From positions 19,220,001 through 19,284,000 of the forward strand of contig JBHGNT010000002.1 in the NCBI GenBank assembly GCA_043228905.1: 64,000 bases of DNA. Direction: 5' to 3'. The stretch's first letter is position 1; each line of letters begins with the position of its first letter. Positions 1 through 64,000 of the stretch are shown here, piece after piece. Below the pieces are notes generated by a model. The model did no database searches. It was not told the DNA's origin and saw only the letters and a list, made by a program, of their open reading frames with translations. The translations under genes and the position numbers were made by a program. This DNA is from Azolla caroliniana. Lineage: Eukaryota; Plantae; Polypodiophyta.

Positions 1-1272
1 ATGAAAACTAGTAAAATAAATATTTACGATTAGCTTAATATATAGATATGGAAAGATAGATGTGTTCAAGAGCTTTATAGCGTATTTTACTATGCATAAA
101 ACGGATAAACAAGTATCAAGTTATGTGAGTGTGAAGTTTGAAGAAAACAAAAGAAAAGACAAAACTGTGAGATATCCCACATATATGGGACAACATTGGA
201 ACCCAGAATATATAAGGGAAACCAAAACATATTCGTTCCATCAATGTGTGGAGCATAGAATGTTCAAGGTGACTTGGGCTACATTATGTGGTGTGCACGC
301 TTCGGGCGTACGCGCGTGTGCATGGCTGCGTGGACGTTTACGGATGTACGCGCGCATGGACGTCTTTGGATGTACGCGCGCATGGACGTCTTCGGATGTA
401 CGCGCGTGTGCAAGTTTCGGGCGCACGCATATGTGCAGATGAGCGCGCCGATGCGTGTGTGCGCACGCACACATGCATGGATGTGTTACACTACGGTGTG
501 GTCGAACCTTTTGTGCGCAGATGCGTACACGGTGCGGGTTGGACGCGCATGCACGTGGATGCGTACACTACTACGCGGTTGGGACTTTTGCGCGCGGACG
601 TGTCTACGGTTTGGTTACGACACACGTACGGATTGCGCACGGGCTAAACTTTATGGATGATTGTGTCATTTGGCCGAATTATACGGACAATCGCATGCAA
701 CCAAAAGCCAAGGCCATGCAACTAAAAGTAAAAGGCATGCATCTAAAAATGGAAGCATGCAACTAAAAGCAGAGGCCATGCAACTAAAAATAGAGGCCAT
801 CCAACTAAAAGTGGGCATGCAAAGTAACATTGGGGAGGAGGATCAATGAGGAGCTCGATATATGTCCCATTTTTCCCCTCCTAGTTTTATTTTTTCCCCT
901 TCTTTCTTCTTCCCTCTCGGATTCGAGAAACAAATTATCTCACATATTGATATCAAACTCCTAGCTTTGTTTACTCGACATTTCTGGTAAAAAATTATCT
1001 CTCGTATTCATATCGGACCACTCCTTGCATGGTTGTTGGCTCCTTTCTTTGGAAAATTAATCTCTCATTTCCATACCCAACCAACCTATTGTAACACGAT
1101 TCTAAAATTATAAAGAATTGATTTTCTTTTGCAATAAACTAATGATTTGTCTCTCCCACTTGTCTTATGCTTAAAACTTGCTTTTGTTGTACATGTTTCT
1201 CTAAATCCTTCTAGTCTAGAACCCCGGTGGTTCCGTCTCACGATCCGCACATAGTGACGGATTTTCACGACA
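1..1272 (+). repeat. 5' LTR of gypsy A (truncated by window edge)
   Basis: Colinear with 22254-23604; ends ...TTTTCACGACA followed by PBS. Confidence 0.95.
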
Positions 1273-1280
1273 TAATTAAT

Positions 1281-1298
1281 TGGGGAACCCGACGTGAA
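1281..1298 (+). promoter_or_regulatory. Primer-binding site complementary to tRNA-Trp 3' end (1 mismatch)
   Basis: TGGGGAACCCGACGTGAA vs expected TGGTGAACCCGACGTGAA; same PBS at 11315 and on the minus strand at 51456-51473. Confidence 0.85.
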
Positions 1299-1328
1299 AG
1301 AGGCGGTAGGAAGGATATCAAGTGAACA

Positions 1329-3512
1329 ATGGCTTCAACAAGCGGAACTCAAGGAGAGGAATTAACGAAAGGTATGGTGTCCGTAGTGGAATACATGTTG
1401 AAAGTGAGAGATCGAGAAGCTTTAATCGAGAAAGCTGTTGATCGTACGGTCGAGATAGCTGGACGATTTGGTGGCAAGAACATCACGGATTTTCCTGCTA
1501 CCTATCGGAACGAGATGCAACAAAGGGATGTCAACGATCTCAAACAAATTTCTAGCTTCAAACGTGTGGTGGAACCACGGATCCGCGAGCGCATTATGGA
1601 GATCCAAAGCGAGCATGCAACTTGGGCGGAGTTCGAAAAGGCGCTTCTCGCTAAATACATGCTTGAAGACGCATCTTGGATGACTCGACATACGCTAATG
1701 TCTTGGATCGAGAAGAAAGGGAAGAATATGTGTGCGTATGGAGTATATGCCGAATTTGACTAGAAGTATAACCGACTTCCGAGTGTTAATCAACGAGTTC
1801 TCGATGGAGATAAAGTCCTACTATTCCTGAAGGCAGTGGATGCAAAAGATCGGCGTGAATTGGGTAACTTTTTGGAGGATGAAACACAACCAAATGGCTT
1901 GGTAGCGGACTGGGCGGCGGTGAAGAAGGCTTGTAGCCGTCTTGATAAGCGTCGACAATGGCAAGACGAAACTGATATGGAGAATCCACAATCGTGGAGG
2001 AGGAAGGCACCTATGATGATTGAGTCTAACAAGCCGATCAACAATTTCACCAAGAAAGCGATGGAGGAATGTATAATCGAAGAGCTCTCCAAGAAGTTTG
2101 AAGCGGTATCCCTGGCCAACTTAGTTCGACGCGGGCCGAAGGGAAAAGAAGCGTATAGATGTGTGTGGTGCGACAATTTCGAACACTCGCGAAGGGAGTG
2201 CACTGACTTGCAAGACGCGATTTGCAAGAATGTCGTCTATTTGGACGGCAACATGATCCACTCGAGTGAGACCCGAAAGCCACTACGAGTGAACTTCGGA
2301 AGAGGCGGGCTGAAAAAGATCATGGAAGAGGAAGATGAAAGGCACGTGGAAGCCATGCACTACGCCGCATCGGCGGGAATACGAGTCGGAAGAGAGAATC
2401 TAAAGACGACCAAGCCGGGAGTTGGGTTTTGGCCAACGGTATTCGAGTGTGAAAAGAAAGGAAAAGTAGATTTGGAGGATCTCAAACATGTTGGTCGGAA
2501 TGTGCGACGAGTAACTGGATGGTTGGATCCAGTCGACGATAACACAAGCTTTGCGGAGGTCGTGTGTGACAACTATGAGGCTCTTGTCAAAGAGAAGAGG
2601 AAAAGAACCAGTGAAGAAGATGGCACCTCAAAGCGTCACAATAGAAGGAATGCAAGGAAAGAAGGACAAGCCCAACCTAAGCCACGAAAAGAGATAGGAG
2701 AAACAAGCATGAAGCCCGGTGGATCGAGCCAACCTTCTCGGATGGAAGTCGATGAATCTGTGAAGAAAGGAAAGGAATGAGTGGCGCCGACTTACAAGCT
2801 AAGGTCGGACATAGAACAAACAACAAACTTGCGGAAGGTCCTTGAGGAGAAGGTTTTAGACAGTCATGTCGACCTTACTTTGAGAGAGCTACTTGGGATC
2901 ACTAAGAAGGAGTTCCACGATACTATCGTGGACTTGATTAAGCAGAAGCGGCAACAATCGGATCAAGAAGAGGTGAAAACAAGTGCCATAACCATGGCAA
3001 GATCCGAAGAGGAGGAGGAAGAATAAGTGATGGCGGACAACCATTACTCTCGGCCTCATTGGGCAAGAGAGACAACGGAGACGCCGGTGAAGATCGGAGA
3101 GAAGAAGGAGACCGTGGTAGCCTTGATTGACCATGGTTCGAAGATCAACCTCATGTCGACCGAATTCTACAAGAAAGGAAGATGGCCGATAAACACAAAC
3201 CACGGATGGAAGATACGATCGGCAACGAAGGCCACAGAAGACTTGTACGGATCTTGCCCCAATGTTAAAGTCACAATCGGAGATGTGGAGATGGATCAAC
3301 ACTTCTTTGTGCAAGACTCGGCTTCACATCCCGTCATCCTAGGACAACCATATATCAGGTCGTCCTGGATGGAGACTAAGGTGATCGATAATGGAGCAGC
3401 CTTCACACGAGTCAAGAGCCTTGACAATCAAAGATCTGTTCAATTCCTTACGGTGCGGGCTAATCACGAAAGGAACCAAGATAGCCTTGGAGGCGAATCC
3501 TCAGATTTGTAG
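1329..3512 (+). pseudogene. Gypsy A gag-protease ORF with in-frame stops (1761, 2778, 3024)
   Basis: One frame throughout; capsid-like N-terminus, CVWCDNFEHSRREC zinc knuckle, aspartic protease LIDHGS...ILGQP. Confidence 0.9.
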
Positions 3513-3566
3513 AGCGGACTATTGAAGCGTGGGGCACAAATAGTCCGAGCAATCATAAGTCCCCAC
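3503..3566 (+). promoter_or_regulatory. Putative -1 ribosomal frameshift signal (degenerate slippery site plus H-type pseudoknot)
   Basis: AGATTTG-TAG, stem CGGACTATT(3515-3523)/AATAGTCCG(3539-3547), loop GTGGGG(3529-3534) complementary to CCCCAC(3561-3566); -1 frame open from 3509 into RT. Confidence 0.7.
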
Positions 3567-5868
3567 AAGGAAGCGAAATAAGTGGATCGCAAGGAGAAGC
3601 AACATGTGTGACACCTAGTGGCGCATGTAAACTAACACTACTCAACAAGAAGGACAAGCGTCAGATACAAGACTTCGAGAAGATGTTGAAAGAAGAAAGC
3701 ATAATCGAAGAAGAAGAATTTGTGTCTCATATTCTAGAGGAAGCCTCATTTAACGACACCATCGGTGAAATCGAGGAAGTTGTGGAATTGAGCTACCCTC
3801 ACGATCAAAATGTGATTTCGGTTAACTCCGTCAACATGTACGCTATCATCGATGAATATCATCGAGGCATCTTGATGGAGGAAGCTGAAGTCAACACAAA
3901 ATATAAAACGGTGGATAAGAAGATCAAGCCAGTTGCGGTTCCGCTACCGGAAGATAGCTGGCAGAAGATGAAAGAAGTTGCCAATGATCCGAGCTTAAGG
4001 GATCCAAAGGCAATAGGTCATGTCTTCACCAAAGAGACGAAAGGAAAGCTACAAGTTGGAAGGGAAGATTTCCTTCTCCCTAAAGAGGAGGGAATGTTCC
4101 GCGGAATGCTTGAGAGACATGGGAAAGCCTTTGCCTTCTCTCCACAAGAGATCGGATGTGCCGACCCGAAGATGATAGAGCCGATGGTGATTTTTACGGT
4201 GCCGCATGTACCTTGGAACCTCAAGCCGATATCGGTTCCAAGAGCTCACATTCCAAAGTTGATTGAGCTTCCAAAGGAAAAGGTTAGGATGGGAATTCTT
4301 GAGCCATCCAATGCTCCCTACTCTAATAGATGGCTTACGGTGCCGAAGAAGAACGGGTCCTTATGCTTTATACAAGATCTCCAACCCGTCAACAAGGTGA
4401 CGATCAGAAATGCTGGAATTGGTCCAAGCGTGGATGAATTTGCCGAACCCTTCGCAGGAAGATCGATCTATTCCATTGGTGATCTCTACTCAGGTTATGA
4501 TCAGTTTCAATTGGCCATCGATAGTAGAGATATAATGACAATGAGGACGCCGATCGGGTTGGTAAGGATGTGCACCTTACCCCAAGTTGCGACAAATTCC
4601 GTAGCCCACATGGTGAATGCCATGAACAAAGTGTTGAGGGATTGTATCCCTGATATCACAATGCCCTTCTTAGACGACATTCCAATCAAAGGATGCTTGG
4701 TGGAAGAAAAAGATGAATCGAAAGATGATGATGGTTGCCGAAGATTCGTCATCGATCATATAAAGGATAGTGAGAAGATGTTGCAAAAGCTTGAGGATGC
4801 GAATCTCACGTTTTCGGGAGAGAAGTCTGCATTCGGTCAACCAGAAATATTGGTAGTAGGACACTTATGTGGGTCTTATGGACGGAAGCCATCTCCATCC
4901 AAGGTGAACGATATTCCAGAGATGAAAGAAGAATGTGTGTCTCAAACGGAGGTGCGAAGATTCTTGGGAGCATGTGCATTCTATCACATATGGATTCCAC
5001 ATTATGCCCATGTCGCTGAACCATTGTATGGACTATTAAAGAAAAGGAAGAAGTTCGAATGGAAAGATTAGCATACCTACGTGATTCAAAAGCTAAAGAA
5101 ACTATTATTGGAAGCTCCAACACTGCACAAAGCTGACTACACCGATGGTACCCCGATATATGTGACGGTGGATACGAGCCCAACCGGAATTGGATGGGTG
5201 ATAAACCAAGAAGACAAAGAAAAGAATCGGTATGCAATCCGATTCGGTGCGAAGGTGTTAACCGAAAGACAAAGGAAGTATGCTCAAGTAAAGAGAGAGC
5301 TATGGGGAATAGTATCTGCGGTTAAAACCGACCGTGACTACCTTATAGGAACAGAGGTCATAATCGAAACCGACTGTCTACCTATTCTCGGAATGATATC
5401 CGGTTGTGCTACACTGGATATTGCTATGCTGCGATGGATTGCCTATATCAAGTCCCTCAACCTCGAGATTCGGCATATAAATGGGAAGCATAATGTGGTG
5501 GCCGATATGTTGTCAAGGGCGAGGTATCAGGGTGAAGAAGATTTGCACTCCGACGAAGAGGATGTTGGCCTAAACTTCTTTACGGTTTCTTGTGCTCGGG
5601 TGCAAGTAGTGTTCAAAGTAGAAGATTATGAGGGTGAATTCACCGAAATTGGCAAATACTTAAGCTCTCTTACAAAAGATGAATCATGGTCAAAGGAAGA
5701 CTTCTACCGAATTAGGAAGAAGGCCTACAAGTTCTTCCTCAAAGAAGGACATCTATGGAAGTTTCCGAAGAAGAAGAATGAAACTCCACTTCAAGTGGTG
5801 TGCAAGAAACAGGATCAACAAACACTAATTGTTGAATTTCATGATAGTGTGTGGGCAAGTCATTGTGG
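3509..5868 (+). pseudogene. Gypsy A pol: RT, RNase H, start of integrase zinc finger
   Basis: DLYSGYDQF and FLDD RT motifs, VDTSPTGIG...ETDC RNase H, HDSVWASH; stop at 5069; cut by insertion at 5869. Confidence 0.92.
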
Positions 5869-6688
5869 TGACAGGAACTACACGCTCTGATGAACAATGC
5901 TCAGCCACAACCGAGCTTAGAATCAAACACAGAAAACGAGAAATCAAAAACACGACACAAAGGAGAGAAGAGTACACAAGATGTTTAACGTGGAAAACCC
6001 TAAGAGGGAAAAACCACGGGAGTCCACAGACTCCAAACTATCACTATATCACAATGATTACAACAGTGAGCTCACGGAGGCAACGACCTCATGCTCACGA
6101 TCTTCGCCACAGGCGGCTGTTACAACAGAGGCAACGACCTCTTCCTCTCTCTCTCTCACTGTACACTGTTACGCGCTCTCTAGTCTTGCACTAACAAGAA
6201 TGACAACAACAACATCTAAGTTTGTCCTAAGTCATATTTATACTAATATGACTTTTCGGCTATTTACAAATATAGCCCCCATGGACTCTCAGAAAACATA
6301 TTTACGAATATGTCCCTTCATCCGGTGAGCACTTCTCACCGAGCCTTCATCATCCGGCTCTTGTCGGGTACTCCTCATCCGGTTCTCACAGGGTCTTCCG
6401 TAGTTGGGTACTCCTCATCCGGTTCACACCGGGTCTTCCGTAGCCAGGTACTTGTCATCCGGTTCTCACCGGGTCTTCCGTTGTCGGGTACTTGTCATCC
6501 GGTTCTCACCGGGTCTTCCGTAGCCGGGTACTCCTCATCTGGTTCACACCGGTTCTTCCGTAGCTGGGTACTTGTCATCCGGTTCTCACCGGGTCTTCCG
6601 TAGCCGGGTAGGCCACATTTGGGTAGCCGAGTTTACTCATCAGTACAGTTCTTCTCACTTCCCATCCGGAGGGACCTGTTTCCTAACA
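5869..6688 (-). repeat. 3' LTR of copia B (820 bp) containing a ~39-bp CCGG-rich tandem array
   Basis: TGACAGG...CCTAACA; array of TCATCCGGTTCTCACCGGGTCTTCCGTAGCCGGGTAC units at ~6345-6610, repeated at ~20725-20990. Confidence 0.93.
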
Positions 6689-6699
6689 AACTCCCCCTT

Positions 6700-9600
6700 C
6701 ACTCCGGCATGGGATGTCTTACTAGTAAGATCTGCTTCCGGCATGCATCCAGCTTGTCGGGTATCAGTACTTTGGTCAGCATATCTAACCCATTCTCGGC
6801 CGTGTGGATCTTCGTCAGCGCAAACTCCTAGTCATCTACTCTTTCCCGGATCCAGTGATACCTTCGCTGGATATGCTTCGTTCGGGAATGGTAGGCCGCA
6901 TTCTTAGCAAGGTGGATGGCACTTTGACTGTTGCAATAGAGCCGGTATTCATCTTGCCGGATACCGAGCTCTCCGATGAAATCCTTCATCCATAATATTT
7001 CCTTGCCGGCTTCCACAACCGCCATGTACTCCGCTTCCGTGGTTGACAACGCAACTATCTTCTGCAGCCTCGACTGCCACGAAATAGCTCCCCCTGCATA
7101 TGTCATTACATACCCGGATGTAGACCGGCTGGTATCCACATCAGCCGACATGTCCAAATCGGTAAAACCGTCAAGTTGAGGTTTGCCGGAACCGAATCGG
7201 AGACACATATCCGAAGTGCCCTTCAAGTACTAGAGTATCCATTTGACCGCGTTCTAGTGCTCCTTGTCGGGATTGCTCATAATCCGGCTCACCACTCCGA
7301 CTGCGTAGCCTATATCCGGTCGGGTACACACCATTGCGTACATCAAGCTCCTGACGGTAGAGGCATATGGAACCTTCATCATATCAGCCTTCTCTACTTT
7401 CGTCTTCGGGCTTTGCTTACCGGATAACCTGCAGTTTGCCGGAAGTGTCGATCCGACAGGTTTTGCTTCTAACATGTTGAACCGCTGAAGCACCTTTGTC
7501 ATGTATTTCTCCTGACAACCATAGTTGCTTCGTTGGCCGGTTCCGGATGATATGCATCCCCAACATCTGTCTTGCCGAACCCAAGTCTTCTTCAGCAGCA
7601 TCCGTATCCTCCCTTGGTTCCATCCGATGATCAACATGTCGTCCACGTACAGAAGGAGTATCAGGAAGTCGCCTCCTTCGAACCTCTTCACAAACACACA
7701 GTGATCAGCCTATGTCTTGTGGTACCCTTGATCGGTCATGAAGGAGTCGAACTTCCGGTACCATTGTCGGGGAGCCTGCTTCAGTCTGTACAGGCTCTTC
7801 TTCAACCGGCAAACCAGGCGCTCCTTCCCTTTCTCCAAGAATCCTTCTTATTGCTACATGTAGATCTCCTCTTCGAGGTCACCGTGAAGGAATGTCGTCT
7901 TCACGTCCAACTGCTCTACCTTGAGGTCCATGCTTGCCGCTATACTCAGCACTGTCCGGATGGAGGTCATCTTTACTACCGGGGAAAATATCTCGTCAAA
8001 GTCCACGCCCTTCTTTTGCTGGAACCCCTTCACCACGATCCTGGCTTTGTATCTCGGGGGTTTCCCGGCATCTCCCGGTTTCAACTTGTACATCCACTTG
8101 TTTCGGAGTGCTTGTTTTCGTTTCGGCAACTCCACCAATTCGTATGTATGGTTCTCATGCAGGGAATCCATCTCATCCTGCATGGCACTTAACCATTTGC
8201 GGCTGTGGGTGTCATCCTCCGCTTCTTCGAAGCTTTCTGGCTCCCCCTCATCGGTTAGCAGCACATGCTCTGCATCAGGAAATCTTCGGGGGGGCCTTCT
8301 CTCTCTAAGAGGATATCTCCGTCTTTGGGCTTCGGTAACCGGCCCCTCCATTCGCTCTTCATCCGAATCCGATTCGGGGTCTTGGCCGGTTCCAGTTTCA
8401 GCTTCCTCTACTTCTTCTTCTGCCAGTTCGGTATCTTCACTGTAACCGACTGGTTCCTCGAGTGCTAACTGGTCTCTTGCCGGTTGGGTCTGCTCATCGT
8501 AGAATCGATCCTTACCGGTCGATTCGGAGTTCATTATCTTCTTCTCCGACTCCCAGTCGGCGAGCTTCTTGTCCTCCATGAAGATAATATCTCGACTCCG
8601 GAATACCTTCTTGTCGGCCAAGTCCCACACTCTGTAGCCGAACTCATCGTTGCCGTAACCAAGGAATATGCATGGCCGGGTCTTTGGATCCAACTTTCCT
8701 CTCCGGTCCTTAGCAAAATGCACATACGCAAGCCACCCAAATACTTTCAGATGTCGGTAGGACACTTCCTTACCGGTCCAGACTCTCTGTGGTGTGTCTC
8801 CGTCCAAGGGTACTAAGGGTGATCTGTTTATCACATATGTCACCGTCGACAGTGCCTCAGCCCAAAACTTCTTGGGTAGTTTTGCATGCGCCAGCATACT
8901 CCGGACCCTCTCCATTATGGTCCGGTTCATCCTCTCGGCCAGCCCGTTCGGTTCCGGCGTCTTCGGCACGGTAAATTCGAGCCGGATTCCCTTCCAGCAA
9001 TAGTACTCCTCGAACTGCCCCCGGTATTCACCTCCATTATCTGCTCGAACCGCCTTCAGCTTCCGGCCGGTTTCTCTTTCCACTCTTGCGGGGAGCTCTT
9101 TGAAGATGGATAGCACCTAATCCTTCGTCTTCAACGGTGTGGCCCACAGCTTCCGGCTGTGGTCATCTATGAACGTCACGAAGTACTGCGATCCTGCATG
9201 TGACTTCGTGTCCACTTGACACACATCAGTATGCACCAACTCCAGTGGTGCATTACGTCTCATCGGTGGCCTTGGTCGGAAGGAGGTCCGGTTTTGCTTA
9301 CCGGCCAGACAATCAATGCACTTCTCCAAGTGCACGTTCTTCACTGGAATGAGGTTGTCTTCTGCAAGCCTCTTCATCCCCTTCTCACTCATGTGACACA
9401 GCTCACCGGTAGTGTCGGATGCCACGTTCACTTCTTCCGGGCATAACCGGGCATTCATCAGGTACAGCGTGTTGACCTTCCGGCCCCGAGCCAGAATCAA
9501 GCTTCCTTTGCTGAACTTCATAACACCGTTCCAGATGCTACCCGTGTAGCCTTCATCATCTAGCCGACCGGCTGATATCAGGTTCAGACAAACCTCCGGA

Positions 9601-10700
9601 ACGTGTCGAACATCCTTCAACAGCAACTTGCATCCGGTTGGTGTTGTCAACCACACGTCTCCTATGCCGAAAATTCGGCATGTACCTTCATTCCCCATTC
9701 ACACACAGTCGTGATCACCGGTTGAGTAGGATGAGAAGCATTTCCGGTCTGGGGTAACGTGGAACGACGCTTCGGAGTCGACCACCCAGGTCATCTCGTC
9801 GCCGGCAAGGTTTAGCTCACCCTCCTCGGTGATGAGCATCAACTCTTCTTCACTTGCCGCGATTGTCGCCGTTCCCTTCTAGTCTTTACCATTCCGGTCC
9901 GGTGTCCGCTTCGAATCGGTACCGTCGGTTTCCTTGTCTTTCCGGAAATGCCCACAGTTCTTCTGGAAGTGTCCCGGCTTGCCGCAATAGAAGCAAGTAG
10001 GCCTCCCCCTTGACTTTGACCGTGTCCCCGACTTTTCCCGGTTCTAGGGACTATGGTTTCTTTGTCTTCCGCGTTCCGATTCGGTAAGGAGCGCTTTGGA
10101 GTCGGAGCTCGTATCCTTATCTTTCCGACGCGCCTCCTCATCTAGCAACCTCGACTTCACTCTTGCTAGGGATAACCGTTTCCCTTCCGGCCCGGCATTG
10201 CCCACAGTGAAAACCAATGTCTCCCAGCTATCCGGGAGGGAACCGAGCAGGAGTAGCGCTAGTACCTCATCGGCGAGAGGTACTTCCAATGATGTTGCCT
10301 GGTGTATCATCCCTTGGAAGGCATTCATGTGCTCCACCATGCTGGATCCATCTTGGTACCGGAGTCTTACTAGCTTCCGGAATACCGAAACCTGGTTAAC
10401 AACATTTTTGTTCTGAAACATAATGCCGATCTTCTCCTAGAGCTCATGAGTCTTGCTCTCTTCATTGAAGCTGTTGTATAGACTCATGTCGATGAAGCAC
10501 CGTATGTACGCCATTGTCTTCATGCGCATCACCTCCCATATCGTGGCGTCGATTTTGTCCGATCTCTTGTCCCCGAACTGAACCGGCAACCAAAGGTCTT
10601 TAACCATGAGCATGTCCCTCATCTTCGACTTCCACACCGAATAGTTGGAGCCGGTGAGCTTGAACATGCCTCCCAACGATTCGTCCATTTTCTGTGTCAT
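6700..10700 (-). pseudogene. Copia B gag-pol (Gag, PR, INT, RT, RH) with several stops, frameshifts and deletions
   Basis: Gag FKLTGSNYSVWK, PR WVVDSEASFH, INT HTDVC/RADNGGEY/NGLAER, RT LDVKTTFLHG/LYVDDM, RH STTEAEY/RTKHI. Confidence 0.93.
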
Positions 10701-11347
10701 TTTGCTCTGATACCACTTTGACAGGAACTACACGCTCCGATGAACAATGTTCGGCCACAACCGAGCTTAGAATCAAAAACAGAAAACGAGAAATAAAAAA
10801 CACGACACAAAGGAGAGAAGAGTACACAGGATGTTTAACGTGGAAAACCCTGAGAGGGAAAAACCATGGGAGTCCACAGACTCCAAACTATCACTATATC
10901 ACAATGATTACAACAGTGAGCTCACGGAGGCAACGACCTCGTGCTCACGATCTTCGCCACAAGCGGCGGTTACAACAGAGGCAACGACCTCTTCCTCTCT
11001 CTCTCTCATTGTACACTGTTCAGTTAGGGTTTTCTTCTTGGGTTTTCCTTTAGGGTTTTCTTATAGTCGCTCGGTGCGGCCATGGCGGCCACCATTGTAA
11101 AGCGTTTATGTTTTCTTAATAGAACTTCTTGTTGAGTATCTTGACTCCATCTTCTTCATCTTCTTCTATCATAATGTCATATTCGTTCTCTTCTCCTCTT
11201 GAGCTATGAGCTAATCTTCCATTCGTTGTCTTAACCTTTCCCCTCTTCTCCCTAGTCCAAGACCCCTGTGGTCCCGCCCCTTCCACACGCACGCGCGTAA
11301 CAACGCGACATCTTTGGTGAACCCGACGTGAAGGGCGGCAAGGGAGC

Positions 11348-11895
11348 ATGGAGATTGAAGAATACTTCGACTTCGAGGAGATGATGGCAAAGATCATGAT
11401 GGATGCGTGACGGAAAAAGGCGAGGCGAGATGCGGCTCAACAAGCCGTCGAGAGGGTGGTCGATCGAGTTGGCCGATTCAACGGGGACGATGTCCCGGGG
11501 TTCTTGGATGTGTACGATGCCGAGATGGCGAAAGGGGGCGTAGACGAGGCGATGCGGCTAGAGTATTTTCCTCGAGTGGCGGCCGTATCGGTGCACAAGG
11601 AGGTCAAGGAGCTACGAGAAGCTCATGAGTCGAGGGTGTCCTTTGAGGGAGCCCTATTGGAGGCGTACGGGTACACGGAACCGGAAGGAAGAGGTTGACA
11701 TGAGTTCGATCGGTGGGTAAGCCGGCAACATGATGCGAGGCGGTCGGCCACAACACAATGCGCGAGCGGCGGAGAATAGAGAGCGGTGAGTGGGTACGCA
11801 CTACCACCGGAAGAGAGCTCAACGCAAAACGGTTCGGAGGAGCTCGACCTAGAGGTGCTAATACGGGAGGCATGCGAGCTTGTGAAGGCGAAAAT
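11348..11895 (+). pseudogene. Element C gag N-terminal region
   Basis: AVERVVDRVGRFNGDDVPGFLDVYDAEM aligns with A gag AVDRTVEIAGRFGGKNITDFPATYRNEM; internal TGA stops. Confidence 0.8.
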
Positions 11896-12083
11896 TGAGG
11901 AAAATAATAAGCAAAATAAAATAAAATAAAATAAAATATATTAATATGTAGTTCTTATGAAATCGGTTTCCTTCATGAGAAGGAAACCGTAAGCCTATTG
12001 GTGGTGGTCTTATAAAGCCACCACCAACGTTGTATTCATTAAAGGGGCATTATAATAATAATAAAATGCTTTCTCTGTTTCCC

Positions 12084-12143
<60 letters not shown>

Positions 12144-15100
12144 TTCTTTCTATCTCTCTTTCTCTTCTTTCCCAACATGGTATCAGAGCCAAACGACCTA
12201 ATAGCCTTATAGCCAATGCCTTTCTAAAAACTACAAAACACGTGCCCTATAAATTATATTCATAGTGTTCAAGATCGTCAAATAACGAACGACAATTTTG
12301 TGTTTGCCGTGCGCTGATCCGGACAGCCCTCTGCAATAATGGCGCAATCTATGTCGTCGTCGTAACTCAACATGCGAAAATTCACGATCGAGAAATTATC
12401 GGACACAAATTATCGAATTTGGAAGGCAAGATTAGAATTACTTTTTAAATATAATAAAGTATGGGACATAATTTCAGGATCGTCAACAAAACCTGAAAAA
12501 GGCGAAGAACTTGAAGAATATGAAGAAAAAGATTTGTGTGCAAGAATGGAAATTCTAATGCACGTAAGTGATGGCACCGGAGAAACATTGCAAAAAATGG
12601 AGACGGCTCATGAAATGTGGAAGCACTTACAAACTATCTACGAGCCGAAAAATGATGCCCAGCAAGCGCATACACTTCAAGCACTTGTTAATTACAAAAT
12701 GAATGACGAACAACCGGTTGGTGAATTTCTATTAATATGGCAAAAGAAATTAGATGATATGTTAACTTCAGGATTAGAAATCCATGATAAATTACAAAAG
12801 ATTCTCCTCCTTGGTGCTCTTCCTCACTCGTGGTCCACTTTTAGAACCACCCAAAACTCTATAAATTGTCCAACGCTAATCGATCTTCTTGCAAACATTA
12901 GACAGGAGGAAACAATGCGTTCACAAAGGTCTTCAAATTCAACTCCAAGTATGGCAATGGTAGCATACAAGAACAAAAGGTTCACCCAAAGAGGAGAAAG
13001 CTCGAAGCCGTGGATAAAGAAAGATCAAAACACTAAACAAGGAGAAATGCGGTTCAACAATACCTATTGTAAAATATGCAAACGTACAAATCATGCAACC
13101 AAAGATTGTCGCGCAAAGTCAAATGTCAAGAGTTATCAACCATGGAAGCGTGTACAAGCCCATCTTGTTGAAGAAGAGATGGATGATGAAAAAGTCATAG
13201 GAGATGGATATCAAAATGGCGACAAGTATGACGACGTCCTTCAAGCATTCATTGCTGAATCACTTTCCGCGACGATTCCAAACCCAAGTAATGTAAATGA
13301 CATATGGTATCTCGACACTGGTGCTACTAACCACTTAACTAATAGAAAAGATTGGTTATGTAACTATAAGGATGTTGAACCTCCTATCATTGTAAGATTT
13401 GGAAATAATGGGACTAAAGAAGCTATTGGCAAGGGTGATATTACGTTTGAAGTCACAGGAGGAAGACATTTCACAATCAATGAAGTTCTCTATGTCCCGG
13501 GCATTACCAAACACTTGCTATCGGTTAGTCAAGCAACGACAAATGGTACTATCATTGAATTTCATCCTAACCATGCTATTATTAAACATAAAGCCTCAAA
13601 TGGAGAACTTATTAGAACATGTTGTAAACGAGAAGGAGGCTTATATCCCATAAAATGTATTCCTACATCTCTTATTTTAGAAGCACATCATACTACCCCA
13701 ATACAATCCTCCATATCTTTAACCAATCTTCATTCTCCTTCTTCTCTTTGGCATTTTCGTCTAGGTCATATGCATTTCAATGCTCTTAAAACACTACAAT
13801 GTAATAATCTTGTCCATGGTTTGCCAAAAGAACCTTTCAAGCCCATCTCTTTGTGTGAAAGTTGTATCCTTGGGAAAATGCCCCAACAGCCATTCCCAAA
13901 GCATAGATCTAGAGCCACTACCCCTCTTGCATTAGTACATAGTGATCTATGTGGACCTTTTCCAACCCCTTCTCTTAGTGGAGCCAAATATTTCATTAGC
14001 TTTATAGATGACTTTAGTCGATTTACAATCTTGCATTTTCTCTAGTACAAAAGTCAAGCTTATCAAGCATTCAAAGAATACAAGGCTCGAGTCGAAGTGC
14101 AAACATCATCAAAGATTAAAAGTCTTCAAACCGATGGTGGTGGTGAGTATATGTCTCATGAATTTCAAAGTTTATATCTAAATGAAGGCATACATCATAG
14201 AATATCAACACCACACACACCACAACAAAATGGTGTATACGAAAGGAAGAATAGATCACTTCTCAATATGGCTCGAAGTATGTTACAATTTGCTCACTTA
14301 TCACCTCAATTTTGGGAGGAAGCGGTTGGCACCGCGTGCTATATTCAAAATCGAGGATTTCATAGATCCTTGGGGCTCCAAACCCCTTATGAACTATGGC
14401 ATGGTCACAAACCTAACTTAAGTAACCTTCGTTTTTTGGTTGTGATGCTTATGCTTTTGTGCCAAATGTTCAAAGAAATAAGCTAGATCCAAGGGCTACA
14501 AAATCAACTTTCATCGGATATGGAGAAGCTTCAGGATACAAGGCGTACAAGCTCTACGATCCACAAAAACGAAGAATATTCTTTAGTCGTAATGTGATAT
14601 TCCAAGAAAATGGGCCTTCTACAAAGGTTTCTTCTTCACCCTCTTCTAATCTACCTCCCTTATTACCTACCCCTAACTACTTACAACCATCTTCCTCAAC
14701 CATCTCTAATATTAATAGCTCTCATATTGAAGGAGCCAACATTGGCTCATCCTCTACTTCCACAATTTGTGTTGCTCTTCCATCTATTCATAAGGCAAAG
14801 ATCAATCCTACTCAACCAACTAATTCTTCTTCTCATCTTCCCTCATTCCAATCTCTAGATGATTCTCTTCCTCATACTCCTTTAAATATACATTGTTTAA
14901 CTCCCTCTAATAATACAAATAATGTTATCTTCTCCACTCCCTCTCCTAATCCTTCATTCCAAGTGTCATCACCAACTTCTCCACCAAACTCTCCACCTCC
15001 AAAGTATAGATCTCTAAGTAATATTTATGAACAACTTGATCAAATGGAAGCACATTTCGTGGACTTGGACCATGAAGCTTATATTCAAGAAGAAGATATT

Positions 15101-16948
15101 CCAACCCTTAGTGATGACACAAATCTATCGGCCAAAGATGCACTTTCCGGATCGGATTCTATCAAATGGAGAAAAGCTATGGAAGAAGAAATGAAGGCTT
15201 TACTTAAAAATGGTACGTGGACCCTCGTTGAGCCTCCAAAAGATTGACAAATAATTGGTTCTAAATGGGTCTTACGCATAAAGCGAGATAGTAATGGCAA
15301 TCCAATTCGCTTCAAGGCTCGTGTAGTTGCTCGAGGATTTGCGCAAGTACCAGGTATTGATTTTCAAGATACATTTAGTCCAACGCTAAAAATATGTGGT
15401 TTTCGAATGCTCATTGCTCTTGCCGCACAACATGATCTAGAATTGCATCACTTGGATGTACAAACGGCTTTTCTTCATGGAGATTTAGATGAAGAACTTT
15501 ATCTACAACAACCACAATTTTTTGAAGATCCAAGTCATCCGACACATGTTTGTCGACTTCATAAATCTATTTACGGCCTTAAGCAATCTCCACGCATATG
15601 GTATCACAAACTACACTCTTTTCTTATAAAAGTTGGATATCATCGTCTAAACAATGAGCCAAATATCTATGTTAGAAAAGCCAAATCCAATTTTGTTATC
15701 ATAGGTGTCTATGTTGATGATTTGCCTTTGATCTCTAACTCTAAATCTTATTTAGCTATTGCAAAGAAGGAACTTGCATATGTTTTTCCTATTACCGATT
15801 TAGGCCCTATGACCCATTTTCTAAGCATCAAAATATCTCAAAGTAGAACAAATCATACTATCTCATTATCACAATCAAATTATATTAATTCTATCCTCCA
15901 AAAATTTGATATGCTCCATAGTAAGCCTATTAAAACTCCTCTTACCTCTCCATGTAAACTATCAAATGATGATTCTCCCAAAAATGAACGAGAAATTTCC
16001 GAAATGAAGGATGTACCCTATAAGCAAATCCTTGGGTGTATAAGATATCTAGTAAGTTGTACACGTCTCGATATTTTCTTTGCCGCCGGTTTTCTTTCTC
16101 GTTTCATGTCTAATCCAGGACCAAAGCATTGGATCGCGCTCAAAAGATTACTACGATACTTGAAGCACACTCAACATTATGCGTTGACTTACTCCGCCAC
16201 ACAATCCGAGTCAACCACACTTGTGCAAGGATGGACAAATCCCTCTAGCCAACTAATTGGTTGGTCAGACTCGGACTGGGGGGAGATGTAGACGATCGCA
16301 AGTCAACAGGTGGATATGTTTACACACTAGCTGGTGGTGCAATTTCGTGGAAGTCAAAGAAACAAACTACCGTAGCATTGTCATCCACCGAAGCTGAATA
16401 TGTTGCCGCGGCTTTAGCGGCTAAAGAAGGCATATGGATTAAAGCTATGCTCGATGAATTTAAGTTATTTGCTATTCCACCAGTGACTTTGTTTTGTGAT
16501 AATCAATCTTGCATCAAGTTAGCCAACAATCCAAAGATGAGCGACAATATTCGTCATGTGGATTTGAAGCATCACTTTCTTCGTGATCTCATTGAAACGA
16601 AGAAGATAGAGTTAAAGTTTGCTCCCACTCATCAAATGTGGGCTGATTTTCTAACGAAGCCTCTTCAACATTCTAAGAACATTATTTGTTGCAAGCAAGT
16701 TGGATTAATTGATGTAATCGAAGATAAAGATGAAAACCTACACTTCTAGAAAAAATTTCTTAGGGGGGAGTGAGGAAAATAATAAGCAAAATAAAATAAA
16801 ATATATTAATATGTAGTTCTTATGAAATCGGTTTCCTTCATGAGAAGGAAACCGTAAGCCTATTGGTGGTGGTCTTATAAAGCCACCACCAACGTTGTAT
16901 TCATTAAAGGGGCATTATAATAATAATAAAACGCTTTCTCTGTTTTCC

Positions 16949-17000
<52 letters not shown>

Positions 17001-17034
17001 TTCTTTCTATCTCTCTTTCTCTTCTTTCCCAACA
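11896..17034 (+). mobile_element. Short Ty1/copia LTR retrotransposon 'D' (5.1 kb), youngest of the nest
   Basis: Perfect TSD AAAAT (11891-11895, 17035-17039); LTRs 11896-12177 and 16771-17034; PBS TGGTATCAGAGCC 12178-12190; PPT AGGGGGGAG 16762-16770. Confidence 0.97.
12372..16749 (+). pseudogene. Copia D gag-pol, disrupted (TAG 14043, frameshift ~14435, TGA 15245, frameshift ~16280)
   Basis: Gag, CKICKRTNHATKDC knuckle, WYLDTGAT protease, HSDLCGP/DGGGEY integrase, YVDD RT, SSTEAEY RNase H. Confidence 0.95.
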
Positions 17035-17040
17035 AAAATC

Positions 17041-19851
17041 GGAGCCGAAGAAGGGCTTGTTATGGAGACGGGCCGGAGGCGATCGGAGGATGCGGAGGAA
17101 GAAGCCTCCCTAGACGTAGAAGACGGGGCCTATACAGAGGCCGGGAGAGCGTACGACGGCGACATAGGAGAGGGTGCGGAGCAAGCGACCCTCTTGTCTT
17201 GCGGCGAATGGACGGCCATGGAGGCCGGTAACTACAAATTCGGGACATGGCGGCCCGAAACATCGAGGGAGGAGGAGACAAGCGGCGGTGCCGCGACCTT
17301 ACACACACTGGCCCTAGAGGCACCGGCGGTCGGCCCGATTGCCGGCGTGAGACCTAGAGCGACGGGCGGTGGCGGCAGCAAGGCGGGCAACCGAGACAAC
17401 AGTATGGAGACTGTGGAAGAGGAGGCGGCAAGCATAATTGATGCTTGCATATACGGAGGCGGGGTAGCCACGGACGACCATGTCCGAATGGAGGTGGCTA
17501 CGGGCATAGCATCGACGAGCGGCAGCGTTGCTACCTTACACGCACCAGTTCAAGAGACCCCGGCGGCCGGCCCGAGTGCCCGCGTGAGACTTAGGGTAAT
17601 GAACGGTGGCGGCGAAGCGGACGACCACGGCGACGATGTGGGAGAGGGTGCGGAGCGAGCGATCCTCTCGACTTGTGGAAAGAGGACGGCCAAGGATGAG
17701 GCCGATATCTACGGAGCAATGGACGCCACTTCGAGAGTGGGCGAAAGTTTCGGGACGCGGTTGCCCAAAACGTTCTACGAGGATTTCGCGAGCATACTCG
17801 AGGCTTGCGAAATCGAGGAAGAAGAGGAGACGAGTGGCGGTGCCGCGACCTTCCACACACCGGTCCTAGAGACTCCAGCAACCGGCCCGAGAGCCGGTGT
17901 GAGACCTAGAGAGACGGACGGTGGCGGCGGCAAGGCGGGCAACCGAAATGACGAAGAGGAGGTTTGTAGCGGACGGAGGCGAGATCCCTCGACACCGGGG
18001 CCGGAGACTTCGGCGGTTGCGCCCGAGCGCGGACATAAGACCGGGGAGATGGGCGGTGGCCATGAGGATGAGAGGCCCGGAGTGGGCACGTGCGAAAAGA
18101 CCGAAGGAGAGGTCCGGAGCGGCATCAAAGAGCGAGTCGGGAACCGACCCGACCGAAAGATGAGCCGGTCGGTAATCCGACCTGACCGGGAGGCGGAGCG
18201 GAAGAAGAGTGAAGCGGGGGCCGGTCAACCAAGCACGAACCAAAGGAAGCCAGCAAGACCGGGATTGTTTGATCAATTCGTAGCCGGTCGGATACGGTTA
18301 CGGTGGGAGCCGGTGAGAGCGAGAAGGAGGCCTAGTGGGCACGGTGATCACGGCTTGCTAGAAGACCGAGAGTGAGAGGGACCTTCCACACCGATTCTAG
18401 AGACTTCGGCGGTTGCGGATCAACGTGAGACCGGAGAGACGGCAAGTGGCGGCGAGGAGTCGGAGGCCGAAGCGGACAAAGTTATTGGAGCGGGTATCCG
18501 GTATGAGATGATGGACGAGCGGGTCCAAGATGGCGAGCTCGGGTCGGCACGGGCTACGGTGACAAAGGAAGAAGTGGCCGACGCGGAGGTCGGGTCTACG
18601 GCGTATGAAGGGCGTAACACGAAGCATGCACTACGGTCGGTGAAGGGCCCAAGAACAAGCATGCATCCGAGAGAGCGTCAACGAGTGACCGGAAACGGTG
18701 GACCAATTGAACCTTTGAGAGGCGAGGACTCGGTGGTGAACCAAGAGTGGGAGGAACCCTCCACACCTACCCGTGAGGCATCGGCGGTCGCGGATCGAAA
18801 GGAGAAAGAAGAAGCGGTGGGTGGCGGCGAGGAGTTGGAGACCGACGCGGCGGTCGGGTCTACGGCGGAAGCACAACACGAGATGCATGCAATACGGCCG
18901 GTGGAGGGCCAAGACACAAGCATGCATACGGCGGATGGGCGACAACGATTGACCGACGATGACGATCGGATCAAGCCTTCGAGAGGCAAACGCGGGACGA
19001 AGGACAGCGTGGCGAAACACCAAGATCGATGACATGGGCCGAGCGCGATCGGCATGAGCGGAGAGCCGTATCTAGGAAAACGGAGGAGATGCGCGGAGAA
19101 CAACGGGGTACACACCGGAAAGAGAAAGCGCGACGGCTTCCCGGAGGGCATACAAGGCCAAGCGGGCCAAGAGGGCGCAAGTCGAGGCGAGGCGATAACG
19201 AGAGCCTTGAGGGACACCGACACGGAGGTCGGGATGACGATACGCTCTACTACGAGAGAGCACGGCGAAAAAGGGGAAAGCGAAAAATGCGTGATGGGGT
19301 CATCGAAGGACCGAAGCACGAGCACGCATTCGTAGGGCAACATCGACATACGGGGAAAGCCTACGGAAGGCAAGCGCGGAGCGGAGAGAGTCGGCACGCC
19401 GAGGTGTGCGGCATGCAAAGGGCGGAATCCGGCATGCGACCGGGAGCGCATCCGGACGATATACGAGGCAGACAAAGGAAGAGCAACCGGGTCGGCGACG
19501 GCATTCGGGAGGACCGAACGGGGAGGAAAGCACGGGCATCGGATACGACGGGTCGGATGTAGTCGGTGGTTCAAGGACCCACGGTGGACGTGGCGGATCG
19601 GGTGGAGGCAACGACTCGGCGAACATCGTCGAGTGTGGCGGATCGGATGGCGCCGACGGTTCGAGACCATTCGGCGAGGATGGTGGGCCGGAAGGCGGCG
19701 GTGGTTCGTGTGGACGGGGTGGTCTTGCTCGAAGTGGAAGACAAAGCCGGGCGGGCCCACGAGGACGCTAAGGACTCGGTCGGTCGTCGTGGCCGAAAAT
19801 CTCGTGTTCTCTCCCCTATGTTTTGGCACATACCGGAGGATGTGCGGTTAG
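17041..19851 (+). pseudogene. Element C long acidic/Gly-rich repeat-containing frame (unknown function)
   Basis: ORF-track pieces 17062, 18508, 19054 and 19633 share one frame broken by only three stops (18373, 19030, 19333); internal peptide repeats. Confidence 0.55.
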
Positions 19852-19862
19852 GTGGGGGCGGA

Positions 19863-20546
19863 TGTCGTGAAGATTTTCGTCCACAAGCGGAAACCCGAGC
19901 AACGAGAGCCAAAGAGCGATGTGCAACGTTGCACACGTACATAATGTATTTGTAATAGTAATAAAGGTATAAAGGTGATGTGGCTGTACGCACATCCACG
20001 CGAGAGAGAGAGAGAGAGGTACTATGCGGTACATAGGTACCTAGTTGTTTGTGAGGAGGTGGGAGTTAAGGGGCCATCAATCTCACCATTCCCCAAATCA
20101 AGGCAAATATCCCCTTTGAATGAAAGGGGATATTTTAGTCTCACTTTTGTAAACGGTCTTCCCTCCTTGTGCTATAAAAGGAGAGAGAAGGCACCATTGT
20201 GGGGGTTGCCTATTTTGAGTGTGCGAGGTATACCACATAGGTCGAGCGTTAGGGTTCGGTTAGGTTTTTCTTCTTGGGTTTTCCTTTAGGGTTTTCTTAT
20301 AGTCGTTCGGTGCGGCCATGGCGGCCACCATTGTAAAGCGTTTATGTTTTCTTAATAGAACTTCTTGTTGAGTATCTTGACTCCATCTTCTTCATCTTCT
20401 TCTATCATAATGTCATATTCGTTCTCTTCTCCTCTTGAGCTATGAGCTAATCTTCCATTTGTTGTCTTAACCTTTCCCCTCTTCTGCCTAGTCCAAGACC
20501 CCCGTGGTCCCGCCCCTTCCACACGCACGCGCGTAACAACGCGACA
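19863..20546 (+). repeat. 3' LTR of element C
   Basis: Follows PPT; its 3' 290 bp match 11021-11310; TATAAAAGG at ~20173. Confidence 0.92.
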
Positions 20547-21064
20547 ATGCGCTCTCTAGTCTTGCACTAACAAGAATGACAACAACAACATCTAAGTTTT
20601 CCCTAAGTCATATTTATACTAATATGACTTTTCGGCTATTTACAAATATAGCCCCGATGGACTCTCAGAAAACATATTTACGAATATGTCCCTTCATCCG
20701 GTGAGCACTTCTCACCGTGCCTTCATCATCCGGCTCTTCTCGGGTACTCCTCATCCGGTTCTCACCGGGTCTTCCGTAGCGGGATACTCCTCATCCGGTT
20801 CACACCGGGTCTTCCGTAGCCAGGTACTTGTCATCCGGTTCTCACCGGGTCTTCCGTTGTCGGGTACTTGTCATCCGGTTCTCACCGGGTCTTCCGTAGC
20901 CGGGTACTCCTCATCCGGTTCACACCGGGTCTTCCGTAGTCGGGTACTTGTCATCCGGTTCTCACCGGGTCTTTCGTAGCCGGGTAGGCCACATTCAGGT
21001 AGCCGAGTTTACTCATCAGTATTGTTCTTCTCACTTCCCATCTGGAGGGACCTATTTCCTAACA

Positions 21065-22162
21065 CGTGGTATATGGGCAACATTTGCAAAGCTCAAGGAG
21101 AAGTATTGGTGGCCGGGTGTTTACAAAGATGTAGCAAGCTATGTTGAAACATGTGAGCAATGCCAATTATACTTGAATATTCAACATAGGGATGAACTTC
21201 ATCCAACATATCCATTATCAATGCACTATAAGTGGTTGGTAGACATAGTGGTTATGCCAATGGGATTGGGGAAAATGAAATATCTCATGCTAGCAAGAGA
21301 GGATCTCACCAACCAAGTAGAAGGACGGGCGTTAGGGAATAAAACAACTTCGGCGGTTTGTAGGTTTCTCCTTGAAGATGTTATTTGTCGATACGGATGT
21401 GTCGGCAAAATAGTGGCCGATAGAGGAGAATTAGATACGAATGAAGCTAAAGAGTTCTTTTCAAGAATAGGCGTCACATTATCGCTCACCATGGCATACA
21501 ACCTGGACGCAAATGGGAAGGTAGAACGAGGACGTAGTCCAATTGTAAAAGCTCTAGCAAAGGCTTGCGACGGCAAAATGGGAAATTGGCCACGATTACT
21601 ACCTTATGCATTTTGGGCAGATAGAACTACACATAGCACGATTATGGGATATATGCCCGCCGAACTCATATTAGGACAAAAACCAATAATGCCTATTGAG
21701 CAAAGTGTTGCTTTGTGGACGTCTTTGCCATGGCAAGAGGAAATGAGTCGGGAAGACTTGCTAGCCACGAGGATTCAGCAATTAGAACAAAGGCCCGAAG
21801 ATGTCGAGTTGGCAATAGAACAGTTGCGCCAAGCTCGATTGAAGAACAAGGAGAATTTTGATAGAAAGCATCGTCTTTGACAAAGAAAAATTGAAGAAGG
21901 AGATTGGGTTCTTGTCTATGATAGTAGTCTCAATAATCAATATAGCACTACTCGAAAGTTCGCAAAACGATGGTTTGGCCCGTATATGGTCAAGAAAATA
22001 GAAAGCAATGCAACCTATTTTTTAGCAGAGTTAGATGGAACTCGACTTGCTTTGCCAATAGCAAGGAAGAGGATCAAGATCTTTAAGAGAAGAGAAGCCT
22101 CAAATCTTGAGATCGAAGATCTAGATGATGTATCCTCGAACATCGAGGTTGAAGAAGAGTAA
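21065..22162 (+). pseudogene. Gypsy A integrase, remainder
   Basis: Resumes (H)RGIWATF...CEQC zinc finger, VDIV/ADRGE/NGKVER core, WFGPY C-terminal motif; TGA at 21878. Confidence 0.92.
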
Positions 22163-22228
22163 TTAAAAAAGAGGAACCTCACCACAATTGGCACATACCG
22201 GTGGATGTGCAGGTTTGGTGGGGGTAAA

Positions 22229-23604
22229 TGTCGTATGGTTTTTCACACACGATATGAAAACTAGTAAAATAAATATTTACGATTAGCTTAATATATGGAT
22301 ATGGAAAGATAGATGTGTTCAAGAGCTTCATAGCGTATTTTACTACGCATAAAACGGATAAAAAAGTATCAAGTTATGCGAGTGTGAAGTTTGAAGAAAA
22401 GAAAAGAAAAGACAAAATTGTAAGATATCCCACATAGATAGGACAACATTGGAACCCAGAATATATAAGGGAAACCAAAACATATTTATTCTATCAATAT
22501 GTGGAGAATAGAATGTTCAAGGTGACTTGGGCTACACTATGTGGTGTGCACGCTTTGGGCGTACGCGCGTGTGCATGGTCGCGTGAATGTTTTCAGATGT
22601 ACGCGCGCATGGATGTCTTCGGATGTACGCGCGTGTGCAAGTTTTGGGCGCATGTGTGGACGTTTCGGACGGACGCGTGTGTGCGCACGGGCGCATGCGT
22701 GGATGCGTACACTACGGCACGGTCGAGCCTTTGGGCGTACGCACGTGTGCATGGCCGTGTGGACGTTTTCGGACGTACGCGCGCATGGACATCTTCAGAT
22801 TTACGCGCGTGTGCAAGTTTCGGGCGCATGTGTGGACATTTCGGACGGATGCGTGTGTGCGCACGTGCACATGCGTGGATGCGTACACTACGGCACGATC
22901 GAGCTTTTTGCGCGCGGATGCGTACACGGTGCAGGTTGGACGTGCACGCGCGTGGATGCGTACACTACTACGCGGTTGGGACTTTTGCGTGCGGACGCGT
23001 CTACGGTTTGGTTGCAACACACGTACGGATTGCGCACGGGCTAAACTTTATGGATGATTGTGTCATTTGGCCGAATTATACGGACAATCGCATGCAACCA
23101 AAAGCCAAGGCCATGCAACTAAAAATAGAGGCCATCCAACTAAAAGTGGGCATGCAAAGTAACATTGGGGAGGAGGATCAACGAGGAGCTCGATATATGT
23201 CCCATTTTTTTCCTCCTAGTTTTTTTTTTCCCCCCTTCTTTCTTCTTCCCTCTCGGATTCGAGAAACAAATTATCTCACATATTGATATCAAACTCCTAG
23301 CTTTGTTTACTCGACTTTTCTGGTCAAAAATTATCTCTCATATTCATATCGGACCACTCCTTGCATGGTTGTTGGCTCCTTTCTTTGGAAAATTAATCTC
23401 TCATTTGCATACCTAACCCATTGTAACACGATTCTAAAATTATAAAGAATCAATTTTCTTTTGCAATAAACTAATGATTTGTCTCTCCCACTTGTCTTAT
23501 GCTTAAAACTTGCTTTTGTTGTACCTGTTGCTCTAAATCCTTCTAGTCCAGAACCCCCGCGGTTCCGTCTCACGATCCGCACATAGTGACGGATTTTCAC
23601 GACA
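22229..23604 (+). repeat. 3' LTR of gypsy A (1376 bp)
   Basis: TGTCGTATG...TCACGACA; homologous to 1-1272. Confidence 0.95.
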
Positions 23605-24358
23605 CCACGACAAAAAATGACTCAACACATACACATCACAAGCGCATCCGGACATGTCGAAATCTAAAGACAACAACATAAAAATATGCACACCGAATTT
23701 TTCTCATATATATTTACAAGGGACACATGTTACAATGCCAATTTCAAGCCAGTCTAATACCGAACGGATACAACAGCCGTTTACAAGCAAGCGCCAGTCG
23801 GGGAGCACTCCGGCTCGCCTACGCGAGTGTAACCCTTGCACTGAAGACAGGCGTTCCTACTGAAGCACAACAACTGCTTACCACCAAGCTGCCAGTCGGG
23901 GAGCACTCGGGCTCGCCTACGTGAGTGGGGTCTTGCACAGGAGACAGAGCTCCGAACGGGAACCCTTAGAGTACAAGAACTCACAACAATGCAACCCTAA
24001 CAGAAAGGAAACACCGAACCCTAGTATACAAACTAACAAGACTCCACTCAAAAGAGAAAACCAACCCACATGACGACGACGAAGAAGACCTAAAGTGAAA
24101 TAAGCAAATAAAAAGACGAGAAAACTACCAAACCCTAGATGTAAGTGGTATACCCTCCTAACTCAAAATGGGCAACCCCTCATAACAGCCCCTTCCTCTC
24201 CTTTTATAGTCCAAGGAGGGAAGGACGTTACAATGTGGGATAAATATCTCCTTTTTTATTTTATACACCTTTTCGAATGTACATGTGCACACGGTGCACA
24301 TTGCCGACTTTGCCCATTCCACCTGGTTTTCTCACCGTAGTCAGAAATCTTCACGACA
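23605..24358 (-). mobile_element. Partial LTR of a C/G-related gypsy, host of element A
   Basis: Minus strand begins TGTCGTGAAGATTT like the C LTR start; 24130-24235 is the reverse complement homologue of C LTR 20145-20256. Confidence 0.75.
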
Positions 24359-25890
24359 ACGTGTCTCCAAAGCGCCTAGTAAATTTGATGATTATGTAAT
24401 GCTATCAGATGCCGGTTAGCCTTCAAGTTATAATGAAACCATATCTATCCACGATGATGCTAAGTGGAAACAAGCAGTATGGAAAATGAGTTGGATAGTA
24501 TCCATAAGAATGGAACTTGGGATTTAGTACCTTTGCCAAAAGGTAGGAAAGCACTACCATGTAAATGGGCGTATGAATAGAAATACACATCTGATAGTGT
24601 TTGTCCCAAGTATAAAGCTCGCATTGTCGCAAAAGTTTTTAAACAAGAACAAGGAGTTGATTTCGATGAAATCTTCTCTCCAGTAGTCAAGATGACAGGG
24701 CGACAGAACCGGTCGAAAATGCCCGACAAGGTGATTTCTGCACTCAATGCAGAAAAGCAGGTCACAACTTTTCTGACTTCTAGTCTATCAAGAGAAAAGA
24801 GAGTGGTTGGTGATATGAGTGGAACCTAGGACGATCCGACTCGAACCGTTCTCCCGTCGACCAAATCAATGTTGCCGACTTTTGATTAGGAGAAATCCTC
24901 TCTCAAGAGGATTCGATGATCGGATAAGTCCTCTACAGTGTGCAAGATGCACACACATGGTTACTAGACTCTAGTGCCACATTTCACATGACCCCTAATA
25001 TCAAATTGTTTTCGAACTATTCAGTCGATGCTAATGACACAATCCGACTACACAATGGGCCGGAGTGCAGAATTGCAATAATTGGCGAAGTACCAATCCG
25101 ATTGTCAAATGCAAATATGATCACCCTACACCAAGTTTGGTATGTACCCGATCTAAAAAGGAGTATGGTCTCCATCGACATGTTAGTTGAAGACAAGTAC
25201 CAAATGACTCTCAATGGGTCGACATAGATGATCAGCCGAGGAAACCTGAAGATCAGAAGTGGATACAAGTACAACAACTTCTATCAATAATGGCAATCAA
25301 TCTAGAAGGGGCCGTGAACGTAGCCGAATTGACCTATCCGAACTTATGCCATGGCCGACTTGGTCATATGTCGCAAGCCGGATTGGACCGACTAGTGGCA
25401 ATCAACTACATTCTAAAACTCCTAGCGAAGACGAACTTCTATGAGCATTGTCGATACGGCAAACAGACCCAAAGTCCACACTCTTTCCATTATGAGATGG
25501 TAAGACAACCCCTAGAGCTGATCCATACAGACATATGTGGGCTAATGCCCGAAAAATCACTAGGTGGCTGTTGGTACTTCATCACGTTTGTAGATGACTA
25601 TACACGGAAGGTCTAGGCTTACTCCATTAGGTCCAAAGACGAAGCACTCCAAGCCTTCACTCGACAATTAGTCGAAGTGGAGAACCGATCAGAATATCGA
25701 GTGAAGACACTTTGATCCAACAACGGAGGTGAGTACACCTCTCAAGCCTTCAAACAATACCCATCCAACAAAGGGATCTAACACCAAAAGATTGTTCCAT
25801 ACATACCCATGCAAAATGGAGTGGCAGAACAGATCAATCGAACAATCCTAGAGAAGGTGACGGAAATGCTCCAGCAAGCCGAACTAAAAG
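24359..25890 (+). pseudogene. Ty1/copia relics: INT-RT linker and RT start (24359-24696), then knuckle-PR-INT fragment (24697-25890)
   Basis: YKARIVAK..KQEQGVDFDEIFSPVVKMT; WLLDSSATFHMT; HTDICG...FITFVDD; NGGEY; QNGVAE. Confidence 0.8.
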
Positions 25891-25894
25891 CTTA

Positions 25895-27694
25895 GCTCTT
25901 TTGCACAATGGAGACATTTTTTAGAGGGATCTTCTCATCAAATCACCGTATTCAGTGATCACAAAAATATTGCCTACTTCGAGGATGCTCATGTATTAAA
26001 TCGATGACAAGCTCAGTGGGCCCAATTCTCCACTCATTTTGACTTCAAAATTACATATCGTCCTGGGAAGTAGCAAGGGAAGGCAGATGTATTATCGCGA
26101 TGCTCATATCTAGCACCTCGTCCCGGTGATCCAACATTCGATAATCAAAAGCACGTAATCTTGGGACCAGCACGACTACAAGCAACATGGATTTTTGACA
26201 CTCCATTGGATTCCCACCTTATCGATACCATACGTGAAGAATTGAAGACAGATGCTTTCGCTCAAGCCATTCTAGCACAAATTGATCCCTCTCGGCATCC
26301 TGTTTACAGTCGCAACGACTAGGTATGGATTATCGACAATTCGAATATCATGATGGATAACTATTCTTTAAGAAACTCTTGTATGTTCCCAATGGTTCTT
26401 GCCGCCTTCGAGTAGTCCAAAATTGTCATGACACATATACAGCTAGACATATTGGTAGTACTAAAACGTTGGATTTAGTACAACAATCATTTTGGTGGCC
26501 TCATATGCGACGATTTATCGAAGACTATGTTTGGACATGTGATACATGTTATAGAGGAAGGATGCCAAGAAATCATCCATATGGTTTATTGGCACCATTA
26601 CCAATTCCAAGCAAGCCGTGGCGGTCCATTTCTCTAGATTTTATCACAGATCTTCCGATTTCAAAGGGATTCGATGCGATCTTCACAGTAGGAGATTGAT
26701 AAACTAAGATGGCACATTTCCTACCTTGTACTAATGAAATCATTAGTGAAGAAACCGCAGAAATTGTTATGTGTGAGGTATTTCGGCACCATGGCCTCCC
26801 AACTAGTATCATCAACGACCGTGGACCTCAATTCGTCTCGAACTGCTGGAAGCATCTTTTCAAAATGCTCAAGTTCACTTGTAACCTCTCCTCCGGCTAT
26901 CACCCTCAAATAGATGGACAAGCGGAACGAACAAATCAAACACTGGAACAATATCTTCGGTGTTTTCTAAGCTATCAACAAGATGATTGGGCGGATATTA
27001 TCCACTTTGCGGAATTTGCTTATAATAACTCTATCCACTCATCGACTAGGGTTACATCATTTTATGCTTATACGGACTATCATCATTGATGTTGTGTATT
27101 AGAAACTCTAGAGTTACCCCCAAATCCTCATGCAGAGGTTCATTTGGAGCGTCTACACAAGAAAGAGGCAGACCTATCTACCCATTTATATTAATCTCAA
27201 CAAACACAGAAGGATTATTCGGATCTTCATTGGCTTCCATCCTATTTTAACATTGGAGATCGGGTATGGCTATTACGACGACACATCAAGCCTGCTCGAC
27301 CATGCGATTAATTGGATTATCGACGATTAGGTCCTTTCCGTATTATCGGGAAAAATTAATGATGTCACTTTTCGTCTTGATCTACCTCCACAGCTATGGA
27401 TACATCCGGCTTTTCATAGTTCTCTCCTTGAACCCTATCAAGACAACACTATTCGGAATTGTATTACACCACCTCCACCCCCAATCCAGCTTGAAGCAAG
27501 ACCAGAGTAGGAAGTTGTTGCCATCATCAATTCCAAGATTGTTCCCAACAAGCTCTACAACTTGGAACTAGTCGAGAATGTAGCAAATGTTCGAGCTCTT
27601 ATTCAGGACTTCCATCAACAATATCCCTTCAAACCAAGTCCTCAATCTAAGACGACTTATTCCACTCGTTGTCTTAAAGGGGGAGCGGGGGTAG
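25895..27694 (+). pseudogene. Chromoviral (Tcn1-like) gypsy relic: RNase H, integrase, chromodomain remnant
   Basis: WRHFLEG/SDHKN RH, SLDFITDLP, NDRGPQF, HPQIDGQAERTNQ, GPF motif, EVVAIINSK...ENVAN..ALIQDFH chromodomain with deletion; PPT GGGGGAGCGGGGG ~27679-27691. Confidence 0.85.
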
Positions 27695-30665
27695 TGTCAT
27701 GATATAGCATGGTATGGCTTCAAAAGGATTTGAAACTGTAACTTTGTGTCACATGCGTCGAAGCCCTACCATTAAGCTATACATTGTAATACGAAAAGTA
27801 TTGTTTTCATTTATTGTTTCACTTAGGAAATCCATGTATATTCTAGATTTCTGTGGAACATTCTAGAAATGTCAAGAACTCCTAAGCACACTATAAAAAG
27901 AGGCACATGGCATTATTGAGAACCAATTCAGTTCAATGTCAGTCTTAAGCCTCCTAATTGTTCTTGTATCTTTCTCTTTATAATATATATCTTCTATTGC
28001 CATCATCCCTCTCTCTCTCTCTCCAACATAGGAAATCAATGAACCACACAGGATTGAGAGCCGAGCACATCATATATGCTCGACAGTGCCTAGCCCCCTT
28101 TCTCACTCTAATCTTCAACCACGCCCTCGCTGAGGGTTTTCCACCACAATGGACCATGAACACAGTGGGCCCTATACATAAAAGAGGGGACCCAATGGAC
28201 CCAAATACATATAGAACCATTATGATAGGTCATACGCTCGCTAAACTATATGGTGTGGTAATGGAATCGGAGCTCAACGATTATATGGAAACATTAAGTC
28301 TTCGAGCACCTGAGCAGGCTGGCTTTAGACAAGCCTTCTCCACTATTGACCATATTTTCACACTTAGGTGCTTAATTGACCGACGAAGGCTCATAAGAAG
28401 AAACTATAGTGTTGCTTTGTGGACTTCCGCGAAGCCTTTGACACAGTTCCTAGGGAGAAGTTGTTTGATAGACTTAAGAGTTTGGAGATACCAAATGACA
28501 TTATTTGGGCCATTTATGCCCTATATGAGCAAGTCTCTGGGTGCATAAGATGCCCATGTGGCCTATCCGATTGTTTCACTAGCACCATTGGTGTAAAACA
28601 AGGTTGCCCCCTATCACCGACTATTTTTGGGATCTACATTGATGAGATCATTGATTTTATTGCTCGTAACGGAGGCAAGGGAGTAGCTATTGGGGATATG
28701 AAAGTTAGTCTCTTACTCTACGCACACAACATTGTCTTGCTCTCGGAGTCGGAACATGACCTACGAAAGCATCTTAATGCCCTAGATGACTTTTGTACAC
28801 AACGAGGATTGGTAGTGAATCTAGCGAAAACTAAAGTCCTTATCTTTCATACAACATCCCGAGTTAAGAGTAAATGTCACCTAATCCTCTCTCATAAACT
28901 GGTTGAGGTAGTTGGATCATATGTATACTTGGGAGTCACTTTTAGTGCTCGCTCAGGTAAATTCTCACCCAGGCAACCAAAGATAGGCTAACGAGAGGGT
29001 ATGCATCCCTCTCACTCTTAGAGAGCCAATGCCACCAGGCATACTTTCAAGAGCCACGGACTAAGGGATGACTCTTCGACTCATTAGTGACCCCTTACCT
29101 CATGTATGCATCAGTAGTATGGGCTACAGGTCTACCATCTTTCATGTGGACGTAATTAGAGAGACCTTTGGTGACGATGTTATCACGTCAATTCCGAAGC
29201 AAATCGATTGTACCACATGACATTATTAGAGAAAAGTTCAGTCTGCCCCCGATGTTAGTAGAAACATTGTTTCAAGTGGTAGTTTTTATTCATCGGATAC
29301 ATAACCAACCACAAGATAGGATATCCCGTCGAGCCTTTGATGCATCCTGATCCCTACATGCGTCTGGAGACACTAGCTCTTGGTATAGCACTGTGGTGAG
29401 TTGGTTACTTGCAAACGGCATAGACATTAATAACCTACACCCCCTTAAGTACAACAATGGGACTGATCAAACTCTAATATCTCATGAAGACTATAATAAA
29501 GTGATACGCCAAGAAATATGGCAAATTTACACTCGATATAAATGGATCACCCCACGAGAGCCACTCCCATCTAAAATGTTGTACTATAAGGAACACTTCT
29601 TGCACTTCTCTCAGTTAGGTTTTATTACACGACCAAGATATCTAGGTACATTCTTATCAAATGCACTAAGGGTGGCCATTGGACAACTTAGGATATCATC
29701 TCACCAACTTGAGATTGAGAATGGTCGGGCTAATAGAGTCCCTAGAGAGGAAAGGCTATGTAGGTTGTGCAACATAGAGATAGAGGATGAGTATCACTTC
29801 ACATGCAAGTGCCCAACTTATGCCGAGATATGAGTGGAATATCAAGACATATTAGGACCCTCTCCCACCATCTCCAAACTATTAGATACCCCGGATGTAA
29901 AGAGACTAGGTAGGTATATCTTAGAGCTAAAACAACATAGGGAGAATAAATTACAAAGTGTTAACCATAACCCTTTTACTATTCATCAACTTGTAACTAG
30001 TGTAATTTTTCAGGAACAAGGGGAGACGATGAATGTGGATACACTTACGCCGCTCGGCCTCTCTCTTGAGGAAGACGAAATGCAAAGAACATCAAACGCC
30101 CTCAGATGTTGGGCTTCAAAACAAGTCGACACGGAATAGAAAGGATTAAGAAGATAAGGGAACGTGAGCTACGTCGACTAGAAGCTATGGTTGGGGTACC
30201 TTTTACATTGGGGCCACGGGCCACATCCACATCACAACCATTTGACCTCCCGCTTCTCCTCGAGAGATTTGGATGGAAATGAAATTAGGCCTAGTATAAC
30301 ATCATTTTCATTGTAGAACATGTTTGTTATTTTACTAGAACTATTTAACTTAAAACTCTATTTTTATTTTTATTTTTATTTTTTACTTTCGATGAATGGG
30401 TAAATATCCCATTTTTTGTTGTAAACCATTTGTCTCATGGGCCAATTTTGGCCTTAGAAGATGTTAATATATCTTTCTTTCTTCTCTCTCTCTCTCATTC
30501 CACACCGTCTTTTCCTCTTTAGTACTCATCCTCCTCTACTTCTAGTACCAATTCCGTCTCCGTGTTTAGTACTATTCCTGACAAGTACATTCAATGAACT
30601 TAGCCCAGTAAGACCCGAATTTGCCGAGTTCGATTTCAAGTGTCGATTTTAAGATGGCGATCACA
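27695..30665 (+). repeat. Probable 3' LTR of the chromovirus, split by a LINE at a (CT)n tract
   Basis: TGTCAT start right after PPT, TATAAAA at ~27892, (CT)n on both sides of the LINE, candidate end ATCACA at 30665; no second LTR to confirm. Confidence 0.5.
28030..30480 (+). mobile_element. 5'-truncated non-LTR retrotransposon, RTEX-like (family 1)
   Basis: YRTIMIG..LAKLY, QAGFR, VDFREAFD, GVKQGCPLSP, LLYAHN (decayed YADD), LFDSLVTP.LMYASVVW, RISSHQLEIENGR..PREERLC..C...EDEYHF..CP CCHC; tail TATATCTTTCTTTC. Confidence 0.85.
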
Positions 30666-31370
30666 TTCTGTGCCGATTATTTAGGTTGATCCTGATTTGG
30701 GTGATTGCAATGATGAGAGGGACGGGGCTGACTAGTCCTCCCGATTGTCGTTCAATCAAATAAAGCACGGATTGGGGTAGTTCCTTCGAGTACAAACTAC
30801 TACAAGTGATTCCGACGAATGAGTGAATAGTGTCGATTGACCTATTCGATTGTCATCTTATGTGATGTAGTATGGTTGAGGCAGAGCCTTCAAAATAAAA
30901 TCTCAGTCCAAATGTCTACAATCACAGGGGTAAAGTACGCCCAACTGGCTTACTTTAATGGTGATTTAGAGCAATGGAGTGTAGGTTTTGCGGGTGTTTC
31001 TCTTCACACAAAAAATGATCTTGTAGAGAGTTGCCAACTGAGATCTTCACGATGTACAGAGGGAGAGTTGCTAATGGAGACTAACTAGAAGGCGGCAATA
31101 GAATCGAAAGAAACGCCAAGCTCTAATACTAGATGTTGAGAACGCGACCGTTTAGGTGCGGAACAATCTCTACTTCGTCTAGTGAAAGATCATTAACAGG
31201 TACATGTAAAGTAGATTGATGATAACAAGCAACTGAATCACGCAACAAGATTAACACAAATGCAAGCAAAAGAAAAGAAACTAGAAACTATAGGCACAAG
31301 ATGAACTACCACTTCAAAGTAGGTTACAAAGCCCATTATATACTAATTGGGCTAGGGCAACTACCCTTTG
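30666..31370 (-). mobile_element. Copia-type LTR end, PBS and leader relic
   Basis: GCTCTAATACTA (31120-31131), a decayed GCTCTGATACCA Met PBS, adjacent to TGTTGAG at ~31134. Confidence 0.45.
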
Positions 31371-31376
31371 ACATAT

Positions 31377-33060
31377 TTACAGAGATGTCCTAAATCTAGT
31401 TTGTCTTGGATACAATGTGAATACAGCCATTATAGACCAATATTCAATAGTGAGTATTGGTTGTACCTTTGCTTTATAATAGGTAGTAATGGTTGATTCA
31501 TCAAAAATTACACTTCTACTGCAGATGAACTTATTTGAAGTTGGATCGTAAAGTTGATAGGCTTTATATCCATGAGCATCACCATATCTTACGAAGATTG
31601 TTTTGTATGCCTGAGCATCTAGTTTGTTTCTCTTATTCTTAAATACACATGTGTAGGCCACACAACCAAATCTTCTAAGATCTTTAACATGTGGTTTATG
31701 TCCATACCATAATTCACATGTTGTCATTATCCTATTGAACGAAGATAGACTCGATTTTGTAGATAGCATGTTGTACCAACAACTTCTTCCCAAAATTTTG
31801 AAGGTAGGTGGCGACTTGGAGCATGCTTCCAACGGTGTTTAGAAGACTTGTATATTTTGATTTTGCTATTCCATTTTGCTATGAAGTATGAGGTGTTGAA
31901 ATGCAATGGAGAAATCCATGGGCTTGGTATAATTCCTAAATGCACTAGAGCAATATTCATGCCAACCATCGGTTTGTAATTGTTTAATGGATCTTCGTGT
32001 TATATTCTCTACTAATTGGATGTAATTTTTGAATGCTTGAATTGCTTGATCTTTGGTTTTTAGAAAGGTTATAAGTGTAAAACGACTATAATAATCAATG
32101 AAGGTAATAAAATAATGAGATCTAGTTAAATTGATTTTGTAGGGAAGGCTCCATAAATGTCCCTATGTAGAAGTTTTGTCTAACAAACAAAAGATTCTTT
32201 GTGATTCCTGGAACGAAATAGACATTACCAATTTTAAATTGTTTTTCCTTTTTCCGAGCGCTTATTTCATTCTTATTGTTCCCAAAACAGACATTAGTGG
32301 GAATTGCTAGTAGAGTGTAATCGGAAAGCCAATATTTTTTTGTTAAATGGTGTGTAGCTCCCATATCAAAATATCATGTATTATTTTATTGAGTTGACAT
32401 TTGTATTCTTACAAGGAATGCTTCCACAAAGAAGGATCAAATAAGATCATAATATCCCTCTTCTTTATCATCATATACTTCATGATAATTAATAGAGCAA
32501 TCTTTGTTTCCTTCACTTTCTTGGTAATATTTTAACTCTGTGCTTGAACTTTAGGTTTGTACCGATATTGTAATAGTTTGTTTCTAAAATTTTTGTTGTT
32601 GTTGCATTCGCCTCTTGTGCCACTTGGTTTATGAAATTGATGACAAATTATATTTGAGAATCTCATACCTCCTTGCTTTGGTTGTGTACGTTTGAGGGAC
32701 CTTGAGTTATAGATGGTCATGGACAATAAAATGTTTGCCTCATTGTGTATGCTATCATGGCTGATGTGTTTTTAGAGGCATTAGGTTGACGTACTTGTCT
32801 CCTTGCATCTTCTTGTCAGATGTAATTTATGAAGTCGTTGAGGCTTAGATTGTGATTTTCATTTTTAGTAGTGACAATGTGACTCCAAGAATTTGGCAAG
32901 GCACCAAGAAGTAACAACCTTTTACGAATCATCACTTATTAACTACTCCATTCGAGATAGTTTGTGTTCGAAAGTTTGTTGATGTTTGCTTGTCTATTGC
33001 TAAAATTTAGGGTTGTTGCGGACACTGAGGATAATGCATGGGCCAACGATGGTTGTAATT
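31377..33060 (-). pseudogene. Heavily decayed copia gag-PR-INT related to element D
   Basis: KLSNTNYLEW, LLLGALPNSW, QGGMRFSNIIC, GATHHL, FVPGITKNLL, FWEEVVGT, GYKAYQLYDP all match D peptides. Confidence 0.8.
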
Positions 33061-33144
33061 GGTTGTTGAGATGAACATTAAACAAGGATGATGCAAGACT
33101 TTTAAATGGTGATTGTTTATTTATACTCCTTAATTTGGTTAGCA

Positions 33145-33689
33145 TGTAGGAGTATGAGAATAGTATACATAAGAGATTTGTATAGACTTAATAATATGAA
33201 TATGGCAACGATAAACAGTAAATTCAGATGTGAACCACAAACACTAAAAACCAGATACACACGATTTACGTGGAAACCCTCTCTTGGGGCTCAAGGCCAA
33301 CAAAATTGTTCACTATAAGGTGAGAGTATATAGCGACCAGATTACAAAGCTCCCTAGCTTGTCCAGGGAGAGTCTCAAGAAACAGAGTGATGTCAGAAAC
33401 CTAGAGAAGACAAGACTTACAATAGAGCAAGAGAGTATGTATCAGAACGAGAATACCCAGTTTAGAAGCACAGGCACCACAGGTCGTTGTCTAAAACCAC
33501 TTCTAGGGTTCTCTGTTCTTCTATTTGTGTCTCAGCTTCACACTCTCTCTATCTCTATCTCAGTCAGCAATAGTCTCAACTATCTGCTCTCTCTATATAT
33601 TCTTCTCTAACGCGCGCAGGTAATGATATACACATAAAACCTAACTACTATATATATATATATATATATGTATGTATATCTATCTATCC

Positions 33690-33727
<38 letters not shown>

Positions 33728-33860
33728 ATATATATACCATTCGGCCGGCTCTCATTCGGCTTCTCGGCCGATTTTCGACTAGCCAACCCTTGCTCAGCTT
33801 CTCGGCCGATTTTCGGCTTTTCGGCTGTCTCCCCATCAGGAGGAACAAACTTCCATAACA
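33145..33860 (-). repeat. Probable solo copia LTR, distantly related to the B LTR
   Basis: GATTTACGTGGAAACCC cf. B TTTAACGTGGAAAACCC; end CCCATCAGGAGGAAC...CATAACA cf. B CCCATCCGGAGGGAC...CCTAACA; left boundary and TSD uncertain. Confidence 0.55.
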
Positions 33861-34198
33861 CTTACTTAGTGTATTGATTCCATTCAAATGAAACAAAATG
33901 CACAATGATGCAACGAGTAGTTGGCAACGTGTTTCTTGTTGTCTTTCCAATGAGACACAATGCCTCTTCATGTTGTCTCTCTTAGATAGAGAGACCATTT
34001 ACATTATTATCCATTATTGTTCATTTGTCTTTTTTTTTGGGGGGGGGGGGGGTGTTTATTATTTTATTATTCTCAATTTGAAAATGTAATGTCAGCTTCT
34101 CTTGGTGTTCTGGCCAGACAAAAGAAAGACAACGGCATGAGTAGACTGGGGGGCAATCACTAGGCTGTTTTGTATGACACAGTCACTTCTAGTGAGCT

Positions 34199-36502
34199 CT
34201 AGTTATCGGGAGCCCGGACGATATCAAATCCATCTTCGGCAAATGACCACCCCGAACTGTCGGCGAAACCTTGGAAGCATTGGAGCATGGGTGCGATGAT
34301 GCGTCCATCCGCAATGGCATCCACCACCTTCTGGAGATCTCCATCCAGAGAACAACGTCCTTCCTCAATCCCCCCGAGCATCGCAGTGCGCAAATCTGCC
34401 CGCACGAAGCGATACAAAGGGAACGTCCTGGACCCTTCGATCATCTCCCCCGACGATCCATCATCGTGGCATTGCATTTGCGGTGCCGGGTCTGTATACC
34501 GACCGTGTTGCAAGTCCAAGAACGTCCTTCGTTGATCTCGGAGCTTTTGTCCCAACTCGTCCAACCCCAGCTTCGTTCGGAAGTCTTTGATTTGATTAAC
34601 GCAGACATTCACCTCAGAATCGCCACTTGTATTCTGGACAGCAAGAACATATTGCAGGAGTATAGTGTCGAGGGTGGCCATGAGAGGGAGGGATGGGTTC
34701 GCGACGTCGTGCGCGTAGCTTAACGTGTCGAGCTTCTCCACACTCCGTACGAGCTCCTCCATCAGGGATGCTTCCAGCCCACACTCTTCCGCGGACCTCT
34801 TCAATGTGGTAATGACGGTTGCATTGAAGGTGTACTCGAGATGCCGGAGGTCGACAGCTTGGCAAAGCGCGACGATGAAGGAGGCGAGCATCATCTTGAG
34901 GATGTGAGTGGCCTCCGACGTTCGCCTCGCCGAGATGAGCCCGAGAGAGTTCACATCTTGATTGTGTTGCTCTGCGCTCTGGCAATGGATGGTGACGGGA
35001 TTCGCAAGATGGAGGATCTCACTGAGGTACGCGGCCATCCCGATGTCTAGACCCTTCAGCCCAAAGTCGAGCGAGAAATCGGGGCCGAGGGCTAGGTTTC
35101 CAGGGAGGCCATTATTGGTCATCTCCAGCATGAGCTCGGTGAAATGGGCGAACAGGAGTTTGGCTATGGCAGCAACAGCGATCCGGACGGAATCCATTGG
35201 GAAGCCGATGTACGTGCCTTGGAAATTGGCGCCATGCAGTGCACGATCGTTGCGCGCGTCCACCAGGGGGTTGTCATTGGCACTGTTGAGCTCATTCTGG
35301 ATATGGATGTGGGCATTCTGGATGGATTCGAGCTGCGGGCCAAGCCAGTGTGGGATGGAGCGAACTGCGTAACGATCCTGCCGGGCACGCGTCAATCCTT
35401 GATCGGCAATGATCTGCTGGCCTCGACGGATAAGGGGGCTACCTCGAAGGAACCAGTGGAGAGCGGCAGCTACTTCGATCTGCCCGCGGTGGTGCTTCGC
35501 TTCATGGAGCACGGATTCCGTGAAGTCGGGCCGGACATACATCACCTCGCAGAAGAGCGCAGTGCAAAGCTCGGAGAGGAGGAACAGAATGTGGAGGTCC
35601 AGCACGACGAGGGAGGCTTCGGCTGTGGCGAAAGCGGTGCCGTTCACCAGAGCCAGCCCTTCCTTGGCGCCAAGCTTGATGGGCTCCCGGATGCCAGCCA
35701 TGGCAAGAGCTTCTGAGGAGCATACCAAGCGTGTGGCTGTGGAGGAGGAGGAGGTTGCGGTAGGCACGTGCGCCTGGACGGTAGGCCAGCCCACAAGGAG
35801 GCCGGCAACGTACACGAGGGGGAGCAAATCGCCGGAGGCAGTAACAGTGCCCCGCAGTGGGCACCGCGGTATTACATTGGCATTCAGCAGCATGGCAAGA
35901 GCCTCCAAGACCTGCCATCGTACACCCGACAGCCCACGAATGAGACTGTTGAGGCGTGCGGCCATGGCCGCACGTGTGGTCGCGATGGGCTGCTCGCCGT
36001 TGCCTCCGTCCGGAGCCGGCACAAACATGCCGACAATGAGGAACCGCAGAAGCTCGTCCTAGGCGATTGAATGAATTGAATGCACGCGGGCACGAGATGA
36101 TGGATCGAAATAAACGCAGGGAAAGAATATCAATCAATCGAGAGGCAGCGAGATGATGGCGGATTGTAATTAATTCACACGATATAATACTAAACTTACC
36201 TGCAAAATCTCGACTTGAAGGGTTCGCTTGTCGCTACACGCCCCGAACCCCGTGGTTATGCCGTAGATGTCGTCTGCCCGCTGTACGGCCGCCTCCACCC
36301 ATGCCCTCGCATTGTCCACCCCGACCTTGCAGCTGCTTGCGTCTAATTCTACCTTCACATTGTTGTTCCTTGCTCGGCCGATCCGCGCAACCTTTGCGAC
36401 CGTGAGATGGGCTCCGTCCAGCACAACCTTCTCACATCTCTCGTACTCTTCGATCATGGCTACAATGAGAGTTACATGGTGATGATGATAATGCTTCACC
36501 AT
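34199..36502 (-). CDS. MIO-dependent aromatic amino-acid lyase/mutase (PAL/PAM family), PAM-like; 2 exons 36502-36200 and 36058-34199, ~720 aa
   Basis: YGITTGFG loop, MIO triad TASGD, EGLALVNGT, QDRY, NDNP, HGANFQG, AEQHNQDVNS; 141-bp phase-0 intron GTAAGT...CCTAG joins ILQ|DELLRFL in frame; no stops. Confidence 0.95.
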
Positions 36503-36607
36503 CTTCTTCTAATTAGTGAGAAACAGAGATAGGTAGACAGGTAGAGGGAAGACCACTCTTGTGTCCTATGTACTCTCACTCAAGTCTCTCACATTGTACA
36601 TGGAGTG

Positions 36608-36623
36608 GCTTATATATATATAT
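36608..36623 (-). promoter_or_regulatory. Candidate TATA box of the PAL/PAM-family gene
   Basis: TATATATATAAG on the minus strand ~110 bp upstream of the ATG; a TA repeat, so weak evidence. Confidence 0.4.
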
Positions 36624-37097
36624 TTGTTTATTGGTGCGTGTTCACATTCACAAGATCTAGAGGCCATAAATATAAATATTGAAAACCCTCCTTTTCGATG
36701 CATAACGTTTTGGAAATTAGTGCAAGGTAATAATTGTCATATGGAAGACTCAAGCTTTGCCCTTTCAAACTCATATCAACCACTCACTTCCAAAGATAGT
36801 TCCCGAATCTTGATCATCCTTGGTGAAATGCGGAAATGCAATATATCAATAGACTTCTACATAACATAACAAATTATTTGGGATCCATATTCCATGGCAA
36901 AGACTACTTCATACTGAAACATGTAAAGGCACGTCTCTCTCAAAACTAGTAAAAAATGAAATTAGATACAACGTTATGTGTATCTTTTCAAATCAAGTGC
37001 TTTTGTTCCATTATGAGGGTAGGGTATATTAATCATGAAATATGTTGGCATGTAAAGACAAAAGAGAAACAAAATACTAATATATGTTTGAATGAAG

Positions 37098-37285
37098 ATT
37101 GTCTTTATGGAAATTACTACGTGGACAAATTGAAATTGGATAACAATTCTGTGTCAACCACCCACCACAATAGAAAAATATAAAACGATAATTCTACTAT
37201 ACATGTTTCTATTGTGGTGGGTGGTTGACACCACAATCGTTATCCAATTTCAATTTGTCCACGTAGTAATTTCCATAAAGACAAT
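37098..37285. repeat. 188-bp fold-back (79/80-bp arms, 29-nt loop)
   Basis: 37098-37176 is the reverse complement of 37206-37285 apart from one small internal mismatch block. Confidence 0.92.
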
Positions 37286-38454
37286 GTTGATGGTTTGACA
37301 GAAGCACTAAATCAAACCAACTTTCTCATGTCACAACAAATATTAGCATATAACCTATGTATTGGCCTATTGTCAAGACCAATGTTGGGCAAAGTCTCTA
37401 ACCCCTACCGGAAATTTTCCTGCTTCTTATGAACCTAACCGATAATGTCAACCGGAACATGTTGAATTATTTTTTTGCGCATACCAAGTCAAATAATTTT
37501 TTTAGCACAATACCAAATCAAATATATCACAAAAAAATAGCGTTTTCCTTTGCCTTTCCTATTTTTTTTGTGGGTCGTAATGTAGAGTACGTTAGACTAG
37601 CATAATCTAGTGATTCCATTTACAACCTATTTGGGGGCACTAATTTGAGTTCTCTATCCCCCGAGTTGATAGAAGACTCACATAACACCAAAAACATAAA
37701 CTAATTTGGGGGGGGGGGGGGGGGGGAAGGGTGGGTGACACAAGGAAGAAGACGACACAACACAAAAGCCATCACTCTTGTCTCATTGGACAATTACAAT
37801 ATTGTCAAAATCTGTATACATATAATGTAGGATGAATCTTATCGAAGACAACAAAAATGCTATCTTTGCATGCACAAAACATCATTTACAACAATTGCAA
37901 ATATAATACATACTCTTAGATCGCATTTAGAAACTCATCATTTGTGCTTTGATTGTCATTTCAACTCTTACATGAAATTCTGAACAAGGGTAATGACAAA
38001 ATCACCAATTACATAATCCAATGGTTATCAAAGCTTTTTGTGATAGCCCTAACATGAATTTCCAGATTTTTTACTGAGAGGTGCACTTTAAGATGCATAA
38101 ATCTTTGCCCAATACATGTATTTGATCGTTCTAAGAGAGCAAACATGCTTATCCCAACGACTATAGCTCCATGTACAAGAGCAGTGTATGCTATCGATCC
38201 CCAATTTTGTTGGCTTTGTATGTTTATTCCCGTTCTTCCATGTTGGAACTCGGTATCACTCTAGGATTCTCGAGGAATACTTTTCTTGGCCACTCCTTGA
38301 CAGTAGTTTAAATGAAGCATTAGAACCTGAATAGAATTGTGTTCTAATACACTATCCAATGACTTTCTAAATAAAATAAACTTTGATTATTGCCAAAACT
38401 TGAGTTATACCACGAAATATATCTGAATGGGGAGCTATCTTGACTTCCAAGCAA

Positions 38455-40357
38455 TTATATATTTTTCTTAGAACTAACCTATCATGATTAAAACCTCAAA
38501 CCATTAAAATAATCAGCCTCCCTAATTTTAAGATAATTTAGGAAACAAATTGTCAATTTTGGAATCTTCTAGTTTAAAAGCGAAGGATGTTTCTAAACCT
38601 AATGTTGGATATTCCAAGTGATCAAGTATGATTCTTTCAACATAGGACTTTGTTACAGAATATCATTGTTTGGAGATGGCCATGTAAAAATAAGTCAATC
38701 ATATGAATAATATTCATCAACTGTTTAACCTTGAGAAAAACTTAGACCTATGACTGTCATCCTCATCTCCAAAGGTTCCAATGCAATGGTTGAATCCCAA
38801 AACCTCCATACCACTATGCTTGACAGATGAGTATTCCCCTCAGCATTGACAACCTACATCATCAGTAACACACAAGAAGTTCTCTTAGTGAGAATACATC
38901 TCATGCATTCTTAAGAGTGGGGAGAGCTAGAACTGATTCCGGTTAGAACTTCCCAAAAACCGGAATCTAGCCGGTTCATAATTTTTGAACCAACTATTTA
39001 TATAGTTTTGGGAAAATATAAAAAATTGAACTCTTTTGATATTTTCCCCCTCTTTCCCTCCTCTTTTCTCTCTTTTCCCTCTTCTGTAACCTATTGCCTG
39101 TGTCTCGACTCTCGACTCTCAACATTTCCCTCTTCTGCTCATTCCTCTTTACTCATCGATTGCCTCTATGTTAACTCTAAACCCAACGATTGTGTGTGGA
39201 GGCTTCGTACTCTACTCCCTGTTGCGTGTGGCGCTTCAAATTCAGAGTCCAAAGTTCATACTTGATTGTTGAACCGGGCAGAATCAAGAAGTAAGTCATT
39301 GATTGAACCTTAAGTCCTCGTCTATAGCATATCAAATGTAGATTCTATCAACAATATTGTTTAGAACATCATTGAAGAGTGAATCTGTTGGCACAAAACT
39401 GATAATAATATGTTTCCCCTTTTGATCTTCTCAAGTGGACTCCTAAAAGTTATAGGTTTTTCTAAATGCGAATCTTGCCACCTCTCTGAGTAGCAAAAAC
39501 AATAGTAGTAAGTTGTTGCGAGAACTATAGGTCAGCTCAGTAATCATCCCAAGTAATAGTAATACACCTCAAGGAAACCTCATGTTAATTTCTACTTTTT
39601 ATTCCACAAGGTTCGATCCAAAAAGTGTATGCATAATTTGTAGCTTGAATTTGTGGACATATCTACCTTGAAATTTGAATAATAGGGTATGGTCTTAAGT
39701 TAAAAGATGTTTTAATGCAAGCGATTGTGCACAACCTTCCACTAGAGTCCACAATTGTTGAGAAGGTATACTTTTATTGGCATTTTCCTTTAAAATATTT
39801 GTCTCCAATTATGTATGAAGAGTCTTGACAATGCTCTTGTTCTAGGTTATGACTCCAAATCTAGAGTGTACCACAATTGATATGAGCATTGTAAATTCTT
39901 TGCATGTCATGCATGATAAAATTCCTTCATTTAGTTGTCATAGATCGAGGTAAAAAGACCAAATGATTTACGAGTTATGATCACGCTAAAGAAACCAAAT
40001 CATTCTTGTCTTCGTTGTGTGTTTTGGAGTTTCTCTTGTGGATTGTGGCTGAGGGTTGCATTGTGGCTTGTCTGGATGCCCATGCCATTGTTCCTATGGT
40101 ATAAAAGATTTGTCATGTTTTAAACTTCATTTTACATCTACCCACCCTTAAGAATACATGAGATGTATTTTGACTAAGAGAACTTCTTGTGTATTACTGA
40201 TGATTTAGGTTGTCAATGCTGAGGGGAATATTGATCTGTCAAGCATAATGATACAAAGGTTTTAAGATTCAACCATTGCATCGGAACCGTTGGAAGATGA
40301 GGATGACAGTCATAGGTCTGAGTTTTTCTCAAGTTTAAACATGTGATGAATGTCTAT

Positions 40358-40420
<63 letters not shown>

Positions 40421-41400
40421 GTATTTAGCCTCGTCTACTTGTCTGTGGCCTCGTCTACTGATCCGTGATAGTTATCTTGACTGACAAGCAAGTATATATT
40501 TCTTTCAGAACTAACCTAACATGATTAAAACCTCAAACCCTTAAAATAATCAGCCTCCCTAATTTTAAGATAATTTAGGAAACATATTGTCAAGCCAAAG
40601 GGCATGATAAATAACTTAACCAGCAATGAGCATAATACCTTGGCTCCTGAAAATCTTGCATAAGTTATGGCATTCGTAAGATCATCATCAATAGCGAGGA
40701 TTACACGGTCACCTTCATCATCTTCATACTGTATGCCAAGATCAATGTGACATAATAAATCACTTAAAACTAATTAACAACCTACATTTTGAAGCAAAAC
40801 AAATTACCATTATATGTGGTGATTTATTGACATCATTGTAGAAATTATTTTGTCATGCTCTCAATTCTGAAACATTCAACATTCGTGTAACTTCAATTCC
40901 AAGTCAAGGGTTGCATTGTGGTTTGTCTAGATGCCCATGCCATTGTTCCTACGATATAAAAGATTTGTCATGTTTTAAACTTCATTTTACATCTACCCAC
41001 TCTTAAGAACACATGATATGTATTCTCGCTAAGATAACTTCTTGTGTATTATTGATGATGTAGGTTGTCAATGTTGAGGGGAATACTGATCTGTCAAGCA
41101 TAATGATATAGAGGTTTCGGGATTCAACCATTGCATCGGAACCTTTGGAAGATGAGGATGACAGTCATAGGTCTAAGTTTTTCTCAAGTTTAAACAGCTG
41201 ATGCATGTCGGTCTGAGTTTTTCTCAAGTTTAAACAGTTGATGCATGTCATTCATATGATTGACTTATTTTTACATGGCCATCTCCAAACGATGATATTC
41301 TGTAAAAAAGTCCTATATTGAAAGCATCATACTTGATCACTTGAAATATCCAACATTAGGTTTCGAAACATCTTTCGCCTTTAAACTAGAGGATTCCAAA
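38455..41400. repeat. Complex of inverted and direct repeats
   Basis: 38558-38921 inverted vs 40996-41400 and partly vs 40141-40355; direct repeats 38455-38555/40495-40594 and 40052-40355/40907-41210; (CT)n at 40359-40417. Confidence 0.85.
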
Positions 41401-41469
41401 GGCAACGTTCATCGTTTCAATTGTGGTACTTTCAATTTATAGTTTACATGCTAAATACTAAGAGAGATA

Positions 41470-42838
41470 GATAGATGAGGCTAAATACTAAGAGAAATAG
41501 ATAGATTCTATTATCATTTTCGGAGGTCAAATATGACCTACGAGACCAGAAATATTACATTTCATGTGATACGTGTGAAAGTGAGTAGTGACTCTCGATG
41601 TTCAAGAACTTTACCAATGAATTTTGCAATCGAGAGTGCACATTGTGGTTGTGAGAGGAGTTCATGCAAGGATTGGGCTCGGCCAAAGAGATGTGGAATG
41701 CATGTTCGAATATGATCAAAGGCAGAGCATTGTATCAAAGTGTGATACTCAGACTCGCGAACTTATTTAGAGCAAAGTGTGCATAGCCGACCACTCTCAT
41801 CACTTGTGCCCCAACACCCTGTCTCACATCGCAATGCATGTGAGCTAAGTCGCATGGAAGCAATGGTTCGAATGGCAGATAATCGTATGGGCTCTAACAT
41901 GTATCGATGTGTACGATTTCCCCATTCCGCAAAGAATATGATTTTGTAGTTAGGTGCAACATCTGTAGTATAATGTGTGAAACGTTAGCCTCCACATTTG
42001 TCCCATGTCATGATACATTGGCATTGCATAAAGGCCTCATTTATAGAGGAATCTAATGATGCATCATGAAGCAAGTGTCTCGTATCCCATCTACCAAACC
42101 ATTTTTCTATATCTTTCATCCAACCAGAACACAAAATTTTGCTTTTATCCGTCTTTTGGATCTTTTTGCTTGCTCCCACGCAATTCTAGGAAGTCGATGT
42201 GAGGGACTTTTTTGAACCTTAAGCATGTATTCAACCACCCTTTCCATGGCCACGATCTCAATGGGAAGCGATCCTGTCTCCAGGAGGAGGAGGGTGTAGG
42301 GCGTTTGTTTCTTAACTTGTAGAAACTTTGTAAGAAAATGTTTTTGGACATTTTCAAACTCTTTCCACATAGATTTAGGGATGCCACCACCCCATAGAGA
42401 AGAACCGGTGTCACCTAAGTCTCGAAAAGATATTTCTTGAGGACCCAACACTTAATATCTCCAAGATTGCATGTGTTCTCAAATGCATAGTATGCTCGCT
42501 TACTCGCCACTAAGCGGCGTGTAGCACAGTCATTCCATCTATGATTTGAAGGAACTTCAAGGCCAGGATATTTGAAGCTTTCCACACAATCAAGTGGCTC
42601 ATTGTTGTACATAATGCATGGTTTATCTCTTTTTTGGCTCTTCACAACCATAATCTTTGTTTTGGAGCTATTGACACTTAATTTAGTATGCATGCAAAAT
42701 TTTTCCAATGCCTTCATAAGCTTTTGTGCATCTCCTAAATTATTTGCAAAAAACACTACATCATCTGCATATAGCAAAAGCATAATCACAACACTCCCAA
42801 TGGCAACTTCTTCAACACAGTCTTCCTTTGCAAACTTG
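41470..42838 (-). mobile_element. 5'-truncated RTEX-like LINE (family 2)
   Basis: [47 protein letters not shown]...LCTLC...ESEYH..IQC; ATCT-repeat tail. Confidence 0.85.
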
Positions 42839-45174
42839 GTAGAGAGAGAGAGAGAGAGAGAGAGAAAATAGACAAGACGGAGACAAGACGAAAGATCAAG
42901 TGCCTACGATCAGATGGCGGAAAAGAGTACTTTTCCGGTCAATTCAACGGCTATCTACAACGGATGGGAATTCGGCGCGAATTCAGTTTTAGATACACGC
43001 CGGAGCAAAACGGCGTGCCGAGAGGAAGAATCGGTCGATTGTGGAAGCAGTGCGGGCAATGCTAGAAGAAAAGAGCTTGCCCAAGTTCTATTGGGCCGAG
43101 GCAGCACGAACCGCGATATACATCCAGAATCGGATCAGAGACAAAGTGTCGGCGCATGAGCTATATTTCAGAAGGAAGTGGAATTTACGACACTTGAGAG
43201 TCTTCAGTAGCATTGTGTATATGCATGTGCCGAAGGAGAAACGGAGGAAGTTGGACGCGAAAGCCGAGAAGTGTATCTTGGTCGGCTATTCGGACGAGCA
43301 GAAGGGTTATAAGTGTTATAACCCACGCACCAAACAAGCGCGCGTGAGCTGCAACGTTGTGTTTGACGACTCCGCATCCTAGTACTTGCCTCCGACTCCG
43401 GACCTCACCTCCAATCCAAGTTTTGACGATGAGGTTAGCGAGGCCGAGATGCCTCCAGATGAGCCTGAAATTGGGACCCACGGAGAGAGTCTGATTTCAT
43501 TTCGGTTCAGCGGACCAAATGGACGACTGAGTCGGTTCGACCAGTCTAATGAGGAGCCGGCGAGTAGTGGAGACTCGACCGTGCATTCCCCACGCATGAA
43601 GCCAAGGAGACGGCTTACGCGCAAGGAAAAAGGGAAGAAAAAGGTGTCGGATTATAGCACGGATAGGAATGAGTCAGATCGACGCGAGTCCGACACCAAG
43701 GGAAGCAATGACGGGTCTTCGAGAGCGAAGTTCGCGTCGGCTAAGAAAGCCTCAACATCGGCTAATAAGCAATTACGCAGATCAACCCGCCAGAAGAACC
43801 CTGTTGTGCGGTTCGGTTACAATGAGTACATGGCGCATCACTATGTGTTCATGACGCGTGTAGCGGAAGTGCGTGAGCCAAAGAGCTACGCAAAAGCGGC
43901 AAAGGACGCGAATTGGCGTGCCGCAATGGAGGAAGAGATGCGCGCATTGGCGGAAAATGAAACCTGTGACCTGGTTGACGCACTGAAAGGTGTGAAGCCG
44001 ATTGGATGTAGGTGGGTGTACAAGGTCAAGTACAACACCAACGGCTCAGTCAACCAATACAAGGCCCAGTTAGTAGCGAAAGGCTACGCGCCAAAACACG
44101 ACATCGACTATGATGAGACATTTGCACCGGTCGCAAAGATGACGACCGTCCGTGTTGTGTTCGCGGTAGCTGCGGCAAAGGGGTGGCACCTACATAAGAT
44201 GGATGTAAAGAATGCGTTCCTGCAAGGTGAGCTTGAGGAATAGGTGTACATGGTACAACCCCCCGGATTTCACTCCGGAACGAACACTTCGGCGGTGTGC
44301 CGATTGAAGAAGTCCCTTTACAGATTAAAGCAAGCCCCGTGTGCCAGGAACATGAAGATCACACAATGATTGCGTCCGATGGGCTTTGCGACGTCAAAAT
44401 CAAACTCCTCACTGTTCATCCGGAAAGGTCGACTCGGGCTGGTCAGTATTTTACTCTATGTTGATGACATGGTCATCACCGGCGTCGACCTAGGTGAAAT
44501 CAACCGCGTGAAGCTCCAGCTTGCGACATCGTTCGACATGAAGGATCTGGGGGACCTTCATTACTTCCTCGAGATCGAAGTGATCCGTACCCCCGAAGGC
44601 ATACTGATCAGCCAACGGCATTACGTGCTGAGTATGATCTTCAAATTCGGGATGGCCGACTGTAAGTCCGTCTCGACTCCTCTGGATAGAACCGTCAAGC
44701 TTCGCCCCGATTCTGGCAAGGTTTGCGATCCAACGAGGTTCCGACAGAAAGTCGGAAGCCTTATATACTTGACCATGACTCGACCAGATCTCAGCTACCC
44801 GATCGGGGTGATTAATCAATTTATGGCGCAACGCGTACTACGGTACGTAAGCGACACTAAGGACCGGGGGCTACTATATCGGACCGATTTTACCACGTAG
44901 TTGGTCGGTTACACCAGTGCTCATTGGGCCGGAAACGCTGGCGATTGCCGATCCACGTCCGGTTTCGCGTTCTCTCTTGGGAGTGCCGCGATCACGTGGA
45001 GTACTATCGAGCACCGAAGCCGAGTATAGAGGAGCGGCTGTCGTGACATGCGAAGCCATATGGTTGAAGTGGCTACTTAAGGATCTGCAGGTAAAGGTAT
45101 CTGATCCAACTGCAATCTACTACGACAACCTCAGCAACATCCAACTCGCAAAGAACCCCGTTTTCCACGCCCGG

Positions 45175-48100
45175 TGTCACGTTGTTACGCGCGTGCATGG
45201 AGAACGAGGTAGGACCACGGGGGCCTTGGACCGAGAAATAACCGAATGAGAAGTGGAGAAGGAAACTACCAATGTACTCCACACGCGCACAGACACACAG
45301 ATTTACAGGAGTTGCAACTAATTCCGAACAATGGAGACAGAATGAATATACGTGTATATATTAATCAAGGAGTTACAACCGGCAAGCCGGCGAGTGATAG
45401 GCTCCGACGCCAGCACACACACACACAGAACGCGAGATGGAGACTCTACCGGAAGCACTCGGGCGTTCCGCGGAGCAGAGTCAGTCTCCCGAAAACCTGC
45501 ACAGAACGACTATGGAGAAGAGCTCGGTTCCAGTCCGGCAACACTTCGTCCTCTACAAAATGTGATCCCCTTTTTACAATAACTCTCCCTCTCTTTTATA
45601 ACCCAAGGAGGGAGGCCGTTACTACCTGTTACATCATGTTTATTCCCTGTCCTTTCGGATATGGATACGCCTCGATTTTCTCCCTGAATGCGTGCTACCT
45701 AGGATTTCACCATAGCCGACTTGTACCTATCTGCGTACTACACAACAAAACATGTGCCCACTTGTAAGGGCCGGTTTATGCACGTTATACCCGGTTTCCG
45801 CCTAGGGACGGTTTTCTCCATGACATTCGCCCCCACCTAACCGCACATCCACTGGTATGCGCCAAAATTAGACTCTTTGCCGGAGAAGGCCAGCCCACAC
45901 TTATCCTTCGTCCACCGGATCATCATCCATTCCGAGCCGGTCGTTGTCGCCATCGAGGTCGTCCGGGTCCAGTTCAACCTCCTACCGCTTTTTGAATGCT
46001 TTGATCCTTTTCCCCGCCACCGGTACCGCCATCCTTGTCTCGTCGAGCTCCACGAGATGGTAGGTCACATTGTCGTTGGCACTTGTCACCACATAAGGCC
46101 CGAACCACCTTCTTGCAAACTTCCGCATTGTCTGGTGCTGGTTGTCGAGGTTGCTGTCATAACTAGAACCCAGTCGCCTTCCTCGATCTTCTTCAGTCTC
46201 AGCCGGTGAGTCCGGTCGAACCGGCCTTTGTTCTTTTCTCGTGTCGTACGCAGCCTTTCCTTCGCCCGCTGGTTGTCGGATCCTTGCTGCCAACAACTCT
46301 TCCCGACTCATCTCGTCCTTCCAGTCCATCACGGCCCACGAAGTGATCGTTTTCTCCGCCAGCATGATTGGCTTCTGCCCGTACATCAGCTCCGCTGGCA
46401 TGAACCTCGTCACCAAACTGTGCGTAGTTCGATCCGCCCATAGCGCGTAAGTAAGGAGTCGCGGCCAATTCCCGACTTGGCCTCCACACGCCCGTACTAA
46501 AGCTTTGACGATCGGCCCATGTCCGCGTTCCACCTTCCCGTTAGCCTCCAGATTGTACGTTGTGGTGAGCGAGAGTTTAATCCCTAGCCGGTCAAACAAC
46601 TCTTCCGCCTCTTGCGCGTCCAATTCTCCGCGGTCGGCCACGATCTTACCTACGCACCCGTACCGGTATACCACTTCTTCAATCAGAAATCGGCACACGA
46701 CCACGGTCGTTTTGTTCTGCAACGCTCGGCCTTCCACCTGGTTCGTCAGGTCCTCCCGAGCCAACACCAAATACCGCATCTGTCGTACCCCCATCGGCAT
46801 CGTCACCAGATCCACCATCCACTTGAAGTGGACGGTCGGAGGGTAGGTCGGGTGAAACTCGTCCTAATGTCGGACTATAGAGTGCATCTGGCAATTCTTA
46901 GAGGTTGTCACAAAATGATGCACGTCCCGGTACAGCCCCGGCCACCAATACTTACCCTTGAGCTTCTCGAATGTGGCCCACGTCCCGCGGTGTCCGGTCC
47001 AGGGACTCTCGTGATATGCCGTAAGCAACGCTTTCTGCTCATCTTCCCTCGCCACTACACCGAGTGGGGTGCCGCTACGCTTCTTCGAATGCCTCCATAT
47101 GCGTCCTCCTTGTAGGAAGAATCGGTACGCCTTCTTTCGCACCCGATTGGCCTCATCTCTAGTCCACGCCATGTCCGACGTCATCGTCCGCAGGAACCTT
47201 CCTATTTGGAGTCACTCCCTGTCTTATTTGCCCTCGTTAAGCGCCGGAGTGCTCCCAATCCTAGTTGCCACGTTAGCTGACCCGAAGAAGTCCTCACCGA
47301 CTTCTTCATTATCCGAAACCATGCCGTCCTCGTCACTGAACCACGCCCTCGAAAGAAAATCGGCCATGGCATTATCCTTTCCGAAGATGTGCCGTATCTC
47401 CGGGTTCAGGGACTTGATCTACGCGATCCACCTAAGCATCGCCAGGTCTAGAGTTGCGCATCCGGAAACCATGCCCAGAATCGGTAGGCAGTCCGTCTCG
47501 ATGATCACTTATGTCCCGATCAGATAGTCCTTGTCGGCCTTGACTGCCGAAATGATACCCCATAGCTCGCGCTTAATTTGGGCGTATCCTCATTGCCTCT
47601 CGCTCAATACCTTTGCCCCGAACCGGATCGGGAACCGTACGTTCTCCTCATCTTCCTGATTGATCACCCACCCGATCCCGGTCGGGCTCGTGTCCACCAT
47701 CACGTAAATGGGGACTTCCTTGCCGTAAACCGCTTTCCGGAGAGCCGGTGCCACGGCCAACGCCTCCTTCAGTATCCTGACCGACTCTGTGTGCTCCGTC
47801 CTCCATTCGAACCAGCGCCCTTTCTTTAATAACCCATAAAGAGGTTCCGCGACATGCGCGTAGTGCGGAATCCAGATGTGATAGAATGCACATGCCCCCA
47901 GGATCCTTCGGTCCTCCGTAACCGACCCACAATCATCCTTCATCGCGGAGATGGCTTCTACCTTCGCCGAGGACAGCTTCCGGCCGTAAGGCCCGCACAG
48001 GTGTCCGACTACCAGGATCTTCGTCTGTCCGAAGGCTGATTTTTCTTCGGAGAAGGTGAGTCGCGCACTCTCGAGTCTTTGTAACACCTTCTCGCAGTCG

Positions 48101-51100
48101 CGGATATGATCTGTCACGAACCTCCGGCAACCGTCGGGCCCGACCGACTCGTCCTTGTCCTCCACCGGACATCCTTTAATCGGGATGTTGTCTAGAAACG
48201 GCATGGTGATGTCCGGGATGCAGTCCCTCAATACCTTGTTTATCGCATTCACCATATGCACGACCGAGTTCGTTCCTCCCTACGGTAGGGTACACATCCG
48301 AACTAGGCCGAGAGGAGTTCGCATCGTCGTGACATCCTTGCTCTCTACGGCTAGTTGGAACTGATCGTACCCTGAGTGCAGATCCCCGACCGAGTAGATC
48401 GACCTCCCTGCGAAGGTCTCCGCGAACTCATCGATGGTCGGTCCGATACCTGCATTTCGAATGGTCACCTTGTTGACCGGCTGTAGGTCCTATATGAAGT
48501 GCAGTGCACCGTTCTTCTTCGGCACGGTAAACCACCAATTCGAATATGGGGTACTCGACGGTTTGAGGATGCCCATCTCCACCTTCTGTTTCAGCAGCTC
48601 CATCAGCTTCGGGATGTGAGCTCTGGGTACCGGAATCGGTTTGAGATTCACGGTACATGCGGTACCGTGAAGATCACCATCGGTTCCACAACCGTCGGGT
48701 CTACGCACCCAATCTCCTCTGGTGAGAATGCAAAAGGCTTCCCGTGCCTCCCGAGCATTCTCCGAAACTGGTCCTCTTCCACCGGCAGTAGAAAGCCACC
48801 CCCACCGATCTTGAGCTCCCGTAGGGTTATGTCGGTGAATGTGGCTCCAATGCTGGCCGGATCTCGTAAACTTGGGTCCGATGCGACCCCCTTTATCCGT
48901 AACTCGCTGCCCTCCGGCAAGGGTGCCGCGACTGGCCTCACCTTCCGGTCCACAGTCTTGTACTTCGTATCCACTCAGGCCGTCCGATCCGACTTGAGTC
49001 CACTACCGAAGTTGGCGATGACTTCGTACATCTTTTCCGAACATACCGGAATCATCCGGTCCTCATTAAAGCCTTCATCGAACACCTCTCGTAACTTCCC
49101 CAAGGTGTCGTCGAAAGAGACCGCCTCCACGGCCCCGTTGATTTCCTCTTCAGGGCCGAGGACTCCGCATGCCCGAAGTCGCTCCTCCGCCCGCTTCTTT
49201 TCCCGGCCAACTACGCTGGCTATCGTACAACCTCTGCTATCGGAGAACCAAAATTTCCTACCTATGGTACAAGTCTTTTCACCTATAGTACATCTATGGG
49301 GTTTTTCCGGGGTGTCCGGGCTATCGCGGCCCCACGCCTTGATAGCCCTCTCTAAAAATCCGCTCGTTTTTCGCCACTGAGGGTCTCGCAGTTACGCTCA
49401 TGGTTCGGTCGCACCGTCAGGAACTAGACTGAGTGACGCTCGTCCTTGCTCTTGACCCGTGCATATGCCGAACCATTGTCCAGCACCTTTGTCTCCATCT
49501 GTGCCACTGTGATGTATGATTCCCCGAGTATAACCGGATGCGAGGACGTCTCCTGCACGAAGAAGTGTTGATCGATCCCGACATCGCCAAAATTTCACTC
49601 GTAGATTCGGGCAGGCTCCATGCAGCTCTTCAGTGGCGCACGTTGCTGCCCGTATTTTCCACCCGTGCTTGGTGTTGATCGGCCACTTCCCCTTCTTGTA
49701 GAAGGCCATGGACATCAAGTTGATTTCTAAACCGTGGTCCACCAACGCCACCACCGGCTCCTGAACATTTCTGATCCTAACGGGGGTCTGCGTGGTTGCT
49801 CCGGCCCAATGCGGCCTTGAATAGTGGCTCTCCGCCAACTCTTCTTCTAGAGCCATGTCTTCTAGGTGCGTCGTTCGTACCCCTGCCGGCTTCTCCGGCT
49901 TCGGCTCTATCAAAAGCCTTTTCTGCTTCACCAAGTCAATGATGGAGTCGTGGAACTCCTTGTTGGCGATTCCGAGCACTTCCCTCAGTGACAGCTCCAC
50001 TTTGTTGTCGAGGATACATTCCTCGAGGACCTTTCGTAGGTCCGTAGTCCTCTCGATCTCCATGCTCAATCGGTACCCAGCCCTCTTGGCTTTATCCGGT
50101 GCGTCGGTCGCACTGGCATCATTCTAGTTTTGCGTGAACCGGGTCTATACCGTTGTGAGGGTCCAGCCCCTCCGGTCTTACCCGCACGCTTGTCCTCCAC
50201 CAGAGCCTTGTAGTTTTGGCAAGCGGCTTCAACAAAGCCCGTCTTCTCTTCGACCCGGGTCCCTCCACCCGGTTGCCTCCCAGACCCGTCTTTCCGCATG
50301 GTCCGCTTCCTCTTTCCTCAGTCGTACGCCGACGACGCCTTCTAGCATCAATGGGCAGAATCCGGCTTCCTTCGTCTTCCGGACTTCATCACTTTTGACC
50401 CGGATTCCAGCCGACGTCGAGTAGTGGACGGTCTCCGCGTGGCAAGCCGCCGCTTCTTCCATCAGTCATTTCATACCCCCTCGTCCGACATTCACATCCA
50501 AGGCCCTTCGGGTCTCGCTAGCGTGCACCCGACCGTTCCATAGGTACACCACATTAGCTCTTACCGCTTCGGCGAAGTCCCTGCAGTCCTTACGGGCGTG
50601 GCCGACCGCGTCACACCACAAGCACCGGTTCCCAGCCGGAGGCCTCCGGTCACTAACTTGTTCACCGCCGTCCCTCCGTGCTTGTGCAATCTGGAGGTCC
50701 CTCACCATCTGAGTTAGCTCCTCCAGAGCCGCTCCTCCGGACGATCCTTTGACCATGCTGGTCGAAGTTGAGCTGGTCTCAAGCCAGTCTCGGGTCTCTT
50801 CCCTTCGCGCCGGTGGGGGTACCTCTACCTACTCACGCCGTTTGTCAAAACAGCCATAGACTCTCTTTACCACGGCCCAGTCGATTGTTAGGCCATCATC
50901 GGTCTCCAGCAGGAAGCCCACTTGCTCCCGGTCCCTTACGTCCACCGATTTAACGAACAATAGGACATGACTTGTGTCCAGTATGGTCTGGTCCAGCGCC
51001 GAAAGACGTGTGAAGCGTTCTTCAAACTCCCGAAGGAGCACCGACGCGTTTCTCCCCTTTTGGGGGGTCTCCACCCATTCCATGAAGTCCCACTTCAATA

Positions 51101-52145
51101 GCCGAAGCGCATCATCAAGCCCGTATTTTTCAAGGAGCCGACCTTCAAACTCTTCCCAGGTCTGACTCTCAGCCCGTACCTCAAGCACCTCCGCGTGCAT
51201 GCCCAGCATTGCCACCCGAGGGAATCCGGCCAGTCGCCTGTCCTCTAAGATGTCTCTCATCACCATTTCGGCTCGGTAAGCCTCCAAATAGCTCGGGCGT
51301 CCTTCCCACCGAACCGGCCTACCGTGCCAACGACTGCTTCAATAGCCCTATCGAGGGCGCCTATGCCTTCGCGCGCACTCATTATCTGATCCACAGCCGA
51401 AGCCATGGCTTCTGCAAGATCCGACCCTCTCATCTTTCTATTCCTCTACCGCCTGTTCACGTCGGCTTCACCAAATATGTCGCGTTGTTACGCGCGTGCA
51501 TGGAGAACGAGGCGGGACCACGGGGGCCTTGGACCGAGAAATAACCGAATGAGAAGAGGGGAAGGAAACTACCAATGTACTCTGCACGTGCACAAACACA
51601 CAGATTTACAGGAGTTACAACTAATTCCGAACAATGGAGACAGAATGAATATACGTGTATATATTAATCAAGGAGTTACAATTGGCAAGCCGACGAGTGA
51701 TAGTCTACGACGCCTGCACACACACACACCCAGAACGCGAGATGGAGACTCTGCCGGAAGCACTCGGGCGTTCCTCGGAGTAGAGTCAGCCTCCCGAAAA
51801 CCTGCACAGAACGACTATGGAGATAACAAAGGAGAAGAGCTTGGTTCCAGTCCAGCAGCACTTCGTCCTCTACAAAACGCGATCCCCTTTTTACAATAAC
51901 TCTCCCTCTCTTTTATAACCCAAGGAGGGAGGTCGTTACTACCCGTTACATCATGTTTATTCCCTATCCTTTCGGGCAGGGATACGCCTCAATTTTCTCC
52001 CTAATGAATGCGTGCTACCTAGGATTTCACCTTAGCCGACTTGTACCTATCTGCGTACTACACAACAAAACTTGTGTCCACGTGTAAGGGCTGGTTTACG
52101 CACGTTATACCCGATTTCCGCCTTGGGACAGTTTTCTCCACGACA
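45175..52145 (-). mobile_element. Full-length decayed Ty3/gypsy 'G' (same lineage as A and C)
   Basis: LTRs 45175-45825 and 51478-52145, CCGG duplicated at 45171-45174/52146-52149, Trp PBS 51456-51473, PPT 45826-45839; Gag-PR-RT(FLDN)-RH-INT homologous to A. Confidence 0.95.
49296..49361 (-). promoter_or_regulatory. Putative -1 frameshift signal of gypsy G
   Basis: G GAT TTT TAG, 6-nt spacer, stem GGGCTATC/GATAGCCC, loop GTGGGG pairing with downstream CCCCAT. Confidence 0.75.
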
Positions 52146-53291
52146 CCGGACTATAAGCACATTGAGGTGCACTATCATTTTGTCCGCGAACGCGTACTCT
52201 CCAGTGAAGTCGAACTTCGGTATGTTCCGATGGATCGGCAGAACACCGACATCTTCACCAAACCTCTTGGTCTGGACAAGTTGCGACAATTCTCGGGTGC
52301 GCTTGGGTTGCGTCACCTCGACGTGCCGAACTTGAGGGGGAGAGACATTCCGAATGACGACGAAAGAGGGAGAGAAGTTCTGGAAGACGAAGACCGTGAC
52401 GCCGGGTCGGATGACGAATTCGATTTTGGATCGGCTGAAGAAGCCGAGGGCGGATCCGCGGAAGAGTTCGAAAGCGTACATAAGGGGAGCAGTCGAAAGG
52501 AAGAGCCGAAGCCAACCAAGTGTGGGGGAGACAAAGCCATCAAGGGCGAGAAGACCGAAGACGAGTTGGAGACAGCCAACTCGGACGAGAGCGAAAACCG
52601 ATCGGAGGAAGCCGAGTCGGTTCAGATGTTTGATTCAGATACACTAAATCAACCAAGGGCCAAGCGAAAGAGAAGGCAACAGAAGAGGCGCCAACACCGC
52701 AACAGCAAGGAAGTTGAGAAAGGTCGTATGAGCAGACAAGCCAACCGGAAGGGTCGAGGCACGTAGAGTCGAACAGGTTGAGGAGCGCGAGCGAGGCGTG
52801 AAGCCAGAAGGAACTGGAGCACAAATCCGGAAGAGCAGATGGAACCTCAAGTTGAGCTTGAGGGGGAGTGTTGAGATACAAGCTCAACATTGGACGGATC
52901 GGCTGTGCAATCCAAGAACCGGATCGGTTAGGCCGGACCGGTGCGTAAAACAGATGCGTAAACTGGTGTGTAACGAAAGGCCGTATCGGTGCGTAAACCG
53001 AAAGGCCGTTAGAGAGATATTCCTCGTAAAGGAATAATTTTGGGAGTGAGTGTCGAGGCTCACTTATGAGCAGTCAAGTACTGTCAGTACTTGTGTTAGC
53101 CCGATTGTCAGGGCTTGTATAAAAGTGCTCACTGAGCACATCCTATGTACAAATTGAGTAGTTTTTTGAATTGAGTTCTGTGTGTTCTCTCTCTATCTCT
53201 CCCGCATACTGTGTATATTCAAGCTCTCCATTAAACCTGCGTATTTTCTCAGTGTTTGTTTTTCTATTGCTTCCGCACATAATCGTTTACA

Positions 53292-54337
53292 ATAACCGAC
53301 CTCCCCTTAAGTACAACCATGGGACTGATCAAACTTTAATTTCTCATGAAAACCACAATAAAGTAATACGCCAAGAAATATGGCAAATTTACACCTGATA
53401 TAAATGGATCGCCCCACGAGAGGCACTCCCATCTAAAATTTTGTACTATAAGGAACACTTCTTGCAGTTCTCTAAGTAAGGTTTTATTACACGACCAAAA
53501 TATCTATATACATTCTTATCAAATGCACTAAGGGTAGCCATGGGACAACTTAGGATATCATCTCACCAACTTGAGATTGAGAATGGTCGTGCTAATAGAG
53601 TCCCTAGAGAGGAAAGGCTATATAGGTTATGTCACATAAAGATCGAGGATGAGCATCACTTTACATGTAAGTGTCCAACTTATGCCGAGATAAGGGAGAA
53701 ATACCAAGACATAGTAGGACCCTCTCCCACCCTCTCTAAGCTATTAGATGCCCCGGATATAAAGAGACTAGGTAGGTATATCTTAGAGCTAAAACAACAT
53801 AGGGAGAATAAATTACAATGTGTTAACGATAACCCTTTTCATATCCACTAATATGAAACTAATGCAATTTTTCGGAACATGGGGAGACAATAAATGTGGA
53901 CACACTTACGCCACTCGGCCTCTCTCTTGATGAAGCGGAAATGCAAAGAACAACCAAACGCCCTCGGATGTTGGGCTTCAAAGCAACTCGACACGGAGTA
54001 GAAATGATTAAGAAGATAAGGGAACGTGAGCTACGCCGCCTAGAAGCTATGGTTGGGGTACCTCTTACATTGGAACCATGGGCCACATCCATATCGAAAC
54101 CCTTTGACCTCCTGCTTCTTTTCAAGAGACTTGGATGGAAATGAAACTAGGCCTAGTATAAAGCCATTTCCTTATAGAACATGTTTGTTTTTACTCGAAC
54201 CATTTAGCTTAAGCTCTATTTTATTTTATTTTGTTTTTATTTTTTCTTTCGATGAATGGGTAAATACCCCATTTTTGTTGTAAACCAATTGTATCGTCGG
54301 CCAATTTTGGCCTTGGAAGACATTAATATATCTTTCC
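53292..54337 (+). mobile_element. 3' part of an RTEX-like family-1 LINE (host of copia F)
   Basis: Colinear with 29430-30478, including CCHC domain and 3' UTR. Confidence 0.92.
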
Positions 54338-54699
54338 TAAAACTAGGCATTTAAAAAGGTTTACTTGCTTTCCTTTGCCTTTCGTTTTTTTTATGTGGCC
54401 ATGCTATACGAATAATGTAGAGTATGTTGGACTAGCATAATCTATGCATTCCATTTACAAGAAGGGGAAACATATATACACAGTCTGTGCATTCCAAATA
54501 CAATAAGGAGATAAAAATACCTGGGATATATAGAAGATTACAAGGAAATAAAGGATCAAGTTTCCACTATGGATCTTCCAATCTATCAAAAAATAAAGAA
54601 GAAAGAGGAAGGCTCACATTAGCCTTGACGCACATGTAGTCACATTTAAATGTAAAAAGAAATTGAAGGAACAAATCTATTGCAAAATATATTGAGGAA

Positions 54700-55050
54700 A
54701 GAGAAATTGTGAATGAATATCATGTTCACATTCAAAAGAGACTTATTTCATCCTTAGTGTCATTGTTACTAGTCTTAGATCACTCTAAGAACCTATAATA
54801 TCCATGGATATATGGAGAAGAGATTGGAATAGATAGAGGACATTTTGTCAAGCAAATATGCTCTCCTTCTCCTACTTGCTTCGGCCTCTACATAGATGAG
54901 GTAGCAACATGGAGATGGTCATATTTTACGTTGACAACATAATCTTGGTGTTTAAATCTCGTGCAAGCATACAATATCATCTCAATAACCTATATAGTAT
55001 TCCTTCTGCAAAGGGACTCATAGAAAACATTGGAAATACCAAGGCCATTA
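54700..55050 (+). pseudogene. Very decayed LINE RT relic
   Basis: VKQICSPSPTCFGLYIDE and FYVDNIILV resemble GVKQGCPLSP..FG.YIDE and YADD motifs. Confidence 0.45.
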
Positions 55051-55239
55051 ACTCCCATGCATCCATATTGACTTTTGAATAAGTTGGCTTCAACCTTTGC
55101 ATTAGAAGTCATATGGTATGATGGCTAAAGCTCTTCTAGTTCTATAGTTTATTTTTACTAGTTTGACAAAAATCTTTAAAGCAAGCAAATGTTATCTTTG
55201 TCTATACAAAAGTCCCATTTGAGTAAATATTAGGTTTGT

Positions 55240-56010
55240 TCAAGATTTAAATAAACACAAAGAAATATTTATATGATTACATCTCATGAATACACATGTA
55301 TTGAAAGTATTTTAGACCTTTCCCTTCTCCGGGCCCATCAAAACTGGCAAAACAAGCTCTAGTTGGAGGTCATTGGCTTGTCAATGTGTAAGTTTTATTG
55401 GTAGCCTAGGCTTAACAACCTAGTTAACATCATGATGGTGCTCACTTGAATTTTTATATTCCATTTGGATATAACATACACACTAGATATTAGGTTTGTC
55501 AAAATTGAAATAAACAAAATGGAAACATTAATAGGATTACATCTAGTTAGAGGTCTCTCTTTTTTCCTCACCCTCAAGTTAGAGGCCAGTGGTTAGTAAA
55601 TGATAAGTTTCATTGACAACGAAGGCTTAAGAAGTTGGCTATTACAATGATGCTCACATGAATTTTCCTCTCACTTGAAAATGGTTTGCACACTGGAGAT
55701 TATGATTGTTTATGTGCGAAAGAATAAAAAGAAAACATTTGTATAGAATTAGATATCCTAAATCTACATATATTGAAAGTGTTTTGGATGTCTCGTTGTT
55801 CCAAAATGCTAGAATTGGTAAGAACAAGAAGCCTATGGCTGGTCAAAGTTTGACCCAGTAGCCAAGGCTTAAAAAGCTAGCTACCATATGGTACTACGTG
55901 AATTTGCACTTTCATTTGAGTATGATTTACACACCGGATGTTATGTTGGTTTTAGGTAGAAATAAACAAAATGAAATTATTAATAGGATCACATCTCATG
56001 AATATTCAAA
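55240..56010. repeat. Degenerate ~240-bp tandem repeat (~3.5 units)
   Basis: AAATAAACAAAATG..ATTAATAGGATTACATCT-like block at ~55250, 55508, 55720 and 55960. Confidence 0.6.
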
Positions 56011-57005
56011 TAGAGAAAGAAAAATAATGAAGATACATACCTTAGAGCCGTGAGTAGGAGTTTTCGCATGACCAGTGAGCAACGAGCAACATGCATAAGG
56101 AAATCAGATGATAAACACACACACAAACAAGGGAAAAAGTGGGGACAAGGGAGTTGAGATTCAAAGAAACATAAGAACTCTTTTTTTTAGGAAACTACAT
56201 AAATAGTCAGTTCAAAAAATATGAATAGGTTAGATTCTAGTTGGTAGGAAAACCTAGTAGGAATCAATTCCAACTATCCCACGCATTGGCTAGCAAAAGT
56301 CAATGTAATCGGAACGTTTACATTGTTCCTTGGACTTTCCCCAACACTGGACATCTCGATGTTTCAATATTACATGTGATATTTCCAAGATGGCATTTGT
56401 GTTTCAATATAGTACATATTTGATGTTTCAATGTAAACAATAAAATTTTCTCAATGGTAAACATTTTCTTTTCTAAATGTTACAAATTACAATATAGTAT
56501 ATAACGTGACATTTTAATATAGTATATGATGTTTCAATATTATACGCATAATACATAATATACTTGAATGCATTGGCAAACATTCTTTTTCATACGAATG
56601 CAAACAAATGCATATGTTATCAAAACATTCTTTTGTTTTTTTTTATACTTTTTACCTTAACTTTCTTATCAAATTTTTTTACCTTATAATAAATAATGAA
56701 TACAAAGTATAGTATTTACCAGACTTTGAGGATGTTTACCATACTCAAATTATTGAAACATTCTCAAATATGAATCCACATATGGTACGAATGGTTCATT
56801 CTATGATTATACGTGATATTTTCAATATGGTATTTATGCTTCAATGTAAACAAGAAGATTTTATCACTAGTGAAAATTTTACTAATTGTAAAAGTTTCTA
56901 AATGTTATGAATATTTTACAAATTAGAAAAAAAAATTCATACTAATGTTCATGCTATACAATTTGGTATGTGGTGGTTTTCCTATATAAATTTGAAGAAG
57001 TTCCA

Positions 57006-57145
57006 GTTGACTTTAACATTCATAGGAAAATGGCCGGTTAAAAATTTTAAAAACTGGTAAGACATTAACACTCATAGGAAAATGGTTAGTTGACATCAAT
57101 ACTCATATGAAAATGGCTTGTTAACATTAACACTCTTAGGAAAAT
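57006..57145. repeat. ~30-bp minisatellite (4 units)
   Basis: GACATTAACACTCATAGGAAAATGG variants. Confidence 0.7.
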
Positions 57146-58799
57146 TTCCTATAGGGATTAAAAATTTCTTGACATTAAAAACCTAGGAATAATCAAAGGC
57201 CTTTTGGTGAAACATTTTATGCACCATTAGGGTAACACCTTTAATTCATGTTCCGCTTATAATGCTCCGCTTGCTCAACAATACAATGAATGAACTTCCC
57301 ATAAGCAAGAATGTGAGACAAAGAAATACATGGTGAATGAGGCTAATGTGCACACAAATTTAAAATTTGTAGTATGGTATCCGTACTTGGTGGAGATATT
57401 ATCTATTATCTAGAATAGGGCAATTACGATATTGTTAGCGAAGATAGCATACAAACAGAAGTGCATAACAAAATGAAAGTCAGAACATGTAAAGTTCATG
57501 TGTCTAGGAAAAATGGCCAACACCAATGGAAGGGAGGTCATTAGGTAAACTAAGAGTGTTATAAGTGGAATACAAGAGAAAAAACTCTAAATTCAAGCTT
57601 GACCTCACTTCCCCAACACAACCTTCGGTTTTCACTTCCCTTAACAATCTAGCTATTACCTGATCACCTAACAATAACTTTTTGGGTTGTCTTTTTTTTC
57701 TTTCATATTAAAGATGGAATGCCTAGCATGTGATGTACATTTGTCTAGCATGCAACACCATGCATTTGTTGAAACCATGATAAAAAAAAGACATTTGGCT
57801 TATTTGAAGGAGACAATTTACTAGCATTCTAGTAATTGGTAGGAGATGATGATGTAGTGGCTATTGTAGAGGATATTGAGAAGCGTTGAACGTAGTCTCA
57901 ATGATAATATCATTAGCATTGCAAGCATACCTACCCATAACCTTCACCACTGCCACAAGGAGAATTGATTGCAAAACTATGTTGTGGTACGATCCATTTA
58001 ACCTGTTCGGAAGTGGACGGTTGGACAATAATTAAACTCGACTCGTCCTTACTCTCACCATATTTGTTTATAATGAGATGTGTGCAAGAAATAACATATG
58101 CTATCGTCCTTTTGCTTAATTTGAGTAGGTACATTGGCTAAAAGGAAGCTCATATATTCATCTACTTGCTAGACATGATACATATAAGGTGGAGGATTAG
58201 GTGAAAAGGAGGTGGGAGATTATACCTTAGGACATTTGACAACAACAAATTTCTTGCCCCATTTGAATCAGAGTACAGAGTAGATAATAAGTAGATAATG
58301 AGATAAATATGTGTGGTAATGCATTCTTGAGGTTGATTATTCACCAGAGTCACACAACTCGATTGATTGTGTGCCATATAATTCTAAGGTAAATAGATAT
58401 ATGATGAGAATGATGTTAAAGATTCAATATGATGAATACATCTCACAAACAAGTCTGTCTTTGAGGGATTTGTATTTAATATAACTTAACACCAACCTTA
58501 TCTTTTTTGAGGATTTGGTGGCTAAGTTGAGTTGTTGGGCATTAGGTCAAATAACACAAGATCATTAGGTTATGTGTTGATGAAAACTTACTGAAAAATG
58601 AAAATTTAAGACGTTAGCTCTAAATATCTTCTTTATGGATAAAATATGGAAAAAGGAAACTTATAGATGAATGGAAGGTGGGTTCATTCTTTTAAAAATA
58701 GTCATTAGATATTTAGAGAAGTCACATTAACCATCCAATAGCAATTAATTATATTGGGAACTAAGATCTCAAGTAAGAGACAAGACAGCCAGAGATTAT

Positions 58800-60110
58800 A
58801 TGGGGCATGGGCAACCGAATACGAAATCTGCGGCCTTAGTAGTGGTTGCGATCGCAGCAGCAATGTTGTGGTTCCAATGTCATACAAGGCGAGTTTCGGG
58901 CGGTGTAGTTGGCCCACATAGGGTAATGCTTCATGAGAACACCACCAACAAGAACAACAAGAAGAAACAAGACAATGCTATGCAACTTGGTCCTAATCCA
59001 CGCAGAGATGTCGTTACACCACACCACAACCAATGGAACGAGATGGTGGCTCTCCAAGCGTGGAAAGCGAGCATCACGTCGGACCCGAACGGCATCATGG
59101 CGACGTGGGTGGGGCCTGACGTGTGCCAATACGCGGGCGTGTTCTGCGCGGCCCCGCCCGACGGCTCGTGCCCGACCGTGGTCGCGGGGATCGACCTCAA
59201 CCACATGAACATCGGGGGCACGCTCCCCGAGGAGATCGGCCTCCTACGCTACCTCGCGCTCCTCCACCTCAACTCCAACCGCTTCCGGGGCCGCATCCCG
59301 CTCTCCATCTCATACACCCTGCCTTTCCTCTATGAGCTGGACCTAAGCAACAACCTCTTCACTGGGCCCTTCCCATCTGTGCTGCTCACGCTGCCCGGCC
59401 TCGCGTACCTCGACATCCGGTTCAACGGATTCGTGGGCGAGCTCCCCGCGGCCCTCTTCACCAAGGAGAAGCTCGACGCGATCTTTGTGAACGACAACCT
59501 CTTCTCGGGCCCGCTACCTCCCGTGCTCGCATCTTGTGCCGCTTCGGTCATCGTGCTGGCCAACAACCGGTTCGTGGGGAGCATCCCCTCGGGCTTCGCC
59601 CCGGCCATGGCACTCTCGCTTAACGAGCTCCTCTTCCACGGGAACTTCCTGGGCGGGCGCATCCCGGACGAATTCGCACGCCTCGCGGCTCTCACCGTGC
59701 TCGACCTCAGCGACAACAACCTCACGGGCCCGCTGCCGCCTTCCTTCTCGGCTCTCCGGAACCTTCAGCAGCTCAGCGTGGCCCGGAACTCACTGTGCGG
59801 TACGATCCCGGCCTCTCTCTGCCAGCTCCCGAGCCTCCGGAATTTCACCGCGGCCGGCAACTTCTTCACAGGCGAAGACGCGGCTTGCATTGGAAGCGCT
59901 TTAATTGACCCGTTCCACCGGTTCTCGTTCGACGACTCTGGGAATTGCATCCTGTCCAGAGGCTTCCAACGGCCTCCTATCGATTGCAATGCTTATTATA
60001 ACACATACAATAAATTTAGCCCGATTAAGTGCCCTGCTGAAGTTGTGAATCCTCTGAGTAATAGTCTTTTCCGATTGATTGCATCGCCTCCACCTCATGT
60101 ACATCCATAA
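58800..60110 (+). CDS. Secreted LRR protein of the LRR-extensin (LRX) N-terminal type, lacking an extensin domain; single exon, 436 aa
   Basis: Hydrophobic signal segment, ALQAWK.SITSDP..WVGPDVC.Y.GVFC cap, VVAGIDLNH, ~9 plant LRRs (LxLxxNxFxGxIP), NCI..QRP..DC hinge, only one SPPP. Confidence 0.92.
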   Translation: MGHGQPNTKSAALVVVAIAAAMLWFQCHTRRVSGGVVGPHRVMLHENTTNKNNKKKQDNAMQLGPNPRRDVVTPHHNQWNEMVALQAWKASITSDPNGIMATWVGPDVCQYAGVFCAAPPDGSCPTVVAGIDLNHMNIGGTLPEEIGLLRYLALLHLNSNRFRGRIPLSISYTLPFLYELDLSNNLFTGPFPSVLLTLPGLAYLDIRFNGFVGELPAALFTKEKLDAIFVNDNLFSGPLPPVLASCAASVIVLANNRFVGSIPSGFAPAMALSLNELLFHGNFLGGRIPDEFARLAALTVLDLSDNNLTGPLPPSFSALRNLQQLSVARNSLCGTIPASLCQLPSLRNFTAAGNFFTGEDAACIGSALIDPFHRFSFDDSGNCILSRGFQRPPIDCNAYYNTYNKFSPIKCPAEVVNPLSNSLFRLIASPPPHVHP

Positions 60111-61049
60111 ATCTTAGCTAGCAATTCCAGAAAATGCAGGGGACAGACTAGTTACACAGATTCAGAGAGACTGGGGATTGATCCCATTAATTTTAACATA
60201 CATTACACCCATTTGTACATGATTAGCAATTCTAAGAGATTATATTATACATTTCAACTACTTTACTACACACCCAATCCCAAGTCCATAGAAACATAGT
60301 TTGTAACGTAGCTGATCTAATTGAAATTGAATTGCTTTCTGGTCACAATATCAACTGATTGGGACTATGAATTATTGGAATGATTCAATGAATAAAAATT
60401 TATAAGCTCAAAAATGTTGTCATTTTAATCCTCAATCATCATGTAACAAGAAACCCCTACGGCTTTTACATATTGGAAATTTACAAAGAATTTGTACCTC
60501 TGCAGTCACCTAAATCACAGAAAATTAAAGTCTCATTTGACAAAAACACAAAAGGCTACCATCATCTCAAACCCTAATCTCACCAAATGGTTCTCCCAAA
60601 ACTATAACTACAGTTCTGCGCTCTCAACAAAAGGGCCCCTCTCAAGCGAAATCTTTCCTGATAGGCTCGGCAACTTCTTTACTTGTGGAACTAAATGTTC
60701 AACTATTGCAATATAAAAAACTAATTGCCCTTAAGCCAAAGGTTTGCTTTGCCTTCTCAGGATTAGTATACTATCTTCACTTAGTTAAAGAGACTATTAA
60801 TTATATGTGATGGGCTTGCAACATAAAAGAGACAAGAAGATGAACATTGGGAGACGAGATCAACCATGGATATCAATGATGCAAATAGTTATTGAGAATG
60901 CAGGATTGATGTGTGTGGAAAAACTAAGAATCAAGCCATGTGGCCATTGGTCAAATGTAGTATGAGCTCAGTGTCTCTCGAATTACATTTTAATTGTTAC
61001 ATGGTTATTATGTTGTGAGAGCGTCCTCTAACTATACAACCTTCGGAAA

Positions 61050-63529
61050 TTCTATTAGCAGCTAAGGCGTTAGGTAAAGTAGTGAATTGTGATGGGATGG
61101 GGGTTTCATGGTATATAGAGTATTGGGATATGATTGGTATTGCTTCTACTTTTGCATACCAACAAATTCTTGACCAAGGTTATATGCCTCAGGAATGGCT
61201 AGAAGGCCTAATATATTTGATTCCGAAGGGGGGTTGCCCTTTGCATGATGTTCGAAAATGGAGGCCTATAACACTACTTAATGTTGTGTATAAGATTTTA
61301 GCTAAAACAATACCAAGTAGATTACAATCGTTTTTACCTCAACTAATTAATGATTCACATATTGGTTTTGTTCAAGAAAGAAGTATTTTTTATAACATTT
61401 TTTTGTTTTGGGAAATGGTGGTTACTGTAGAGCATAGTTCCTAATATTTGCGTACGTCCAATTTACTGGACGTACGCGAACGTTTGCAAACGTACGCGTA
61501 TGATACGCGATATTCGTTTGGTTTTTTTTTTTTTTTGACTTTTTTTTGGTTTTTTTAATTTTTGATATTCATAATATTTTGTGAATAGAAGTGACATCTG
61601 ACACACATACACACACACTCTCTCTCTCTCACACGAGAACTGACAGATTTTCTCTCTCTACAAAATCTAGATATCTAATATACATATTACATACTCCCTC
61701 ACACAGACAAAACCCATAGCTCCTCTCTCTCTCTCTCTCTAGAGTCTAGATATACACTCAATCACTGTCTCCTCACACATGCAAAACAGGGCTTCTCTCT
61801 CTAGACCACACACGCTCTCTCTCTCTCTCTCTCTCTCCCCCCCCCTCACACACACACACTATGTACACCATATACACCATATGTATATATAATATATCTA
61901 TGTACCGCGTATGGATTTCAATCATACTTGGAGCCTTTTCACGTATGAGTATGATACGAATATTGGCGTTTGAGTATGACACGAATGAGACGTATGGCTA
62001 GAACTATGCTGTAGAGCAACAACAACAAGATTTAGCTATTTTGTTTTTAGATTTTGAGAAGACTTATGATAAAGTGGATTGGGATTTTATGGAAGCCCGA
62101 CATTATTGCATATGGGCTTTCCAATGCAATGGATTAGGGCGGTGGCAACATTGTATAGGACCGCTCATAGTTCTCTTTTGTTTGTAGGTGATGTTGGTGG
62201 TAGATTTTCACTTTCGTGGTCAGTAAGACAAGGGTGTCCACTTGCTCCTTTTCTGTTTATTTTAGTTTTTAAAGCCTTTTCTGATTTTCTTAGGAGTAGG
62301 AATGTCGATATTCGTGGTATAGCCTTACCTATACAAGGATACGCAACCTCCGCTATTGATTCAGAATTTGCTGATGACACCACATTATATGTTTCTACAG
62401 ATGAGGGGAACTTGTTGAATCTTCAAAAAGTGTTATCCGATTTTTGTGATGCTTTAGGAGCTTTGATCAATTGGGACAAATCCATGGGATTTGGGCTTGC
62501 GTCGTCTTCTCCCTCACAAGATGTGCCATCTCCAGGCTTTATTTGGGTACCTTGAGGTATCGCTGTAAGGTATTTGGGTTGTCAACTGGGGATAGATTTG
62601 TCACTAGAAGAGATGGTAACACCCCTTTTATTACAGGTTAGAAATAAATTGTTGTATTGGGATACTACTAAGTTGTCTCTACCAGGAAGGGTGGTTGTGG
62701 TAAACTCGGTTTTGCTTGCATTAATGTGGTATGTTGCATCAACATGGCTATTTTCACGGTCGATTATATTGAAACTACAATGTTTAGTTCGTAATTTTAT
62801 TTGGGGTGCCCATTTGGGATCAAGGGTTGTTGCAAAAGTTGCTTGGTCTGTTTTAATCCGACCAATATGTGAAGGTGGACTTGGCTTAATAGATCCTTTG
62901 CTCCAGAGTAAAGACCTTCTTGCAAAGCATGTTGTGAGAGTATTTATGCCTGGGAATGAGTTGTGGAAAAGGTTATGGTTGTTATCTCTTCGTAACATTA
63001 AACCTACAAGAGGAGGATAGTGGCAAGATAGTTTTCGATGGTTGTTTAACTTTGAATTTCCAATTAAGGGTCATAAAGTTGGTTCTATGAGATTCTTTAC
63101 AGGTATTTTGAGGGCATGGACGGACATTAGAGAGGCTCTCCTATTTCAACTTCCAGCTACAGAAGCCCAACTTTTATGGCAACCGTTGTTATGGAATCCT
63201 TTGTTTATTGATAGCTCTGGCTTTGTTTTAGGAATTAGACCGCGTTTATCGTGGGGAAAAATGGACTCAGGACTAACTACCTCTGTGGCTGCTTGGGAAC
63301 GATTTCAAATGCTCTTGGAGGAGAACAAAAAACAATTCTTATCTACCTTGCATGGGGATTATTTGATGTTTGAGAAGATTCAACAAGCTTTTCAGAATGG
63401 TCAAAGGCAACTTAATTTGGTTAATACTTATACATGGTATGGTCTTTTCTCTTCTTTGGGTGTTTTAATAGGTGCTCGGGCTTATGCTAATGAGGGTCAA
63501 AAAAGATTTTATGAGGTTCGCAATGACGG
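61050..63529 (+). mobile_element. L1-clade LINE ORF2 relic, split by a hAT element and cut by an LTR at 63530
   Basis: LIPK..WRPITLLNVVYKILAK, LDFEK.YDKV.W, VRQGCPLAP, FADDT, LSLPGRVVVVNSVL, EGGLG. Confidence 0.92.
61433..62008. mobile_element. Non-autonomous hAT-type DNA transposon (576 bp)
   Basis: 8-bp TSD CTGTAGAG (61425-61432, 62009-62016), TIR CATAGTTC/GAACTATG, subterminal CGTA/TACG motifs; removal rejoins the L1 RT. Confidence 0.92.
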
Positions 63530-64000
63530 TGTCGTACCTTTCGGCGTCAGATCATTTGTGTGAGTCGGGTGGGAACCGCTGGGGTTTTGGACTAGGATGA
63601 GGAAGAATTTAAGACGATTTTAATTATGAATAGATTATTATAAACTTGCGAATCCCACAAGTATAATATATTTTATTAATCAGTATTTAGATAAGAATAT
63701 GTATTTAGATTGAAAGAAAGATATAAGAAACTTGTGAATCCCACAAGTATAGATTATATTATTTTCGTGAATCCCACAATTATGTTAATTGGTTGGTGTT
63801 TTCGGAAATATATCCAATTTCCAAGTATTTCACACCCCTACTTACATTGTCCTCCTCATCCTTATATAGAGATGAGAGAGTCTTAGCAATCCATGCATTT
63901 TCTTCTCTAACTATAGACTCCATGCTTTTCCTATAGATAGACTATATGCTTTATCTAAAGTGATCATGCTTTTTCTAACTTGTGCGTTTTTTATTATCAA
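63530..64000 (-). mobile_element. LTR (U5 end) of another A/C/G-lineage gypsy 'H', running off the window
   Basis: TGTCGTA terminus; minus strand CCTAGTCCAAAACCCCAGCGGTTCC matches A CTAGTCCAGAACCCCCGCGGTTCC; three GAATCCCACAA repeats. Confidence 0.75.

Follow-up and report, generated by a model that had tools for sequence, protein, structure and literature searches.

RESULTS

Two LTR retrotransposons in the window change frame after the protease

The window analyzed here, a 64,000-nt stretch of contig JBHGNT010000002.1 from the 523-Mb genome of Azolla caroliniana, contains two long terminal repeat (LTR) retrotransposons, elements A and G, in which pol lies in a different reading frame from gag-protease (gag-PR). 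Element A is on the plus strand and is an old, broken copy. Its 5′ LTR (positions 1 to 1272), which starts ~25 nt upstream of the window, is 88 to 95% identical in pieces to its 3′ LTR (22229 to 23604) and is followed by a primer-binding site (PBS) of the tRNA-Trp type with one mismatch (1281 to 1297). The gag-PR frame (1326 to 3512) is interrupted by stops, and its protease open reading frame (ORF; 3027 to 3512) terminates at TAG 3510 to 3512. Sequence encoding a linker, reverse transcriptase (RT), and RNase H (RH) is found in the -1 frame (3485 to 5890) with one stop (5069 to 5071), which ends the RT-bearing ORF (3485 to 5071). Pfam searches returned a match to RVT_1 and a match below the cutoff to Asp_protease_2. 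The integrase (IN; 20900 to 21880), which nested insertions separate from RT-RH, probably belongs to element A given the LTR positions. These insertions (5869 to 20866) include copia elements, with gag/pol ORFs at 12366 to 16291 and 7854 to 9116, and a 40-bp tandem repeat. The element A protease (3027 to 3509) carries the motif L-I-D-H-G-S at residues 33 to 38, in which the D, H, and G are invariant across 22 aligned sequences; the usual motif is D-T/S-G.

At the end of the element A protease, a degenerate heptamer, AGATTTG (A_GAU_UUG; 3503 to 3509), stands where most members of the family have G_GAU_UUU. It is followed by a predicted H-type pseudoknot, whose stem 1 and its loop (3516 to 3546) arise by pairing of 3516 to 3523 (GGACTATT) with 3539 to 3546 (AATAGTCC), with an extra pair at C3515-G3547, and whose stem 2 (3529 to 3566) pairs GTGGGG (3529 to 3534) with CCCCAC (3561 to 3566). 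A search of positions 3400 to 3700 with Rfam covariance models returned only a chance match to SNORD52 (14 bits against a gathering score of 45).

Element G, also old and broken, is present at full length on the minus strand (45175 to 52145), with LTRs (51478 to 52145 and 45175 to 45825) that are 91% identical, a tRNA-Trp-type PBS, and a CCGG target site duplication on both sides. Its heptamer is an intact GGATTTT (G_GAU_UUU; 49361 to 49355), followed by TAG (49354 to 49352) and a 6-nt spacer. Stem 1 and its loop (49348 to 49318) pair 49348 to 49341 (GGGCTATC) with 49325 to 49318 (GATAGCCC), and stem 2 (49335 to 49296) pairs GTGGGG (49335 to 49330) with CCCCAT (49301 to 49296). Without a pseudoknot, the fold of this site is ordinary (z = -0.9). 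An earlier note on this window had described the two-frame junction in both elements, and both match its description, as do the -1-frame peptides that it quoted, VERTIEAWG for element A and LERAIKAWG for element G.

Elsewhere, the window holds host genes for an aromatic amino acid lyase (PF00221; 34199 to 36058, minus strand) and a leucine-rich-repeat protein (58749 to 60110, plus strand), as well as long inverted repeats that are 87 to 93% complementary (38558 to 41400) and are possibly the terminal repeats of a DNA transposon.

The elements resemble Phygy-type Ty3/gypsy retrotransposons

Shared features and similarity to Physcomitrium proteins indicate that elements A and G and their relatives are of the Phygy type within Ty3/gypsy. 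Phygy elements are described by Neumann et al. (2019; PMC6317226) as having a 4-bp NCGN target site duplication, a tRNA-Trp PBS, no chromodomain, and a short internal region, all of which are common to the elements studied here. A clean NCGN duplication was found in 9 of 20 fetched stretches, and the complement of the PBS matched host tRNA-Trp(CCA) genes, identified with ARAGORN, in all three fetched. Two whole pol ORFs matched Pfam RT, RNase H, and integrase models, giving the domain order GAG-PROT-RT-RH-INT, with no match to a chromodomain or, among these general models, to an archaeal RNase H. Intact elements measure 7.1 to 8.1 kb, compared to the 7.7 to 10 kb given for Phygy (PMC6317226). 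The best Physcomitrium matches are 53 to 60% over the protease, and the named protease homologs belong to a moss (Physcomitrium), a liverwort (Riccia), and a fern (Adiantum), the remainder being metagenome proteins. Thus, the earlier attribution to plant gypsy elements holds as to gypsy, but its scope narrows to this Phygy-type lineage. The 3′-end motif of tRNA-Trp, the primer tRNA of the family, has 63 matches genome-wide and forms dense clusters at C8:17796786-17823371 (period of ~1.2 kb) and C16:4989495-5105657.

The ORF organization of Phygy is entered as ND by Neumann et al., and their lineage table gives overlapping frames after the protease for no lineage; the layout seen here, in which GAG-PROT overlaps RT-RH-INT, prevails in none of those tabulated (PMC6317226). 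Ogre and Retand of the Tat clade likewise have a coding break after the protease, although theirs takes the form of a spacer with an intron or of a single stop codon rather than overlapping frames with a slippery site and a predicted pseudoknot. Tcn1 and Selgy of nonseed plants also have two overlapping frames, but the overlap lies between GAG and PROT (PMC6317226).

Functional elements keep gag-PR and pol in two frames

The junction pattern GATTTTTAG N15-19 TGGGG has 3,254 matches in the Azolla genome, compared to 10 for a reversed control. Whereas the T5 junction is present in these 3,254 copies, the version with six Ts, which would place pol in frame, was found twice, and the T4 version was found 13 times. 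The two in-frame variants (L237 and L238) are single copies from different subfamilies with no sign of spread. When 30 loci from the same genome were picked on protease sequence alone, 28 carried pol in frame -1 with G_GAU_UUU; of the other two, one carries a later indel and one is without pol. Among 80 metagenome loci, 18 without an RT hit were left out, and the remaining 62 comprised 57 in the -1 register, 4 in the +1/-2 register, and 1 in frame 0.

The two-frame arrangement is not confined to decayed copies. Three young copies (L170, L171, and L177), which were among 13 full-length -1 stretches picked by stem variant, have LTRs that are 99.6 to 99.9% identical, a whole gag-PR of 696 to 714 amino acids (aa), and a whole -1-frame pol of 1,167 to 1,204 aa. 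Pol dN/dS among the -1 families is 0.058 to 0.073. The idea that young, intact copies might have gag and pol in a single frame was therefore not borne out, and the two-frame layout is the functional state.

Database proteins fit this layout. There are 118 homologous proteins whose ends fall within 60 aa of that of the protease; the last residues are DF in 62 and [DG]F plus 5 aa in 35, the latter matching the subtype with its stop inside stem 1. Another 44 continue beyond the protease end, and the 18 viewed, at the protein level, are joined at differing places in a manner resembling false introns; the two-frame junction explains why gene models of these elements span it inconsistently. In three loci (L215, L216, and L182), a polypurine tract and LTR-like sequence come almost immediately after the gag-protease ORF and pol gave no hit; these are likely nonautonomous Gag-PR-only elements. 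No relatives were found among the viral contigs searched, and a search of genome contigs gave two loci, one of them usable. Retrotransposon junction L235 lies on a contig that belongs to a cyanobacterial metagenome-assembled genome and is most likely eukaryotic contamination.

A conserved slippery heptamer precedes a predicted pseudoknot

The heptamer was scored at 107 loci with an open -1 frame, after 72 of 189 loci had been dropped for lack of two open frames: 87 have G_GAU_UUU, 13 have a close variant, and 7 have neither. The earlier note had regarded the element A heptamer as decayed, and the nearest copies agree: position 3509 is T in all 29, and position 3503 is G in 17, A in 11, and T in 1. 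The AGATTTG of element A is thus a copy-specific decay.

For the structure, eight loci without the heptamer were left out of the nonredundant set, leaving 37 junctions, from which L134 (decayed) and L100 (1-nt bulge) were removed to give 35 junctions that were aligned without gaps on sequence alone. In these, pairing in stem 1 (8 pairs) reaches 98.2%, and 6 of its pairs show two-sided changes, whereas slid registers pair at only 40 to 48%. For stem 2, pairing is 74.8% when one register is fixed, and the register shifts between families. The predicted H-type structure lies 4 to 8 nt downstream of the heptamer, compared to the 5 to 9 nt of a canonical -1 frameshift signal, and its geometry fits in 37 of 38 junctions; in 11 of the 35, an extra C-G pair leaves an effective spacer of 5 nt. 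In a scan for H-type folds, which scored helix stacking energy only, the true site ranked above all but 0 to 1 of 54 to 67 background positions in 37 of 38 junctions. An outlying junction that was 52% identical and had not been used to define the structure (L235) also pairs in this register, at 10 of 12 positions and through new pair types.

The comparison of elements A and G, from which covariation had originally been argued, gives one clean two-sided change, since only element G itself has a perfect G-C at stem pair 3, where its 29 nearest copies have a G·U wobble. The covariation claim therefore needed a wider sample. Across the 35 junctions, the covariation sum over the helix is 68.9, compared to -0.1 ± 11.9 for a null in which the changes in each column were re-dealt over the branches of a tree built from the protease and pol proteins; none of 1,000 null replicates reached this value. 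The two best of 903 column pairs are stem 1 pairs, but with E values of 0.3 and 0.9, they fall below single-pair significance. Covariation thus supports the helix as a whole rather than any single pair. By parsimony, 35 of 39 changes in pairs 1 to 8 preserve pairing, relative to ~15 expected, and many of the stem changes are of the wobble type. Since the stems overlap the pol frame, part of this conservation may be at the protein level, a partial confound.

Immediately after the heptamer, 13 of 37 junctions have TAG, 10 have TAA, 5 have TGA, and 9 have another triplet. This distribution bears on whether, as in Ogre, splicing at the PR/RT boundary could instead give access to pol, with the stems being incidental. 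TTTTTAG does resemble a splice acceptor, CAG/GT in the +1/-2 clade described below resembles a donor, and some gene models span the junction with introns. However, the overlapping frames leave no spacer to be removed, and no joints were seen at one -1 junction covered ~8- to 19-fold in each of three RNA runs, a weak observation given that the reads were diverged and on both strands; at the junction of the +1/-2 clade, a look for RNA reads gave none. Because the acceptor-like AG is present in just 13 of the 37 junctions and the RNA reads, albeit at low depth, show no joints, we consider splicing very unlikely. Transcriptional slippage was also rejected, as the run is only five Ts long and RNA reads at low depth had no indel rows at the site.

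Based on these comparisons, the G_GAU_UUU junction is a real and widely conserved recoding signal from which we infer the shift, and -1 frameshifting in the main lineage is very likely. The heptamer and both stems are kept across divergent families, as the earlier proposal of a lineage-wide -1 signal predicted, but one clade departs from it by using the +1/-2 register.

A derived clade carries pol in the +1/-2 register

In two metagenome families (L114 and L121), pol is in the +1/-2 frame and the -1 frame is closed. Their site has 105 matches in the Azolla genome, compared to 2 for the control, and a site-blind pattern has 110; among the 100 of these that were listed, the length is kept in every one and G_GTT_TTT is present in 90. 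The 110 genomic copies together with the two metagenome families rule out an assembly artifact. Of 20 clade loci, the first pol match is in the +1/-2 frame in 18, the remaining two having stem indels, and 18 have a -1 frame that is closed within 2 codons. The clade is monophyletic (bootstrap value of 100) and, with midpoint rooting, nested among -1 families. Two further loci in the +1 register (L128 and L130) were excluded from the clade as low coverage and broken.

The clade site is AG_GUU_UUU, and the conserved stem begins 5 rather than 6 nt past the heptamer. Since the change of register by itself shortens the spacer, the shortening does not constitute independent evidence for a -2 shift. 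The UUU codon that would be read after the shift is equally far from stem 1 in the -1 and +1/-2 types. The downstream sequence builds the stems of the lineage, and the arterivirus CCCANCUCC motif is absent. Two clade copies have A_GAT_TTT, which suits a -2 shift poorly, and one locus in the -1 register (L132) has G_GUU_UUC and is a possible stepping stone between the registers.

In seven clade copies that were fetched whole, having been selected for open frames, the LTRs are 99.5 to 100% identical; five have a whole pol ORF (1,164 to 1,181 aa), and three have both ORFs whole. Pol dN/dS in the clade is 0.062 to 0.084, with dS of up to ~1.1 between families of the same register. Purifying selection thus acts on pol in both registers, and the low dN/dS in the clade implies that its pol is being translated. 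These data also weigh against the clade lacking a Pol of its own, either because it is mobilized in trans by -1 families or because Pol arises by reinitiation at an internal AUG. Autonomous -1 relatives are plentiful in the same genome, pol-less derivatives such as L215 and L216 are known, and an AUG does lie 24 to 28 codons into the pol frame of the clade. Nevertheless, pol is constrained (dN/dS of 0.06 to 0.08 across a dS of 1.1 between same-register families), the youngest clade copies retain the whole 1,181-aa pol ORF, and the clade has retained a pseudoknot that scores among the strongest, making either route highly improbable.

A less remote alternative is that the main lineage shifts by -1 but that ribosomes enter pol in the clade by moving +1, either at UUU_N or at the codon that precedes UAG. 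The register alone cannot separate +1 from -2, and the UUU_U found in some clade copies would allow +1 re-pairing. Most clade copies, however, have UUU_G, on which tRNA-Phe would re-pair poorly after a +1 shift, and the U of GUU, which is needed for a -2 shift, is retained (the 90 of 100 listed copies with G_GTT_TTT). Moreover, the stop overlaps stem 1, such that a ribosome shifting at the stop would presumably meet a melted structure. We therefore regard a +1 shift as unlikely and -2 frameshifting in the clade as probable.

DISCUSSION

Taken together, these analyses suggest, with a probability of roughly 80%, that a conserved slippery site and a predicted pseudoknot after the protease shift ribosomes into pol, by -1 in most of the lineage and by -2 in a derived clade. 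In the model that we infer for pseudoknot folding, pausing, shifting, and the product ratio, the majority of ribosomes would terminate after the protease, yielding abundant Gag-PR, while a minority, with Asp and Phe tRNAs (Val and Phe in the clade) on the site, would pause at the pseudoknot. The paused ribosomes would slip by -1 at G_GAU_UUU, or by -2 at AG_GUU_UUU in the clade, producing a minor Gag-PR-RT-RH-IN protein. The change from -1 to -2 would have come about by loss of one base between the site and the stem, with the U of the clade site permitting the A-site tRNA-Phe to re-pair two bases back. Somewhat more tentatively than for the -2 shift itself, we favor the view that this young, amplifying clade makes Pol by a natural pseudoknot-driven -2 shift that evolved from the -1 signal through the loss of one spacer base and that would be the first such case in a retroelement.

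A slippery site with a pseudoknot is an established mechanism, and G_GAU_UUU is known from a plant virus, being the shift site of pea enation mosaic virus, an umbravirus (PMC5009743); the +1/-2 register clade goes beyond the earlier note. The virus shares with the elements an identical heptamer, a nearby stop, and plant ribosomes but differs in having its own stimulatory RNA and another genome context. Rous sarcoma virus, an alpharetrovirus, likewise combines a pseudoknot with a -1 shift where gag ends, according to the same recoding review (PMC5009743). Since it belongs to an unrelated lineage and uses another heptamer, the likeness is one of analogy only. In alpharetroviruses, the protease is the last part of Gag, and with the junction described here, too, the protease would fall on the high-copy side.

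For the -2 shift, the closest parallel is nsp2TF of PRRSV, in which AG_GUU_UUU is the -2/-1 site and, as in the clade, is immediately followed by a stop in the -1 frame (PMC7618472, PMC4937337). In PRRSV, a protein complex on a C-rich motif is used in place of an RNA structure, whereas the clade has a predicted pseudoknot 5 nt downstream, and unlike nsp2TF, the -2 product of the clade would be the essential Pol. The clade site is thus arterivirus-like in its working yet lies outside the arterivirus system. Lin et al. found -2 shifting to be optimal with a spacer 1 to 2 nt shorter than that for -1, and switching between the two under spacer control was demonstrated with engineered spacer variants (PMC3458567). 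If our reading is correct, the lineage provides a naturally matched -1/-2 pair of signals sharing one pseudoknot, which would make the mRNA tension model directly testable.

The natural -2 shifts named in the 2016 recoding review are those of phage Mu, arteriviruses, and Trichomonas vaginalis virus 1, and plant elements with separate frames are given there as two types, as of a 2003 survey, both +1 (PMC5009743). The available text of a 2025 review of plant LTR elements (PMC12786077) names no plant frameshift signal, and that of the P. patens RLG1 paper (PMC7466625) has no match to "frameshift" or "ORF." Across the openly available literature searched, no description of the junction or of retrotransposon -2 frameshifting was found. 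The junction supplies a specific, conserved signal by which an abundant nonseed plant lineage of LTR elements could set its Gag:Pol ratio. Several distant relatives (P0220, P0221, P0237, P0258, and P0262) also stop directly after the protease, ending in ENF, EDF, or EGF; such endings would fit A_AAU_UUU, G_GAU_UUU, or G_GGU_UUU sites, and the layout may reach beyond the named plant hosts.
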